Of a DNA stretch of 64,000 nt, positions 1 through 64,000 are shown in pieces. This stretch comes from Myxococcota bacterium (GTDB lineage Bacteria > Myxococcota_A > SURF-8), in contig OZ223209.1 of assembly GCA_965140415.1 (NCBI GenBank), forward strand, positions 576,001 through 640,000, in the 5' to 3' direction. Under the pieces are notes generated by a model. The model made no database searches. It was not told the origin of the DNA and saw only the letters and a list, made by a program, of their open reading frames with translations. The position numbers were made by a program, and so were the translations under genes. Position 1 is the first letter of the stretch; the number at the start of each line of letters is the position of its first letter.

Positions 1-469
1 CCTGCGCCTTGTGGCCACCCAGTTGACCGGAGCTTTGCGGCGTAAGACCGATATGACCGATGACGACGATACCGGCATCCAGAATCGCCCTGATCTGCGG
101 AATGACGCGCTTTCCGCCTTCCAGCTTGATGGCGTCGCAGGAGGCTTCCTTTAAAAAGCGTCCCGCGTTTTCCACGGCGACCATCGGGGTGGTCTGATAA
201 CTCATGAAAGGCATATCGCCAACGACAAAGGTGTTGGGCGCGCCGCGATGAACGGCTTCGGAATGATAGATCATCTGATCCATCTTCACCGGCACGGTAG
301 ACGGATACCCGTATACGCACATGCCCAGCGAATCTCCGACCAGGATCATGTCTACGCCAGCCGCTTCGGCGAACTGGGCCGTAGGATAATCGTAGGAAGT
401 GATCCAAACGATCTTTTCGCCCTGGGCTTTCATACGGTAAAAATCGTGAATCATTTTCTTTTTCGCCAT
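1..469 (-). CDS. panB: 3-methyl-2-oxobutanoate hydroxymethyltransferase (5' part; runs off window)
   Basis: Hand translation from ATG at 469: MAKKKMIHDFYRMKAQGEKIVWITSYDYPTAQFAEAAGVDMILVGDSLGM, the PanB N-terminal signature. AGGAG RBS upstream. Absent from the ORF track because truncated. Confidence 0.95.
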   Translation of the reverse strand, partial: MAKKKMIHDFYRMKAQGEKIVWITSYDYPTAQFAEAAGVDMILVGDSLGMCVYGYPSTVPVKMDQMIYHSEAVHRGAPNTFVVGDMPFMSYQTTPMVAVENAGRFLKEASCDAIKLEGGKRVIPQIRAILDAGIVVIGHIGLTPQSSGQLGGHKAQ

Positions 470-532
470 GCCGTTCTCCTTATCGGTTTTATTTGTTTAC
501 ATCCATCGTAAAAGCATAAAAACGCCGGTTGC

Positions 533-1009
533 TCAGATGTCCTCGCTTGTATCGTCGCCAATGGGCCAGCCGCAATCCGCCTTGACTTCGCTCAGTACGA
601 GAAAGGTTTCCACGCGACCAATGCCGGGAATGGCGGCGATGTTCTCCTTGACCAGTTCGCCCCAGTGCTTCAAATCGCGTGCGGCGAGTTGTAACAGGTA
701 GTCGAAACGGCCCGTGGTGTGATAGCAGGCGCGCACGAAAGACAGCTCGGTCACGCTCTGCTCGAAACTGCGGATGCAGTCTGCATCGTGCTGCACCAGG
801 GCGACGGAAATGAATCCCTGCAACGGCAGGCCGATGCTCTCCGGGTCGACGTCGGCATGATAGCCGCGCAGTACGCCACGCTCTTCAAGGCGGCGAATGC
901 GGTCGAGCATGGTCGAAGGCGCCACCCCGATTTCACGCGCCAGTTCGGCGTTGGTGCGGCGTCCGTTCTGTTGCAGGGCCTCGATGATTCGCAGGTCGGT
1001 TGTATCCAT
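533..1009 (-). CDS. Lrp/AsnC family transcriptional regulator
   Basis: DxxDxRIIxxLQxNGRxTNAELA HTH, RIRRLEERGVL, TGRFDYLL in the RAM domain. Confidence 0.95.
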   Translation of the reverse strand: MDTTDLRIIEALQQNGRRTNAELAREIGVAPSTMLDRIRRLEERGVLRGYHADVDPESIGLPLQGFISVALVQHDADCIRSFEQSVTELSFVRACYHTTGRFDYLLQLAARDLKHWGELVKENIAAIPGIGRVETFLVLSEVKADCGWPIGDDTSEDI

Positions 1010-1253
1010 GGCTCACCTGAATGATTGGAACTATAAAGACGATGATATTGGCGATTGTTCGATTGTCAAGCAATATCATCGAATGATTGCATCTGATTTC
1101 GACAATTACACCGAACATGCCAAATTGAAAACAATCGCAATTTCAACCACACGCTCCACCGGTTTCGAACGAATTGATTTGACTTGACATTCTCCAATTG
1201 GTACGTCACATTTCAAAGATTGACTGCTGCAAATACAAACCTATGAGGAACGG

Positions 1254-2453
1254 ATGGACCCGATTACACGACTGCTGGTTAAGCTCTTCACTCCCAATGT
1301 CGATGAGCTGTCTCCCGCCAAGAAAAAAGCCACACTGGGTTTGTTGGAAGGCTATGTCAGCCTGGTGGTCAATATCCTTTTGTCGGTAGCCAAGATCGCC
1401 ATCGGTGTGCTTTCCGGCAGCGTGGCGCTACTGGCCGATGCCGTTCATACCTTGACCGACTGCATCTCCTCGGGTGTGCTGATTGTCGGTGCCTATGTGG
1501 CACGCAAACCGGCGGACAAGGAACATCCTTTCGGGCATGGGCGCTCCGAACACATTGTCAGCATCGTGATTGCTATCCTATTGGGAGTGACCGCCATCGA
1601 GTTCGGCAAAGAGTCGATTTTCCGCATCATGGACCCCAAACCGATGCAGATCAGCGGCTTGATGATCGCAGCGGTGATCGGCACCATGGTCGTAAAATAC
1701 TGGAACAGCATCTTTGCGCGGGCGCTGGCCAAACAAAGCGGCTCGGGCGCGATCGAAGCGGATTTCTGGCACCATATGACGGATGTTTTCACGACCGGGT
1801 TGGCGCTGGTAGCGATCATCGCTGCCAATTTTTCCATTTTCTGGCTCGATGGCGTGATGGGTGTGGCCGTCAGTCTGGTGCTGTTGTGGGTAGCCTGGGA
1901 AATCGCCAAAGAGGCGGCTAGTCCGTTAATGGGAGCCGCACCGAGCGACGACGAACTTGTTGAAATCAAAGAGAAATCTCTAAGAATCGAAGAAGTTCGC
2001 GACATCCACGATGTGGTGGTGCATCACTATGGCGATGTGCGCCAGATCTCGTTACATGCCGAAGTAAGCGACAAATTGAGCGCGTTGGAAAGCCATGATA
2101 TTGCGGAGCGGTTACAGGCTGCCATCGCCGAAAACGAACACGGCTCGGTCGTGGTGCATATCGATCCGATCAACGACGATCACCCCTTATACGATCCGAT
2201 TCGGCAGCACCTGCTTGCCTTGATCGAAAACCTGCCGGGAGTGGATTCCTTCCACGACCTGCGCCTGGTGGGAGACGATCGCTCGGTTGCGGCAATTCTG
2301 GATGTCAAAGTCAATTGCGCCCCCAACGACAAGTTGCGAAGCGAACTGACCGAGGCCTTCCTCAATCACCTGAAACTGACGTTGCCGCAGGTGCAGGCAA
2401 TCACTTTAAACCTGGAACCGCTTTTCAATAATGCCGTAAATACTCCAAGATAA
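1254..2453 (+). CDS. Cation diffusion facilitator (FieF/CDF) transporter with duplicated C-terminal domain
   Basis: SVALLADAVHTLTD, KPADKEHPFGHGRSE, ADFWHHMTD motifs; two IHD/FHD-type cytoplasmic domains. Confidence 0.93.
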   Translation: MDPITRLLVKLFTPNVDELSPAKKKATLGLLEGYVSLVVNILLSVAKIAIGVLSGSVALLADAVHTLTDCISSGVLIVGAYVARKPADKEHPFGHGRSEHIVSIVIAILLGVTAIEFGKESIFRIMDPKPMQISGLMIAAVIGTMVVKYWNSIFARALAKQSGSGAIEADFWHHMTDVFTTGLALVAIIAANFSIFWLDGVMGVAVSLVLLWVAWEIAKEAASPLMGAAPSDDELVEIKEKSLRIEEVRDIHDVVVHHYGDVRQISLHAEVSDKLSALESHDIAERLQAAIAENEHGSVVVHIDPINDDHPLYDPIRQHLLALIENLPGVDSFHDLRLVGDDRSVAAILDVKVNCAPNDKLRSELTEAFLNHLKLTLPQVQAITLNLEPLFNNAVNTPR

Positions 2454-2477
2454 CCGTGCTGCAGCATCATTAGAAGA

Positions 2478-2538
2478 GATGGATCAGGATTGTATCCTGA
2501 TCCGAAACGTTGCGCGCGGGATGCAATCCCGCGCGATC
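2478..2538. repeat. ~60-nt two-hairpin dispersed repeat (REP-like), copy 1
   Basis: GGATCAGGATTGTATCCTGATCC followed by CGCGCGGGATGCAATCCCGCGCG; reverse complement matches 49108-49165 and 63441-63501. Confidence 0.85.
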
Positions 2539-2578
2539 ATGAGGAAAAACAAATTATCCCGACATTTCCTACAATTTG

Positions 2579-2788
2579 TCAATCTTTTGATGATTCTTTA
2601 TCTGCGCGTTTTTCCAGAGCGACTGGGCAGTTGGCCTGATTGCAGCCGGAACAGGAGCCGGAGCAGTCTTTGGTGCAGGTCAACTCATCCTGTTCGCTCG
2701 GATGAAAGAAACGCCACAATTTCAGCGCCACCCACACCAGCGCCACACATGAAATTGCAAATACTACAATGACTTCAAGCAGTTGCAT
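2579..2788 (-). CDS. FeoB-associated Cys-rich small membrane protein
   Basis: N-terminal TM helix then CTKDCSGSCSGCNQANC; directly downstream of feoB. Confidence 0.75.
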   Translation of the reverse strand: MQLLEVIVVFAISCVALVWVALKLWRFFHPSEQDELTCTKDCSGSCSGCNQANCPVALEKRADKESSKD

Positions 2789-2815
2789 GATACTTACTTC
2801 ACTTCCGGCGAGCTG

Positions 2816-5041
2816 CTATAGCAACAGTCGCCCAATTTGATAAACCAGAGTGCTCAGCACCCAGGCCAACGCCGTCAATCCGCCGAACTGCAAAAATGCC
2901 CATTTCCAGGAACCGCTTTCCTTGCGCGTGGCGGCCAGCGTCGCCATGCAGGGTGTGGCGATCAGTAAAAAGAGCATCAGCGAAAAGGCGATTAACGGTG
3001 TGTATGCTTCCGCCAGGCGGTCGCGCAAAGAATCGGTGGAGCTTTCGTCGTCGCCCAGGGCAAAAACGATCCCCATCTGCGCCACGAAGACTTCCTTGGC
3101 GGCGAATGCGCCGATCAGCGCGGTACTGATGCGCCAGTCAAAGCCCATCGGCTTGGTGACCCATTCCATGATTTTGCCGATGCGTCCTGCGGCGGAATAC
3201 TCCAGGTTTTCCATTTGCTTGACGCGCTCCACCTGCTCGGGTAGCAGGATTTCCACGCCATCCGGCGCCAAGGCGCGTGCAGCGTACAACTGGCTTTCGA
3301 TGACCTTGTCGTGCTGCTCTTCCGGCATGTTTTCGGGCACCACCGGTTGCAACACCCGCGTTTTACCCCGTTCGATGTCGCGGTCGATTTGGTAGCTTTC
3401 CGGCTGCGGATAGGTGGAGAACAGCCACATCACAATAGAAATTCCAAGGATAATCGTTCCCGCTTTGCGCATATACAGCCAGCCGCGTTCGAACATTTTC
3501 CCTATAAGCGCCTTCAAGGTCGGCATGCGGTAGGGTGGCAGTTCCATCACAAAGGGCGTCTCTTCACCTTTCAATAAGGTGGAGCGCAATAGCCGCGCCA
3601 GCACGACTGCCAGCAGGATACCGATCATGTAAATCAGCCAGAGCATCGGCGCGCGCCATTGCTCCGGGAAAAAGGCCGGAATCAACAGCATCCAGATCGG
3701 CAGACGCGCCCCGCAACTCATCAACGGCAATACCAGCATGGTCGTTAATCGGTCGCGCTCGTTTTCCAGCGTGCGTGTAGCCAGAATGCCGGGAATGGTA
3801 CAGCCGAAACCGCTGATCATCGGAATGAAGCTCTTGCCATGCAAGCCGAACTTGTGCATCACACGATCAACCAGAAATGCCGCCCGCGAGAGATAACCGG
3901 TGTCCTCCAGAAAAGCCAGACCCAGAAAAAGTAGAAGGATATTGGGAAGAAAGACAATCACCCCGCCTACACCGGCGATGATACCGTCTACCAGTAACGA
4001 GCGTAGCGGTGAGGCGGACCCCTCCGGCCAGAATCCGCTGATGGTATCTCCCAGCCAGGAAAAACCGGCTTCGATCCAACCCATGGGATAATCGCCCAAG
4101 GTGAAGGTCAGATAGAACAGCAGGTACATCGCCGCAAGAAACGTAACCAGTCCCAACCTGCGACTACACAGAATCGCATCGATCTTATCGGACAATTGCC
4201 GCGCATTTTCACGCGCTTCGGAAAGTGTAACCTCTTTCAACAGCCCGAAAACAAAGCCGTATAACTGATCGGCCAAATAGGTGGCGATATCCAATTCGGT
4301 TTCGTATTCCAACTCCTCGCGAAGGCTCTGGGCTTTTTGTAGAATACGGTCGAACCGTTCGGGCATCCGCTTTCGCACCCATTGTTCCGTGGTCGGGTCG
4401 TCTTCGATCAGTTTCATGGCCAGCCAGCGCGGCGGTCGCGCATCGGGCCGGTCGTCGTGCAATAGCGGAGCCAATTGGCAGAGGGCGCCATCCAGACGAT
4501 CTCCCACCACCAACCTCGGTTTGGGCTTGGGATTCCGCCCTACCTGCTCGATTAAATCCTTTAAGCGATCGATTCCCGCAGGCTTGTGTCCAACTGTTTC
4601 AACCACTGGGAATCCCAACAGATTCTGCATCTGTTCCAGATCCAGTTGCTGCCCCGCCGCGTGGGCTTCGTCGCTCATATTCAGAGCCAGAATAATATTG
4701 GATTCGGCGAGCATAACCTGCGTCAACAGGTATAAATGACGCTTCAAGCTTGTGGAATCCACCACAACCACGATGACGTCGTAGCGACCGGAAAGAATTT
4801 CGCGCCGGGCAATACGTTCCTCGGGCGAATAATGCGTCAGGCTGTACGTGCCGGGCAGATCGTGGATTTCATATTGTTGATCCTGATAGCGATAGCGGCC
4901 TTGCTTCTTTTCAACCGTAACGCCTGGATAATTTCCGACTTTCTGATGTGCTCCGGTGAGGGCGTTGAAGAGGCTGGTTTTCCCTGCATTGGGATTTCCT
5001 GCCAGCGCGATGCGCACATCCGGTTTCTGCTGCTCACTCAT
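2816..5041 (-). CDS. feoB: Ferrous iron transport protein B
   Basis: GNPNAGKT G1, VGNYPGVTVEKK, DLPGTYSL, GFGC/MSCGARLP gate motifs, AKEVFV, TPC. Confidence 0.98.
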   Translation of the reverse strand: MSEQQKPDVRIALAGNPNAGKTSLFNALTGAHQKVGNYPGVTVEKKQGRYRYQDQQYEIHDLPGTYSLTHYSPEERIARREILSGRYDVIVVVVDSTSLKRHLYLLTQVMLAESNIILALNMSDEAHAAGQQLDLEQMQNLLGFPVVETVGHKPAGIDRLKDLIEQVGRNPKPKPRLVVGDRLDGALCQLAPLLHDDRPDARPPRWLAMKLIEDDPTTEQWVRKRMPERFDRILQKAQSLREELEYETELDIATYLADQLYGFVFGLLKEVTLSEARENARQLSDKIDAILCSRRLGLVTFLAAMYLLFYLTFTLGDYPMGWIEAGFSWLGDTISGFWPEGSASPLRSLLVDGIIAGVGGVIVFLPNILLLFLGLAFLEDTGYLSRAAFLVDRVMHKFGLHGKSFIPMISGFGCTIPGILATRTLENERDRLTTMLVLPLMSCGARLPIWMLLIPAFFPEQWRAPMLWLIYMIGILLAVVLARLLRSTLLKGEETPFVMELPPYRMPTLKALIGKMFERGWLYMRKAGTIILGISIVMWLFSTYPQPESYQIDRDIERGKTRVLQPVVPENMPEEQHDKVIESQLYAARALAPDGVEILLPEQVERVKQMENLEYSAAGRIGKIMEWVTKPMGFDWRISTALIGAFAAKEVFVAQMGIVFALGDDESSTDSLRDRLAEAYTPLIAFSLMLFLLIATPCMATLAATRKESGSWKWAFLQFGGLTALAWVLSTLVYQIGRLLL

Positions 5042-5105
5042 GCGTATACTTCCCTAATAATATCAGATAAATGCACGGTTTGTCATATGTGCTGTCACAA
5101 GTGGA

Positions 5106-5840
5106 CTATGCTTGAAGGATGACCGCTTCCGCTTCCTTGCGTCGCAGGGAAAGTTGGAATCCCTGGCTCTTGATCCAGACCGGATCGCCGGATGGCGCGA
5201 AACGCTCCAAAATGACTTTGGTGTTGGGTAACAGCCCCATATCCAGCAATCGCTGGCGAATGGCGCCCTTGGCGCGAACCTGGGAGATGATTCCGGTTTC
5301 ACTCGGTTTCAAATCGGCCAAAGTGCGTGGATTTTCCATGCTCAAGCGCCGCAATTGTCCGGCGCGGCTGTTCTGATCGTAGCAGGTGCCCCGGCAAGTA
5401 TCGATTTCGGGGTTGACGGCTTTGCAGTGATGGAAATTGTCGATCAGAATGTGCTTTTCTTCCGGATGGCGATTCAAGAACTCGAAGAAACGAGTCAGCC
5501 GGTCCATGGCTTCATCGGAGAGGTGATGCTCCATCGCACAGGCGTTTTCGTCTGCCGCCTGCTCGTTCAAGTCCAGGATATCACGGAAGAAACGGAAAAG
5601 AATGTCGTGCCGGGCCAATACGCGCCGAGCCGCGATTTCCCCTTCCGGAGTTAAATCGATGTATTCGCGTTGGGAATAGTCGATCAATCCCATTTCCGCC
5701 AGACGGCGCATGGCGGTGGTCACGGAACTCATGCGCACATCACGTGCTTTGGCGATGTCTTTGACGCGCGCCACCTTGTTGTCGCGCACCAGCAGGTATA
5801 CCGTTTCCAGATAATCTTCCAGGGCTTTGGTCATGTCCAT
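5106..5840 (-). CDS. DtxR/MntR family metal-dependent repressor with C-terminal FeoA domain
   Basis: EDYLETVY, ARVKDIA HTH, ACAMEHHLS metal site, RQRLLDMGLLP...APSGDP FeoA domain. Confidence 0.95.
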   Translation of the reverse strand: MDMTKALEDYLETVYLLVRDNKVARVKDIAKARDVRMSSVTTAMRRLAEMGLIDYSQREYIDLTPEGEIAARRVLARHDILFRFFRDILDLNEQAADENACAMEHHLSDEAMDRLTRFFEFLNRHPEEKHILIDNFHHCKAVNPEIDTCRGTCYDQNSRAGQLRRLSMENPRTLADLKPSETGIISQVRAKGAIRQRLLDMGLLPNTKVILERFAPSGDPVWIKSQGFQLSLRRKEAEAVILQA

Positions 5841-5907
5841 GATCGCCTCGCAATGTAATAAGATCGCACGAAACTACGTATGTGACAGCACGACAGAGAA
5901 TAATTGC

Positions 5908-5951
5908 TATCACTGTTAGACAAGTCTAACAGTGATATGTTCATGTGTCAA
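5908..5951 (-). promoter_or_regulatory. sigma70 promoter of dtxR-feoB operon overlapped by a perfect 14-2-14 palindromic operator
   Basis: Minus strand TTGACA(5951-5946)-17nt-TAGACT(5928-5923); palindrome TATCACTGTTAGAC-AA-GTCTAACAGTGATA at 5908-5937. Confidence 0.85.
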
Positions 5952-6089
5952 TGTCTTTTTTTCCTAAATGAAAAAAATATTGAGGGACTTTGACCCACCT
6001 GTTAAAAAGCCGGGAATGTTCAGAGACTTTTAACTATCCAGCATGTAAGAATGGTTGTGCTGCAGAATGATCTCTAAAGGAGCGAACGG

Positions 6090-6557
6090 TTGAAACTGAC
6101 AAAAGCATGTGATTACGCCTTCCGGCTCATGGTGAATCTGGCGGAAATGGATCAGGATTCGGTGATCAGCATTCGTGAAGCCAGTAAACGCATCAATATC
6201 CCGAAAAGTTTTCTTGGAAATATCGTACAGAAACTTTCAACAGCGGGTCTTGTAGAAACCACCAAAGGAGCAAAAGGCGGTCTACGATTAAAGAAAGACG
6301 CGTTCTCCATTACCGCCCTGGATGTTTACGTGGCGGTGGAAGGACCATTGGAACTGACGACCTGCCAGCATGAGGAAGGCTGTGTACACGAGAGCTACTG
6401 TCCGGTGAATCCTTTTATGGCGAAGCTGCGGGATCAGTTTGTGAAACTCTTCAGCGAAACGACCTTAATCGATATTATTGCCAATGGCAGCGGTCAATTG
6501 TGGGGAGGCCAGTCGCTATTCGAAGCTAAGTCAGCTCAAGAACCGTCCGTATCCTGA
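6090..6557 (+). CDS. Rrf2 family transcriptional regulator (IscR-like Cys triad)
   Basis: MKLTKACDYAFRLM, GAKGG, AVEGPL, C-x5-C-x5-C; AAGGAG RBS before TTG start. Confidence 0.92.
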   Translation: MKLTKACDYAFRLMVNLAEMDQDSVISIREASKRINIPKSFLGNIVQKLSTAGLVETTKGAKGGLRLKKDAFSITALDVYVAVEGPLELTTCQHEEGCVHESYCPVNPFMAKLRDQFVKLFSETTLIDIIANGSGQLWGGQSLFEAKSAQEPSVS

Positions 6558-7365
6558 CAACTTCCGATAGGATGTCATCCAGCCGTTGCGGAGTAATCAT
6601 GCTGTCGGCATCGCAACGCGCGCAGGATGGATCGTCGTGAACTTCCAAAAAAAGTCCATCGACTCCAAACGCTGCTGCCGCCCGGCACAGCCCGGCCACG
6701 AATTCCGGCGTGCCGCCACTGCGGTCCTGTCCACCGGAAGGTTTCTGCACCGAGTGCGTACCGTCGAAAATCGTGCAGAGCCCCAAAGATCGTTGAATCG
6801 CCAGCGAGCGAAAATCCACCACCAGATCGTGATAACCGAAGAAGGTGCCTCGTTCTGTCGTGAATACGTTTCGATTCCCGGTGGACAGCACCTTCGCAAC
6901 GACATTCTTTAAATCCTCCGGCGCGACAAACTGCCCCTTTTTAATGTTGATGGCTTTGCCTGTCTCGCCCGCTGCAAGCAGCAGATCGGTCTGGCGACAG
7001 AGAAATGCCGGAATCTGCAATACATCCAGCACTTCGGCGGCGGGGTTAACCTGTTCGGGCAGGTGAATATCGGAGAGCAGCGGCAGATCTAATTCGGCTT
7101 TAACGCGCGTCAGGATGCGCAAGCCTTCATCCAGTCCCGGTCCCCGGTAACTGTCGATCGAGGTGCGGTTGGCCTTATCGAAAGAAGATTTATAGATCAA
7201 TGGCAACTTGTACTTTTCGGCGATCTGCTTTAACCGCTCGGCCATACGCAGGGCGTGCGATTCTCCCTCGATAACGCAGGGTCCGGCGATCAGCAGGAGC
7301 GGTTGCCCGTCCCCGATGCAAAGCGATTTGCCAATCGAAACCCTGCGTGTAGTTTCAGTTTGCAT
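6526..7365 (-). CDS. kdsA: KDO 8-phosphate synthase
   Basis: IAGPCVIE, KSSFDKANRTS, QIPAFLCRQTDLL, KKGQF, FDGTHSVQ. Confidence 0.98.
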   Translation of the reverse strand: MQTETTRRVSIGKSLCIGDGQPLLLIAGPCVIEGESHALRMAERLKQIAEKYKLPLIYKSSFDKANRTSIDSYRGPGLDEGLRILTRVKAELDLPLLSDIHLPEQVNPAAEVLDVLQIPAFLCRQTDLLLAAGETGKAINIKKGQFVAPEDLKNVVAKVLSTGNRNVFTTERGTFFGYHDLVVDFRSLAIQRSLGLCTIFDGTHSVQKPSGGQDRSGGTPEFVAGLCRAAAAFGVDGLFLEVHDDPSCARCDADSMITPQRLDDILSEVVRIRTVLELT

Positions 7366-8110
7366 AGAGCCTCCTAGCCTGTTCCAGATCTTCGGGCGTA
7401 TTGACGTCGATTATACCGCTTCCATCGATTGTACTCACCTGAATTCCGAATCCGGCGTCCAGGGCACGCAACTGCTCCAGCGATTCGCGTTGCTCATTTT
7501 CAGAAACCGGCAGCTTGAGATAATCGAACAAGGCTTTCCGATGATACCCGTATGCACCGAGATGCCGTAGCAGCGAATGCTCCGGCAAGGAATGGCATAA
7601 GCGGCTGGCGTTTTCATAACTGCGCGTAAAGGTCAGCGCCTTACCCCGTCGATCGACCAGTGCTTTGACGACGTTTGGATTTTCCCGTTCTTCTTTGCTT
7701 ATAAGCACCGTACCCAACGTGCTGATAGCAATATCGTTCTGGTGTTGCAGTGGGTCGATCAGTGCCGTCAAAGAGGCAGCATCCAGGCCCAGACAATCCC
7801 CCTGCAAGTTCAGCACGATTTCGAATTCCGGCAGTGAGTCCGCCACTTCGGTCACACGCTCCGAACCATTGACATGCGTTGAAGAGGTCATCCGGGCTTC
7901 ATATCCTGCCGCCTGTACGGCAAGGAAGATGCGCTTGTCATCGGTAGCCACGATCACGCGGTCGATGAGCTTACAGGCTTGGGCCAATGCCGCTACGCGA
8001 ACGACAAGCGGAAACCCGGCGACATCGGCAAGCGGCTTACCCGGCAGGCGAGTCGAATCGTAACGGGCGGGAATCACCGCCAGCACAGGCAATGTTTTCT
8101 TCGTCACCAT
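7355..8110 (-). CDS. kdsB: CMP-KDO synthetase
   Basis: IPARYDSTRLPGKPLAD, NLQGD, ESLEQLRAL, DVNTPEDL. Confidence 0.96.
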   Translation of the reverse strand: MVTKKTLPVLAVIPARYDSTRLPGKPLADVAGFPLVVRVAALAQACKLIDRVIVATDDKRIFLAVQAAGYEARMTSSTHVNGSERVTEVADSLPEFEIVLNLQGDCLGLDAASLTALIDPLQHQNDIAISTLGTVLISKEERENPNVVKALVDRRGKALTFTRSYENASRLCHSLPEHSLLRHLGAYGYHRKALFDYLKLPVSENEQRESLEQLRALDAGFGIQVSTIDGSGIIDVNTPEDLEQARRLYAN

Positions 8111-8127
8111 AGCGATTGGCTTCTCTT

Positions 8128-8163
8128 AAAAAAACAAGCCGCATGAAACACCATGCGGCCTGT
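8128..8163 (-). terminator. Rho-independent terminator after kelch lipoprotein gene
   Basis: Minus strand CAGGCCGCATG-loop-CATGCGGCTTG followed by T7. Confidence 0.7.
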
Positions 8164-8192
8164 TGCTGTCGTATAGAGTTTTAAAGGACGAT

Positions 8193-10121
8193 CTACAGGT
8201 CTCCGTCCGCCGCGTCGCCATCTTCCACAGCGCTGTCGCCGTCGGTTGCAGGCGTATCCCCATCGACAACCGCCGTGTCGCCGTCGGTTACCGCCGTGTC
8301 GCCATCGGTGACGGTCGTATCGCCATCGGTGGCAGTGGAGCCGTCGACCGGGAAGTGATCGGGATGCGGGTAGAAGATTTCGCCGGAGCGTAGAATCTCA
8401 CGGTGTGTGGGCTCGCCTTCCTGCGGATCGGGTTGTGCACCACCCGCGATCAGGATGGAGCCATCACGCAACATCGTTACGGTGTGACCCATGCGAGCCA
8501 GCGGCGTCACCACATTGGGAACCATACCCATCTGCACGACTTCGCCGTAGGGATTCTTCAGATCCGCGAAATTGGTGCGACCGCTGTACAGTTCGAAATC
8601 GCTGACGCCTTCACGCAGTTTGTAGTCGTACACGCCGCCGATCACTGCCACGCGATTATCCGGCATGACCGCCATTTTGTGGAAGGCGCGCTGGTTGTTC
8701 ATGTTGAACTGCTGCGAAGTCTTCGCGGTGAAATCGATGAATACCGCCGAAGCGACCGGATCGGTCAGTTTCTCGTCGGTTCCCTGAGCGGTCTTCTGCA
8801 TGCCACCGCTGATGATCACCTGCTGCCCGTCGCCGTAAATAGAAGCGGCGTGGTTGTAGAGATCCGGCCACAGGGTGTATCCGTCGATGTCGCTCAGCAA
8901 TTCCGTGTCGGCGCTTTCCGAAACGAATTTCTCTGCAACGTCTTCACCCGGCGTTACGCCGCCGTAGAACAGAATCTGCCCGTTGGACAGGCGCGTGGCA
9001 GTGTGCGAGGAACGCCCGGCTTTCAACTGGATGTCCAGCAGGCGGAATTCCGGCTTGGTCATCGCCGCAGCGGGATCGAAGGTCAGCATTTCCATGGTAG
9101 ACAAGCGACCGCCGTCGCCCCAGCCGCCGGCCACCAGAAAGCGCGTGGCTTGTGGCGGATCGGTGTCGATGGGAGTCACCGTGAAGAACGCGCGCTGCTG
9201 CTTCATGTTGATGACCAACTCGACACGACCGTTGCCGTCCGGGTTGTAGAGCACTGCCGTTTTGTGAATGTTGTTCAGATCCGCTTCCATGTAGGCGCGG
9301 CCATCCTGGCCATGCAGCATCCAAAGTTGATCCGCACCGCCGATGATCAGCACACGGCCATCGGCCAGCAGAATGGATTCATGCCCGGCGCGTTTCTGAT
9401 CCAGCGGCGTCATCTGCTTGAAGGAGCCGGTCTGCGCGTCGAAGAGAATGACCTGCTTGGTGGCAACACCCAGATCGCACTGTACCGAGCCGCCGAATTC
9501 TTCCGGGAAGCAGGCGTTTTCACGAATCTGGGACACGCCGCCGGTGATCAACACCGTCATGCCGTCGCGCAGCAGGGTCGCCGAATGGAACACACGCTCG
9601 ATTTCCATGCAGTTAAAGGCAAAGGTGATATCGCCCACACGTCGCATGTAAACGTTGACCGGAATGGCTTCGGTGGTGGGATTGACCTGCTCGGTGGTGA
9701 TATCCACGTTGTAGTTATGACCGATCCAAAGCAATTGTTTGCTGGCATCGTAAGCGTTGATTTGTAGATGCATGTTCTGCTGTAACGGCAGATCGAAAAG
9801 CGTGAAGGAACTGGAATCCGGCAGAATGCAGGTAACGGGATCGTCGCAGACGGAAGCGACGGTAACCTGCTTTTTATGCAGTTCGGTTCCCGATTGCGAA
9901 GAAACGATGAAATCCAGCGAAGCCACGTCGCTGGGCAGTTTGCCTTCGGTATAGTTCGTCTGGCTGCTTTCAAACTGCGTAACGGAACATCCGCTCGTCT
10001 GCTGCATGAACTTGATTCCGATTTGCGGCTGTTGCACGTCGCCTGCATTGTCGCTGCAAGCCGCCGCCATAAGCGTCAAGATGAGAATCGCGAACCACAC
10101 CAAGTACTTGCTTTTCGTCAT
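8193..10121 (-). CDS. Kelch/galactose-oxidase-type beta-propeller lipoprotein with C-terminal DGD repeats
   Basis: Lipobox MAAAC; repeated RxxHxAxLLxDGxVLIxGG kelch motifs; TDGDTAV repeats; start moved to ATG 10121 (GAGGA RBS). Confidence 0.88.
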   Translation of the reverse strand: MTKSKYLVWFAILILTLMAAACSDNAGDVQQPQIGIKFMQQTSGCSVTQFESSQTNYTEGKLPSDVASLDFIVSSQSGTELHKKQVTVASVCDDPVTCILPDSSSFTLFDLPLQQNMHLQINAYDASKQLLWIGHNYNVDITTEQVNPTTEAIPVNVYMRRVGDITFAFNCMEIERVFHSATLLRDGMTVLITGGVSQIRENACFPEEFGGSVQCDLGVATKQVILFDAQTGSFKQMTPLDQKRAGHESILLADGRVLIIGGADQLWMLHGQDGRAYMEADLNNIHKTAVLYNPDGNGRVELVINMKQQRAFFTVTPIDTDPPQATRFLVAGGWGDGGRLSTMEMLTFDPAAAMTKPEFRLLDIQLKAGRSSHTATRLSNGQILFYGGVTPGEDVAEKFVSESADTELLSDIDGYTLWPDLYNHAASIYGDGQQVIISGGMQKTAQGTDEKLTDPVASAVFIDFTAKTSQQFNMNNQRAFHKMAVMPDNRVAVIGGVYDYKLREGVSDFELYSGRTNFADLKNPYGEVVQMGMVPNVVTPLARMGHTVTMLRDGSILIAGGAQPDPQEGEPTHREILRSGEIFYPHPDHFPVDGSTATDGDTTVTDGDTAVTDGDTAVVDGDTPATDGDSAVEDGDAADGDL

Positions 10122-10271
10122 GGTATTCCTCTGCCACTGTTCTATGAATTGCAACCGAAAACGGTACGCTTATCATATAGTAGATGCAGGACGTGTCAAG
10201 GTTTTCTTCACAGCCCCGCTTTCGTCCCCCTGCCATACCTGTGCTTCAATCGGGAATGTTATTCCCGGCGA

Positions 10272-11054
10272 TCAATCTGCCACGGCTTGCAGCAGAATTG
10301 CGGTGATATTGTCGTCGCCACCGCGCGAGTTGGCCAGATTCACAAAGAATCCCAACGTGGTTTCCGGATCTTTGTTGGTAGCGATGTTCAGAATCTCGGC
10401 TTCCGTGACGTAATTGGTCAAGCCATCGGAGCACAGCAGAAACCGATCTCCCGTTTTGCAGGGAACCAGATCGCTATCTACCAGGATGTCACGTTCGAAA
10501 CCGACCGAGCGGGTGATGATGTTTTTGTATTTACTGGTTTCCGCCTGCTCTTTCGTGATGAGCCCGGCATCAACCTGTTCCTGTACCAGGGAATGATCGG
10601 TGGAGACCTGATCGATCTGGTCGTCGTGAATGCGATACAGGCGGCTGTCGCCTACATGCGCGAAATACAACTTGTTTTCGTGGAAGAGCAGGCTACAGAC
10701 CGTGGTGCCCATGCCTGCCAGGTTGCGGTCCTCTTCGATTTTGTCCAGAATCGCTCCGCTCGCCGCACGCACGGCATCGGCCAGCATGGTTTCGACCGGA
10801 TCTTCCACCGAGAACATCATGCGCGTTCCCGTGGCGGGTTGCTGGGAATCGTTGGGGGTAAGCTGCGAGAGTTTCTCTCGAATCACCTCATCCATGACCT
10901 CCACCGCCGTACGGCTGGCGGTTTCTCCGGCGATATGTCCGCCCATGCCATCCGCCACGACATACAACCCGGTTTCGTCGTTGACGAGGTGGCTGTCTTC
11001 GTTGTGGTCCCGCTTTTTACCTACATCCGTTATCGCCCAGGATTCCATCCTCAT
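10272..11054 (-). CDS. PP2C/Stp1-type Ser/Thr protein phosphatase
   Basis: TDVGKKRDHNED, VADGMGGH, HVGDSRLY, LLCSDGL, GGDDNIT. Confidence 0.96.
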   Translation of the reverse strand: MRMESWAITDVGKKRDHNEDSHLVNDETGLYVVADGMGGHIAGETASRTAVEVMDEVIREKLSQLTPNDSQQPATGTRMMFSVEDPVETMLADAVRAASGAILDKIEEDRNLAGMGTTVCSLLFHENKLYFAHVGDSRLYRIHDDQIDQVSTDHSLVQEQVDAGLITKEQAETSKYKNIITRSVGFERDILVDSDLVPCKTGDRFLLCSDGLTNYVTEAEILNIATNKDPETTLGFFVNLANSRGGDDNITAILLQAVAD

Positions 11055-11168
11055 CGATTCAGCGCCTTCTTTTCCGGTGGTGGCCTACTAACCCCTTCCA
11101 ATTCTTATAGAATACCAGTTCATGCCCAAGTAGGCAAATCCTTTTTTACGCCTTTTGTCGAGTGATTT

Positions 11169-12935
11169 TCACGCGCTGGCTTTGATTTTGCGTCTTCGGG
11201 ATGTTTTCCCGGAACGTTTGGACACTTCATCCTGTTCCTGCTCAATGCGGCGCAACAATTCTTTAGCGGCCTGTTGGGCCGCGTCACCACCAGAGGAACC
11301 GGTCATCATGCGACCCAGTTCCATCTCTCGCGCCGACTGATCTTGAAGCGCCAGAACCTGGCTGTAGGTGCGCCCCTTGCGGGTCGATTTCATGACTTGA
11401 AGATGCTTGTCGCCGTAGGCAGCGATCTGTGGCAGATGGGTAATGCAGATCACCTGACGCTCGCGCGACAACTGCCGGATTTTACGCCCCACCATGGCGG
11501 CAATATCGCCTCCGATTCCGGCGTCCACTTCGTCAAATACCGATAATGCCACAGGATCTTTGGCCAATAACACGCATTTAGCCGCCAGCATCACACGCGA
11601 CAATTCCCCGCCGCTGGCGATGCGCGAAAGCGGGCGCAGATCTTCCCCGACGTTGGGAGAGATCAAAAAGCGGACTTCGTCCAGGCCGGTGCGCCCCAGC
11701 CGCTGTCCGTCCGTTTCGATGTCGTCCGTTTCTTTTTCGATGCGCGGTGTCACGGAAACGGCAAAACGGGTGCGCGTCATGCCCAGATCGGCCAGTTCCG
11801 CCTCGATGCGCGCTGCCAGCGTTTCGGCAGCCTGCATGCGTTTTTCGGATAACTCCCGCGCCAGGCTCAATGCCTGCGAACCAGCTTTCTCCACCGCCTG
11901 GTCCAACTGCTTCATCGACGCATCCACATCGCTCAGCCGTTCCACCTGTGCCCGCATCTGTTCCTGTTTTTCAAGAACGGCTTCCGTGGTTGAACCATGC
12001 TTGCGCATCAGCCGTCCCAATAGCGCCAGCCGATCCTCGATTTCGTCCAGCCGTCCCGGCTGCACCGTAGCTTGCCGATTCAGACCGTCCAGTGAAGCCG
12101 CGACATCCTCCAACTCCAGCCGAGCAGAGCGCAGCCGCTCCAAAAGCGGTCCCAGTTCCGGCAGCATCAGCGCGATGCGCTCCAGTTCCCGTTCGGCGCG
12201 ACTGCATTGCGATGCCACGGCGCGCTCGCCGTTCAATAGCGTCTCTGCCGCAGACAAGCCCGCCTGGATCGCCTCGGCATAACGCGCCCGGTCGCGCTCT
12301 TCGGCCAGTTCCCGCTCTTCACCGGGTTTGATTTGCGCCTGTTCCAGTTCCGCCAGTTGGAAGTTTAAAAAATCGATCTGTTCTTCCCGTTTGCTGGCGG
12401 CCTGTAACAGTTTCTCGCGCTCCTTTACAAGGTTCAATAGCGCTTCATAGCGTTTCGCCACCCGGTCGCGCACTCCTTCCAGATCGCCGCTACGGTCGAG
12501 CAGCAGTAAATGATTTTCTTCTTTTAACAGGCTCTGGTGCTGGTGCTGCCCTGAAATGTCCACCAGTGCTTCAGCCAGCTGACCCAAGGTCGCCACCGTC
12601 ACCGGGTGATCGTTCAACCAGGCACCTGAACGGCCCTCGCGCTGAATCTGGCGGCGCAGCACCAGCGGCTCTTTTACATCGATGCCCAACTGTTGCAGCC
12701 GTTCACGGATTCCGGTTTCCTCGGAAGGATCGAAGATGGCCGATATTTCGGCGGAATCGCAACCGGTGCGCACTGCATCGGAAGATGCTCGTCCGCCCAG
12801 CACGAGATGCAAAGCCCCCACGAGAATCGACTTTCCCGCGCCGGTTTCGCCGCTCAGCACCGTCAGGCCGTCGCCCAGTTCCAATTCCAACGCCTCGATA
12901 ATGGCGAAATTTCGAATCATCAACTTTCTGAGCAT
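11169..12935 (-). CDS. recN: DNA repair protein RecN
   Basis: IRNFAII, GETGAGKS, IASGGELSR, FDEVDAGIGG, ITHLPQIA; follows nadK as is typical. Confidence 0.97.
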   Translation of the reverse strand: MLRKLMIRNFAIIEALELELGDGLTVLSGETGAGKSILVGALHLVLGGRASSDAVRTGCDSAEISAIFDPSEETGIRERLQQLGIDVKEPLVLRRQIQREGRSGAWLNDHPVTVATLGQLAEALVDISGQHQHQSLLKEENHLLLLDRSGDLEGVRDRVAKRYEALLNLVKEREKLLQAASKREEQIDFLNFQLAELEQAQIKPGEERELAEERDRARYAEAIQAGLSAAETLLNGERAVASQCSRAERELERIALMLPELGPLLERLRSARLELEDVAASLDGLNRQATVQPGRLDEIEDRLALLGRLMRKHGSTTEAVLEKQEQMRAQVERLSDVDASMKQLDQAVEKAGSQALSLARELSEKRMQAAETLAARIEAELADLGMTRTRFAVSVTPRIEKETDDIETDGQRLGRTGLDEVRFLISPNVGEDLRPLSRIASGGELSRVMLAAKCVLLAKDPVALSVFDEVDAGIGGDIAAMVGRKIRQLSRERQVICITHLPQIAAYGDKHLQVMKSTRKGRTYSQVLALQDQSAREMELGRMMTGSSGGDAAQQAAKELLRRIEQEQDEVSKRSGKTSRRRKIKASA

Positions 12936-12937
12936 GG

Positions 12938-13792
12938 TCAGTTCTGGCCCCAACCTAATTTTTGACGAAGAATGTCGAAGTAGCTGTGTGTCGGAGATTG
13001 AATCAGTTTGACCGGAATGGAACTCTGCCGAATGCGCACCCGGTCGCCTTCGAGAATCTGCACGCCCTCCTGACCGTCCAAGGTTAAGTAGACTTCGCCG
13101 TTGGCTTCGGGCAGATCGATTTCCACTTCCTTGTCGCCTGCTACGACAACGGGCCGGTTGGCGAAGGTGTGCGGGCAGATCGGCGTCAACACGAAGGCGT
13201 TCAACGTCGGATAGAGCACCGGTCCTCCGGCGGCCATGTTGTACGCCGTCGATCCAGTAGGCGTAGACACGATCAGGCCGTCACCGCGATAGGACGTCAT
13301 GAATTGGCCGTTCAGATACGCTTCCAGGCGGATGATGCGCGCCAATGTCGCTTTGTTGATCACCACATCGTTCAATACGACTTCTTGCAGGTATTCCTTT
13401 TCGCCGCGAAACAGCGTCACGTTCAACATGCGCCGCTCGGTGACCTGATAATTGTCCTGTAAGATTTCTTTGAGCGCTTCGCAACAGTCCGCTTTCTGCA
13501 CTTCGGTCATGAATCCCAGCGTACCCAGGTTGATTCCCAGAACCGGAATGTCGCGCCCGTTTAGCAGATGCACTGCATGCAGCAGGGTGCCATCTCCACC
13601 AAGCACGACCACCAGATCCGCCTCGTTCATCATCTCTTCTTCCGGCAATACCTGCACCCGCCGGGAATGAGTCGGGTAGTCCTCGCTCAGATGAATGTAG
13701 CAGTTCTGGCTTAACAGCAGGCTCACGACGTTGTCGAGTGTTTCTCGCGCCGTGGCGTGTCCCCACTTACAAACGATTGCAACGGTCTTCAT
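12938..13792 (-). CDS. nadK: NAD kinase
   Basis: GGDGTLL, GINLGTLGF, LNDVV, STPTGSTAY, AGGP. Confidence 0.97.
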   Translation of the reverse strand: MKTVAIVCKWGHATARETLDNVVSLLLSQNCYIHLSEDYPTHSRRVQVLPEEEMMNEADLVVVLGGDGTLLHAVHLLNGRDIPVLGINLGTLGFMTEVQKADCCEALKEILQDNYQVTERRMLNVTLFRGEKEYLQEVVLNDVVINKATLARIIRLEAYLNGQFMTSYRGDGLIVSTPTGSTAYNMAAGGPVLYPTLNAFVLTPICPHTFANRPVVVAGDKEVEIDLPEANGEVYLTLDGQEGVQILEGDRVRIRQSSIPVKLIQSPTHSYFDILRQKLGWGQN

Positions 13793-13866
13793 TCGTGCTC
13801 ATCCTTCAGGCCGATAGCCGCAGCCTGTTGCAAATTGCGTTTTTGTATTCCTAACATCTTCCTTGT

Positions 13867-15381
13867 TCATGGCAGACGCTCGGCTTTTTCCACTTGAACC
13901 GATCCCATCAAACCAGTCAGTTGCACCTGGGCTTCCATGCCGCCTTGTGTAAAGGCGAGATGCCCGGCATCCACCGGAAACTGTCCCCAGGAAGGATCGA
14001 TCGATACCCAGCGCCCCAGCCACACCTGCGCCCAGGCATGATAACCAAAGCCGCCCTGACTTTCGGAATAGACCAGCCCCATCACTTCCTGCGCGGGCAG
14101 ATTGGCCGCTCGGCACAAGGCCACGAACAGCACCGCGTGCTCGCCGCAGTCGCCGACCAGGCTACTCATCGTTTCCGACGCATTGGAAAACGTCGGCGTG
14201 TAGCGTTTTTCCACGTTGTCATACACCCAGCGCATGATGCGCCGGGCCAGCTCGCCGCTGGTTTTTACCCCTTCGGCCAGCTTGGCCGCCTGCTTCTGAA
14301 TGGCGGGATCATCCGTTTGAATGCGATGTGTGGCCTGTAATGTCAGATCGAACTGCTTGCGGTCGAAGGTATTTGGCGCAGGGGTTTTAGCCAGATCCAG
14401 CTTCTCGACAGTCACCGTCAGTTGCTGCCGCTTTGGGGTCAAGTTCTGCCAGTGTTGCCGCTCCGATTCGATGCGCAGCGACTCCGGAACACCGGAAAGC
14501 TCCAGCTTCACGCCCGCGGCGCTATCCAGATCGGAAAGCGCTTGCGGCGATTCAATCAAAGTCGCCCGCATGAAGTCCGCCTGGCTGATGCCGCTCTTTG
14601 CCTGCTTTTCCGTTTCCCAGCGAGCGGTCAGAAAACCGGCGACCAGCGTTTCGAGCATTTCGCCGTGATCGTCGTACCAACTCACCACCGACAATCCCAG
14701 CTCGGCGATACGCCCGTCCACACGAATCAGCTCCGTTTGCACACCGGCAATCAGGCGCGTTTCACGCTGCTTAACAATCAGATCTGTTGTCAGCGATTTC
14801 TGTACGGAGGCATCGAAGCTTCTGCTTTTCGTGGCGTATCCAGGTAAAGCTTTCCCCTGCCAGATTGCAGACTCGATCGCCAGCACGTCTTGCAGGGATT
14901 CCCCAGCGAAGGTGAGTTGCTGCTGGCTTTCGCGTCCGCCGGTGCTTTGGAAAAGCTGCAAGCGTTTTCCTTGCGCCACACCGGAAAGGCGAACGTCGCC
15001 GGTTGGACCGCTCATCGAATAGCGCAGGGCGGTCAACTGCCCGGTCTTGCTGCTGTAAATGCGCGTATCGAGCGATTTCATGCGGGTTTTTGCGCCACCC
15101 ACCGTTAATGTGAAATCCACTTCGTTGATCACCGACACGCTGCCCGGCTGGCTGCTGTCGAAACGCAATGACATCCAGCCGACCTTTTGTCCCTGAAAGT
15201 ACAAGCCGAAGTAGCGTGTTGCACTTTGCTGCTTCACGCGTTTGACCAGCGCGCCGACACTCATCGGTTTGGCGGTTGTTTTAAGGGCAGCGGCCTGCAC
15301 CGAGAACGACCAAAGCAATATAAGAGCGATCAGCAGACACAGGCAAAAAGCCTGTCGCTTCAGAAAAGCCAATTGACTCAT
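13867..15381 (-). CDS. Secreted transglutaminase-like domain protein
   Basis: Signal peptide; GDCGEHAVLFVALCRA, YHAWAQV, WVSIDPS (Cys-His-Asp triad). Confidence 0.88.
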   Translation of the reverse strand: MSQLAFLKRQAFCLCLLIALILLWSFSVQAAALKTTAKPMSVGALVKRVKQQSATRYFGLYFQGQKVGWMSLRFDSSQPGSVSVINEVDFTLTVGGAKTRMKSLDTRIYSSKTGQLTALRYSMSGPTGDVRLSGVAQGKRLQLFQSTGGRESQQQLTFAGESLQDVLAIESAIWQGKALPGYATKSRSFDASVQKSLTTDLIVKQRETRLIAGVQTELIRVDGRIAELGLSVVSWYDDHGEMLETLVAGFLTARWETEKQAKSGISQADFMRATLIESPQALSDLDSAAGVKLELSGVPESLRIESERQHWQNLTPKRQQLTVTVEKLDLAKTPAPNTFDRKQFDLTLQATHRIQTDDPAIQKQAAKLAEGVKTSGELARRIMRWVYDNVEKRYTPTFSNASETMSSLVGDCGEHAVLFVALCRAANLPAQEVMGLVYSESQGGFGYHAWAQVWLGRWVSIDPSWGQFPVDAGHLAFTQGGMEAQVQLTGLMGSVQVEKAERLP

Positions 15382-15722
15382 GACAGCATCGGCCCTAATG
15401 GACGACCGGCCATAATATGCATGTGCAGGTGAAAGACTTCCTGCCCGGCGTCTTTATTGGTGTTGACGATCAGACGGTAGCCGGATTCGTCGAAACCGTT
15501 GGCCTGTGCAATCAGCGCTGCCGCCACGTACATATGTCCGAGCAACTGCTCGTTTTCCGGGGTTGCCTCGTTTACGCTGGCGATATGCTCCTTCGGAATT
15601 ACCAGGATATGCACCGGTGCCGCCGGTTGGATGTCTTTAAACGCCAGCACCCAATCGTCCTGGTACACGATATCCGAGGGAATTTCCCCTTTGGCGATTT
15701 TGCAGAAAATGCAGTTGTCCAT
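15378..15722 (-). CDS. Histidine triad nucleotide-binding protein (HINT)
   Basis: CIFCKI, FKDIQPAAPVHILVIPK, QEVFHLHMH. Confidence 0.96.
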   Translation of the reverse strand: MDNCIFCKIAKGEIPSDIVYQDDWVLAFKDIQPAAPVHILVIPKEHIASVNEATPENEQLLGHMYVAAALIAQANGFDESGYRLIVNTNKDAGQEVFHLHMHIMAGRPLGPMLS

Positions 15723-15907
15723 GCTCTCTCCTTTATCTTGAAACTGTGGTTCGCATGTTGTAGGGCATTATGCCTGCATCGCTTGCCGGAAGCAAGGGAA
15801 CAAGTTGGATCATGTTCGTCTTGTTGACACACTTGAACGAAGGTCGAAAAAAGGCGCGAACAAAATGTCCGCGCCATGAGGATCAATACATGATGAAAGT
15901 AACGAGC

Positions 15908-16864
15908 TTAGGCTTCGCCCTTTTCCTTTAGCACTTCGCCTACGGCGGCTACCGCGCCCAGCACACCGCTGGCTTCGTATGGGATAAAGACCTTGGCGCT
16001 GCGCGAATTGGCGATTTTCTCCAGCGTTTCCAGATACTTGATGGCGATTAGACCCTTGGTCGGGCGACCGTCGTGAATGCCCTGGAAGACCTGGCGGATG
16101 GCGTTGGCGTTGGCTTCGGCGACCTTTTCGATGGCATTGGCTTCCGCTTCCGCGCGCAGAATCTTGGCCTGCTTATCACCCTCGGCCTCGGCGATGGCGC
16201 TGTCGCGTTCACCCTCGGCTTTAAGAACGTTGGAGCGCTTGATACCTTCCGCCTCGGTAACGGTGGCGCGGCGCTCTCGTTCGGCCTTCATCTGCTTGGC
16301 CATGGCCTCTTCGATTTCGCGCGGCGGGTTGATGTTTTTCAATTCCACGCGCGTAACCTTGACGCCCCACTTGTCGGTGGCTTCATCCAGCACCAGGCGT
16401 AGTTTGCTGTTGACGGTTTCACGCGAAGTCAGGGTCTCGTCCAGATCCAGTTCACCCATCACGTTACGCATGTTGGTGATCGCCAACTGTCGGATCGCCA
16501 GGGAAAGATCTTCGATTTCATAGACCGACTTGACCGGATCGGAAATCTGATAGTAGATCACGCTGTCCACCTGCATGGTGACGTTGTCGTGCGTGATGAC
16601 CGGCTGCGGCGGGAAATCCATCACGTGTTCGCGCAAATCGATGCGCTTCCAGAAGCGGCCTTCCAGGCGGAACTGGCGCACGTTATCCAGCACCGGAACG
16701 ATGAAATGCAGGCCGCTGCCTGCGACCCGGTGAAATTTACCAAGCCGTTCCACTACGATGGCTTCCGACTGCTTTACAACGTAAATACCTTTTAGTAACA
16801 GGACAAATACGAACCCGATTATTGCCAGTACGACAATGCCGACCGCCCCTGCCATTCCTGCCAT
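15908..16864 (-). CDS. SPFH/band-7 (stomatin-like, QmcA-type) membrane protein
   Basis: VVERLGKF, QPVITHDNV, WGVKVTRVE, QMKAERERRA. Confidence 0.95.
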   Translation of the reverse strand: MAGMAGAVGIVVLAIIGFVFVLLLKGIYVVKQSEAIVVERLGKFHRVAGSGLHFIVPVLDNVRQFRLEGRFWKRIDLREHVMDFPPQPVITHDNVTMQVDSVIYYQISDPVKSVYEIEDLSLAIRQLAITNMRNVMGELDLDETLTSRETVNSKLRLVLDEATDKWGVKVTRVELKNINPPREIEEAMAKQMKAERERRATVTEAEGIKRSNVLKAEGERDSAIAEAEGDKQAKILRAEAEANAIEKVAEANANAIRQVFQGIHDGRPTKGLIAIKYLETLEKIANSRSAKVFIPYEASGVLGAVAAVGEVLKEKGEA

Positions 16865-16946
16865 GATTTTCTCCTTTTATATGCTGCGAATCCGTTCTAT
16901 TACGTGTTTATTCATTCTACCAGGAAGCGAAAAACTGTTTTGGTTC

Positions 16947-17438
16947 TCACTCTTCCGGTTGCTTTTCTTGCGGCTTTTCCGCTGTGACGGTCAATGTTGC
17001 GCCGCTGACTTCGCTGACCCAAACGATGGCATCCTTTTCCAGGCGCAGCCCCTCCGCCGTGATCGCCGACCAGATTTCTCCGCCGACTTTAACCGAACCG
17101 CGCGTGATGCTGCCCTCGATGGGGTCCATTACTCTGGCCTGTTTCGCCACCAGGGCTTCGTAATTGGTTTTGATCTTCGCTCCCGCCTCGGAGGTGAAAT
17201 AGGTGCGTACCACGCGCTGAATCACGAACAGCATGATGACGCTGGTGATGCCGAAGCAGAGCAGTTGTGCGGTGATCGGCAGATCGAAGAATGCCAGTAG
17301 CGCCGTGACCAGCGCCGCCAACGCAAACGGCAACGCCAGGAAAGAGAAAGTCAAAATCTCGACGATCCCGAGAATAACTCCCAGAATCACCCAGTGGGCC
17401 CACCCAATCGTGTCAAACAGTTGCGCAAACCATTCCAC
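16947..17438 (-). CDS. NfeD-like (YbbJ-type) membrane protein
   Basis: Hydrophobic N-terminus, GSVKVGGEIWSA OB-fold; canonical partner upstream of SPFH gene. Confidence 0.92.
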   Translation of the reverse strand: MEWFAQLFDTIGWAHWVILGVILGIVEILTFSFLALPFALAALVTALLAFFDLPITAQLLCFGITSVIMLFVIQRVVRTYFTSEAGAKIKTNYEALVAKQARVMDPIEGSITRGSVKVGGEIWSAITAEGLRLEKDAIVWVSEVSGATLTVTAEKPQEKQPEE

Positions 17439-17678
17439 GGCACACCCTCATCACTCATAAATGTTATCGTTCGTAAACCGTCAATTTTACTTAGCACAGC
17501 CCCGCAGTAATGACAAGCATAATCAAAGCGAACCGACTTCTGCCAAGTAGACTGGAATGAGCCCTGAATCAACACGAATTTTGCTGGAATTCACTTCCCT
17601 TCTCCATTATGCTGGATCATCAATCCGAAGCCGGGAAGTAATCCCGTCTTTTTTACTTGCTGTCACGAATGGTCAGTT

Positions 17679-20675
17679 ATGAAAGGGTACGAAATGCCGC
17701 GCTGTCTCGCTTTCCGTCAATCGCTGTTGATCCTGCTTCTTCTGCTTGTGTTATTCGTATCCGCTTGCTCCTCTGACAGTGACGACTGCCAGGATGACTC
17801 CAACACACCAGCAGACGTGCAATTGCCTGCAAGCTGGACGGTTTCCATTTCCGCCACTGCACCCGATCCGGTCGCTTGGACGGCAGAGGACGTTCGCAGC
17901 TACTTGGAACAAATGGGTTTGACGGTAACATTGCAACAAAGCGACGGCGAAATCAGTTGCACGAACAATCAAGGCCAGGTGGTTTTTGTAGGTGACGGTC
18001 TGGGCGAGGCGATCTTCGACTCGGAATCGGCCAGCGAACAGACCTTTCGCATGGAGGAAACCCGCTGTGAAAACGGCATCTTGGTGCAACTCTCCGGTGG
18101 TGGTCTGCTTGGGCGGCAATACGCCGGGTATGAATGGCTGCACAAACTAGGCGTGCGCTTTTTCCATCCCGAAGAGGAATACGTCCCGACCTCTCCGAAA
18201 TGGCCAGTTGAGCCGCTGGTTTACGAACATACGCCTGCTTTCACCTGGCGCAGCGTCAGTCTGCACCTGACGCACCCGCTGGAACTGGGCGACGCCTTCA
18301 AACTGGACCCGGAAAATCTTTACCCGGAAGCCAAGCGTTATATCGACTGGCAGATCAAAAACGGCGCGAGTAACGGCCATGGCGGCGTCGGTTCGGACGA
18401 ATGGTCCGATTACGGTTTGCAGCGTGGTTTCGCCACCAGTACCGGCTTTTCGCTTTACAATCAGCAGCAGGGCGGCAGTAGCCTGATCGATCCCGACGAT
18501 CCCCGCTCCTCCGAACAGCAAGTAACCGACGCCATCGACGAGAAGATGGGCGACGACCCGGAAAACTACCCGGACCTCTTCGGCTTTACGTTCAATCCCA
18601 CCGAATTTACCGAACGCGACGACCGCGAGGTGGTACAGATTCTGACCCTGATTTCCAATTATATGGCGGAAAACTACCCGGATACCATCGTGATGTGCAT
18701 CAACCACGGCACCTACGGCGAACCGACCGATTTTTACGGCGTCCGTTATTACGACCTGCCGCAGTTCGCGCCGGAAAATCTGGGCGTCAAAGTACATACG
18801 CTGATGTTCTACGACCTGTTCCGCCCAGCGCCGATGTATGGAAATGAAAACTTCAATTTCGCCTACGATTTCATGGCACAGGAATATACCAAGCGTCGCC
18901 TGTGGCATTTCCCGGAAGCCGCCTGGTGGTTGACGTTCGACATTGCCGTACCGCTGTACTTGCCGATCACCATCGAAGCGCGCGACGTGGACATTCAAGG
19001 CATCGCTTTCATGCTTAACGGTGGCTTGGACGGCCACCACGTTTTCGGCACCGGGCACGAATGGGGCTACTGGCAAAACGAATACTGCTCCTTCCGCATG
19101 GCTATGGATCTGGATTATCGCTACACCGATTGCCTGGCCGATATCGCCAGCCCCATGGGAACGGCGGCCAATGAGGTGCAGTCCGTTCTGGACGACATGA
19201 TTCGCAGCCAGCAACGTGATCTGATTTACGGCGATATTTTGAAATTCCTGGTCGGAACCGATCCGGAAACCGAAGTCGCTGCAAGCATCGGCGTCGAATT
19301 TCACCCGCTGCCCCCTGCGCCGCTGGAAATCATGAGTTGGGATCTGGATACCGTGAACAAGTGGGTCACGCGCTTCGAACCTGAACTGCATCAAATGGAA
19401 ACCGACTACATGGCGTTTCTGGATCGACTGGCGGCGGTGGAAGCACAAGTACCCGAAGGCGGCTTGCCTTGGTTCAACGAAATCCGGGACGGCATCGAAG
19501 TCAGTATGCTGCGCGCACGCCACGCCCGGCAGGTATACGGCGCGGTCATCACCTTGCGTCGCGCCCAGTTGACGGTCAACGCCGAAATGGAAACCCAGGC
19601 GACTGAATTACTTGAAGCCGCGAAGCAGAGCACGGCAGACGCCCTGGAAGTCATCGCGCGCCGTGAGCAGGGTTATCGCTATCAGCCGGTCAGCCGCAGT
19701 ATCGACGGTGGCGAAAACTGCGACAGCGACGAAAACTGGACGATTTACAAGTACCGTTATCTCTGCCGCACACATACCGGCTATTATTACACACGCATCG
19801 ACGGCCTGGTGGAAGAAGCCATGCAAGGTTCCAGCGATCCCGTCGCCGTGCAGGACGCGTTGTTGGGCGACGATGAAAAGCTGGTGCTAGATGTCATCGA
19901 TCCGGGGTTAAGCAATGTCAGTGTCGATCTGGGCGACGGCAACAGCGCCACGGGAACGCACATCGAACACGAGTACGCCGCTTCTGGCGTTTACGATCTT
20001 TCTTTGACGGCGGAAAAAGAGGGCTCGCCATACAAATTCACCGGTAGCATCGCCAAACTGAGTACGCAGTACATCACCGGTTTCAGTGGAAAAATCAAGG
20101 AACCCGCCGGGGTGTCGATCATCGAATCGGTATTGCCGGGGCTGGTTTTCGGACCCATCGACGGCGGCAAGCTGGCGCTGGGCTTTTCTCCCAATCGACA
20201 GAATACGGTTGGTTTGACCGAATGGATGAAGCTCAATTCATCCGCTGCGGACGTCCTGTTCGACAGCAACCCGGCGGATCTTTCGGTGCCGGTCATCAGC
20301 CGCAGTAACGGCACGATCCAAACCTACATCCTGGTTAAAGACGGAAAGCTCACCTTGGAGGATATCGACTCCAAAGCCGTGATCAACGGTTTACTGGGTG
20401 TGGAGGAAGTCGTACAGGCGGTGGTGGCCATCGGCGGATTCGAGGAAGAGGGCGCACGCGATATGGTCGCCGGATTTTTAGGCTACACCCCGGACACGCT
20501 GCCGGAGAGCGTCCCGTTTGAAATCGAATTCACCTTGCAAGGTCAGCAGGTCGAGCCCGACGGAGACACGGAAGACGGCGATGCGACTGATGGCGACAAC
20601 CCGGATGGAGATTCCGTTGACGGCGATACCGCCGACGGTGATGCAATCGATGGCGATCAGGAGATCGCAGGATAA
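17679..20675 (+). CDS. Large lipoprotein, glycoside-hydrolase-like N-terminal module, PKD domain, DGD tail
   Basis: Lipobox VSAC; GGGLLGRQYAGYEWLHKLGVRFFHP resembles GH67N/GH20b/DUF4838 N-domain; DLGDG...HEYAASGVYDLSLT PKD; C-terminal DGD repeats. Confidence 0.7.
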   Translation: MKGYEMPRCLAFRQSLLILLLLLVLFVSACSSDSDDCQDDSNTPADVQLPASWTVSISATAPDPVAWTAEDVRSYLEQMGLTVTLQQSDGEISCTNNQGQVVFVGDGLGEAIFDSESASEQTFRMEETRCENGILVQLSGGGLLGRQYAGYEWLHKLGVRFFHPEEEYVPTSPKWPVEPLVYEHTPAFTWRSVSLHLTHPLELGDAFKLDPENLYPEAKRYIDWQIKNGASNGHGGVGSDEWSDYGLQRGFATSTGFSLYNQQQGGSSLIDPDDPRSSEQQVTDAIDEKMGDDPENYPDLFGFTFNPTEFTERDDREVVQILTLISNYMAENYPDTIVMCINHGTYGEPTDFYGVRYYDLPQFAPENLGVKVHTLMFYDLFRPAPMYGNENFNFAYDFMAQEYTKRRLWHFPEAAWWLTFDIAVPLYLPITIEARDVDIQGIAFMLNGGLDGHHVFGTGHEWGYWQNEYCSFRMAMDLDYRYTDCLADIASPMGTAANEVQSVLDDMIRSQQRDLIYGDILKFLVGTDPETEVAASIGVEFHPLPPAPLEIMSWDLDTVNKWVTRFEPELHQMETDYMAFLDRLAAVEAQVPEGGLPWFNEIRDGIEVSMLRARHARQVYGAVITLRRAQLTVNAEMETQATELLEAAKQSTADALEVIARREQGYRYQPVSRSIDGGENCDSDENWTIYKYRYLCRTHTGYYYTRIDGLVEEAMQGSSDPVAVQDALLGDDEKLVLDVIDPGLSNVSVDLGDGNSATGTHIEHEYAASGVYDLSLTAEKEGSPYKFTGSIAKLSTQYITGFSGKIKEPAGVSIIESVLPGLVFGPIDGGKLALGFSPNRQNTVGLTEWMKLNSSAADVLFDSNPADLSVPVISRSNGTIQTYILVKDGKLTLEDIDSKAVINGLLGVEEVVQAVVAIGGFEEEGARDMVAGFLGYTPDTLPESVPFEIEFTLQGQQVEPDGDTEDGDATDGDNPDGDSVDGDTADGDAIDGDQEIAG

Positions 20676-20684
20676 CCGGCAATA

Positions 20685-21530
20685 ATGAAGGGATTGCGCA
20701 TGACGTGTGTACGATGGATCAGGTTGACGGAGCTTTTGCTGCTTTTCGTGTTGCTCATGCCTGCCTCCATTTCCAGAGCGAGTTTGGAGAACGAAGCCCA
20801 GTCTCTGCCTGCGCCTCCGGCTACGCCGAGCATCGAACTTTATACCGACTGGCGCATCGCTCCGGTAGTCGAAGATGTGGCGCGCCCCTTGCGCAGTGCC
20901 GGTATGCTTAATGTCAACTTGCATTCCTCTTCCAGTCTGCTGGCTTTCAAGAAGGTGGAGAAAGATGCTGCACACGCGGATGTGTTGATCGTGCAAAGCT
21001 GGTCGGTCATGGAACTGGCGATCAAGGCCGGGCTTGTCAATCGGCAGGACGTCATCACGCTGGCCAGCGATCGCCTTATCATGGCAGTGCGAACGAGCGA
21101 AAAGATTACGATGAATCCCTTGGATTTGCTGAAGAACAGCAAACCGGGGCAGCTATCGATTTGCGATCCTTCCAGTTGCCTGGCTGGTTTGCATGCGGAA
21201 AATGCCTTGAAGCGCATCGGACTTTGGAAAAAAACCGGAGAACGCGCCAAGCGCTATCCCAGTGTCGTGTTAGCCATTCAGGCCGTGGAACGAGGTGACA
21301 GCGACGGCGCCATCGTCTATCGCAGCGACATCGCGGGACACGAAACACTCAAGCAGGGTATGTCCTTTCCGAAGAACGCCTATCTTCCGATTTTGTATTT
21401 CGCCGCGCCCATCGCGCAGAGCAAAGATAAAACCAGCACGATCTCTTTTATCCGCAAACTGGTCGGTAAGGATTCTGGCGAAATCTGGATGAAACACGGC
21501 TTCAGCCCACCACCGGAAGGCATGCCCTGA
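20685..21530 (+). CDS. ModA-like substrate-binding protein (divergent)
   Basis: ICDP...G..AENALKRIGLW, VERGDSDGAIVYRSD, PILY match the ModA C-lobe; N-lobe anion-binding motifs altered. Confidence 0.75.
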   Translation: MKGLRMTCVRWIRLTELLLLFVLLMPASISRASLENEAQSLPAPPATPSIELYTDWRIAPVVEDVARPLRSAGMLNVNLHSSSSLLAFKKVEKDAAHADVLIVQSWSVMELAIKAGLVNRQDVITLASDRLIMAVRTSEKITMNPLDLLKNSKPGQLSICDPSSCLAGLHAENALKRIGLWKKTGERAKRYPSVVLAIQAVERGDSDGAIVYRSDIAGHETLKQGMSFPKNAYLPILYFAAPIAQSKDKTSTISFIRKLVGKDSGEIWMKHGFSPPPEGMP

Positions 21531-21706
21531 AGAATTGGTGGAATTGTTTATCGGATTGTCAGTCATTGTCGAGTGAAAACAGCCTACTTTTGTTACGACT
21601 GTTGGCTGACAAGAAAGTTGCCTGACGTAGGCAGCCATGCTAGATTGACGATTATGCAGTTGATCGTGGTCGTTCCGTTTTTCTCTCCTGATTGGGTAGG
21701 TAGACT

Positions 21707-22222
21707 GTGAACCATACATTCCACACTTCTCGAAGCGTTCGACTGTTATTAATGGCAATCAGTCTCACTTTCCTTTGTACATGCGGAGACGGAAACTTGT
21801 CTTCAGAAGATATCGCCAGTGGGCTTGCCGATAGATTGACCCAAAATCTGACGTTCATCAAAGGAGAAAGCGTTGCTGGAGGTCCACCTCCTTACCATGA
21901 GGGCTCAGATTGGCCACAAGTTGAGTTTGTCGATCCTCCCCAGCAGACGGTTCGGCTAGGCGATAGCTTTGAAATGGATATTAAAGCCATTTTCGACTCG
22001 CCTCAGCAAATCGATGGGGCTATGGTCTGGGTAAAAGATTCCAACTTTCATATTGATATCCGAGATTCGGTGAATCTTGATACAATGAAACTACATCTTG
22101 AAGCGAAACTTCTTTCCGACCCCGAACTGGCAGGTAAGACTTTCGATCTCTACGTTTCACTTTACCTGGGTGCGGAAACCGGACTGCACGAAACATGGCG
22201 AATCGAGATTCCTGAAGAATAG
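21707..22222 (+). CDS. Hypothetical lipoprotein
   Basis: 171-aa ORF with hydrophobic segment ending LCTC; lower GC. Confidence 0.6.
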   Translation: MNHTFHTSRSVRLLLMAISLTFLCTCGDGNLSSEDIASGLADRLTQNLTFIKGESVAGGPPPYHEGSDWPQVEFVDPPQQTVRLGDSFEMDIKAIFDSPQQIDGAMVWVKDSNFHIDIRDSVNLDTMKLHLEAKLLSDPELAGKTFDLYVSLYLGAETGLHETWRIEIPEE

Positions 22223-22295
22223 GAGTCTTGTCTTAGGTATTTTGTCGGATGAAAATCACATAGCTTAACTGATTATTTTAATGTCAGTCGATGGG

Positions 22296-22879
22296 TTTAA
22301 ATCCCTCGCCTTTAGGCGAAACCTTGAGGTTTTTCAATTGAGCGTGATAATGTCTTTGTCATGGAGAAATATCGCACCAGTTCGCATTCGCGTTTCGACC
22401 TGAAGTATCACTTTGTTTGGATAACGAAGTATCGGAAACCCATTCTTTCCGGCGCGGTAGGCAAGCGACTAAGGGATTTGGTAATTGAAGTTTGCAAGGC
22501 GAATGAGATCGAAATACTGCAAGGGCATGTAGCCAAAGATCACGTTCATCTGTTCGTGTCGTGTCCTCCGAATTTGTCTCCAAGCAAGATCATGCAGAAG
22601 ATCAAAGGAAAATCGTCACGGAAACTGATGATGGAGTTCAAGCACGTGCAAAAAGCTTTCTGGGGTCGTCATTTGTGGGCGCGAGGCTACTTTGTTGCGA
22701 GCAGCGGTAATGTGACGGATGAGACGATTCAGGAATATATCCGATTGCAGGAAGAAGGGGAACCGCCGGACGGTGGAGCCAATTTCAGAGTTGAGGGCGA
22801 AGATGCGTGACGACTTGAGTCGTCACGCCGTTGAACGACCACCCATAAATCCTTCGCCTTTAGGCGAAGGTAGTTTAAT
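22296..22879 (+). mobile_element. IS200/IS605-family element (tnpA only)
   Basis: tnpA flanked by directly repeated subterminal hairpins AAATCCYTCGCCTTTAGGCGAA at ~22299-22320 and ~22847-22870; extra hairpin 22805-22828; exact ends approximate. Confidence 0.9.
22361..22810 (+). CDS. tnpA: IS200-type HUH (Y1) transposase
   Basis: YHFVWITKYRK, DHVHL (HUH), KGKSSR, LWARGYFV, EYIRLQ catalytic Tyr. Confidence 0.97.
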   Translation: MEKYRTSSHSRFDLKYHFVWITKYRKPILSGAVGKRLRDLVIEVCKANEIEILQGHVAKDHVHLFVSCPPNLSPSKIMQKIKGKSSRKLMMEFKHVQKAFWGRHLWARGYFVASSGNVTDETIQEYIRLQEEGEPPDGGANFRVEGEDA

Positions 22880-22891
22880 TCCTGCTCCTGC

Positions 22892-23686
22892 CTAAGAGTT
22901 CCTAGCATTTGCCCGCGCTTTTTGTCGTTCAAATACATTTCCGATAAATTTGACTGCAAGCAGGGCACCGATCAGTAGCATCACTCGGCCACATACAAAA
23001 AAAATAATGCTCCATTCCATGCTGCTGTCACTATAGCGTTTGGCGGCCCATTCGAAAATATTGGATATCAGCCAGAGTCCCCACATTATGGAAATGAATG
23101 TCGCTGCGTTTTTTCCGCTTTCCTTTTCTTTCGATGAATCCGCACCACTTTCATTCCAAATCATTTTCATGATGGTATACGGTCTGACCAGATTATAGAA
23201 CGGGATAAAAAACCAGGCGATAATCCACCCCGGTTTAATGGAAAAACTTTTATCCTGTAACGCATGAATATTCTTTGCCATGCGAAGGAGACACGACACG
23301 AAAAGGATGATGGAAGCTACCTGTAATAGATGATTGATCCAAAGAAATGCGAGAGTGCCGCTCTCGATACCCGTAGGATAATACTCGAGTGAAATTAGAG
23401 ACTCAAAGATTGGTCTGTTTTTATCAAGCAACAGGTAAATGATGATCGTCAGTAAATTTGTAGCGGCAAAGGCAAGTAAAATCCTTGTCGTCCATGCTTT
23501 TAACTTTGAAGGAATATAGAAGCGATAGGCTTTGGTGATTGTAACCTTGCCCTGGTTTTCCTCGCGTCGTTGAAGATAGCCAAGATAAATCAGAGACCAG
23601 CCTATGGTGATGCTCAGAATAAATAATATGCAGAGAACGACTTCGCCCAAAGTGAATCCTTCGCAATATGAAACGATTTCAGTCAT
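22892..23686 (-). CDS. Membrane protein with DUF4328-like domain
   Basis: PGWIIAWFFIPFYNLVRPYTIMKMIW motif; several TM helices; low GC; AGGAG RBS before ATG 23686. Confidence 0.75.
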   Translation of the reverse strand: MTEIVSYCEGFTLGEVVLCILFILSITIGWSLIYLGYLQRREENQGKVTITKAYRFYIPSKLKAWTTRILLAFAATNLLTIIIYLLLDKNRPIFESLISLEYYPTGIESGTLAFLWINHLLQVASIILFVSCLLRMAKNIHALQDKSFSIKPGWIIAWFFIPFYNLVRPYTIMKMIWNESGADSSKEKESGKNAATFISIMWGLWLISNIFEWAAKRYSDSSMEWSIIFFVCGRVMLLIGALLAVKFIGNVFERQKARANARNS

Positions 23687-24968
23687 TGCTTTTCTTCTCC
23701 TCGGATTCACTGGCCAATTTGAAATTCAATAGAAATGTGGGCTCATTCCAGTAAGTAGGTTTTGCTTTGGCTATTCCTCCTTTATCCACCAAATCTTTTC
23801 CCACAGAGTAGAAGAGCTTTTCCCCCGGCTTGTACTTGAACGGTTGCCGGGTATACGGATCGAGTGGTAGTTCATCGAAATAATTCGGGACAAGATCGTT
23901 AAGACTATCAGGCAGGCGATGGTTATCCTCTGCATAGCAGCGCAGCGCAAGTTTCAGGAGGGCAGCTTCGGATAAGCCATTATTTCGAATTCTTACCCAC
24001 AGATAGTCTTTAAAAACATCAACAAAAAACTCGCGATCCCTTTCTGTGGACCAGTATAAGTTCTGCACGGTCAGTTCATCATGAAAAGGGAGGTGATCTA
24101 ATTCTTCATATTCCCAATCTACAGCCTCGATCAGATTTCTGAAACGGGTCGCCATTTCACGAACCATTTTGTTTTTAAATGGCGACAAGTAATAGATTTT
24201 CCAGATTATTCTGATTCTGGAATTCGTTTCTTCTGCAAGAAAGTGACATTGATCCAAACTGGATACATTAATCATGTATTCACCACGCAAGCCATTCCGA
24301 TAATGACCGATCCATCCATCGGGTCTTTGCAGAAGAGTATCAATCCTCTGTCTCGACTGACATGGGAAGCCCGGTTCGTCCATCAGATCGAGTAGAGCCG
24401 AAATCATGAATTTTTCCATTTGCTCGGCGATCATGACTTCGATCAGGCTCCCTTTAAGTGTAAGGATACGATTGGACAAGTCATGGATGCGACTGAGATC
24501 ATTGATTGCCTCATCCCAGTTACCATCGGAATAGTGAACGTAGGATCGAATCGCCAACAATCGTGCGAGTTGAATCCACCCGCTTTGATAGTAACTTTCA
24601 TAACTCATTTGAGGAGGATAGAACCGTTCTGCTTTTGGAAGGGTTAAAGCTCGATCAAGTTTCTGAAATAGTAGGTCATTCTCTGTAATTAAAGAAGAAG
24701 CCAGCTCGGAATTCCAATTCTCCGGATACGATCCAATCATAGATTCAAGAGTCTTTTCCAAGTGCTTCGGTGATGTTGCAGCTTTTCCAATCTCTACCAG
24801 AACTGGAAAAGCATTTTCATGTTGCGGGACATGGCCATACTCAAACCTGAGATCCGAATCGTCAACGGCTTCAAACGCGGCAAACTTGTAATAAAATAGA
24901 ATCGCCCCAACGATAATAAGGCAATTGAGAACCACAACCAGGATGGCAAATTTCCGGTATTTTCTCAT
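23679..24968 (-). CDS. Hypothetical membrane-anchored protein with C-terminal pseudopilin(GspG)-like motif
   Basis: N-terminal TM; C-terminal ALRCY...LPDSLNDLVPNYFDELPLDPYT...YSVGKDLVDKGG; low GC. Confidence 0.65.
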   Translation of the reverse strand: MRKYRKFAILVVVLNCLIIVGAILFYYKFAAFEAVDDSDLRFEYGHVPQHENAFPVLVEIGKAATSPKHLEKTLESMIGSYPENWNSELASSLITENDLLFQKLDRALTLPKAERFYPPQMSYESYYQSGWIQLARLLAIRSYVHYSDGNWDEAINDLSRIHDLSNRILTLKGSLIEVMIAEQMEKFMISALLDLMDEPGFPCQSRQRIDTLLQRPDGWIGHYRNGLRGEYMINVSSLDQCHFLAEETNSRIRIIWKIYYLSPFKNKMVREMATRFRNLIEAVDWEYEELDHLPFHDELTVQNLYWSTERDREFFVDVFKDYLWVRIRNNGLSEAALLKLALRCYAEDNHRLPDSLNDLVPNYFDELPLDPYTRQPFKYKPGEKLFYSVGKDLVDKGGIAKAKPTYWNEPTFLLNFKLASESEEKKSND

Positions 24969-25354
24969 TGATTTCCTTTTATCATGTTGTTCCCGCGTCA
25001 ACTCTTCGTCATCAAATCGATATGTCGAGCTTCGTATGCCGGGTGTTCGTCACCCGAGCCCCAAAGTTACTATGGTTGTCTGTGCATAATTTATACGATC
25101 ATCCTACACATGGATTGAAAAGGGCACAAGAGAAAAGACCCGGCTTGCTTGGCTGGGTTTGCAAAGCGACCACAAGTCTCATTCACCCACTCGTTGCCAA
25201 CTTGCCAAGTTTTGATATTTAGGTTATACTTCGCAAATCGTACGTTCATGGTGCGAGGGGAAGCAGTATACCCAACTACATTATTGAGGGATGCAGCAGT
25301 CATGAAGTCATGACGGAGGTATCCTGTATCATTCCCGTTTTGAAGGAGGATGTT

Positions 25355-26248
25355 ATGATGAGAGCTCTGTTCATGGCGTTTGCGGTGGTGATGTCGTTGT
25401 CGCTGATCCTGTTTGCCTGTAGTTCCAGTTCCCGAAGCGATGAAGAACTCTGCCAGGACGTGGTGGAAGCCTACTGTAAAAAATCGGTCGAGTGCGGCTC
25501 GGGCGGTCTGATTTTCGGCGTAACGGACGCCTCACAATGCGCCGCCGTGGCGGTATCGGAATGCAAGGATGATGAAGGCGAAGACGGCGACGACAGCTCC
25601 CAAAATTGTTCGGTTCCCGCAGAATCGACCATCGATGCCTGTATCGCACAGATGGGCCAGACCGAGTGCTCCGAGTTTGCCAACCTGGTAAACGTTGAAG
25701 GCCCCTGCAAGCAAGCCTATGATGCAATTGCCTGCGACGAAGAAGACCTGGACGGCGATAGCACCACGACCGATGGCGATAACACCACGACTGACGGCGA
25801 TAATGCTACGACCGATGGCGACAGCACCACGACAGACGGTGATAACGTCACAACCGATGGTGATCTGCCGACAGTCAATACCGCAGCCTGCGTTGCGGCG
25901 ATCAACTCCAGTTGCGATGTGGGAGACGCCTGCGTGCAGAAGTTCCCGAATCTGCCTGCAAAAGTCACGGGTTTTGTGGACAACTGCGACACGACGTTGG
26001 CTTCCAAACAGGCGGAGATCGAAAGCGCCTGTCAGGATTATCTGCAAACGGGCTTGCAGGCGGGCGATCCGTTGGCTGCCAATTTGAATAGTGCCTCGGC
26101 TGCGGTGGTGGAAGCCTGCGCGGGTGACATTAGTTGCGACTTGACCTTCGCTTCGGATCTGGCCGATGCTTACACCAACTACACCACCTCGAATTCGTCG
26201 ACGGACATGGCCGCGCTGTTGGCGCTGTTGCTGGCGGAGTGTTTTTAA
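25355..26248 (+). CDS. Cys-rich lipoprotein with central TTTDGD repeats
   Basis: AAGGAGG RBS, lipobox LFAC, two Cys-rich halves separated by DGDxxTT repeats. Confidence 0.8.
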   Translation: MMRALFMAFAVVMSLSLILFACSSSSRSDEELCQDVVEAYCKKSVECGSGGLIFGVTDASQCAAVAVSECKDDEGEDGDDSSQNCSVPAESTIDACIAQMGQTECSEFANLVNVEGPCKQAYDAIACDEEDLDGDSTTTDGDNTTTDGDNATTDGDSTTTDGDNVTTDGDLPTVNTAACVAAINSSCDVGDACVQKFPNLPAKVTGFVDNCDTTLASKQAEIESACQDYLQTGLQAGDPLAANLNSASAAVVEACAGDISCDLTFASDLADAYTNYTTSNSSTDMAALLALLLAECF

Positions 26249-26437
26249 AGAGCAGGGTTATCCACCCAGTGTGAATTGAATTGCGTCACAACAAAGGGTG
26301 CCACGGTTTTTCGCGAATGGCGAATGGCCGTGTAAACCAGAAGATTCCGGGCCATCGATTCATGCCGAATCGAAGACCCGGGCACCCATTTCCAATAGTT
26401 CAAATCAACTGATCGTGACTATACTCTCTAACCCCAT

Positions 26438-26479
26438 AAAGCAGCCGCGTCCCCGTCAATCGACGGAGACGCGGTTTTT
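26438..26479. terminator. Intrinsic terminator between convergent genes
   Basis: GCCGCGTCCCCGTC-AATC-GACGGAGACGCGGT followed by T run. Confidence 0.7.
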
Positions 26480-26547
26480 CTCTTTCTCTACTTATTGTGG
26501 AGACGCTACAAGGGGCAGATGATCACCAGTCGGCAGTTGGCGATCAC

Positions 26548-29277
26548 CTAGGGGGTTTCGAACGGAGTGCAAACCGGCGAACCGCAGACCGCACAGGTCG
26601 GGCAAGTCGGATCGGGAGGACAGGAATTACAGAAACTGTCCGCCGGGCAATCCGCATCGCTGGAACAGGGCAGCGCTTCGCATTCGCCATCGTAGTAAAT
26701 CTCCACACCCGCACAACGAGCTTCACAGGCGTTGCCGTAGGTTTGACCATCGGAGGCGCAAACCGGCTCGTAAACGTCGTCGCAGTTGCATACATCGACT
26801 ACACAAAGTCCTGCGCACTGCTGGATGCAGTGGTCCCAGCTTTCGCAACCCGGAGGCAGCAGGCATTCGCCTAATTCCAGCGAACAGATCATTCCCTCGG
26901 GGCAGACATTGGATCCGCTACTGAAGCAGTACATCCCGGAGTTGGGAATACACTCGCAGACTTCACAGCCGTTCGCCGTATTGGCGCAGTACAGATATTC
27001 CGTGCTGGTGTCGCATTCGGGAATGGCGATCGGGGGACAGGGCTCACATTCGCCTTCGTACAGAATCTCCGCGCCCGCGCATTGTGCGAAGCAGTCGTTG
27101 TCGTAGGTCTGACCGTCGGAGCCGCAAACCGGGGCATAGATTTCGTAGCAGGCGCAAGTGTCATCCGGCTGGCACAGGCCATTCACGCAGACTTCACCTG
27201 CCGCGCAATCCATGTTGGCGCTACAGGCATTCGGGTCATCGTAGCGACACGATCCGCCCTGGCAGCAGAAACCGGCGTCATCGCAGTATTCCCACAGTTC
27301 ACACCAGCCGCTGGAGCCACAATCGGAATCCACCTGGCATTCGAACCAGTCGCATTCGTTCCAGTATTCGCACTGGTTATTGATGCACTGCCAGTTGCCA
27401 CCTTCCGGGTGGGTGTCGTAGCAGTCTGCGTCGGTGCGGCATTCGACGTCGACCGGGACGCAGCAGAATCCACCCAATCCGCACAGCGGCTCGCCGAAAC
27501 CGAACACATCAACCGCTTCCCAGCCATCCGGGCAGACATCCGATTGACCGTAGAAGGGGAAGCATTCGCCGCCGATGTCGTAACACATTTCTTGAGGATC
27601 ATCATCCACACAGACTCCGCCTTCGGGCCACATGCCGGTATCCGGATCGGTGCTGCCATCCACAGGCGACTCGGTCGGATCGTCGGGATACACGATGAAT
27701 TCGCAGTGCTGACCCGCCGGGCATTCATCGTCGGAGTAGCAGGACTGTCCCTCGTCGCAGATGAACTGACAGGTGTTGTTGATGCAGTACACATTTCCTT
27801 CGCAGGGAGTGGCCATTTCGTAGATGGGGCAGTCGCTGTCGGTGTAGCATTCGATTTCCATCGGGACGCAGACGCCGCCTTCCCAGTAGGGCTCGCCGGT
27901 CTCAGGGTCCGTGGAAGTCGTTCCACCGTTCGGATCGGTCGGATCGCTCAGGAAATCACAGGTGTAACCAGCCGGGCATTCGTCGTCGGAGTAGCAGGGT
28001 TGTCCTTCGTCACAAATGAACTGGCAGGTGTAGTTGATGCAGTACATGCTTCCTTCGCAGGGAGTGGCCATTTCGTAAATGGGGCAGTCGCTGTCGGTGT
28101 AGCATTCGACTTCCATCGGGATGCAGACGCCGCCTTCCCAATAGGGCATACCGGTCGCCGGGTCCGTAGAGCTAGCATCGCCGTTCGGATCGGTCGGGTA
28201 GGCCAGATAATCGCAGATGTAACCCGCTGGGCAATCGCTGTCGTCCCAGCATTGAGGGTCGGTACAGTTGTACTCGTAGATGCACATATGGTTTTCGCAG
28301 TCAACAACGACGTCGCAGTAGGGATCCTCGGGCATACCGAGCAGGTAACAATCTTCGGGCACGTTGCATTCCCAGGGACGCGGTTCGCAAACGCCATCGG
28401 TGGGCATCGGCGGGAAATCGCCAACGCAGTAGCCGCCGCCGTAGCAGTCGAAACCATCGGCGCAGTCGACCAGTTCACACCACATACCTTCCGGGCAGTC
28501 GGCATCGCTCTGGCACTGGTAGTTTGGAGGAATCATGCCTTCGCCGTCTTCCGTCGTGCCGCTGCCGGAAGGAGCCACAGCGCCGTCGTCCATCGGATAG
28601 CTTTCCCACACGCACCAGTAGCCGTCCGGGCAGTCGCTGTCAGTTGTACAGGGCCAGTCTTCTTCGCAAGAGAACTGACACATGTCCTCGATGCAGGCCC
28701 AGTTTCCGACGCAATCGGGAGTGGGAAGGTCATAGTAGGGGCAATCGGCGGAGGTTTCGCACTGGGTGTCGCAGTCTTCGATGGTTACCCAGACTTCTCC
28801 GAATAACTGGGTTCTGAATTCATCGACCACTCGAATATGATAGGTGCGGTCGCGTTGCAGATTGTCGATCTCGGCCATCAGATCCATGTAGCACATGCAG
28901 TTGGTGGCTTCGTCGCTGGCGTTGATCTCGCGCAGTTCGAGTTCGGTGCCATCCGCTTCCAGAGCGAAAACGATTTCGGCGTTGCATTGATAGTGCGCAT
29001 CGTGATGAATCAGGGTCACGCTGTTATCGAAGTTGACGATCGCTTCGATCGGATTGTCCGCCGGAATAGCCTGATCGCTGCGGGCCAGCTTTGTGCCCGG
29101 CTGTTCTTTGCAGGCGCTTTGCACCGTGTTCCGAAGCCGGGGAGCGTCGGTATCATCGCCATCGGTAACGGTATCGCCGTCCGTATTCTCGGAAAAGTTC
29201 AGATCGCTGGCGGTACAGCTCATCAGCGCCACAGCCGCCAATGCCAGAAACATCCAAAGGCTTAGCTGTTTCATCAT
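26548..29277 (-). CDS. Cys-rich repeat lipoprotein with two Kazal-type domains
   Basis: AAAGGAG RBS, lipobox LMSC; many CxxDxDCPxGxxC repeats; CYEIYAPVCGSDGQTYDNDC and CDDVYEPVCASDGQTYGNAC Kazal motifs. Confidence 0.85.
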   Translation of the reverse strand: MMKQLSLWMFLALAAVALMSCTASDLNFSENTDGDTVTDGDDTDAPRLRNTVQSACKEQPGTKLARSDQAIPADNPIEAIVNFDNSVTLIHHDAHYQCNAEIVFALEADGTELELREINASDEATNCMCYMDLMAEIDNLQRDRTYHIRVVDEFRTQLFGEVWVTIEDCDTQCETSADCPYYDLPTPDCVGNWACIEDMCQFSCEEDWPCTTDSDCPDGYWCVWESYPMDDGAVAPSGSGTTEDGEGMIPPNYQCQSDADCPEGMWCELVDCADGFDCYGGGYCVGDFPPMPTDGVCEPRPWECNVPEDCYLLGMPEDPYCDVVVDCENHMCIYEYNCTDPQCWDDSDCPAGYICDYLAYPTDPNGDASSTDPATGMPYWEGGVCIPMEVECYTDSDCPIYEMATPCEGSMYCINYTCQFICDEGQPCYSDDECPAGYTCDFLSDPTDPNGGTTSTDPETGEPYWEGGVCVPMEIECYTDSDCPIYEMATPCEGNVYCINNTCQFICDEGQSCYSDDECPAGQHCEFIVYPDDPTESPVDGSTDPDTGMWPEGGVCVDDDPQEMCYDIGGECFPFYGQSDVCPDGWEAVDVFGFGEPLCGLGGFCCVPVDVECRTDADCYDTHPEGGNWQCINNQCEYWNECDWFECQVDSDCGSSGWCELWEYCDDAGFCCQGGSCRYDDPNACSANMDCAAGEVCVNGLCQPDDTCACYEIYAPVCGSDGQTYDNDCFAQCAGAEILYEGECEPCPPIAIPECDTSTEYLYCANTANGCEVCECIPNSGMYCFSSGSNVCPEGMICSLELGECLLPPGCESWDHCIQQCAGLCVVDVCNCDDVYEPVCASDGQTYGNACEARCAGVEIYYDGECEALPCSSDADCPADSFCNSCPPDPTCPTCAVCGSPVCTPFETP

Positions 29278-29358
29278 CCCATCTCCTTTCAACAACTGAT
29301 CTCTTTTCATTAAACCCTCTTAAAACCTGATCACGTTCACGTGTGGGTTCAAAGCTGT

Positions 29359-29375
29359 TGCAGGGGTTGTGCCAA
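29359..29375 (-). promoter_or_regulatory. sigma-54 (-24/-12) promoter
   Basis: Minus strand TTGGCACAACCCCTGCA, GG-N10-GC spacing, ~80 nt upstream of the start codon. Confidence 0.72.
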
Positions 29376-29484
29376 TTTGCAGCAAACTCTCAGATGAAGT
29401 CGTAACTATTTGCGATTACACTATATTCCTGCGTTGATTCTCGTCTCGATTTTGCTGGACATCCGCGCTGTTGTCAAGAAGATT

Positions 29485-29546
29485 TGTCAGGCTGGACTGA
29501 CAACGGGACAGCGGCGTCGGAGAAACTGTGTCGCGAAGTCTTGACA
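29485..29546. promoter_or_regulatory. Pair of TGTC-N10-GACA palindromes (candidate enhancer-binding-protein sites)
   Basis: TGTCAGGCTGGACTGACA 29485-29502 and TGTCGCGAAGTCTTGACA 29529-29546, 44 bp apart, 110-170 bp upstream of the sigma-54 site. Confidence 0.55.
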
Positions 29547-29605
29547 GGTTGGGACTCAATCCAGCGAATATAGGAGATGCTATCCATTATTAGCAATGCT
29601 TTTTT

Positions 29606-29673
29606 TGTAGCGGCGAGGCGTAAGCCCGCCGAAAAACACATTTAAAATGGCGGGCTTACACCTCGCCGCTACA
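29606..29673. repeat. GTAG-type REP doublet (REPIN/BIME-like)
   Basis: TGTAGCGGCGAGGCGTAAGCCCGCC and its inverted copy (24/25 identical), 18-nt spacer. Confidence 0.85.
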
Positions 29674-29726
29674 GGAAATCAAAAAACGAATCGCCAAAAA
29701 TGAATAAGAACCCGTCTAGCAGTCTA

Positions 29727-30515
29727 TCACCCAAGCTCCAGATGTTCCCGCACCCATTGCACCGCCTGGCGGTTGTCATCCGGCGTTTTTCCCTCTACCG
29801 TAACCGACCAGCACTGTTTTTGGCGCTGCACGAAATCGAGAAACGGGCGGTAATCGATGGAACAGCTTCCCGGCGGCAGGTGCAGATCTTCGCGGCCATG
29901 GTTGTCGTGCAGATGCATGTGGAAGAGTCGCCCGTCGAAATGCTGCAAATAGTCGCTCATGCTGAAATCAGCATCGTTTTTGAACATGTTGAAATGACCG
30001 ATGTCGAAACAGAAGCCCAATCGCGGGTGATTCAGTTCATCTATCACCTTGGCCAAAGGTTTCGGCGTGATATCGTAAATGTTCTCCAATACCAGCCGCA
30101 GGCGCTCGCCGGGTAACTCCTTCAACATGGCTTCATAAAAGCGAGCCGTCGCTTCGCTCCAATAATCGGCGCTGAAGCGATGGAAATAGGGGTTGTAGCT
30201 GGAATGCAAAACCAGCACTTCCGGGTCCAGAATCTCGGCAATTTCCAGACAGGTCAGTACACGCCGCCGGGCGATGTCGCGCAGGGCCACATCGTGGGAA
30301 GCGGGATCGAAACCGAAAATGGGACCGTGCAGAGAGAACGCCGGGATGGGGCCATCCTTCAGACGTTCGATCATGCGCCGGGTGTCGTTCTGCCGCCAGC
30401 CGTCCAGGGCTTCCCCGTGTAAACAGAATTCCAACGGCGCAGAGGCCGCCTCGTAGTATTCGATACCCGCTTCGAAGGTGCGGGTGGACAAATGCTGGTA
30501 AACCGGTTTTTCCAT
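29727..30515 (-). CDS. Sugar phosphate isomerase/epimerase (AP endonuclease 2 TIM-barrel) family protein
   Basis: SLHGP, LVLEN, FCFDIGH, HMHLHDNHGREDLHLPPG; AGGAG RBS before ATG 30515. Confidence 0.9.
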   Translation of the reverse strand: MEKPVYQHLSTRTFEAGIEYYEAASAPLEFCLHGEALDGWRQNDTRRMIERLKDGPIPAFSLHGPIFGFDPASHDVALRDIARRRVLTCLEIAEILDPEVLVLHSSYNPYFHRFSADYWSEATARFYEAMLKELPGERLRLVLENIYDITPKPLAKVIDELNHPRLGFCFDIGHFNMFKNDADFSMSDYLQHFDGRLFHMHLHDNHGREDLHLPPGSCSIDYRPFLDFVQRQKQCWSVTVEGKTPDDNRQAVQWVREHLELG

Positions 30516-30754
30516 TCTGATATTCTCCTGACGGCGAAACAGATCGCCAGTTCGCACTAACGGCTGCCATCATACGGTAGACATCCAATGCTGGCAAGTG
30601 GGGAGTATTCGATAAGACGTATTCTGTCCAGTGCTGCAAGTATAATGAAGGAAACTCTTTCACGTTTTGGCATGAGACTTGCTGTTTTTTACGTCCTGTC
30701 AATCACGAATCAACAACGGGTAAAAACAGTAAAAGATACAAAACGGAGATAAAT

Positions 30755-32413
30755 ATGCGAAATTCATTACAAAATAAGCTCCAAGCAAGTCGTTATCGCC
30801 GCTGGCTTAACTTATTCTGCCTGGCATGCAGCCTGTGCATCTCTGCCATTTTTGTCACAGCTTGTTTTGAAGAAGAAGGAGGATTGAACGAAAACGAAGC
30901 CCATCCGGGCAATCAACCCACGGGAAACGAGATCGATACCGACGTCAGTTTAAGTGAAGACGGGCGCTACCTTGTGTTACGAGATACTGTAATCGGTGGA
31001 GAAGACGACCTTTATAGCATCGATCTGACGGCGCGCCGCATTTTCCATATGGATGCCTCCCAGGAAGTTGAACGCTTGCTCTTCGGCAATGGCGACCGGG
31101 CCTATTTGCTCGGTACAAGCTATGACTACAATGTCAGATGCGGTGGAGACGAGCAGCAGACCTTCCGTATTCGCTACAAGACCAGGGAAGAAGCCCAGGC
31201 GCGCATTCAAAGCTGGCCCTGGGACTGGGATGATGACGAGGAGGACGACTGGTGTGACGAATACGAGGACTCCTGGGTCGATGAAGTCTCCTTTATCGAG
31301 GAGGTTTCCTTGCAGACCGGGCGACTGCTGGGCACTTACAATTTGCCTTTTGCCGTCACCCTGATGACCATCGACAAGTACGCACATCGTCTCGCGGCCT
31401 GGAATGAAGAAGGCGAGAAATTGATCTGGGTGGATCTGGTTACGGATGAAGTGCATACCCTGAACACGCCCGATCCTATCGTCGATGTCAAATGGGCACC
31501 TAATAGCGGGGACTTAATGGTCGTAGGCGAGTACAGTTCCACCCGTACTTCGTTGATGTTCTTCAATCCGTGCAGTGGCAGGAAATGGACCCGAAAAGTT
31601 CCCAACTGCCCGAGTTCTTTGCAGATTTCTCCAAGCGGACGACTGGCCATGATGTCCCCCACCCATTGCAACGAAGATCCGGTTTCGGTCATCGATTTAG
31701 GCTCGCGGGAATTCTTGATGAACCTGCCCGGTTTCGGCCCGGTGGCCTTTGCAAAGGATGGCCGTTTTGCCCTGGCTTTTGCGCGGCGCAACGATCTGTA
31801 TAACCTGACCGGCATTCAAACGAGCACCGAGTACAGCCTGCTGTTTATCGAAGCTCCCAATTTCAATTATGAAGTCGTCGAATTCGGTGACAACCTGCCG
31901 ATTTATTCGGTTACTCCAAACGGCGAACTCGTGCTGCTCTATTCCGAGACCACCTATTCCTACGACTATCAGAACGTCGTGATTTTCGATACCAACACCC
32001 GTTCGTTGCGCGAAGTGCAAGGCCCGGAAATCGGTCTGCGCAATTTCGTGATCACACCCGACAGCGAAGAGGTCTACACCATCGAAACCGACTGGGACGA
32101 CTTCGACTGGGATAGCTACGATTGGGATAATTACACCACTGAAGATGACTTCTACGACGAAACCGGCTTCGAACCGACCCGGCTTTATCGCATCGATATC
32201 GACGAAGCCGTCAGCGAACGGGTGAATCTGGATTGCAGCCGCCTACAAGGCGCATTGGGCCGCTGCATGCCCGACCGCATCAACATCACGCCTTCGGGCG
32301 AAACGCTGGTGCTGGGATATAGCAGTTTAGGCGATTTCCTGCTGTACGATGTCGCCACGCAGAGCATTACGGATGTGATCGGACTGAGCGCCAGTCGCGA
32401 CCAGATCGAGTGA
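30755..32413 (+). CDS. Beta-propeller (YncE/WD40-like) lipoprotein with acidic-aromatic loops
   Basis: Lipobox VTAC; repeats SEDGRYL, SPSGRLA, AKDGRFA, TPNGELV, TPDSEEV, TPSGETL. Confidence 0.8.
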   Translation: MRNSLQNKLQASRYRRWLNLFCLACSLCISAIFVTACFEEEGGLNENEAHPGNQPTGNEIDTDVSLSEDGRYLVLRDTVIGGEDDLYSIDLTARRIFHMDASQEVERLLFGNGDRAYLLGTSYDYNVRCGGDEQQTFRIRYKTREEAQARIQSWPWDWDDDEEDDWCDEYEDSWVDEVSFIEEVSLQTGRLLGTYNLPFAVTLMTIDKYAHRLAAWNEEGEKLIWVDLVTDEVHTLNTPDPIVDVKWAPNSGDLMVVGEYSSTRTSLMFFNPCSGRKWTRKVPNCPSSLQISPSGRLAMMSPTHCNEDPVSVIDLGSREFLMNLPGFGPVAFAKDGRFALAFARRNDLYNLTGIQTSTEYSLLFIEAPNFNYEVVEFGDNLPIYSVTPNGELVLLYSETTYSYDYQNVVIFDTNTRSLREVQGPEIGLRNFVITPDSEEVYTIETDWDDFDWDSYDWDNYTTEDDFYDETGFEPTRLYRIDIDEAVSERVNLDCSRLQGALGRCMPDRINITPSGETLVLGYSSLGDFLLYDVATQSITDVIGLSASRDQIE

Positions 32414-32512
32414 GTCGACGCACCGGCGACGCCCCTCTCCCGGCTCCCCGCCAACCCCCTCCGGGATAGCGTCCGGTGTTTTTTCCTGGCCTTCCTTTAT
32501 TGGGAAGGTTTC

Positions 32513-32550
32513 GGTCCCCCTTCCATTATTGAAGGGGGACCGCTCCTTTT
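32513..32550 (+). terminator. Probable terminator hairpin
   Basis: GGTCCCCCTTC-7nt-GAAGGGGGACC then short T run. Confidence 0.5.
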
Positions 32551-32602
32551 TACGGTTATAGCCTCTTTTACTCAATTCTATTCATCTCATCTAGTAATCA
32601 TG

Positions 32603-32705
32603 ATGTGCCATGGTCTCACGGAATGGAAATTCCGGGAGGCCGTGTGTAACTTATTGAAGACACACAGCCTTCCACGATCTTCGATCGCGTAAGACTATGG
32701 CACAT
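32603..32705. other. Intergenic multi-branched palindromic element (candidate structured RNA or MITE)
   Basis: 18-bp outer stem (16/18 paired) enclosing three hairpins, one with a GGAA tetraloop. Confidence 0.45.
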
Positions 32706-32946
32706 ATTCTTCAAGTTAGTGGCTGAAAATGACTAATACTACTTAATCTCTCGGTTCCAGCGCCTTACATTGTCATGCTTGCTTTACAGTTCGACCCCAT
32801 CTGCGGTCAGAGTGGCAGTCGAGACGAATTGTTTAATTTTCTTGACGTTTTTGCATTTGCGGTCTTGATTACTTGACGATTTCTCCTGTGCCGCCTTCGG
32901 GCTCTTTCATGCAAGAACAGAAGCTCCGCTTATTTTTGTTACGCAA

Positions 32947-33013
32947 TATCAATCACTTGCCAAACAGAACCAAAACATGCTAGCTTGCCATGTCAGATGG
33001 TATGGAACTTGCT
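32947..33013 (+). promoter_or_regulatory. IHF site plus sigma-54 promoter
   Basis: TATCAATCACTTG (32947-32959) fits WATCAANNNNTTR; TGGTATGGAACTTGCT (32998-33013) fits -24/-12 GG-N10-GC. Confidence 0.75.
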
Positions 33014-33068
33014 TATTCTGTTATCCGTATGGGAACGGTGGGTTTCGAATCGATTGGTGAGAGTCAAG

Positions 33069-35162
33069 ATGAACGCTGTAGAAACCATCTTAAAAAACAG
33101 GCTGCACACGCAATGGGTCGTGCTGTGGCTGATTGCCGCCCTGCTGTTGCTGTTCTCTGGTTGCGGCACGAGCAGTGATTCGGAAAATTCCAGCATGGAC
33201 GACGGCGGCGATTACGATTATTACGAAGAATACGGCAACGACCAAGCTACCGTTGGTGATGGCGATTCGGATTCTCCAGGTATCAGTGACCCGGAAGGAC
33301 CGCTCTCCCCAGCCGACAATGATAAGGGCACGGCCTATGCGCCCATGCTCTCCGACCCGGCTCAACTGACCGAGGTTTTCGGTGAAGAACTGCAAAGCAG
33401 CAACATCGATTACGGACAAAGCCTGCCGGGAAGCTTCGAAGAGCAAGTCCCCTTTGTGCCTTACACCTTCGATGCGCTGGCCGGAGCGCGGGTTACCATC
33501 AGTCTGCAAGTTGCCACTGGCGAGGCGGACCCGGTGTTGTACCTTTACGGCCCCAAATCCAATAACGGGCTCTGGGGAGACGCCTTGGCCGTCAACGACG
33601 ACTACGACGACAGTATCAACGCCCTGATCTTCGATTTCCCCATCTCGCGTAGCGGAAGTTATCTGATTCTGGCGACCCGCTTGGCGTTAACCGATGAAGC
33701 CGCCTTCGAACTTTCACTGGGTTGTCGCAATCTCTGCCAGGAACCTGTCTGCCCCGATTTGACCTGCCAGGGCTATTGCAACGCCGGGCTGCTCTCCGAC
33801 AGCAACGGCTGTACCAGTTGCCAGTGCAGCGGTTCCACATCCAGTTGGAACGGCGGCAATTTGGAAGATCCCTGTTCCTCCGATGACGATTGCAACGACG
33901 AGTTGATCTGTCTGGAAGGTTTCTGTGCGGACGTGGAAGCCCCCTACAACCCCTGCGAATGTCCCGGAATTTACGATCCGGTTTGCGGCCAGGATGGCAT
34001 TACCTACGCCAATGCCTGCGAGGCGGAATGTTACGGCAACACCACTTACAGTGCGGGCGAATGCGAAATCGACGGCGGCTGCACGTTCGATTCCGACTGC
34101 CCGGTCGATGAATTCTGTGTCGATGGTTTTTGCACCGCGCCCGCCGTCGGTTGCGGCTGCGAAGACGAAGAGCCTTTCCCGGTTTGCGGCGAGGACGGAA
34201 TCAGTTATCCTAGCGCCTGTGAAGCCGCCTGCGTCGACGTGGAAATCTGGTACGAAGGCGATTGCGACTGCCGCCCGGTCTGTGCCACGGACGGTCAAGG
34301 CTGGCAGAATTCCTGTACGCTGATGGCCATCAACTCGCAGAACTGCGAAGGCTGTCAGACCGTTTGCCGCAATGGCGGCACGGACAGCGAAGGCTGGTAT
34401 TCCAACTGCGATAACAGCCTGTTGGAACTGGCCGACTGCACCAGCGGCTGTGGTTGCCCCGAAGTGTGGCAGCCGGTCTGCGGCGAAGATGGCGTAACCT
34501 ATGAGAATCTGTGCCAGGCCCAATGCGCCGGAGCCTCGATGCTGTACAGCGGCGAATGCGATTTCTCGCGCGTTGGCTGCCAGAGCGATGACGACTGTCC
34601 CAGTGGATATCTGTGCGATCTTTCCGCTACGGATTGCGTTTCCGACCCGACAGGCTGCGGAGGAATCTGCATTTTGCCCAACGAAGCGTTTGCCTGTATC
34701 AGCGATCTGGATTGTCCCGAAGGACAGGTCTGCGAGTTCTGGTACGGTTCCGCCCAGGGAATCTGTAGCGAAGCCACCGACAGCCAGAGTTGCCAGATCA
34801 CCGGTTGTCACGGCGAACTGTGCCTGTCTTATCCTACGGGTTCTTCCTGTAACACCTACCAGCCGGAATTTGCCTGTCTGGCTTTTACCAGCTGTGAAGC
34901 CGTCAACGGTAGCTGTGGCTGGCAGGCCCTCGGCCCGGAATACGACCAGTGCATGACCGAGATTGCAAACGCCATGACCTGCACGGTCGACCGCGACTGC
35001 ATGGACACGCAATTCTGCCTTCGCGGCGTCTGCACGACCAGCGAATGCGTCTGCCCGACCGAAAGTGCGCCGATCTGCGGTAACGATGGCAACAGCTACG
35101 ACAATGCCTGCTTGGCAATTTGCGCCGGAGTCCAGGTCTTGCACGAAGATGCCTGCCCTTAA
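33069..35162 (+). CDS. Cys-rich lipoprotein: PPC-like domain, antistasin-like motif, four Kazal domains, eight-cysteine-cluster domain
   Basis: Lipobox FSGC; DPVLYLYGP..NDD (PPC-like); CPDLTCQGYCNAGLLSDSNGCTSCQC; four P[VI]CGxDGx[ST]YxxxC; CQITGCHGELC...PEFAC...GSCGW. Start set downstream of the sigma-54 promoter. Confidence 0.85.
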   Translation: MNAVETILKNRLHTQWVVLWLIAALLLLFSGCGTSSDSENSSMDDGGDYDYYEEYGNDQATVGDGDSDSPGISDPEGPLSPADNDKGTAYAPMLSDPAQLTEVFGEELQSSNIDYGQSLPGSFEEQVPFVPYTFDALAGARVTISLQVATGEADPVLYLYGPKSNNGLWGDALAVNDDYDDSINALIFDFPISRSGSYLILATRLALTDEAAFELSLGCRNLCQEPVCPDLTCQGYCNAGLLSDSNGCTSCQCSGSTSSWNGGNLEDPCSSDDDCNDELICLEGFCADVEAPYNPCECPGIYDPVCGQDGITYANACEAECYGNTTYSAGECEIDGGCTFDSDCPVDEFCVDGFCTAPAVGCGCEDEEPFPVCGEDGISYPSACEAACVDVEIWYEGDCDCRPVCATDGQGWQNSCTLMAINSQNCEGCQTVCRNGGTDSEGWYSNCDNSLLELADCTSGCGCPEVWQPVCGEDGVTYENLCQAQCAGASMLYSGECDFSRVGCQSDDDCPSGYLCDLSATDCVSDPTGCGGICILPNEAFACISDLDCPEGQVCEFWYGSAQGICSEATDSQSCQITGCHGELCLSYPTGSSCNTYQPEFACLAFTSCEAVNGSCGWQALGPEYDQCMTEIANAMTCTVDRDCMDTQFCLRGVCTTSECVCPTESAPICGNDGNSYDNACLAICAGVQVLHEDACP

Positions 35163-37402
35163 CGACGAGAGCGCAGCCACCAGCCCAAGGCCGTTACACC
35201 CAACAGCACACCAACATATTGCAGCGTTTTCTCACATCCGATCATGGGAATGAACACCACACCCACCAACAGGACCGCAACCGCTGCCGCTGCATGATCC
35301 AGGAATCTGGCGAAGCCCGCCCAGAAACCGACCTGCTTCGAAGCTTCGTTTGCCATCAGGCTGGCCGCCAGTTGAAAGCCCGCCCCGGCAATTGTGGCCG
35401 TGATTAACAGAACAGCAAACAGCGATGTCGTCGCCACCCACTCTGGCCAGTTGGCGGACAACAGTGGCAAAACCCACCACAGCAGCAGTATCATCCCCGC
35501 AGCCATCAGCGCCAGCCACCTGATCGAAGCCGCCGGATCAGTCGAGCGGGTGGCCCGGCTTTCACCCAGATGCGCCCCCAGCCCCAACCCGGCCATATAG
35601 GCTGCCACCAGTACGCCCAGCCGGTAGTGCAACTGGCCATACGCCATTTGATACACGTTCATCAGCACAACTTCGGTCAGTATACCTCCGGCTCCCAGCG
35701 CACCAATCCACAAACCGCAGAGCAGCCCGGCATCTGCGCGTCTTGCACCCCAAAGAGAAAGCAGCGACCACAGCAGCAGGGCACCAGCCAGTAGAAAATC
35801 AAGATGCGTCTGCAACCACCGCAGCACAGAGAGCAAACCCGGTTCGAAGCGAGCACCATAGAGCGCCATGCTGTATCCCGGAGCACTGGGCGACAGATCC
35901 GTATTGGCTGTAACCTCGCGTTGTCTGACGTTTTCCATCGCCTGATGAAGCATGTCCAGTCTGCTAGCAGAAAGCGCGTCATCGAGCCAGGCGGCATTCA
36001 TCTGTTTCGGTATGATTCCGGCCCGCCGTACATTCGATGCGATTGTCTCTGCATCGGTCGTCAGTTTACCGTCGCTGCAAATCAACCAGTAGCGTCGTAA
36101 AGGTAAAATGGAACAGGTTTCAAATTCCGATGTTGCCGCCATTTCAACACTCGCCAGCAGATCCGCCTCCGGCGCAGAAATGTAATTGGCCGGTTCACTC
36201 AGGCCGACGAGCAGAATTCCGGCGCGATGTTCCCGGCTTTCCCGGCATAATGCCGTATGAGCCAGCGAAAAGAATTCCCGCGTCATCAGGCGACTGGCCA
36301 GAATGCTCCCCGGTTCGCCACCGGGAACGATGAGCAGATCCTGCTCTTTCAGATTCTCGGAGATCAACACACGGCGGGGATCGTCTTCCATTACGATGAA
36401 ACGTCCTGCTGAGTTCTGTTCTTGGCCGCAGTAGCGTGCTTCCCATTCGACGAAGAGTGGATCGGGTTGCACGTATTGAACGGAGAGTTCCGGAAGTTGC
36501 AGTAATCCCTTCGCCGCCTGGGCGGAGCCTTGCAGAACAAGGGCGTGGCTCGAATTGGGATTCTGCCCGGCAGCCAGCACCGCCAATTCCTCCGCCGACT
36601 GCCACTCCCCGCACTGCACCGCCGGACGATGTCCCCGGTAGATCGTGACCTGTTCGCCGTCCTGCACTGCGCCCAGTGTGCCGAAGCGGTTTTCCGCGCG
36701 TGCGATCAAAGGCAGATTTCGCACGGGAGATCCGTAGCGGTCGGGCAATAGCAACGCCGCGACCAGTATTATTCCCGTGACCGATAGCAGGATGACCATT
36801 TGTCGGTGTGAGCGATTTTCCGGCAAGGCAAGCCACGCCAGAAGCGCACACGTCATGACCAGCGACACCCACACCGCATCAGAACCCGCTATATCCAATA
36901 ACCAGGTGGCAAGTACGATTCCACCCAGCGCCGATCCCAACGCTTCCCACAGGCTGACATGTCGCAGCGACTCGCCGAAACGCCGACGTTGCGCGGATAC
37001 GTATAGCGAAAACAATGCACCCAGCGACAAGGCCGCGCCCGACACCGCAATGAATGATGTGAGCGTCGCCAGTAATGGCGAGGCGGAGAATCCGGCAGGC
37101 AGTCCCAGCCAGTCCGGACCACCGCGCTCGGCCAATAGCCAACCGAATAGCGCACCCGCTGGCGTGGCTAAAGACAGGCCGAAAATCCAGCCATGCAGGT
37201 TTTTGACTTGCACGGCCAGTCGCCCGGCTAATAACGCCGCGCTGCCGGTCACCACCAGCCAGGCGCATAAACCGATCCCGATCAGCAGTTCATTGTCCCC
37301 GAAGCGAGATAGCAATGTCCGCAGTAACAGCACCTGCGCAGCCACGGATGCTGCGCCGAAGGCGGCAATGGAGTATGACGACCCTGGCGAACGGGACGGC
37401 AT
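35159..37402 (-). CDS. Membrane-bound spermidine-synthase-like (TM-methyltransferase-TM) protein
   Basis: QVLLLRxLL...GDNELxIG, EALGSALGG, TREFF, NTDLSP, YQxAYGxLH..LGxLVAAYMAGL: layout of fused MFS/spermidine synthase proteins. Confidence 0.8.
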   Translation of the reverse strand: MPSRSPGSSYSIAAFGAASVAAQVLLLRTLLSRFGDNELLIGIGLCAWLVVTGSAALLAGRLAVQVKNLHGWIFGLSLATPAGALFGWLLAERGGPDWLGLPAGFSASPLLATLTSFIAVSGAALSLGALFSLYVSAQRRRFGESLRHVSLWEALGSALGGIVLATWLLDIAGSDAVWVSLVMTCALLAWLALPENRSHRQMVILLSVTGIILVAALLLPDRYGSPVRNLPLIARAENRFGTLGAVQDGEQVTIYRGHRPAVQCGEWQSAEELAVLAAGQNPNSSHALVLQGSAQAAKGLLQLPELSVQYVQPDPLFVEWEARYCGQEQNSAGRFIVMEDDPRRVLISENLKEQDLLIVPGGEPGSILASRLMTREFFSLAHTALCRESREHRAGILLVGLSEPANYISAPEADLLASVEMAATSEFETCSILPLRRYWLICSDGKLTTDAETIASNVRRAGIIPKQMNAAWLDDALSASRLDMLHQAMENVRQREVTANTDLSPSAPGYSMALYGARFEPGLLSVLRWLQTHLDFLLAGALLLWSLLSLWGARRADAGLLCGLWIGALGAGGILTEVVLMNVYQMAYGQLHYRLGVLVAAYMAGLGLGAHLGESRATRSTDPAASIRWLALMAAGMILLLWWVLPLLSANWPEWVATTSLFAVLLITATIAGAGFQLAASLMANEASKQVGFWAGFARFLDHAAAAVAVLLVGVVFIPMIGCEKTLQYVGVLLGVTALGWWLRSRR

Positions 37403-37411
37403 CAGATGCGC

Positions 37412-39103
37412 TTACTTATTGGAATGGTCGGCGTCGCTGAAAATAATCCCCTGGAATTTGAAGATCGTCACGCCCTTGTCCTTCCAGGCGTCCATGGGCA
37501 ATCCGGCTTTCTGGGCGGTGTGCTGGAGGAATTGCTCCCGATCCCAGCACCATTCCACCGGAACTTGAGGTAGCAGCAGACCGCGATACGGACCTTTCTG
37601 CATCATCAAACCGTCGCGACCGATTTGAATCTTGTTGACATCTTCCACCGGTTGCAGGGGAGTCAGCACCGTGACCTCATAGGAAAGCCGTTCCAACTCG
37701 CTTTCATCCACCGGCGGAAAACGCGGGTCCTGACTGGCGGCGGCAATGGCCATATCGCGCACGCACTCCCAAAGCGGGACATGCGCCTCGGTGTGCCCGA
37801 TGCAGCCACGCAGGTTGTTGTCGATTTTCAGCGTAACAAAGGCGGCCCCTTTTTGCAGCAGCAACTCATCCTCGATCTCGAAAGCCGGTTTACTGCGCGT
37901 CACGACGTAGCTGCTCACCGAACGTCGGGCGATGGCCAGCAGGCGAGCCTGTTGTTCCGTACTAAGCGTGTACTCCATCGTATTTCCTTTCTCGCGAAGT
38001 TGCTGCACGGTCTTGGGGGAACGCTGAAACGCCAGCGCCGCATACCCGACCACGCTCTTTTTCTCTCCGAAAGTATCCCCGCTGTTACGCATATCCAGCA
38101 ACAACGGCACTTTCTTTCCCAGTTGCTGCTGAGCCAGGATCATCGACAATACCGGCATCGGTCCGCAGATCTCCACTTTCTTGTCTACGCTCGCTGCCAA
38201 TAGTCCGGGACCGTTCAGGTTTCGAATCAGATCGACAGCGTCTTTGTCCATGCGATTGGCGGTGCGATAGGGATGAAAATGGGATAGATCGGTGGTTGCG
38301 ATAACCAGGGTATCGCGATGAATCGCATAGCGCTGCGCCAATACATCCGCCAGCATCTCCGCCAGGCCGGGATTGCTTTGAATGCCGAACATCAAGGGCA
38401 CGATCTTCGCTTTCGGCAGCACCGTTTGAATGAACGGCAGTTGCACTTCCAGCGAGTGCTCCCCGCCAAAAAGCGAACGCTGCTCCCGAATGAAGGGATA
38501 GCCATCCAACAGTTTGCGCACTTCTTCCACATCGACCGGCAGATCGCCAAGCGGCGTGCGGAAAGCCGGAGCGGTCGTTGTACCGACGGCTTGCAGTTTA
38601 AAGTTTCCATCCGGCGTAAAGGGATCGTGCGTAAAAGCCACCACGACAACGCGGTGGATGTCGCGCCCCTGCAACTGCCGATAAGCGGATGCCGCCACCG
38701 GACCGGAAAACACGTATCCGGCGTGTGGTACGAGAATTCCCCAGAGTTCGCCGATGGTCTGCGGCTTGGCCTTTTCCAGTAAATCACTCACCATGCGGCG
38801 CAGTTCGGTCGCATCGCCAGGATAGAAACCGCCCGCCATACTGGGGAGTATCGGAGGTTCTGCCGGCGTATTCTCTTTTGCGTCATTCGGGGAAGCGGAA
38901 GTAGAAGAAACAGAGTTCGTTGGGGTTGGTTTTTTTGCTTCCGCTGTCGTAGCTGCCAAAGCGGTGTTTCTATTGGCAGTGACTTCCGATTTCTGCGGCG
39001 TAGCCGGAGCTTCGCAGGCAAAACAAAACACAAGCGCCAAGACGGCTAGCAGCGCCGCCCATTTATTAATGTCGATTCGATAGTTGCGTTGTACCCGAGT
39101 CAT
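37412..39103 (-). CDS. amrB: AmmeMemoRadiSam protein B (Memo) fused to protein A (AMMECR1), with lipoprotein signal
   Basis: AGGFYP, VPHAGYVFSG, EHSLEVQLPF, DLSHF, VVGYAA (Memo); GAAFVTL...LRGCIG, DPRFPPV, GLLLPQV, KAGLP (AMMECR1); N-terminal FCFAC lipobox. Confidence 0.93.
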   Translation of the reverse strand: MTRVQRNYRIDINKWAALLAVLALVFCFACEAPATPQKSEVTANRNTALAATTAEAKKPTPTNSVSSTSASPNDAKENTPAEPPILPSMAGGFYPGDATELRRMVSDLLEKAKPQTIGELWGILVPHAGYVFSGPVAASAYRQLQGRDIHRVVVVAFTHDPFTPDGNFKLQAVGTTTAPAFRTPLGDLPVDVEEVRKLLDGYPFIREQRSLFGGEHSLEVQLPFIQTVLPKAKIVPLMFGIQSNPGLAEMLADVLAQRYAIHRDTLVIATTDLSHFHPYRTANRMDKDAVDLIRNLNGPGLLAASVDKKVEICGPMPVLSMILAQQQLGKKVPLLLDMRNSGDTFGEKKSVVGYAALAFQRSPKTVQQLREKGNTMEYTLSTEQQARLLAIARRSVSSYVVTRSKPAFEIEDELLLQKGAAFVTLKIDNNLRGCIGHTEAHVPLWECVRDMAIAAASQDPRFPPVDESELERLSYEVTVLTPLQPVEDVNKIQIGRDGLMMQKGPYRGLLLPQVPVEWCWDREQFLQHTAQKAGLPMDAWKDKGVTIFKFQGIIFSDADHSNK

Positions 39104-39131
39104 GCTCATACTCCCGTTGTCGCACCCTGTT

Positions 39132-39341
39132 TCATCGGGTCTTTTTGCTTTTACGCTTATAGTGCCTAGCAGGATGATCCGAAAGGCTTCCATACGCAAG
39201 CAGATCGCTCAACTCTTGGAGTGATTCGTCTTTACTCGTATGCCGCGTCTTATGCGAATTCAAACCCAGTGTGACCCCCGCAATTCCGGCTAATGCCGTC
39301 TTCAGAAATCCTCTACGATTGCTCGCCAAAAAGCCTTTCAT
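39132..39341 (-). CDS. Small protein with twin-arginine-like signal and GxLSDxPARHY motif
   Basis: SNRRGFLK plus h-region; GGAG RBS; fills the gap between amrS and amrBA; motif shared with 40337-40558. Confidence 0.75.
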   Translation of the reverse strand: MKGFLASNRRGFLKTALAGIAGVTLGLNSHKTRHTSKDESLQELSDLLAYGSLSDHPARHYKRKSKKTR

Positions 39342-39345
39342 AAGT

Positions 39346-40313
39346 TCAACTCCAAACTCCCCGAACCGGAAATCCGCAATGTACGCAATTTCCCTTCTCC
39401 AGATGGTATTCTTTTATCCGGTAGCCGTCACGGACAACCACTACTGTACCACAAGCCGGGCAAAGCGTGTCCTGAAATTCCCTTTCACGCAAATTTCCGA
39501 CGTATACATGTTTCAAGCCGGCGTCTTTGCCACGTGCGCCGCTGCCAGTAACGTTTTTGTCGGTGTGGGCGGTAGATCGGTCAAGCGGTATTGAGGAAAG
39601 AAACGCGAAAAATGCAGCGGGGTTTCTTCGCCCAGCGTTTCCTTGATCCAGGCGCACATCTCGGCGATCATGCCCAAATCGTCATTGGCGGTTGGGACGA
39701 TCAGATTGGTGATCTCCACCAGCATCCCTTGCTTGACCATCGTTTCCAGAGCGTGCATGACCGGCTTCAGGCGGGCGTCGCAATATTCACGGTAAAAGCG
39801 GTCGTCGAAGGATTTCAAATCAACGTTGGCCCCATCGCAGATCGAGCACAGCTCCAGTAACGGTTCATGTTCGATATAACCTGCCGTAACCAGAACGTTT
39901 TTCAAACCGTTTTGTTTGGCCAGTTTGGCGGTGTCGTAGGCGTACTCGAAATAAATAACCGGATCGGTGTAGGTATAGGCAATGGACCGGCAGTGGTTGC
40001 GTTTTGCCGCCTGCACGATGGCCTGCGGGGGCATGTCGGTATTGTTCAGTTCTTCCGGGTCCGCCTGGGAAATACTCCAGTTCTGACAGAACGCGCAGTG
40101 CAGGTTGCAGCCGGCGGTAGCCAGCGAAAAGATCGGCGTGCCTGGAAGGAAGTGGTACATCGGTTTCTTTTCGACCGGATCGATATGCAACGAGCAGGGC
40201 TTGCCGTATACCAGCGTGCGCAGGTTGCCGCTCCGGTTTACACGCACCCGGCAGTTGCCGCGCTCGCCATCGACCAGCTTGCAGCGCTTGGGGCACAGGC
40301 GGCATTCCACCAT
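39346..40313 (-). pseudogene. amrS: AmmeMemoRadiSam radical SAM enzyme, frameshifted near 39527 (pseudogene or sequencing error)
   Basis: CxLCP, DPVEKKP, GCNLHCAFCQN, ANVDLKSF, PLHFSRFFPQY; conserved C-terminus GLKHVYVGN...CPACG...CVHCG lies in another frame. Confidence 0.88.
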
Positions 40314-40336
40314 GGTCGCTTCTTGTTTCTCGCTGC

Positions 40337-40558
40337 TTATGGTGTGACCTCGTTTTCCAGCACCTCGTAATGCCGCGCCGGATAGTCGGAAAGGTTGCCG
40401 TCTTCGATCTGGCGGTCGATCAGTTCCGCATCGATTTGCCGCATCGCGGCGCGGGGCGCTTGTTCCGTGCGATCCTGATACGCCACCACCCACAGCAGCA
40501 TGACGCTCACGCACAGCACCAGTCCCAACAGGATGCGATCATGCCAGGCGCGTTTCAT
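40337..40558 (-). CDS. Small single-TM protein with GxLSDxPARHY motif
   Basis: GGAGG RBS, ATGA overlap with the upstream gene stop, TM helix, GNLSDYPARHY. Confidence 0.75.
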   Translation of the reverse strand: MKRAWHDRILLGLVLCVSVMLLWVVAYQDRTEQAPRAAMRQIDAELIDRQIEDGNLSDYPARHYEVLENEVTP

Positions 40559-41799
40559 GACGCACCTCCTGAAGATTCGATGGACTCACGTTCCCTGTGG
40601 TGGTCTTTGCCGTGCTTTTCCTCAACCTGCGGATTGGATGTGTTTTTTATATTCGGGATCGGGATCATCGTATGCAGTTTCCCGCACAATTCCAAACAGG
40701 CTCCGCTGGGACAGAAGAAACGGCACCAGAAACGCCGAAATACAGTGGAGGCAATAAGCACCACTATGGCAAAAATCATCAAAGGAAGTGGTGTCACCCA
40801 GGTGAACAGCGAACCGAAGGGTTCGAAAGCCGCAGCCGGATTCCATAACCACACCGCCACCAGCATCACCACGGAAAACAGAATCAGCCAGCGCAGCAAA
40901 CGCAGACGAGTGATCCATACCCCGCTTGGATGCAGAGCTAGCGGTGTCAGTCGATACCCGATTTCCTGCAAGGCACCAAAGGGACACAGGCGTTCGCAGT
41001 AGACCTGTCGTCCTCCCAGCGCAAATGCGAGCGCCACCGCGAGTAGCACAAGCGGTTCAAGCTGTACACCGCCCGGTAAGCCGAGGTGCATCAGGCGGAT
41101 GAATTGCGGCATGGAAATCGAGACGTTCAGCCATAGTCCGAATACGGCGACGCTTAGTAACCATGCCGCCCTGCGCCAGGGTGTCGTGCGCCTGAATGCA
41201 GCGATAATACCGACTAGCAGCGCAAGTATAAACAACGACAGGTTAACCGGCTCGATCTGAAAACGAGCAGGTTCCGCAGGTAATGCAAAGGAAAACCCAT
41301 AGCGTGTATTGGCCGCATAGCGCGCCGCCGAAAGGATATCCACTTTAGCCGCCTCGCTGGTAATCGTCGCTCCGCTTATGGCGTCTAAATCCTCGAACGA
41401 ATCTTTCAACATGCGCCCCTTGAAGGCATTGAAAAAGCCGGAGCGGACGAGGCTGGCAAAGTAGGCCGGGGTTTCATCGTGATGCAGTGGCAACACGTTT
41501 CCGATACGGCCATCGGGTGTCACACTGACGAGCAACGACATTTCCCCGTTATAACCACGCACGACCGGAGGTACCCGGTTGCTGCTCAGCGCAACACCTT
41601 GCTCCTCATTGCCTGTCCAGCCGACCGTTAAATATGTGGTGGCGTCATCCACCTCGAAACGTTGGGCGGAGGGCAGAACCGTTTCAAAATGCTTGGTTGT
41701 GGGCTGTTGGTCATATTGTGACAGCAACTGACACGTATTGATAAAAACCAGCCCAACGACCGCAATTAGAAACAGTAATGTACCGAATTTGTTGGTCAA
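40555..41799 (-). CDS. FMN-binding domain + 4Fe-4S membrane protein (NosR/NirI-like)
   Basis: GYNG, HDETP, DAISGATITS flavinylation motif; YCERLCPFGALQE and WCRFFCPSGA; TTG start with AGGAG RBS at 41799. Confidence 0.9.
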   Translation of the reverse strand: MTNKFGTLLFLIAVVGLVFINTCQLLSQYDQQPTTKHFETVLPSAQRFEVDDATTYLTVGWTGNEEQGVALSSNRVPPVVRGYNGEMSLLVSVTPDGRIGNVLPLHHDETPAYFASLVRSGFFNAFKGRMLKDSFEDLDAISGATITSEAAKVDILSAARYAANTRYGFSFALPAEPARFQIEPVNLSLFILALLVGIIAAFRRTTPWRRAAWLLSVAVFGLWLNVSISMPQFIRLMHLGLPGGVQLEPLVLLAVALAFALGGRQVYCERLCPFGALQEIGYRLTPLALHPSGVWITRLRLLRWLILFSVVMLVAVWLWNPAAAFEPFGSLFTWVTPLPLMIFAIVVLIASTVFRRFWCRFFCPSGACLELCGKLHTMIPIPNIKNTSNPQVEEKHGKDHHRERESIESSGGAS

Positions 41800-42063
41800 T
41801 TTCGTATCTCCTGTTACGAATTCGTATTGTAACCGGCTATAAATATCTGTCAAGAACGAACAAAGGTGTTGACAAAACAGATTCAATCCTATACATAATC
41901 GCTTTATCGACTTTACATATCCGATTTGTTTTGCTATAAAGTAAGTGCAATCGTGATAATTGTTTCAGATTGGTTTTAAGCCTGCTCCGTGTGGCGCGGG
42001 CCACCTGTTCGGAAGGTGGCAAGCAGCAGGAAAAGAAGTGAAGTCAATCCGCAGAGCGGGGAC

Positions 42064-43389
42064 ATGCAGCAATCACTGTTTGAACAAATTCATGGGTTGG
42101 TACAACTCCGAGATCTATCGGGACGGGTGAATTACGTCTCTCCCGCCGTCGGTGATTTGCTGGGTTATCAATCGGATGAATACGCCCGACGCTTTATGGA
42201 GTTGGTTGACGGTTCTCAAGAAGTCAATTTTTATGCCCGCTCGCTTTGGAAGCAGATCCGGGAAGGAAGTTATAACGGCCCGGACGAGTTACCCGCGTAT
42301 CATTTGGAAATCCCGACCAAAACCGGCGACAACAAGATTTTTGCAGTTCGCGAGCGCTTTGTACGCGAGAACGGCGAGCGTAGCGGATTGCTGGCGATCG
42401 GCATGGATGTTACCAGCGATTTCCGCGAACGGAATGAACTGTTAGGCCAAAGCCGGGAATTGTCGGTTACCAAACATATTCAGGATTGCATCGCCAATAG
42501 CCAGGACGAGTCCGAGTTGATGAAAACCTCGCTGGAATGCATTCTCTCCCTATTTGACTATAAACGGGGAGCGGTTTACCAACTGAATCGCACGGCCAGC
42601 CAAGCCACACTCATCCATCGGCAGGGTTTTTCAAGTGGTGATGTTGAAGCGCCGAAGTCATTTGCTCCACCCAAATTGATGCTTACTTCCGTTGCCGATA
42701 AACGAGCCAAGGCGATTTTGTTCGCTCCCGGCGATACCTGGCTGGAGCCAGTAGGCAGTATTGGAGAAAACCTGACCGGCCTGTTGCTGTTCATTAATCA
42801 TGCTCCCAGCGTGTTACTGACTATGACCGGACAATCCGAGTTCAGCCGACAAACACAGCATTTACTGCAATGCGTGGGAACCTTGCTTGCACAGGCGTTG
42901 CAAAGCAGACAGCAGCGCTTCTCGCCCACAAATCCGGATATCACCGATAGCGTAACCGGCTTTTACAACAGTAACTTCGTCAACGACTTTCTCAATCGGG
43001 AAGAGAATCTCGTTTCTCGTCATAAGCGCAGCGCCAGTGTCGTAATGTTGAATGCAAATGAAATTGCTCGAAACTTCAAGAGAGATTCTGAAGCACCATG
43101 GCGCAGTTTTGGGCAGCAACTCACTCACAGCGTTCGTTCCACCGATCTGGTGGCTCATTACAATGAAGATGCCTTGATGATCTACCTGCCCGAAACCGGT
43201 CGGCGAGGATCGGAAATCGTTCTCGACCGCTTATCCAAGCAGGGAATATTTAAAGTCGCTACGAAAACACAGGATAAATTCCCGATTTGCTCCGCCTCAA
43301 CGGAAACCAGCGCCAAACGTCTGCGCACTTTGGTTCACGAAGCGGCCATCGCCATTGCAACACCCCGGCGCAAGCCCATCGAGATCTAA
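42064..43389 (+). CDS. PAS-GAF-degenerate GGDEF sensor protein
   Basis: YVSPAVGDLLGY...DVT PAS; GAF-like middle; TDSVTGFYN, VRSTDLVAHYNEDALMIYLPET in place of RYGGDEF. Confidence 0.8.
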   Translation: MQQSLFEQIHGLVQLRDLSGRVNYVSPAVGDLLGYQSDEYARRFMELVDGSQEVNFYARSLWKQIREGSYNGPDELPAYHLEIPTKTGDNKIFAVRERFVRENGERSGLLAIGMDVTSDFRERNELLGQSRELSVTKHIQDCIANSQDESELMKTSLECILSLFDYKRGAVYQLNRTASQATLIHRQGFSSGDVEAPKSFAPPKLMLTSVADKRAKAILFAPGDTWLEPVGSIGENLTGLLLFINHAPSVLLTMTGQSEFSRQTQHLLQCVGTLLAQALQSRQQRFSPTNPDITDSVTGFYNSNFVNDFLNREENLVSRHKRSASVVMLNANEIARNFKRDSEAPWRSFGQQLTHSVRSTDLVAHYNEDALMIYLPETGRRGSEIVLDRLSKQGIFKVATKTQDKFPICSASTETSAKRLRTLVHEAAIAIATPRRKPIEI

Positions 43390-43469
43390 ACACAGATCAC
43401 CACACACGGCTTTCACCGCAAGAAATTGCGATCCTTCGATTATTGTGAACTTTCAGATGGATACGTGGA

Positions 43470-44630
43470 CTAATCTTGCAGTTGTCCCAGTTCCTTGAGT
43501 ACGGCCTCAAATCGTAGAATGACCGTGGAGGTCTGCTCTACCGTGCCCAGGTTCAATCGGAAACATCCGTTCAGTTGGGGGAAACTGCTGCGGTCACGAA
43601 CATATACGCCTTTATCGGCCAGAGCCTCTACGACTTCTTTGACGTTTTCCACTCGGACCATGACGTAGTTGGCGGGTGTCCAGAAGTATTCCAGGCCATG
43701 ACTTTCACACCAGCGACCCAGTAAGCGCTTGGAGCGGTCGACTTCGTCGATATAGCGCTCGTAGTAGTCCAGATCATCCAACGCGGCTCCGGCGGCGACC
43801 TGAGCGATTTGGTTCACACTCTTGGGATTGTACAGGCGGCTCAATTCCTTGATCGCGTTTGGCTGCGCAACCAGATAGCCAACTCGCAACCCGGCCAGAC
43901 CGAAGAGCTTGGAGAAGGTGCGTGTAATGAACACGTTTTCATGCTTGGCCACAAGATCGATCAAGCTGGCGCGGGCGAATTCGGCATAGGCTTCATCGAC
44001 TAAAATAATCGCTTGGGGAGCGGCCTGAATCAGCTTCTCAACATCCTGCTCGTCGTAAAGAACGCCGGTTGGATTGTTGGGATTGACCAGATAGATGATT
44101 TTGGTTTCCGGGGTCACGTGCGCGAGGATGTCCTCGATGTCCATCTTGAAGGCGTCTTCGAAAATCACCTTATCGATGATCGCTCCACGCGACTTGGCGA
44201 AAAGCAGGAAATGGGTGTAGGTCGGATAGGGAGATAACACCCGGTCGCCTGGATTCAAATAGGTTTTGCAGATCAAGTCCAGCGCGTCGTCCGAACCGTT
44301 GGAAACCAGAATATGGTCTGCCGGGTAGCCGACATAGCTCTGTAATTTCAGGCGCAGGTTATAGCTGAACAGTTCCGGATAGATGTTCAATCCCAGTTCG
44401 CCGTCGAGATATTGATGAATGGCCTTTTTCACGCCGGGCGCGGGCGGAATGGTACACTCGTTCCAGTCGAGTTTGAAATGCTCGATTTCAGGGCGTTCCA
44501 CGATGCGTGGCAAAGAGGAAACCGGTTCGTACGGTTGAATTCCCTTGACGACATCGGCAGCCTCGGGGCGAGCCTTCTCCAGGATATGAATCGTGCTGAT
44601 CTGTTCCTGCTTGACGCGAGCTGGTTTCAT
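43470..44630 (-). CDS. hisC: Histidinol-phosphate aminotransferase family (class I/II PLP) enzyme
   Basis: KLDWNE, NGSDD, NPNNPTG, VDEAYAEF, RTFSKLFGLAGLRVGY. Confidence 0.85.
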   Translation of the reverse strand: MKPARVKQEQISTIHILEKARPEAADVVKGIQPYEPVSSLPRIVERPEIEHFKLDWNECTIPPAPGVKKAIHQYLDGELGLNIYPELFSYNLRLKLQSYVGYPADHILVSNGSDDALDLICKTYLNPGDRVLSPYPTYTHFLLFAKSRGAIIDKVIFEDAFKMDIEDILAHVTPETKIIYLVNPNNPTGVLYDEQDVEKLIQAAPQAIILVDEAYAEFARASLIDLVAKHENVFITRTFSKLFGLAGLRVGYLVAQPNAIKELSRLYNPKSVNQIAQVAAGAALDDLDYYERYIDEVDRSKRLLGRWCESHGLEYFWTPANYVMVRVENVKEVVEALADKGVYVRDRSSFPQLNGCFRLNLGTVEQTSTVILRFEAVLKELGQLQD

Positions 44631-44788
44631 GAAAAACCTCGATATAAAATAAGTCGTTACAAACGCTTCGGCGCTGATTTTGCAGAAAACTGTAACGATG
44701 ATTTTTAGGTTCGGTTTCGGCTATAAGAACGTGTGGCGAAGAAGCTGATATGTAATAATCCCGGCCAAGCTTCCTCCCATAGTCCCGA

Positions 44789-44817
44789 ATGATACGAAAA
44801 GAGTTGTAAAAAGTCAA
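44789..44817 (-). promoter_or_regulatory. sigma70 promoter for hisC-like gene
   Basis: Minus strand TTGACT-17nt-TATCAT. Confidence 0.6.
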
Positions 44818-44963
44818 TCAAAAACAGGCTAGGGAAGGGTGAAAAGGCGCTAAAGGATACATAAATAGTCTTGACATTTTATATAATTATGTTGATATTT
44901 GTTAAACTTTGTAGGGACCGAAGACAAAGATAAAACTAATCGGTTTAGTTTTGTTCAAGCGCT

Positions 44964-47048
44964 TCAGCGCATCCACCTCAACACCAGCACCTCACCGACC
45001 AGCAACAACAACAACAGCCACATCAGCAAACCGGCCTGCTCGATGCGCTGCTCCGGTAGTCCTCCGCCAGCATTGGCAAGTAGTGCCCGCTCGCCGAAGA
45101 TCGCCGGGCGCTCGGCTTTTGGCAATACACGCAGATCCGATTCCGCCGGATCGACATTGACGGCGACCGTCCAGTTGTTCTTGCGATTGCTCACTGTGTA
45201 AAAGCCCGGTTGTTCCAAAGGAGGCGAGCCGGAGAGCTTGGAATCACTTGCTGAGTCCAAAGATAGTTTCTTGCCCTGGGGAGTTTTTATTGTCAACTTG
45301 CCGTTATCTCCCTTGGGGCGATAGCGGTCGCCGGTTACGAGCACTCGCAGTTCTTCGTCTTGCTGGCGACTATCGGCAATATGATGCGAAAGTTCCTGCA
45401 TCAACGGCAGAAAACCGGGTTGGATCGGGATATCGTTCCAACTGCGGCTGATGCTGCTTGTAAAGACCAGGCTGCGCCCCTGATCCACGGTGATTTCCAC
45501 CAGTGCCGGAGAATGATCGGTATAGCGCAGCAGAATGCGCTTGTCCCGCGTGGCATCGGGATCGAAGGTCATGTATTCACTGACTTTCGCCTCGTACAGG
45601 CTTTTTGCCGTGTCGTCGTCGAAGATGCGGAAAACCGGCTGGCGGTAGTCGAAACGACTTAAATAAACGGCGTCGCTGCGTCCGCTGGTGCTTTCGCTGG
45701 CGACTTTGGAGCCGCGCAGGTTGCCCGGTAACAGCGAGGCAAGCCGCTGATTGTAATTGTCCACATCCACTTCGGGACCGAAAGTCAGCACTGCCACCTT
45801 GCCGCTACGCACATAGGCCAACAGTTTTTCAGCTTGTGTGTCGGTGAACCTTGCAACATTACACAAGAAAATGATGTCGTAGCGCGACAGGTCGTTTGAA
45901 GCGAGGGCCGAGGGCGACACCACTTCCGGTGTGATCTGGCTGCGATTCAATCCTCCCGGATTGAGCGCTTCCTTTAAATAAAAGACTTCATCCAGATGCC
46001 GCGTGGTGCTGGGACGCCCATTGACCAGCAGCACCGTCAAATCTCTGGAAACATTCACCAATCCGAAACGGCGATTATCCGCCAGCAGCAGATCATCGGC
46101 TAAACTGGCTTCCAGCCGTACCGTTCCGCTTTGCTCGAAACGCTGGATGAACTCCTTGGTAACGCTCTGGAAAGGAGCGATATCCACAAAGCCGTCGGCG
46201 CGGCCCTGCTCGTTGGCCAGTAACGACAGTCCCAGCCCGGAAACCGGCTGTTCGCCGTAATTGGCGACCGTTACGGAAATCTTCCAGTCACGCAGGCCTG
46301 TGAAGAACGAGCGTTCGCTCTGCAAGTCCGTAATCGCCACGTTGGCAATCGAGGTGGCCTGGCGCACGTCGAGCAGAATGGGCAGGCTTTCCTGCTTGCC
46401 GGAAATGGTGAAATCCGTTTCATAACCGACGCGGGTGACATCGCCGATCAGATAGACGGCGCTCTTTGCCAGAGCCGAGCCTTGCGCCAGTAGACGCGCC
46501 TGATCCAGCGAGCGGGAGAAGTCGGTTTTTCGATAGCTGGGCTGCAACTCGTCCAATTCACGCAGTAGCCGCCCACGGTCGAAGGTCAACTCCACCAAAG
46601 AATCTTCATCCATCGGCGGCGAGGGCAATAAAGCGAAGTTGTCGCTGTCTCTAAAGCCTTGAATCAACTGCTTTACCTGCTCCCGAGCCAGTTCGAAAAG
46701 AGGTTTTCCCTGGGTCTGTGCCTGCATGGACAAGCTGCGGTCTACAATGAGAATGCGGCTGGTGGGGGTGAGATCGCTTTCGGCGGCGATGTGCTGCTGT
46801 TGTGGAAGCGTGTACGGACGCGCCAAGGCCAGCGCCAGAAAAGCCAGCAACAAGGTACGCAGCAATAATAAAAGCAATTGCTTGAGCTTCAGGCTGCGAG
46901 CCAGTCGGCGGTTGGACAATTGCACGAAATACGTGGCGGAAAAGCGGATGATGCGCGCCCGGCGGCGGTTGATCAGGTGAATGATCACCGGCAGTGCGGC
47001 AGCTAATAATCCCCATAGCATCCACGGATTGACGAACCCGATGTTCAC
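44964..47048 (-). CDS. BatA/vWA domain membrane protein
   Basis: LPVIIHLINRRR...F...LLLLLR..LARP (BatA N-term), DRSLSM MIDAS, C-terminal ESDL plus TM. Confidence 0.9.
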   Translation of the reverse strand: MNIGFVNPWMLWGLLAAALPVIIHLINRRRARIIRFSATYFVQLSNRRLARSLKLKQLLLLLLRTLLLAFLALALARPYTLPQQQHIAAESDLTPTSRILIVDRSLSMQAQTQGKPLFELAREQVKQLIQGFRDSDNFALLPSPPMDEDSLVELTFDRGRLLRELDELQPSYRKTDFSRSLDQARLLAQGSALAKSAVYLIGDVTRVGYETDFTISGKQESLPILLDVRQATSIANVAITDLQSERSFFTGLRDWKISVTVANYGEQPVSGLGLSLLANEQGRADGFVDIAPFQSVTKEFIQRFEQSGTVRLEASLADDLLLADNRRFGLVNVSRDLTVLLVNGRPSTTRHLDEVFYLKEALNPGGLNRSQITPEVVSPSALASNDLSRYDIIFLCNVARFTDTQAEKLLAYVRSGKVAVLTFGPEVDVDNYNQRLASLLPGNLRGSKVASESTSGRSDAVYLSRFDYRQPVFRIFDDDTAKSLYEAKVSEYMTFDPDATRDKRILLRYTDHSPALVEITVDQGRSLVFTSSISRSWNDIPIQPGFLPLMQELSHHIADSRQQDEELRVLVTGDRYRPKGDNGKLTIKTPQGKKLSLDSASDSKLSGSPPLEQPGFYTVSNRKNNWTVAVNVDPAESDLRVLPKAERPAIFGERALLANAGGGLPEQRIEQAGLLMWLLLLLLVGEVLVLRWMR

Positions 47049-47938
47049 GGCGCGCCCTCCCGCTTCTTCAAATAGGCCAATAGTGGCTGTTCGTGTGGTT
47101 GATTGCTGATTGCCTGCTGATAGCCGATGCCCGCCTGTAAACAGCCTTCTCGCAGCTTATCCAGAAATGAGCCGAACACCTTGCGGTATTCCTGCCGGAT
47201 GGCGTCCGGATCGGCCAGCAGCATCGCGTCGCTCTCCAGATCCTCGAACTGCGTCAGGTGATCGAAAGGCAGGTTCAATTCGTGGTCGTGCAGTACCTGA
47301 AAGAGCACCACGTCGTTCTTTCGCGCTCTAAGTCGCGCCAAAACGCGCTGAACGTCCCCTTCGGGGTCGAAGAAATCGGAAATCACGACCACCAGGTTGC
47401 GTCCGTGCAAAGTCTCGGCGGTGCGACCGATGGCTGCCGCCAGATCGGTCGTGCCTTGTGGCTGCATGCGCACCAGCGCTTCAAGCAATTCCTGATAGTG
47501 GCTGCTGGTGCCGCGCGGCGGAATGAAGGTGTTGACACTGCTGTTAAAAACCGTCAGTCCCGGTGCATCCTGCTGACGCAGCAGCAGATAGGCGAATGCC
47601 GCCGCCAATACTCGTGCATACTCCAACTTGTTTTCACTGCCTTCGCCATAGCCCATCGAGGCGGAATTATCCACCAGCAGGTAGCAGCGCAGGTTGGTTT
47701 CGTCCTCGAATTTCTTCACGTAGTAGCGATCCATCCGGGCATAGGCTTTCCAGTCGATATGCCGGATGTCGTCGCCGGGAGAGTATTCCTTGTGTTCGGC
47801 GAATTCGATGGAACTGCCGTGATGCGGGCTTTTGTGCAGACCGGTCAACACGCCTTCCACCACCGTGCGGGCGCGGATCTTCAAGTTCCCGATGCGGCTG
47901 AGCAGTTCGGGAGACAGCATGGGAGTATCGCTCGCCAT
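47045..47938 (-). CDS. DUF58 protein (MoxR-associated)
   Basis: GLHKSPHHGSSIEFAEHKEYSPGDDIRHIDWK, DNSASM, ISDF. Confidence 0.95.
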   Translation of the reverse strand: MASDTPMLSPELLSRIGNLKIRARTVVEGVLTGLHKSPHHGSSIEFAEHKEYSPGDDIRHIDWKAYARMDRYYVKKFEDETNLRCYLLVDNSASMGYGEGSENKLEYARVLAAAFAYLLLRQQDAPGLTVFNSSVNTFIPPRGTSSHYQELLEALVRMQPQGTTDLAAAIGRTAETLHGRNLVVVISDFFDPEGDVQRVLARLRARKNDVVLFQVLHDHELNLPFDHLTQFEDLESDAMLLADPDAIRQEYRKVFGSFLDKLREGCLQAGIGYQQAISNQPHEQPLLAYLKKREGAP

Positions 47939-48978
47939 CAGACCGGATCGGAAGGAATGGTGTCCAGCAATTGCCGAATCACGCTCGGAGTCTCAACGCC
48001 TTCGGCTTCGGCGTGGAAGTTCTTGATTACGCGATGTTGCAAAACCGGCACCGCCAGCGCCTGCACGTCTTCTCTCGATGCGTGGAAACGTCCGTTCAGG
48101 ATGGCGCGTGCTTTTGCACCCAGTATCAGATATTGCGAGGCGCGTGGTCCCGCTCCCCACTGCACCCATTTCTTGATGAACTCGGGCGCGCTGGGATCGT
48201 CGGGCCTTGTGGCACGCACCAGCTTGACGGCGTAGTCGATGACGTTTTCCGCCACCGGTACGCGTAGCACCAGCGATTGCAACGCCCGAATCTGACCGGG
48301 CGTCAGAATCTTGGCCAGTTCAGGCACATAGGTGCCGGTCGTGCTGGAGACGATGCGGCGCTCTTCGTCTTCGGAAGGATAATCCACGCCGATCATGAAC
48401 ATGAAGCGGTCCAATTGTGCTTCGGGCAGCGGGTAGGTACCCTCCTGCTCGATGGGATTCTGGGTGGCAAACACCAGAAAAGGCGGATCCAGCGGATAGG
48501 TTTTTCCCGCCGCCGTGACTTTGCGTTCCTGCATGGCCTGCAAAAGCGCCGCCTGGGTTTTGGGCGGCGTGCGGTTGATTTCGTCGGCCAGCAGAATATT
48601 GCAGAAAATCGGACCCTTGATAAAGTGGAACACGCGCTTGCCGGAGGTGCGATCTTCCTGCAAGACATCGGTGCCGGTAATATCGGATGGCATCAGATCC
48701 GGTGTAAACTGAATGCGGTTGAATTCCAGATTCAGTACATTGGCTAAGGTGCTGATCAGCAGGGTTTTCGCCAGGCCGGGTACGCCGACAAACAGGCCAT
48801 GTCCGCGAGAAAACAGCGCAATCAGCAACTGGTCGATGACCTCATCCTGCCCGATGATGACCTTGGCCACTTCGCGTTTAAGCGCTTTGTGGGCGCGGGC
48901 CACCTGTTCGACGCGCTTGACGTCGTCCGCCGTGCTCTGCTCGTCCTGAGTTGCGATTTCCAATTCAGCTTCAGCCAT
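47938..48978 (-). CDS. moxR: MoxR family AAA+ ATPase
   Basis: GVPGLAKT, RIQFTPDLMPSD, LADEINR, ATQNPIEQEGTYPLPEAQLDRF. Confidence 0.97.
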   Translation of the reverse strand: MAEAELEIATQDEQSTADDVKRVEQVARAHKALKREVAKVIIGQDEVIDQLLIALFSRGHGLFVGVPGLAKTLLISTLANVLNLEFNRIQFTPDLMPSDITGTDVLQEDRTSGKRVFHFIKGPIFCNILLADEINRTPPKTQAALLQAMQERKVTAAGKTYPLDPPFLVFATQNPIEQEGTYPLPEAQLDRFMFMIGVDYPSEDEERRIVSSTTGTYVPELAKILTPGQIRALQSLVLRVPVAENVIDYAVKLVRATRPDDPSAPEFIKKWVQWGAGPRASQYLILGAKARAILNGRFHASREDVQALAVPVLQHRVIKNFHAEAEGVETPSVIRQLLDTIPSDPV

Positions 48979-49107
48979 GTCCGCCTCGATTTCCCGTTAC
49001 ATCCAAATAAGTGAACAGAATATCAGAAGCCGGCGACCTTGCCAATAAAAAGCAAGGGGTGAAATTTGTATTGGGTGCATCACAGGAAATTGCGTCGATA
49101 CCCCAAG

Positions 49108-49165
49108 GATCGTGCGGGATTGTATCCCGCGCGTAACGCTTCGGATCAGAATGAAATCCTGATCC
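49108..49165. repeat. ~60-nt two-hairpin dispersed repeat, copy 2
   Basis: GATCGTGCGGGATTGTATCCCGCGCGTAACGCTTCGGATCAGAATGAAATCCTGATCC. Confidence 0.85.
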
Positions 49166-49227
49166 TTCCTATTAAACCTAAAAACGGCCTCCACCATAAT
49201 GGTTGTTCAGACGTTCAAAGAAATGTC

Positions 49228-49254
49228 TTGACATTGACCGACCGGTCGGTCAAT
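49228..49254 (+). promoter_or_regulatory. TetR operator (perfect 22-bp palindrome) adjacent to TTGACA
   Basis: ATTGACCGACCGGTCGGTCAAT at 49233-49254, 38 nt upstream of tetR ATG. Confidence 0.85.
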
Positions 49255-49292
49255 CTGTGGGCAGACTCAATCGACGTATCAGGAGGTAAACC

Positions 49293-49913
49293 ATGGCACC
49301 GATTCTTGTGGACAAGAAAGAAAAGAAAAACAAGATTGCGTTCGACAGTCTCCAGGTTTTCATGGAGACGGGCTTTGTCTCTGTGTCCATGCAGGAAGTC
49401 GCTCGGCGCATTGGTATCGGCAAGGGGACGATCTATGAATACTTCCGTTCGAAAGAAGAGCTGATCACCGCCGCGCTGGTTACGTGGATGGAATTGACCA
49501 GCGGCGGCCCGGAACAATTTGAAACCGAGCTTGATATAGACGATCCGATTGAGCGGCTGACCACCTATATCAACATGACCATGCGGCTCTACCAGGATGA
49601 CGAGCGCAACCTCAAGCTAATGGTGGCCATGATTCAACTTTGGGCGACTTCACCGGAGTTTTTCACCAAGAACGAAATCATCCGGCGCCTGTTCGAAGGG
49701 ATGCGCTATTATATGGTCGAGGCTCTGGTCGACGGCGCACGGCGGGGGCAATTCCGACCGGAAGTCGAGCAGCAGGCGGAAAAAATCGCCATCAATCTCG
49801 TGGCCTATCTGGACGGTTTGATGTTGCACGCCTATTTGAATCCGGGTTACATCGACCCAGAAACCCAGATTAATTTGTACTTGAAACCGTTTCTGGATTC
49901 GATAAAGGCGTAG
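49293..49913 (+). CDS. TetR/AcrR family regulator
   Basis: GFVSVSMQEVARRIGIGKGTIYEYFRSKEEL; AGGAGG RBS. Confidence 0.96.
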   Translation: MAPILVDKKEKKNKIAFDSLQVFMETGFVSVSMQEVARRIGIGKGTIYEYFRSKEELITAALVTWMELTSGGPEQFETELDIDDPIERLTTYINMTMRLYQDDERNLKLMVAMIQLWATSPEFFTKNEIIRRLFEGMRYYMVEALVDGARRGQFRPEVEQQAEKIAINLVAYLDGLMLHAYLNPGYIDPETQINLYLKPFLDSIKA

Positions 49914-49956
49914 AACCAATGTCGGGTAAGGTCTTGAAATTACGATGGATCAGGAT

Positions 49957-50021
49957 GTAGGATGGGGCAATTGCTTTGCCCATCAACATGAAAAGATGGG
50001 CATGACAGATGCCCATCCTAC
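49957..50021. repeat. GTAG-type REP doublet
   Basis: GTAGGATGGGGCAA...TTGCCCATC and inverted GATGGGCAT...ATGCCCATCCTAC between convergent genes. Confidence 0.75.
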
Positions 50022-50044
50022 TGCTATGGTCTTTCGATCCTCTT

Positions 50045-50572
50045 CTAATCCCCTTCGAAGTCCACCAGCTTGAAGACCGGATAACCGGCCTGTTCCAGGC
50101 GTTTGGAGCCGCCGATGTCGGGCAGGTCGATCACGAAGCCGGCTTCCACTACCTTCGCATCCAGCTTTTCGCACAGGTGAATCGCTGCCAGCGCCGTGCC
50201 GCCGGTGGCCAGCAAGTCGTCGATCACCACCACCTTGTCGCCCGAATCGAGCGAATTGGTGTGGATTTCGATTTTGTCGGTGCCATATTCCAACTCGTAT
50301 TCTTCGCTGGTGGTCTCGGCAGGTAGTTTTCCTGGTTTACGCACTAAAACCAAGGGTTTAGACAATTCACGGGCGATCAGTGCGCCGAAGAGGAAGCCAC
50401 GCGACTCGATGGCCACCACTTTGTCGAAGCTCACTTCGCGATAATGCGCCATCAGCAGGTCAATCGCCTGGCTGAACCCTTCCGGATTTTCCAACAGGGT
50501 CGTAATATCACGGAATTGGATGCCCGGTTTGGGCCAATCGGGAACGGTTCGGATGTAGGATTTCAGATCCAT
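50045..50572 (-). CDS. apt: Adenine phosphoribosyltransferase
   Basis: PKPGIQFRDIT, ESRGF, RKPGKLP, LEYG, IDDLLATGGT. Confidence 0.98.
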   Translation of the reverse strand: MDLKSYIRTVPDWPKPGIQFRDITTLLENPEGFSQAIDLLMAHYREVSFDKVVAIESRGFLFGALIARELSKPLVLVRKPGKLPAETTSEEYELEYGTDKIEIHTNSLDSGDKVVVIDDLLATGGTALAAIHLCEKLDAKVVEAGFVIDLPDIGGSKRLEQAGYPVFKLVDFEGD

Positions 50573-50622
50573 GTTTGCTCTCCTGGAAAACGGTTGAACG
50601 GCTTTCTATAAGGGTAGTACCT

Positions 50623-51189
50623 TTAAACAATCAATTTCTGTAGCTTTTTAAAACTGGGGGTTCCGGCGCGCTCCAGCCACTGGAAGAATACCGCTTCGCT
50701 GGAAGTGACACAGGCTCCGGCGCCGTGCATGAGTTTCAGGCCCATTTCATGATTAAAGGGGTTGCGCGTGGCGCAGGCATCGGCCACTACGTGAACGTCA
50801 TACCCCAGTTCCAATAACCCCAAAGCCGTTTGGTAAACGCAGATATGCGTTTCCATGCCGGTCAACACGATCTGACGGCGACCGGCGGCAGCGATGGCCG
50901 ACTCGATTTCGGGAACTTCGGTCGCTGCGAAAACGACCTTGTCCAGCGTGGGCAGGTTCTGACAATGCTCGGCAATCACGGGAATCGTCGGACCGATACC
51001 TTTGGGGTATTGCTCCGTAACGATAGCCGGGATTTCAAGTTCCTTGGCCGCCTGCAATAAAATCGGAACGTTCGCCAGTAAATTGGACTGTCCCGCCTCG
51101 CTCATGGTGGCGAACAGTTTGTCTTGAATGTCGATTACCAGTAGTAGCGTGTCTTCGTGCGAAAGAAACTGCGCGTGTCGGTGCTCCAT
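50623..51189 (-). CDS. Isochorismatase family hydrolase
   Basis: IDIQDKL, TEQYPKGIGPT, GMETHICVYQT; AGGAG RBS before ATG 51189. Confidence 0.93.
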   Translation of the reverse strand: MEHRHAQFLSHEDTLLLVIDIQDKLFATMSEAGQSNLLANVPILLQAAKELEIPAIVTEQYPKGIGPTIPVIAEHCQNLPTLDKVVFAATEVPEIESAIAAAGRRQIVLTGMETHICVYQTALGLLELGYDVHVVADACATRNPFNHEMGLKLMHGAGACVTSSEAVFFQWLERAGTPSFKKLQKLIV

Positions 51190-51592
51190 CTTGCTCTCCT
51201 GAATCGTTACTTGTGGCGAAGTTGTATCACGGAGAAAGTGAATCGTCAATTCAAGGTTTGCGCCTAATGGCCGATAACGTAGAAGGAGTGGCTTGGATTC
51301 GCCGGCGGGGAATGGAAACCTGTGTTTTCGTTCAATCTGCGAACGCGGGGAATAATTTTACTCCGGGCAGCCCCTAAAATACACGGATAGAGAGTAGGGA
51401 TGATCGGTACGGGAGTGGTGATTCGGATGCAACAATCGTTCAAAACTGGATGAAAGTGCAAGCAATTCAATTGTTTGAATCGGGTTTTCAACCGGTTTGA
51501 TGTTTGAAAAGACAGTGTTAGCAATACTGAATATACTTGAAAAAGCAATGAGTTAGAGTCGGACCGATTGTCCGAATGGAATTAGAAAGTCG

Positions 51593-51621
51593 TTGACAGT
51601 TTACAGATGGGGCTTTAGGAT
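51593..51621 (+). promoter_or_regulatory. sigma70 promoter for pqqD-like gene
   Basis: TTGACA-17nt-TAGGAT; implies the start codon is ATG 51664 rather than 51622. Confidence 0.65.
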
Positions 51622-51663
51622 ATGGCAGTAGAGGAACTGAATGAGAATTGGAAATCAAGAGGG

Positions 51664-51954
51664 ATGAAATACCCCTATCGAAACGTGCGAGTGGCAACGC
51701 GAACGATCGAGGGAGAGGCGGTGGCCGTTTCCCCGGATGATTCTACCCTGCACAGCTTCAACCGCGTTGGCACGCTGATCTGGGAGATGGCAGATGGGCA
51801 AACAAGCATTGAGGCTATCGTTGATGGGGTGGTTTCCCGTTTTGAGGTAAACCGCGAGCAGGCGCTTGCGGATGTAGAAGCGTTTTGTGGCGAACTGGTC
51901 GAGAAAGAGATTCTCTTTTTAGCCGATGAGCCGCTTGAGGGTCGGGTAAGGTAG
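51664..51954 (+). CDS. PqqD family protein / stand-alone RiPP recognition element
   Basis: RTIEGEAVAV...HSFNRVGTLIWEMADGQTSIEAIV...RFEV...ADVEAFCGELVEKEIL is the PqqD (PF05402-type) pattern. Confidence 0.92.
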   Translation: MKYPYRNVRVATRTIEGEAVAVSPDDSTLHSFNRVGTLIWEMADGQTSIEAIVDGVVSRFEVNREQALADVEAFCGELVEKEILFLADEPLEGRVR

Positions 51955-52090
51955 AATAGTAGAGAACAGCGCGGGGCGTGGGAAGTCGTTGAAAGGCGAG
52001 GTGTAGAGCCGCCTTCGCGTTTTATTTTTGGTTTGGAAGATTTGGAAGAAATCGTTTCTTACCGGGCAATGGTTTGAAAAGGAGATCGTG

Positions 52091-55000
52091 ATGAAACAAC
52101 TTTCTTGGGTTCTACTTCTGGTTGTCGTATTCGGCTTCTGGGCGGTCGGTTGTGAAAGCAACGATACGCAGGATAACGACTATGACTTCGTCGGTGATGA
52201 TGACACCGAAGGCACCGACGGCGATGGGGAAACCGACGGTGACACCGATGGTGATGTCGACGGCGATACCGACGGTGATGTCGATGGTGACACCGATGGC
52301 GATGTCGATGGCGACACTGACGGTGATGTCGATGGTGACACCGACGGTGATGTCGACGGCGATACCGATGGCGACGTGGATGGCGATGGTGATCCGGATG
52401 TCGATGGCGACGTTGACGGTGATGTCGTCGAGCCGACGCTGGCGTTTGTGGTCGGCGGTGATCCCTGGGAAGTGACTTACGACGATGATGTCTCGGATGA
52501 TGCGGGTATGCAGCTCGACATCAACCTGACCAGCACGGATGTTGCAGAAGACACCGTGGTGCAACTCACTGTCAATAGCGGCGATCCCATCGACGGTACC
52601 GTGGATGCGGATGGTAACGTGAGTTTTGCAGCCGTGACCCTGGTAGCGGGTGCGAATACGCTTTCGGCGGTGGCCGATCCCGATGGCGAAGCCCTGCCGA
52701 CCGCCGAAGCGACGGTAACGTTGACCGGTTCGCGCATCGCGTTCGTCGAAGGTGGCGATCCCTGGGAAGTCAGCTACGATGACGATACCTCCGGTGATGC
52801 CGGTATGCAGGTCAATATTTCGCTGACCACCGACAACGTAGCCGAAAATACCGATGTGGTTCTGACCGTCGGTGAAGGCGACCCGCTTGGTCCGGTGATG
52901 GTGGATGCCGACGGCAATGTGCTGTTTGAAAACGTAACCCTGCTACCGGGCGATAACGCCCTGGCGGCAACTGTCGATCCGACCGGCGCGGCTTCTCCGA
53001 CTGCGGCGGCGACCATTACCCTGACCGGTTCGCGTCTGGCTTTTGTTGCCGGAAGCACTTGGACGGTTTCCTATGTAGATGATACTTCCGAAGCGGCGGG
53101 CTTGCAGATAGATGTCGAACTGCTGGCCGAAAACGTAGCGGAAAATACTTCGGTTGCTCTGGATGTAGATGGAACCGCTTTCGGTCCGGCGACTGTCGGT
53201 GCGGATGGCGCGATTCTCTTTGAAGATGTCACGGTGCTGCCGGGCGACAACGTCCTGCTTGCCACCGTCGATCCCGATGGTGCAGCCTCTCCAACGGCGA
53301 CTGCTACGGTCAGCGTTACCGGTTGCCGCCTGGCCTTTGCCGAGCCGCTCGATGAAGCTTCCTTTGCCGATGGCGGAAGCTGCTCGGTTGGCGATTGTGG
53401 CGACGATCTCGACTGTGTCGCGCCCAACCTGCAACGCAATGTCATCGTACAGGCCGAAAACGTAGCCGACGACGAGACGATCTCCCTCGTTGTGGCGGGA
53501 GCGGCTCCGATTACGGCGACCGTGCAGAGCGGACAGGCTCAGTTCGATATGGTGGGTCTGCCTCACGGCACCGAGGTTTCTTTAATGGCCGAAGCCGACA
53601 GCGCGACGCGCTCGACCTGTCAGGCCGAAATCGCTGTCGATGTGGATATTACCTGTGGATGTCATTTGGAACTTACGCCGGTTCCGGCGGATCTGAATCG
53701 CGCAGACGCCCTGGCGCTGGACAGCAATCTGGATGACGGCTTGCAGGTCACCTACGTGGCCACCAGCGACAACTGCGCTGATGGTTCTGCGGTTTCCTTT
53801 ACCTTTGATAGTGGCACGCCGGTGGATCTGGTTCTGACCAACGGCGAAGCCTCTGCCGAATTCACGCTCAGTGAAGACGTGCATACGTTGGAAGTCGGTA
53901 TCGACGACGGCGCGGGCCGTATTGGCCTTGCCGGACCTTATTCCTTCAGCGTCGATCTGACTCTGCCGGAATTCGGAACGATTACACCGGATGATGGAAC
54001 GGTTTACACGCGCGTGGAAGACAAGAATCAGGATCTGGGCGATGGCATCCAGTTCGATGTGAGCGGCCAGATTACCGGCGTTGAAGATCTCGATCCGCCG
54101 CTGGAGTTGACTTTGGCCATCAATGGTGAGGATTTCGCCAACACCGAGGTTTCAGGTGGCGCGTTCACCTTTACGGATGTCACCTTGACCGATCCCAATG
54201 TCCGCGCTCCGGCACCGGAAAACTTTACCCTGGAATTGCGCGCCACGGACGCACTGGGCAATCCTGCCAGCACCAGCTTCGGCGTTGTGGCCTATTTCGA
54301 TGAACCGAGCCTGACGATTCTGACCATCGGCGGCTATGCAGCCGATACGGCGGATCTGAAACTGAACATCTCCGACGATGCCAGCACCGGAACGGATCTG
54401 TTGCAGACCACGGTTGTCGTGCAAAGCCAACTGGTGCCGCTCACCTCCATGGAAGGACTGCGCATCAACGGTGGAGCAGGTGTTGCCGCTAATAGCGTAG
54501 TGGGCGACGATATCGAAGCCACCCTGACCTGGAACGTCGAACTGGATTACGGCGATTATACCTTCGAGGCGGCTTCCACGATTTTAAGTGGCTTGACCTC
54601 GGATATGGCCCAAGCCTGGGCGGATTGGGAAATTCCGACTCTTACCTTTAACAGCCCCACCGACGAAGAGTACAGCAGCCAGAACGTCATGGACGTGGAA
54701 ATCTACTCCGATGCTGAAATTGGTCAGGTTGTCACCTTGAACGTCAACGGTTCTCCCTGGTCGGGCGGCACTGTGGCGCTGAACGATTCGAATATCGCCC
54801 TGTTCCAGGATGTGGATATCAGCGAAAATGCGACGCGCACGACGGCGGATTACACGTTATCTGCCGATGTCGATGACTTTGCGGGCAACAGTGCTCTCAC
54901 TACGGGTGTAACGGTACACTTCGATTCCGATGCACCGACCGTTGCCGTGACCGTGCCGAACCCGCCAATCAATTACAACACCAATGTCACGGTAAACGCA

Positions 55001-58000
55001 GCTATCGCGGGCGAACCGAATGGCAGCCAGGCCACTTTCCGTCTGTACGAAGCGGCCAGCTACGTCGCGAATCCTGCGGACCCCTGCCCAGTGGCAGGCG
55101 CATTGCAAACCGATGTCGTCGCTCTGGCAAGTGGTAGTGCGACTCAGGCTTACGGTACCGCACAGAACCCGCTGTCCGATAACACCTATGCCGTCTGCGT
55201 TCGCTACACCGATATGGCGGGCAATCTTGGATGGGACGATAATACCTTCGAAGTGGACACCGGTTGCTTTACCTTCTCCATCGCCACCGACGATGGCAAG
55301 ACCGTGTACAACATCGCCGATGCTTTCGAAGGCAATACGGCTAACGGCGTACACACCACCATCAACGTAACCGCCAGCGGTTCGCGTCCGATTCTGGATG
55401 GACAGCAGGTTGTGTTGCGCGTCGATGGTTCTCTGGCGGGCTTCGCCACGATGAGCGGTGACCCGGCGGAAGCCAGCTTCCCGGTTACTCTGACCGAGGG
55501 AACGACTGAAATTCAAGTTTACTACGAGCCGCCGGTTGGCAGCAACTGCTACGGCACTCCCAATCCGCTGGCTTTGAAGGTGGACTTTACCTCTCCGGCT
55601 CTGACACTGAGCGCACCGTTTGCCTACGATCCTGCGGTGGCTCCGGCTCCGGCTACCTACAATTACAATGCCGCTTCCGTCGATGCGGTGGCAGGCGGCG
55701 ATTTCCAGACTCCCTTCACCATTCACTCGGATAACGCCGAAGAGGGCCAGACGGTTGCGTTGACCGTCTCCAACGGTCTGGGTCGGGTGGACAACTATTC
55801 GCAGGCGCTGGATGCCTCCGGCGATGCGGTGTTCCCGGAAGTCACCCTGTTCTACGAGGGTGGTGCGGCGACCAACGAAAGCGCCGTGCTGACGCTGAGT
55901 GCCACCGTTTCCGATGCGGCGGGTAATCCCAGCACGGCCCTGGAATTTACCACCCAGGTGGATCGCTCCGTGCCGAGCTTTACCAGCATTACCGCCGGTC
56001 CTTCAAGCAAGGCTCCGGGTTCTACTCTGAATTCCAGCGACGACGACAACCAGGCGATCGCAGGATTCCAGTTGAGAATCCGCGCCAATGTTGAAGGCGG
56101 TACTGTTGGCCAGAATGTGACGGCCTCCTACCGCGTGGTCGGCGATACGACGTATACGACCATCGGTGATTTCGCCGTCCAGGGTACGCCGGGAAATCGT
56201 TATTTCACGATGAGCGGCACCTTCAACGAAGGCGAGTACGAATTCCGCTTCGTCCACACCGATTCGTTCGGCAACACCGGCGAATTGTCTCCCCCGGCTT
56301 ATTACAAGCTGGACTTCGTGGCTGGTATCGTCCTTTCGGACACCAATGGCGACCGCCTGCCGACCGACGATGTCGCGGGACCGTTTGCCTACGAATGGAA
56401 CGTCAACTACGATCAGAACCCGGGTTCTGCCGGTTTCCAGGCTTATTTCGATGCCACCACAAACGGATTCGATCTCGGAGCCACGGTGTACATCTGTAGC
56501 AATGTCGGTCTGCATGCGGGTAACGGCGGACTGTCCACCTGTACCCACGATCCCGATGGTGTAGGCGGCGATACGTTCTACCGCGTTGCCAGTGCGACCG
56601 TCGTTCAGGGTCTGGGCGACACCGGTCTGGCGACTTTCTCCGTGAACCTGGTAGACGAAGCCGATCATATCGTCTTTACAGAAGGCTCCGACAACGTCGG
56701 CAACTTTGCGCATTCAACCCCGGTGACGATCACCATGGATTCCGTCGCTCCGACCGTTTCCTCGCTGGTCTTCCCGGACAACAGCACCGGCAACGATGAT
56801 ACCGTCAACAACGTGCTGCGCATGAACACGACGGAAGGAACGGTAGACGGTTCGAACCTGACCTTCGACGTCACCGTCAATGTCAGCGGTTCCGATGCGG
56901 ATTACGTCAACCTCTATCACAGCAACAGCAACACCTTCCTGGCCGGTCCGGTAGCCGTTTCCGGCGGTCAGGCGGTCTTCACCGATGTGGTGCGGCCGAA
57001 CGGCTTCGATGCACGCATCAAGGCCCAGGTCGTCGATCAGCTCGGCAACCTCTCCAGCTTGACCGCTACGGCGGCCTTGCAGAAGATCCGCGTGGACTTG
57101 ATCGGTCCGGCGGCCAGCTTCGAAGGCGGTCCCGGCCAGATTCAACTGGTTGTGGGCGCATGCGGCGGCAACGACGGACAGAGCCGCTGTCTTGCCTCTG
57201 TACAGATCAACGTGGATGTCAATGCCAACGAAGCCTTCAGCTTGGAAGGCGGCACCGTGACCTTAAGTGGCCCCGATAGCAAGGTTTCCGTCCAGCAGAC
57301 GATTCCGAGCTACAGCTCTACTCCGGTCCCGGTTGAATTCACGGACTTCCCGATTCCGCAGGGCACACAGACCCTGTCGGTTACGGTTAGCGATCTGGCG
57401 GCCAACTCGGTCACCGAAACCAATGAATTCTATGTTGACTCGGTGGTTCCGACTCTGGCGATTGCCACTCCTTCGGCAGATGGCAGCTATGCCGATGCCG
57501 ACAACGACGACACCACCTGCGGCGACGGCGGCGGCTTGAGCGACTTGCTGCTGCGGCGTTGCGACTGGCAGGTGTCCGCCACCGGCATCGACGGCCAGAC
57601 GGAAATCGAGCTGCAATGGCGCCAGCAAGGCGACACCAGCTTCCAGACTTTCCCGAGCGCAAGCAGCCAGACCATCAGTTCCAACAATACTGCGGTCGGC
57701 TTCAACCCGTTGGACTTCCCGCGCGGCACGATTGAAGTGCGGGCCTTCGCCACTGAAACCGCTTCGGGTAACACCGCAACAAGCGCCCTGCGCACGATGG
57801 CGGTGGCGTTCAATCCGGGTGACGTGTTGCAGGTGGAAAAAGTTTCCGTTGGCGATGGCGTGCCCGATACCGGCGATGAAATGGCCAGCGGTACGACCTT
57901 TAAAGCCGGTGAAGATCAGAACGGTGGCGCGCCCTTCGGCGTGAACATCCAACTGGTCACCAACGGTTTCGACGGCCTGACTCCGACCCTCACGGTCAAT

Positions 58001-60661
58001 GGCTCGGCGGTTTCCACCACGCTCTCGCCCACCAGTGGCGTGATTACCAGCGGCAAGGTGGTGTACAACAATGTCAGCCTGAATGAAGCTCCGGCCACCA
58101 ACGTCATCGCAGCTACCGTCAACGACGGTCTGGGCGGAACGGCGAGTGTGAGCCTGACCAACATCGTGGCCGATAGTTCGGCCCCGGTTATCACCTTTAC
58201 GCGACCCACACCGGGTAGCACGACCTATTACAACATCACGCACGATAACGGTGCGGAGCATAACGGTCAGATGGATCTGAAGACCGCCTACGACATTCAG
58301 ATCGAGTCGGACGACACCACGGTTGCCGGACGCACGGCTACCTTGACTGCGACCGACGGTACGAGCGCGGTGGCCTTGTTCGGTACCGCGACCGCGACCT
58401 TCCCGAGTTCCTGCACCACGACCTGCTCATTGACATTCAGCAGTGTTATTCTGCCTACCACCAACAGCCTGCCCAACGGCTGGCTCGAACTGGGTGTAAC
58501 GGTCAGTGATGCCGCTGGCAATGATGCCAGCGTCGCACAGGTGCCGCGTATCGTGGCCGACGACGACAAACCGGCGGATGCCACGGCATTGGAAGTCTGT
58601 CTGGGTAGCAACACCACCACCGCTGGTGGAGACGATGCCTACCGCAAGGACAGTGCTAACTGTGTTGAAAGCTATGCCTGCGATAACGACGACGATCGCT
58701 GCGACCGTCATGCCGGTAATGCGACGATGGTTTGGACCGCTCCTGCCGCCGACGGCTTTGCCGGAACCGGTACGGTAACGGCATACACGGTGGAATACGA
58801 AACCTTCACCGACGAGGCCGATCCTTGCAGCCAGTGGGGAACCGGTGATACTCATGCGGCGGTAACGGTAACGGTAGATGCCATCGTCGCTCCGACCGAG
58901 AAGCAGGGCGCCGTGGTGGCAAGCCTGCCGATCAATACCAACACTAGCACCTGCTTCCGCGTGCAGGCCCAGGATGCGGCTGGCAACACCAGCGACTGGG
59001 TATACAGCGGACGTGAAACCGCCTACGCCAAGACGCAGATCGCCACCGATCTGGGTGGTTCGGATCGCAGCGCCAGCGGCTTCGGCTTCTTCGCCGAATG
59101 GGGCGATTTCAACGGTGACGGCTGCTACGATGTCGCCACCAACGACGCCTACTTCGTAACCGGTGGCGGCGCTGCGGGTGCGGTGTGGGTCATTTACGGC
59201 GACGACGGTGATAGCTGTACGCCGCTGGCCGACTGGGCCGTCTATGGTCGCTATAAGCCGAGTTGGGGCCTGGGCGACACGCTGGGCTACTCCTTCGCGG
59301 TAGGCGACTTGAACGGCGATGACATCGACGATCTCGCCATCGGTGCGGAATCCTACAACTTCTACGATGGCCGGGCGTACATCTACTTCGGTAGCACTTC
59401 CGGTCTGTCCACCACCGCTTCCAGCTACATCGAAGAGTGTGGCGAAGCAGGTCTAAGCTGTCCTGCCAACACGCATTGCGATTTGTGCGGCTGTGTACCG
59501 GATGCCGGAGTCGCCAATTGTGGTAACGGCAGCGCCGATTCCGGCGAGGAATGCGGTGAGCCGGGCTTGAGCTGCGGTGGCGGCCAGGTCTGCTCCGACG
59601 CCTGTATCTGTATCCCCGACTATCGCAACTGCGGCGATACCGAAGTGGACGCTTATGAACCGACGATCGAACCGGATGTCACCATTTCCGCGGGTCTGTG
59701 GACCGGCGGTGCGGTTGGCACCCACCTGGAAATCCTGAATTGGAACGGTGCGGAATCCGGCCAGGTTTACGCGGATCTGTTCATTTCCACGCAGTGGTAC
59801 TCCGCAGCCGACGGCCCGATCTACGGCTTCCTGGGTCGTGGCGTATGGGGTAATTGGTACGACGCCGGTACGGATGAAGACCTGACGGTTCTGCGTCAGG
59901 CGGGTTCCACCGGGTTCTATGGTTCCGGTGAAGGCAACGCCCCGAACTTCGGATGGTTCATGAGTCATGCCGATGTCAACAACGACGGCTACGACGAGTT
60001 GATCATCTCCGATATCGACCACCAGGAAAGCGATGGCGCAGGTGGTACGCGCACGCTGGATCGTGCCTGGTTGCTGTGGGGTAACTCGGCAACTTCCGGT
60101 GTGTTGCAACCGGTGGCAGATGCGGATTGGGCCAACCCCGAGCCGCGTCAATCCGATCCTTATTTCTTCGAGATTCCGGCTACCGACGCCAACGAAGCCG
60201 GTAACTTCGGCTTCTATGTGGCGGGTGTGTTAGACACCAACAACGACGGTCTCGACGAAGTGCTGGTTCGCAAGAACACGCAGAACAAGCTGCTCTATTA
60301 CAAGTCCAGCACGGCCAGCCCCAATGTGGTGACCGAGCAGAGCTGGTCCTTTATCCACGACAGCGATACCTATTTCGGCTTGGAGCCGGGTACCGCCATG
60401 GATATGAACCACGACGGATACAACGATGTCGTGGTTGGCGGCACCGGCCTGGTGCGCCTGTTCTGGGGTCAGACTCCCTACGGGATTGTGGATAACACCG
60501 AAAATCCCGGCGATCCGGAGAACGACTACATCGATCTGGCCAACCTGCCTGCCAGCCCCAGTGTCTTGCAGGCGATGGGTGGTGGCGACTTCAACAGCGA
60601 TGGTTACTATGACCTGGTGGTCATCAACCGTACCAGTGGAAATATTTTCCTGATCTGGTAA
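52091..60661 (+). CDS. Giant (2856 aa) surface lipoprotein: DGD spacer, tandem Ig-like domains, FN3-like domain, FG-GAP propeller with Cys-rich insert
   Basis: AAGGAG RBS, lipobox AVGC; DxAGN-ending Big-type repeats; GDFNGDGCYD, GDLNGDDIDDLAIGA, DVNNDGYDE, DMNHDGYND, GDFNSDGYYD FG-GAP motifs. Confidence 0.9.
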   Translation: MKQLSWVLLLVVVFGFWAVGCESNDTQDNDYDFVGDDDTEGTDGDGETDGDTDGDVDGDTDGDVDGDTDGDVDGDTDGDVDGDTDGDVDGDTDGDVDGDGDPDVDGDVDGDVVEPTLAFVVGGDPWEVTYDDDVSDDAGMQLDINLTSTDVAEDTVVQLTVNSGDPIDGTVDADGNVSFAAVTLVAGANTLSAVADPDGEALPTAEATVTLTGSRIAFVEGGDPWEVSYDDDTSGDAGMQVNISLTTDNVAENTDVVLTVGEGDPLGPVMVDADGNVLFENVTLLPGDNALAATVDPTGAASPTAAATITLTGSRLAFVAGSTWTVSYVDDTSEAAGLQIDVELLAENVAENTSVALDVDGTAFGPATVGADGAILFEDVTVLPGDNVLLATVDPDGAASPTATATVSVTGCRLAFAEPLDEASFADGGSCSVGDCGDDLDCVAPNLQRNVIVQAENVADDETISLVVAGAAPITATVQSGQAQFDMVGLPHGTEVSLMAEADSATRSTCQAEIAVDVDITCGCHLELTPVPADLNRADALALDSNLDDGLQVTYVATSDNCADGSAVSFTFDSGTPVDLVLTNGEASAEFTLSEDVHTLEVGIDDGAGRIGLAGPYSFSVDLTLPEFGTITPDDGTVYTRVEDKNQDLGDGIQFDVSGQITGVEDLDPPLELTLAINGEDFANTEVSGGAFTFTDVTLTDPNVRAPAPENFTLELRATDALGNPASTSFGVVAYFDEPSLTILTIGGYAADTADLKLNISDDASTGTDLLQTTVVVQSQLVPLTSMEGLRINGGAGVAANSVVGDDIEATLTWNVELDYGDYTFEAASTILSGLTSDMAQAWADWEIPTLTFNSPTDEEYSSQNVMDVEIYSDAEIGQVVTLNVNGSPWSGGTVALNDSNIALFQDVDISENATRTTADYTLSADVDDFAGNSALTTGVTVHFDSDAPTVAVTVPNPPINYNTNVTVNAAIAGEPNGSQATFRLYEAASYVANPADPCPVAGALQTDVVALASGSATQAYGTAQNPLSDNTYAVCVRYTDMAGNLGWDDNTFEVDTGCFTFSIATDDGKTVYNIADAFEGNTANGVHTTINVTASGSRPILDGQQVVLRVDGSLAGFATMSGDPAEASFPVTLTEGTTEIQVYYEPPVGSNCYGTPNPLALKVDFTSPALTLSAPFAYDPAVAPAPATYNYNAASVDAVAGGDFQTPFTIHSDNAEEGQTVALTVSNGLGRVDNYSQALDASGDAVFPEVTLFYEGGAATNESAVLTLSATVSDAAGNPSTALEFTTQVDRSVPSFTSITAGPSSKAPGSTLNSSDDDNQAIAGFQLRIRANVEGGTVGQNVTASYRVVGDTTYTTIGDFAVQGTPGNRYFTMSGTFNEGEYEFRFVHTDSFGNTGELSPPAYYKLDFVAGIVLSDTNGDRLPTDDVAGPFAYEWNVNYDQNPGSAGFQAYFDATTNGFDLGATVYICSNVGLHAGNGGLSTCTHDPDGVGGDTFYRVASATVVQGLGDTGLATFSVNLVDEADHIVFTEGSDNVGNFAHSTPVTITMDSVAPTVSSLVFPDNSTGNDDTVNNVLRMNTTEGTVDGSNLTFDVTVNVSGSDADYVNLYHSNSNTFLAGPVAVSGGQAVFTDVVRPNGFDARIKAQVVDQLGNLSSLTATAALQKIRVDLIGPAASFEGGPGQIQLVVGACGGNDGQSRCLASVQINVDVNANEAFSLEGGTVTLSGPDSKVSVQQTIPSYSSTPVPVEFTDFPIPQGTQTLSVTVSDLAANSVTETNEFYVDSVVPTLAIATPSADGSYADADNDDTTCGDGGGLSDLLLRRCDWQVSATGIDGQTEIELQWRQQGDTSFQTFPSASSQTISSNNTAVGFNPLDFPRGTIEVRAFATETASGNTATSALRTMAVAFNPGDVLQVEKVSVGDGVPDTGDEMASGTTFKAGEDQNGGAPFGVNIQLVTNGFDGLTPTLTVNGSAVSTTLSPTSGVITSGKVVYNNVSLNEAPATNVIAATVNDGLGGTASVSLTNIVADSSAPVITFTRPTPGSTTYYNITHDNGAEHNGQMDLKTAYDIQIESDDTTVAGRTATLTATDGTSAVALFGTATATFPSSCTTTCSLTFSSVILPTTNSLPNGWLELGVTVSDAAGNDASVAQVPRIVADDDKPADATALEVCLGSNTTTAGGDDAYRKDSANCVESYACDNDDDRCDRHAGNATMVWTAPAADGFAGTGTVTAYTVEYETFTDEADPCSQWGTGDTHAAVTVTVDAIVAPTEKQGAVVASLPINTNTSTCFRVQAQDAAGNTSDWVYSGRETAYAKTQIATDLGGSDRSASGFGFFAEWGDFNGDGCYDVATNDAYFVTGGGAAGAVWVIYGDDGDSCTPLADWAVYGRYKPSWGLGDTLGYSFAVGDLNGDDIDDLAIGAESYNFYDGRAYIYFGSTSGLSTTASSYIEECGEAGLSCPANTHCDLCGCVPDAGVANCGNGSADSGEECGEPGLSCGGGQVCSDACICIPDYRNCGDTEVDAYEPTIEPDVTISAGLWTGGAVGTHLEILNWNGAESGQVYADLFISTQWYSAADGPIYGFLGRGVWGNWYDAGTDEDLTVLRQAGSTGFYGSGEGNAPNFGWFMSHADVNNDGYDELIISDIDHQESDGAGGTRTLDRAWLLWGNSATSGVLQPVADADWANPEPRQSDPYFFEIPATDANEAGNFGFYVAGVLDTNNDGLDEVLVRKNTQNKLLYYKSSTASPNVVTEQSWSFIHDSDTYFGLEPGTAMDMNHDGYNDVVVGGTGLVRLFWGQTPYGIVDNTENPGDPENDYIDLANLPASPSVLQAMGGGDFNSDGYYDLVVINRTSGNIFLIW
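52195..52425 (+). repeat. Coding tandem repeat (DGDT/DGDV)n
   Basis: 12-nt units GAYGGYGAYRYB with synonymous variation, 24-nt higher-order period. Confidence 0.9.
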
Positions 60662-60674
60662 TCGGATGCTTGTC

Positions 60675-60715
60675 AAAGTCGGGAGTCCTTTTTTACAGGG
60701 CTCCCGACTTTTTTT
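60675..60715 (+). terminator. Rho-independent terminator
   Basis: AAAGTCGGGAG...CTCCCGACTTT followed by T run. Confidence 0.88.
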
Positions 60716-60722
60716 GATTTCC

Positions 60723-60751
60723 TTGACAGTAGCGAACAACAAATTTAACAT
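60723..60751 (+). promoter_or_regulatory. sigma70 promoter for peptide-kinase operon
   Basis: TTGACA-17nt-TAACAT. Confidence 0.7.
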
Positions 60752-60808
60752 AACGTGGTTCGGAGCATATCGCGAAAGCAACAAGCGGTTTCCAAAGGAA
60801 GAGGTTCC

Positions 60809-60964
60809 ATGGCAGATTCAAAAAAACATGCTGAGCAACAGGATGAGGCCAAACGGCCCTACCAAAAGCCGGAAGTGAAAAGCGCTAAAATATTCGAGAG
60901 GTTAGCTCTTGGGTGTGGGCTGGCTACCGTTCCTCCTTGCCGTCCTCCGGCGAAATCCGGCTGA
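60809..60964 (+). CDS. Putative RiPP precursor peptide (51 aa)
   Basis: GAGG RBS; MADSKKHAEQQDEAKRPYQKPEVKSAKIFERLALGCGLATVPPCRPPAKSG with YxxP leader motif and two-Cys Pro-rich tail; between promoter and kinase. Confidence 0.78.
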   Translation: MADSKKHAEQQDEAKRPYQKPEVKSAKIFERLALGCGLATVPPCRPPAKSG

Positions 60965-60997
60965 TACCGCAGCATTTTGGGGAACACGTTCTAACAG

Positions 60998-61846
60998 ATG
61001 GTTGTTTTTTCCATAGCTGGCCTTGGTTTTTCCCTACAGGCGGATGAAGAGCTCTACGCCCCGGTGATTGGGAAGTACCTTTCTGCGTTCACATCTTCAG
61101 CCTCAACGGAAACAGAGACAGAAGCAAAGGTAGACTGGCGCATCGAATTGGATGCGAATGTCGAGGCTCGTTTCGGTCCCGGCGGACACGCCGAAGCCAT
61201 CTATATTTCTACGGAAACGGGATATCATATACAGGTCGATGGGGGCATGAGCGCCGAGATCAGCAACGAGGGACGGCGCGTGGATATGCGCGTGTCGGAG
61301 TCCTACGTTCGCGGCGGAGCCAAGTACGCCTGGATCCCCTTGTCGTCGTTGTTGCGCGTCTATCTTTCTTTCGAACTGCCACGGTTGGGAGGGCTGGTGT
61401 TGCACGGTTCCTCATTGGCCGATGGCCACTCGGGTCGTTTGTTTCTTGGCGAAAGTGGCGCAGGGAAATCGACCGTCTGCGATTTGTCCCAGGATCATCT
61501 GATTTTCTGCGATGAAATTTCCATCGTGCGGCAAACGAACGACGGTTGGCACCTTTACCCGACCCCCTTCTTTTCCCGCGAGGAACGCCAGAATCGCCAG
61601 TTGCAGCCTCTTCCACTAGCCGGTGTATATCTGCTGAACCAGGCGCAAGACGATCGCCTGCAAGCCTTGCCGATTGCGGAAGCCTTACCCGGACTGTTAG
61701 CTTGTACGCTCAGTTTCGGCGAGGAACGCGAGCATCATGACCGTGTGTTGGATCAGGCAGTCGCCCTGCTTACGAACGTTCCTGCCCGGCGCATGCATTT
61801 TACCCGCAGCCCGGCCTTCTGGGATCGGATTCATCAAGACAGCTAG
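60998..61846 (+). CDS. HPr kinase-related P-loop protein (ScmC / HprK-rel / lasso kinase-like)
   Basis: GLVLHGSSL, FLGESGAGKST Walker A, CDEISIV, TPF. Confidence 0.85.
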   Translation: MVVFSIAGLGFSLQADEELYAPVIGKYLSAFTSSASTETETEAKVDWRIELDANVEARFGPGGHAEAIYISTETGYHIQVDGGMSAEISNEGRRVDMRVSESYVRGGAKYAWIPLSSLLRVYLSFELPRLGGLVLHGSSLADGHSGRLFLGESGAGKSTVCDLSQDHLIFCDEISIVRQTNDGWHLYPTPFFSREERQNRQLQPLPLAGVYLLNQAQDDRLQALPIAEALPGLLACTLSFGEEREHHDRVLDQAVALLTNVPARRMHFTRSPAFWDRIHQDS

Positions 61847-61910
61847 TAAGTTAAGTGGTTGGAATTGCATTCTAATCCGGCATCAGGATAGTGCGGGATT
61901 GCATCCCTAT

Positions 61911-61941
61911 TGTTGGAGCATGGGCTCCTGTCCTGCTCCAA
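61911..61941. repeat. 31-bp palindromic repeat, inverted copy at 63552-63582
   Basis: TGTTGGAGCATGGGCTCCTGTCCTGCTCCAA. Confidence 0.9.
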
Positions 61942-61945
61942 TATT

Positions 61946-63415
61946 TCAGCGTTTCTTACGTGCTTGACATTCCGAGAAGCGGCTCTTTAGTTCCGGGTGT
62001 TTGCACAAATCGATGCCGTACAGAGCATTTCCATGACCGGATTCCCGATTTCTTCCATCTCGCCAAACGACCAGTGGTCCCCACATGCGGGCCAGCACCT
62101 GATCTCCGAATGAGTTGCTTAGGTTCCACTCTTCTCCTGTTGGAAGATAACGGAGATAAACATCACCCAATCCCTGCTTCAAGCAGCAAGTATCTTGGCT
62201 GTCATCTCCAACTCCACCTTCATTGCAAGTCGTAAATAGTAGCCAGTCTTCCCAAACGTCATCCACAAAATAGTCGATATAACCTTCGTTCAATTTAAAT
62301 GGCGTTACTTCCGATGTATCCAAATCGTATTTATAGATGGAAACTCCACAAAAACTCCCGGGATCAGGTGAATTATTTAAATCGGAGATATAAAAATCTT
62401 TCTCCCATTGAGCCATCGTTCCAACAGGATAGTTGAAGCTAGCTAAAACAGTCTCCGTACCATCAGAAATTGCAAAACGTATCAGTTCCTTTAGACCATT
62501 TACCCACACAATATATTTTTCAGAGACAGTAAACAATGAAACCCCACTGGCACTTTGATCAATTTGAATTTCTTTGCCGGCACCGTCCAATGAGTATAGA
62601 TGCCCAGTATAATCATCTTCGGGCCTTTTTTGCGCAATCCAAAAAATTTTATCTCCATAGATATCCTGATTAAATTTAGCCGTTCGACTATCTGAAATCA
62701 AAGTGCGTTCAATGTGATTCAGCGAACTCTTCCAAAGTGTTCCCCAATACTGTGTTAATTCGGGAGTTTGCTCTTCAGTCTCTTTCCATACAAAAATATT
62801 GTCTCTAAGACCTCCGTAAATTGACACTGCACTTGAGCCATTTAATTGAACAGATTTCTTTAAAGAGTAACTGTATAAAAACAACCCTGTTGATGTTGAT
62901 AAATTCGCCAGGTCAAAGAGAATCCAATCTTCTCATATTCCAAGAACGTGAAGAGAACGAAGATTCTTTTCTCCAATCCGAAACTCACCGTTTTCATTTG
63001 TATAGACGAAGGGAAGACCCGCCAGACAAGGGTAATTCTCAGATCCATCACAAGGTTTTAAATGAGCCATGGCTTCGGGAAGCTCATTAGCTTCATGTCG
63101 ATCAGAGTCTAAATCAGTATCTCCGTCGATACTGACTTCCACACAACTGGTCTTATCCTGCTGGATATATCCCTGGGGGCAGTCGCAAATGGCGTAGCCG
63201 TTAACTTTCTTGCAGGTTCCGGGTGAGCAATCGATGCCTTGGCAAACAGAAGGAAGTTCATCCGTCTCTTTGTCAAGTTGATCCTGATCGGAAGCTTCAA
63301 GGTCACCGTCTGAGTTTGGTGTATCCAAATCTGTCGGATCGGCGGGATCGGAAGAGCAGGAGGCGAGAAAGACAACAACGAATCCGAGTGCCCAAACCCA
63401 GGATTTGACTGACAT
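61946..63415 (-). pseudogene. Low-GC lipoprotein (EGF-like + TolB/archaeal-surface-type propeller) interrupted by in-frame TGA at 62933-62935
   Basis: ORFs 62933-63427 and 61946-62884 are in the same frame, joined by GI*EDWILFDLANLSTSTGLFLYSY; lipobox LASC; CDCPQGY EGF-like; WGPLVVWRDGRN repeat. Confidence 0.8.
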
Positions 63416-63440
63416 ATTTCGCTCCAAATTACCTCCCCAG

Positions 63441-63501
63441 CATCGTGCGGGATTGTATCCTGCACGTAACGTTTCGGATCAGGATTCAATCCTGATCCAT
63501 C
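63441..63501. repeat. ~60-nt two-hairpin dispersed repeat, copy 3
   Basis: CATCGTGCGGGATTGTATCCTGCACGTAACGTTTCGGATCAGGATTCAATCCTGATCCATC. Confidence 0.85.
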
Positions 63502-63551
63502 ATAAGGATCATGAAGGTTGGGGTTCCCGTCCCGACCAAGATAACAAACAG

Positions 63552-63582
63552 TTGGAGCAGGACAGGAGCCCATGCTCCAACA
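63552..63582. repeat. 31-bp palindromic repeat, inverted copy of 61911-61941
   Basis: TTGGAGCAGGACAGGAGCCCATGCTCCAACA is the exact reverse complement. Confidence 0.9.
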
Positions 63583-63873
63583 GAAGAGACGCTGCTCCAA
63601 CAAATAGGCCCATACTCCAACGGAGACCGCCAAACCCCAATATGATCGGCTCTGAAGGATATCAACCTCGCCATTGTAAACGAAGCAATGGAATTTACGC
63701 AAAAGTCAAATAAAGGTTTTTCTTGCATTTCACGCCAAACTCCTGGAAATTAATTCACACTTTGGTCGGTCTTGCGTCGTAAAATCCTTGACAGTTGGGG
63801 ATTAATCCTCTATTAGGATACGTTCATGTTTGGGGGGTGGTGGTGGCGTATGCCAATTTGTGAGGATTTGTGA

Positions 63874-64000
63874 ATGTTTGATCAACTATCGGACAGACTA
63901 GCCGATACCTTCAAGTCGCTTCGCGGGCAAGGCAAGCTGACGGAGAAGAATATCGAGGACGCAGTCCGAGAAGTGCGCATGTCCTTTTTGGAAGCGGACG
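63874..64000 (+). CDS. ffh: Signal recognition particle protein (5' fragment)
   Basis: Hand translation MFDQLSDRLADTFKSLRGQGKLTEKNIEDAVREVRMSFLEAD, the Ffh N-domain; GAGGA RBS. Confidence 0.93.
   Translation, partial: MFDQLSDRLADTFKSLRGQGKLTEKNIEDAVREVRMSFLEAD

Follow-up and report, generated by a model that had tools for sequence, protein, structure and literature searches.

A putative peptide-maturation locus of a Myxococcota bacterium with a precursor gene next to the gene of a giant propeller lipoprotein

Organization of the locus

The window analysed in this work, the whole stretch of 64,000 nucleotides at genome positions 576001-640000 of a Myxococcota bacterium, contains a group of four genes encoding a PqqD-family protein, a giant lipoprotein, a peptide of 51 amino acids and a P-loop protein of the HprK/PEPCK fold. 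All four are located on the + strand, and their coordinates and orientation agree with the preliminary description of this DNA. The first gene (51622..51954, +) is preceded by a sigma-70-like promoter (51593..51621, +; TTGACA-17-TAGGAT), identified solely by its agreement with the consensus at 10 of 12 positions, and encodes a peptide chaperone (RRE) of 110 aa. Its product scores 60.5 bits against PF05402 (gathering cut-off 23.4) over profile positions 1-67 of 67 in Pfam, which bears out the original assignment as a stand-alone PqqD, and is the sole match to the profile in the whole genome.

The second gene (52091..60661, +) starts with ATG at 52091 after AAAGGAG, ends with the stop codon at 60661 and encodes a lipoprotein of 2856 aa. 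Its signal sequence closes on the lipobox Cys21 and is followed by an acidic D-rich linker, a long array of Ig-like domains and, at the C-terminus, an fn3-like domain with an FG-GAP propeller. Pfam detects FG-GAP and Big_13 domains (PF01839, 33.7 bits, cut-off 22.1). Other matches within its own genome are confined to the acidic N-terminal part (query residues 1-221). Alignment of 23 large proteins delimits a conserved C-terminal module of residues 2290-2856 (58958..60658, +) with seven FG-GAP repeats carrying D-x-N-G-D-G-x-x-D loops, arranged as an integrin-alpha-like beta-propeller with a Cys-rich insert that is not conserved. The AF2 model of this module reached a pLDDT of 76.8 and a pTM of 0.82, and Foldseek placed integrin alpha heads at the top (E 1.9e-12, TM at most 0.65 by target length), so that both the Pfam cut-off and the propeller fold assign the protein to the FG-GAP/integrin-alpha type. 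The Ig array and the propeller are evenly conserved along their length. Neither a conserved Y-x-x-P motif nor a recognisable enzyme domain was found in the giant protein, and searches of Pfam, NCBIfam and PDB sequences gave no protease or transporter domain.

Two transcription units are predicted from the sites at the locus, since an intrinsic terminator (60675..60711, +; a 15-pair stem and a T-run) after the giant gene is followed by a sigma-70-like promoter (60723..60751, +; TTGACA-17-TAACAT) in front of the peptide and kinase genes. The hairpin with its T-run and the -35 box CTTGAC occupy the same place in all three of the close relatives compared (L034, L035, L036), and over the whole region such sites are in no excess over shuffled sequences (promoter-like 6 vs 7.0, terminator-like 11 vs 12.9). 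Because of the intervening terminator and separate promoter, and because the two units are separated in another genome (G008), the link between the giant and peptide genes is not that of an obligatory operon.

The peptide gene (60809..60964, +), preceded by GGAAGAGG, encodes MADSKKHAEQQDEAKRPYQKPEVKSAKIFERLALGCGLATVPPCRPPAKSG. The product has a Lys-rich N-terminus, a Y-Q-K-P leader motif and a core with Cys36 and Cys44; Ser50 adjoins the C-terminus, so that the peptide ends in Ser-Gly. Within a conserved block of 19 codons the relatives differ mostly at third positions, and a comparison with L034 gives 4/2/12 differences by codon position, with 10 of the 15 changed codons synonymous; this bias indicates that the 51-aa peptide is a real coding gene. 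It belongs to a family of 38 members from at least eight phyla, characterized by a leader with Y-x-x-P and a core with two Cys; Ser is the terminal residue in 29 of these peptides and among the last two residues in 35.

The fourth gene (60998..61846, +) encodes a P-loop protein of 282 aa, a putative peptide Ser kinase that is present as a single copy in the genome. Its best NCBIfam match is ScmC (TIGR04249; 45.1 bits, cut-off 125). The AF2 model (pLDDT 88.7) was closest in Foldseek to PEPCK (E 1.8e-7, TM 0.49-0.54 by query length), HprK/P chains standing behind the PEP carboxykinases with E from 1.4e-4 to 9e-4. The protein combines the HprK/PEP-carboxykinase-like fold with an invariant G-x-S-G-x-G-K-S/T loop, and in 20 sequences H136, S153, G154, G156, K157, T159 and D172 are invariant, the residue after D172 being Glu in the window and variable elsewhere. 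According to the accessible text of a review (PMC9266682), the kinases of lasso-peptide pathways modify their precursor by phosphorylation of its C-terminal Ser, for which a His-Lys-Asp-Asp motif is essential. The motif is given there without positions; the invariant H136, K157 and D172 are possible counterparts here, and the Ser near the C-terminus of the peptide family recalls the substrate of these kinases.

The preliminary description had noticed the lack of an adjacent lasso cyclase, SPASM protein or nucleotidyltransferase, and profile searches of genome positions 576001-640000 likewise gave no SPASM, Asn-synthase-like or NTP_transf_5 matches. The five Asn_synthase matches of the genome all lie outside the window, and its NTP_transf_5 gene is located at 5.94 Mb of the contig (C1). 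A single weak Transglut_core3 match is present in the window about 37 kb upstream of the locus, other matches to this profile being weak and at least 37 kb away. No exporter was noticed in the immediate neighbourhood of the four genes.

Gene order in relatives

In 19 of the 23 Myxococcota genomes in which the peptide was found, its gene comes immediately after a large FG-GAP/Ig gene; gene order is shared by descent among kin, so these are not 19 independent events, and a quick kinase tree is too poorly resolved at its deep nodes to give the number of origins of the association. The adjacency occurs in two gene orders, PqqD-giant-peptide-kinase(-rSAM), where rSAM denotes a radical SAM enzyme, and kinase-PqqD-rSAM-giant-peptide. 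The former was present in 5 of the first 11 loci of relatives (L034, L035, L036, L043, L044), representing three families, with the rSAM gene immediately after the kinase gene in L043 and L044. A scan of the phylum with the PqqD of the window gave matches in 33 of 401 genomes at E<=1e-8, after which 27 further loci were examined: five have the order PqqD-giant-peptide-kinase-rSAM; eleven have kinase-PqqD-rSAM-large protein(-peptide), ten of them FG-GAP-positive by Pfam and one outside the Pfam test; two have PqqD followed by a Big_13 protein broken by the contig end; two (L158, L167) have PqqD-peptide-kinase-rSAM without a large protein; and seven show other arrangements. The PqqD gene adjoins the giant gene in 13 genomes. 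In G008 (L138) these two have stayed side by side, and the peptide and kinase genes have moved elsewhere; in G005 (L139) they are followed by another ORF and the kinase was not found. The two pairs are apparently separated in the genus to which G003 and G005 belong.

The large proteins of the Myxococcota cassettes are between 846 and 2856 aa long, and the fn3-plus-propeller module is common to the 23 that were aligned. Cassettes of the same peptide family in other phyla encode large secreted proteins with Peptidase_C25 (L061, L068, L074) or fn3 (L056) domains. Compared with the unnamed cassette of Myxococcota, the window has the FG-GAP lipoprotein gene directly upstream of the Y-x-x-P two-Cys peptide gene, and PqqD and kinase in the same cluster; the rSAM/SPASM gene of the cassette is absent from the window and has its orthologue at C1:13199-14290. 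These comparisons sustain the earlier proposal that a system for peptide modification is linked here to a giant surface protein. Relatives repeat the order PqqD-giant-peptide-kinase, and of the findings named in advance as fatal to the proposal, a one-off insertion of the giant gene is contradicted by the order that the relatives share, and pqqD does co-occur in them with the peptide and kinase genes.

Candidate partners encoded elsewhere in the genome

Completion of the system in trans, suggested previously, is backed by a radical SAM/SPASM gene about 613 kb from the locus (C1:13199-14290), the reciprocal best match of the enzymes encoded in the cassettes of relatives. With the rSAM of the L044 cassette as query, the best match in this genome was C1:13235-14284 at 165 bits, the next scoring 95. 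Orthologues of the distant enzyme with 40-50% identity are present in five genomes (G001, G003, G004, G005, G008) of the same two families; in each of nine more distant genomes the best of the listed matches was the rSAM adjacent to the kinase. Its top curated model is of the AhbD type (157.9 bits, cut-off 500), and since it scores highest against such models the enzyme may have a role other than peptide maturation. An overlapping gene upstream of it encodes a PRMT-like methyltransferase, which over its full length is 31% identical to the methyltransferase encoded after the kinase in G008. A candidate for a minimal S24/S26-like peptidase is encoded by the ORF C1:1850030-1850446, about 1.2 Mb from the locus, which was matched by four of seven such peptidases linked to cassettes, two significantly (E 7e-10 and 1e-5) and two marginally (6.5e-4 and 0.013); the S24/S26-type peptidases of the related cassettes and this ORF have G-S-M-x-P and H-R-V/L motifs. 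Of the words 'minimal or split' applied to the system earlier, only the latter holds, because relatives have rSAM, methyltransferase and S24/S26-like peptidase genes.

The RRE-peptide complex prediction, proposed earlier as a check, weakly supports binding of the peptide by PqqD, with a score of 0.53 against 0.00 for the best control, at least 93% of contacts agreeing between runs and a partner pLDDT of at least 53. In the calibration of this score 116 of 157 solved complexes passed the mark, as did 2 of 215 mismatches; among the passes at scores up to 0.60 were only 18 solved complexes, together with both passing mismatches; these counts are a rough guide, because our own alignments were used for the PqqD-peptide prediction. 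As solved RRE-leader complexes exist, the pass may also stem from the memory of the predictor.

Discussion

We consider it reasonably probable that the locus is a family-typical, dispersed version of a conserved peptide-maturation system of Myxococcota in which the peptide gene lies beside the gene of an integrin-like lipoprotein. In the proposed pathway PqqD would bind the Y-x-K-P leader of the 51-aa precursor, as the complex prediction weakly suggests, and the rSAM/SPASM enzyme of C1:13199-14290 would cross-link the two-Cys core, to judge from homology and the gene neighbourhood in relatives. The HprK-fold protein would then phosphorylate Ser50, by analogy with the lasso kinases and given the conservation of the Ser. 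More tentatively, the PRMT-like methyltransferase adjacent to the rSAM might add a methyl group, and the minimal S24/S26-like peptidase encoded at about 1.85 Mb might remove the leader. From the conserved gene linkage, the finished peptide could act in concert with the giant lipoprotein through its FG-GAP propeller rich in Ca loops, most likely serving the propeller as a ligand or as a small partner subunit. The earlier idea of a phosphopeptide signal that governs display of the adhesin is a conjecture. Counting against the proposed pathway are the Ser-Gly end of the peptide in place of a terminal Ser, the nearer structural match of the kinase to PEP carboxykinases than to HprK/P, the AhbD-type scores of the distant rSAM, the lack of an exporter gene in the immediate neighbourhood, and the giant protein's want of a conserved Y-x-x-P motif and of a recognisable enzyme domain.

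The closest competitor, in our estimate unlikely, is that the peptide is a secreted antimicrobial or signal whose maturation, export, self-protection or presentation is aided by the giant lipoprotein, for example as a cell-surface scaffold for leader removal, rather than a ligand of a receptor. S24/S26-like proteases in related cassettes (L054, L158, L163, L164, L150) and Peptidase_C25 within large proteins (L061, L068, L074, L171) speak for such a product, as do the linear polyphosphorylated peptides (LPP) of Bacillota, which in the accessible text of PMC13381572 use a SpI-like leader peptidase and an export pump; the giant protein of the window, however, has no protease or transporter domain, and its even conservation along the Ig array and propeller points away from such an auxiliary role. 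That the giant lipoprotein is a passenger functionally unrelated to the peptide, its gene inserted once between pqqD and the peptide gene in an ancestor and kept by inertia (e.g. through use of the pqqD promoter), would be compatible with the terminator and separate promoter found in all four close genomes, with the separation of the peptide-kinase pair from PqqD-giant seen in G008 and probable in G003/G005, and with the cassettes L158 and L167 that do without the giant gene; the FG-GAP gene bordering a published lasso cluster was also judged uninvolved by its authors in the accessible text (PMC10368454). We nevertheless hold it to be quite improbable, in view of the FG-GAP gene immediately preceding the peptide gene in two different gene orders and in no fewer than 12 of the phylum's family labels, with a gap of just 7-43 nt in some loci (L157, L148), of the fn3-plus-propeller module retained in all 23 aligned proteins despite their range of sizes, and of the other large secreted proteins (Peptidase_C25, fn3) in the cassettes of other phyla.

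That the locus is a decaying remnant, its rSAM gone from the cluster, its terminal Ser displaced and its remaining genes yielding no product, would fit the Ser-Gly ending and the non-adjacent rSAM, peptidase and transferase genes. It is very improbable given that all four reading frames are intact, that the peptide differs from those of three relatives mostly by synonymous changes, that the dispersed layout with a Ser-plus-one ending recurs in G001 and G004, G002 having the gene order of the window with a peptide ending in Ser, and that the five genomes of the same two families have retained orthologues of the distant rSAM.

Beyond the preferred reading of the locus as a dispersed maturation system lies a broader conjecture, possible and somewhat doubtful, that the peptides of RiPP pathways bearing HprK-like kinases are dedicated partners of large surface proteins rather than free antibiotics, the modified peptide docking here on the Ca loops of the propeller. 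If so, the peptide, cross-linked and (poly)phosphorylated on its C-terminal Ser, would serve a giant adhesin as a small subunit or as a switch, comparable in bacteria to the pairing of integrins with their ligands or to QhpC as a subunit of amine dehydrogenase. The same idea would account for the FG-GAP genes beside Bradymonadales lasso clusters and for the giant Peptidase_C25 proteins that accompany such cassettes in Verrucomicrobiota, Bdellovibrionota and Chloroflexota. No paper linking these parts was found in the literature search, and the pairing of modified-peptide genes with a giant propeller lipoprotein appears to be undescribed in the open literature.

Comparison with known systems

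The general make-up of a P-loop protein, PqqD and rSAM/SPASM is that of the SynChlorMet and GeoRSP cassettes, and the best curated matches are ScmC for the P-loop protein and the GeoRSP PqqD and ScmD for PqqD. In none of the curated families tested (SynChlorMet, GeoRSP, HprK-related kinases, lasso PqqD models) did a score reach its cut-off. Membership of SynChlorMet was rejected on ScmC at 45.1 bits (cut-off 125) and ScmD at 34.0 bits (cut-off 100); in place of its two adjacent rSAMs at 400 bits or more, the window has no SPASM match and the distant rSAM scores 107.4 (ScmE) and 85.9 bits (ScmF). GeoRSP was rejected on PqqD at 36.9 bits (cut-off 100) and the distant rSAM at 118.1 bits (cut-off 400). 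SynChlorMet has two rSAMs and the present system one, and the precursor family defined here and the giant propeller lipoprotein set it apart from both cassettes.

With the paeninodin-type lasso systems (PadeK, ThcoK, PsmK, BsfK) the locus shares a stand-alone PqqD-type RRE, a Y/W-x-x-P leader, an HprK-like kinase and a conserved precursor Ser at or next to the C-terminus. The peptide of the window itself ends in Ser-Gly. Unlike these systems the locus has no cyclase or B2 peptidase nearby, and it has two conserved core Cys and the pairing with rSAM/SPASM seen in relatives; the quick, poorly resolved kinase tree puts the lasso-linked kinases in a clade of their own. The bsf cluster of Bradymonas has an FG-GAP repeat gene at its border (PMC10368454, accessible text), and such a gene likewise borders the lasso clusters of L093 and L098.

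The LPP of Bacillota (Popov et al. 2026, PMC13381572; accessible text) share an RRE and an HprK-like kinase without a cyclase, and the small S24/S26-type peptidase of related cassettes and of one distant ORF of this genome is a further likeness. Their leader motif is YxxPxVLxHQxIxFETxxS, which overlaps with the leader described here (Y-x-K-P-x-V and, a few residues on, F/Y-E-R/T) only in Y-x-x-P-x-V and F-E-R/T. LPP are phosphorylated on core Ser3, where the peptide of the window has Cys and no Ser, and are reported there as restricted to Bacillota. [quoted passage not shown]

The qhp operon offers a comparison of the mode of working only, there being no sequence relationship, haem, quinone or flavoprotein in the present system. 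The beta subunit of quinohemoprotein amine dehydrogenase is a seven-bladed propeller. In the accessible text of PMC7876137, a radical SAM enzyme cross-links QhpC, a small ribosomal peptide made with a leader (Cys-to-Asp/Glu); after removal of the leader and export, QhpC forms one subunit of a periplasmic complex whose genes lie in the same operon. In the system described here no sign of catalysis was seen, and the partner encoded beside the peptide gene is an integrin-like propeller lipoprotein, 846-2856 aa long.

Organization of the cassette

The preliminary description had placed four co-oriented genes here, with a terminator and a new promoter, and this reading is confirmed, all four genes lying on the + strand. 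The first (51622-51954) encodes a PqqD protein of 110 amino acids, the RRE, which scores 60.5 bits with PF05402 (cut-off 23.4). The second (ATG at 52091, end at 60661) encodes the giant protein of 2856 amino acids, whose signal sequence runs up to a lipobox Cys; an acidic linker rich in D and a long beta-rich array follow, and Pfam recognizes Big_13 and FG-GAP domains in the protein. A predicted terminator detected as a sequence pattern (15-pair hairpin and T-run; 60675-60711, + strand) and a predicted promoter matching the consensus (TTGACA-17-TAACAT; 60723-60751, + strand) separate these genes from an ORF for the precursor peptide of 51 amino acids (60809-60964) and from the gene of a P-loop protein of 282 amino acids (60998-61846). 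Promoter-like and terminator-like sites in the region are no more frequent than in shuffled sequences. In 3/3 close relatives, however, both the hairpin, T-run included, and the -35 box occupy the same place. The 51-aa peptide is under purifying selection: third positions take most of the changes in its conserved 19-codon block. There the peptide gene and its counterpart in the related locus L034 differ 4, 2 and 12 times at the three codon positions, and of the 15 codons changed, 10 are synonymous.

The genome, assembled in one contig of 5.98 Mb (93.7% complete), holds a single PqqD match and a single kinase-like match. A profile search of the whole genome bore out the earlier remark that no SPASM radical SAM enzyme (rSAM) or lasso cyclase adjoins the cassette, as none of the genome's 8 SPASM matches and none of its 5 Asn-synthase matches fall in the window. 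The window's only match to a lasso B2-type family is a weak one to Transglut_core3 (25.4 bits; ~14002-14184, - strand, within a 528-aa frame), 37 kb off the cassette.

As to the flanking DNA, G+C content is 0.40-0.43 directly 3' of the kinase gene (61900-63700) and ~0.55-0.61 in the cassette, and the two ORFs found there (61946-62884 and 63109-63702, both on the - strand) gave no Pfam match; this segment may be foreign DNA. On the other side, 3 kb upstream of pqqD, an operon on the - strand (44964-48978) combines genes for an AAA_3 ATPase of the MoxR type, a DUF58 protein and a BatA/VWA protein. With 37.3 bits the ATPase is also above the cut-off of bpMoxR, a model for MoxR-vWA-beta-propeller systems, and in locus L151 a MoxR AAA_3 gene lies immediately 3' of the peptide gene.

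The kinase-like protein

The best curated match of the P-loop protein is ScmC (45.1 bits, under the cut-off of 125), and the protein as well as 11/11 homologues found carry the precomputed label PF27840. Residues H136, S153, G154, G156, K157, T159 and D172 are invariant in 20 sequences. The predicted structure (pLDDT 88.7) is closest to ATP-dependent PEP carboxykinases (E 1.8e-7), with HprK/P next (E 1.4e-4). A search for kinase loci, based on a closer alignment, yielded a sample of at least 54 loci, many of which end at contig ends; among the matches listed, 45 of 54 have a PqqD gene, 35 of them at a distance of no more than 1 kb, and 24 of 54 have an rSAM gene.

Conservation of gene order in relatives

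Matches to the kinase-like protein were found in 17 of 41 genomes, this one included, and in four of the five other genomes of its own family. Among the 11 relatives' loci fetched as a first set, the order PqqD-giant-peptide-kinase recurs in five belonging to three families (L034, L035, L036, L043 and L044), with identity of the giant proteins down to 24-27%; in L043 and L044 an rSAM/SPASM gene stands immediately 3' of the kinase gene. Four loci (L039-L042) contain kinase-PqqD-rSAM and no giant gene, L038 is arranged as peptide-kinase-methyltransferase, and L037, on a short contig, as peptide-kinase.

A scan of the phylum with the window's PqqD gave matches in 33 of 401 genomes at E<=1e-8, and 27 new loci were then fetched and mapped with local profiles and Pfam. 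Five of them (L148, L157, L160, L168, L170) show PqqD-giant-peptide-kinase-rSAM with giant proteins of 2260-2363 aa, those of L160 and L168 being identified solely by BLAST against the window protein. A second order, kinase-PqqD-rSAM-large protein (846-1550 aa), occurs in 11 of the 27 loci; the peptide gene comes next in nine, none being found in L155 and L159, and FG-GAP matches are present in 10 of the large proteins, the remaining one (L161) lying outside the Pfam check. PqqD followed by a Big_13 protein cut by the contig end is seen in L152 and L154, PqqD-peptide-kinase-rSAM without a large FG-GAP protein in L158 and L167, and other kinds of locus make up 7 of the 27. In one Pfam check 13 of 16 proteins gave FG-GAP matches, the misses being the two proteins cut by contig ends and a protein of 1326 aa from L158 that is unrelated.

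A large FG-GAP/Ig gene lies directly upstream of the family peptide gene, on the same strand, in 19 of the 23 Myxococcota genomes in which a peptide was found, the exceptions being L037, L038, L158 and L167; this count leaves out L044, with a divergent peptide in the same place, and takes L046, which repeats the arrangement of L036, only once. Such pairing, kept in two gene orders, contradicts the alternative raised in the preliminary description that the giant gene is a one-off insertion. PqqD adjoins the giant gene in 13 genomes. In the related genome G008 the sole PqqD gene is directly upstream of a giant gene (L138); the peptide-kinase-methyltransferase genes are 2.7 Mb distant, and the rSAM gene is at yet another place. 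In G005 (79% complete), where the kinase was not found, PqqD-giant is followed by another ORF (L139), and in G003, of the same genus, peptide-kinase stands beside other neighbours. PqqD keeps the company of the giant gene even where peptide and kinase genes sit elsewhere. In our quick kinase tree, 32 of the 87 inner branches are open and long branches meet.

[quoted passage not shown]

The precursor family and its possible recognition by PqqD

Searches with a profile of the Myxococcota peptides and with a pattern found relatives of the peptide beside kinase-PqqD-rSAM genes in seven other phyla (Acidobacteriota, Methylomirabilota, Elusimicrobiota, Pseudomonadota, Verrucomicrobiota, Bdellovibrionota and Planctomycetota). 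The 38 members have in common [KR]-x-x-Y/W-x-x-P, a hydrophobic stretch and two or more Cys residues, and the counts of these features hold by construction because they served as selection criteria. The peptide end was no criterion of the pattern search: Ser is the last residue in 29 of 38 members and lies within the last two residues in 35, the exceptions being L158, L167 and L166. The window peptide ends in Ser-Gly, and among its three closest relatives two have this ending exactly or nearly. The peptides of the two Myxococcota cassettes lacking a large FG-GAP gene (L158, 3438-3614; L167, 2141-2359) have W-x-x-P for Y-x-x-P, a Cys-Cys pair and no terminal Ser.

Binding of the peptide by the RRE had been proposed, together with a complex prediction as a check. 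The predicted complex of PqqD and peptide scored 0.53 against 0.00 for the best control, with at least 93% contact agreement between runs and a partner pLDDT of at least 53. Of 157 solved complexes 116 reach the mark set for this score, as do 2 of 215 mismatches, and 18 of the passing solved complexes and both passing mismatches score 0.60 or under; the alignments used were our own, and the model may have learned from solved RRE-leader complexes. PqqD may bind the peptide, a proposal to which the model lends weak support.

Probable pathway components encoded in trans

The rSAM of the L044 cassette found its best match in the window's own genome at C1:13235-14284 (165 bits, the next reaching 95). 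The gene concerned (C1:13199-14290), ~613 kb from the cassette, encodes a protein of 364 aa with Radical_SAM and SPASM domains. Orthologues with 40-50% identity are present in five relatives (G001, G003, G004, G005 and G008), none was found in G002 (94% complete, 180 contigs), and in nine more distant genomes the best listed match is a kinase-adjacent rSAM. No rSAM protein of the set reaches a curated cut-off, the best being 157.9 bits against 500 for an AhbD-type model. The reciprocal matches, from L044 to this genome and from the trans enzyme to kinase-adjacent ones, support the earlier suggestion of a split system completed in trans, and the case for a peptide-maturation pathway served by a distant rSAM is a strong one.

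Upstream of the trans rSAM gene, with an 11-nt overlap, lies the gene of a PRMT-like methyltransferase with 31% identity over its full length to the one encoded 3' of the kinase gene in G008, and the methyltransferase-rSAM pair is kept in G001. In the latter (L144, 4969-6220) the methyltransferase reads in two overlapping frames of 311 and 149 aa, which may reflect a frameshift or an assembly error. Small S24/S26-like peptidases, mostly with weak scores, are encoded in related cassettes (L054, L158, L163 and L164; fused to a methyltransferase in L150). Four of seven such peptidases matched an ORF of this genome (C1:1850030-1850446), two significantly (E 7e-10 and 1e-5) and two marginally (6.5e-4 and 0.013); the ORF has the motifs G-R-S-M-L-P and L-H-R-L. 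The genome's only gene of NTP_transf_5, the family of transferases in phosphorylated lasso and LPP (linear polyphosphorylated peptides of Bacillota) clusters, lies at C1:5936291-5936902 (109.4 bits); on a circular chromosome, ~53 kb would separate it from the trans rSAM gene.

The giant lipoprotein and its probable place in the system

A hydrophobic stretch ending in Cys was seen by eye near the N-terminus of 13 of 16 large proteins, the other three having unclear starts. The 23 aligned large proteins share a C-terminal module of a fn3-like domain and seven FG-GAP repeats with loops of the form D-x-N-G-D-G-x-x-D. The predicted structure of this module in the window's protein (pLDDT 76.8, pTM 0.82) has integrin alpha heads as its best matches (E 1.9e-12; TM, by target length, up to 0.65). 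From residue 350 onwards, the giant protein is evenly conserved.

Other roles for the giant protein were considered. A role as substrate of the RRE was rejected, no Y/W-x-x-P-x-hydrophobic site being conserved in 10 giant proteins. A hidden enzyme domain was sought in the window's protein by Pfam, NCBIfam and PDB sequence searches and none was found, nor was Peptidase_C25, which occurs in large neighbours elsewhere. Membership in a paralogous adhesin family was likewise rejected, own-genome tblastn having matched the acidic N-terminal 221 residues only. The proposal of a split peptide-modification system linked to a giant surface protein is supported by conserved gene linkage, which makes a good case that the lipoprotein is a functional partner of the pathway.

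Outside Myxococcota, the same-strand neighbours of cassettes with a peptide of this family include large secreted proteins of other kinds, with Peptidase_C25 in L061, L068 and L074, fn3 in L056 and RCC1/PATR in L080; a Peptidase_C25 protein also stands beside rSAM-PqqD-kinase in L171 and another in the lasso-type locus L082. In these five Peptidase_C25 cases, from Verrucomicrobiota, Bdellovibrionota, Chloroflexota and one Myxococcota genome, the domain is C-terminal in proteins of 1034 to >2614 aa beside kinase/PqqD cassettes. Large secreted proteins beside such cassettes are a lead. Divergently oriented FG-GAP proteins of ~1200 aa (L093, 4073-7849; L098, 224-3769) border lasso clusters with cyclase, PqqD and kinase in Bradymonadales.

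Comparison with known systems

RiPP pathways are usually viewed as factories of free, secreted small molecules. Here an RRE, an HprK-fold kinase and an rSAM/SPASM enzyme are tied to an integrin-like lipoprotein across deep divergence and in two gene orders. If functional, the tie would give a biological role to the poorly understood phosphorylated RiPPs and would represent a new way to build or regulate a bacterial surface protein, and pathways scattered over the chromosome, as here, would escape cluster-finding tools. A precursor family with a Y-x-x-P leader, two Cys residues and Ser at the end is now defined for the kinase-PqqD-rSAM cassette, which matches its nearest curated models only under their cut-offs; to our knowledge these models are described without a known precursor.

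We found no paper in which HprK or HPr kinase is joined with SPASM, or HprK with both radical SAM and RiPP, and none joining FG-GAP, PqqD and radical SAM. Among papers on FG-GAP and RiPP none, judged by titles and abstract openings, dealt with such a combination; an FG-GAP gene bordering bsf, the lasso cluster of Bradymonas, is mentioned in one of them, whose authors judged it uninvolved (PMC10368454). According to a review (PMC9266682), the kinases of lasso-peptide systems act on the precursor, whose C-terminal Ser they phosphorylate, and require a His-Lys-Asp-Asp motif. For LPP a leader YxxPxVLxHQxIxFETxxS has been reported and the role is stated as unknown, the main text making no mention of radical SAM, SPASM or Myxococcota (Popov et al., PMC13381572). 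With both, the present system shares an RRE, a kinase and part of the leader; a two-Cys core, an rSAM/SPASM enzyme and a large propeller lipoprotein set it apart. The qhp (quinohemoprotein amine dehydrogenase) operon offers a working precedent (PMC7876137): there a radical SAM enzyme cross-links a leader-bearing peptide, which goes on to be a subunit of an exported complex.
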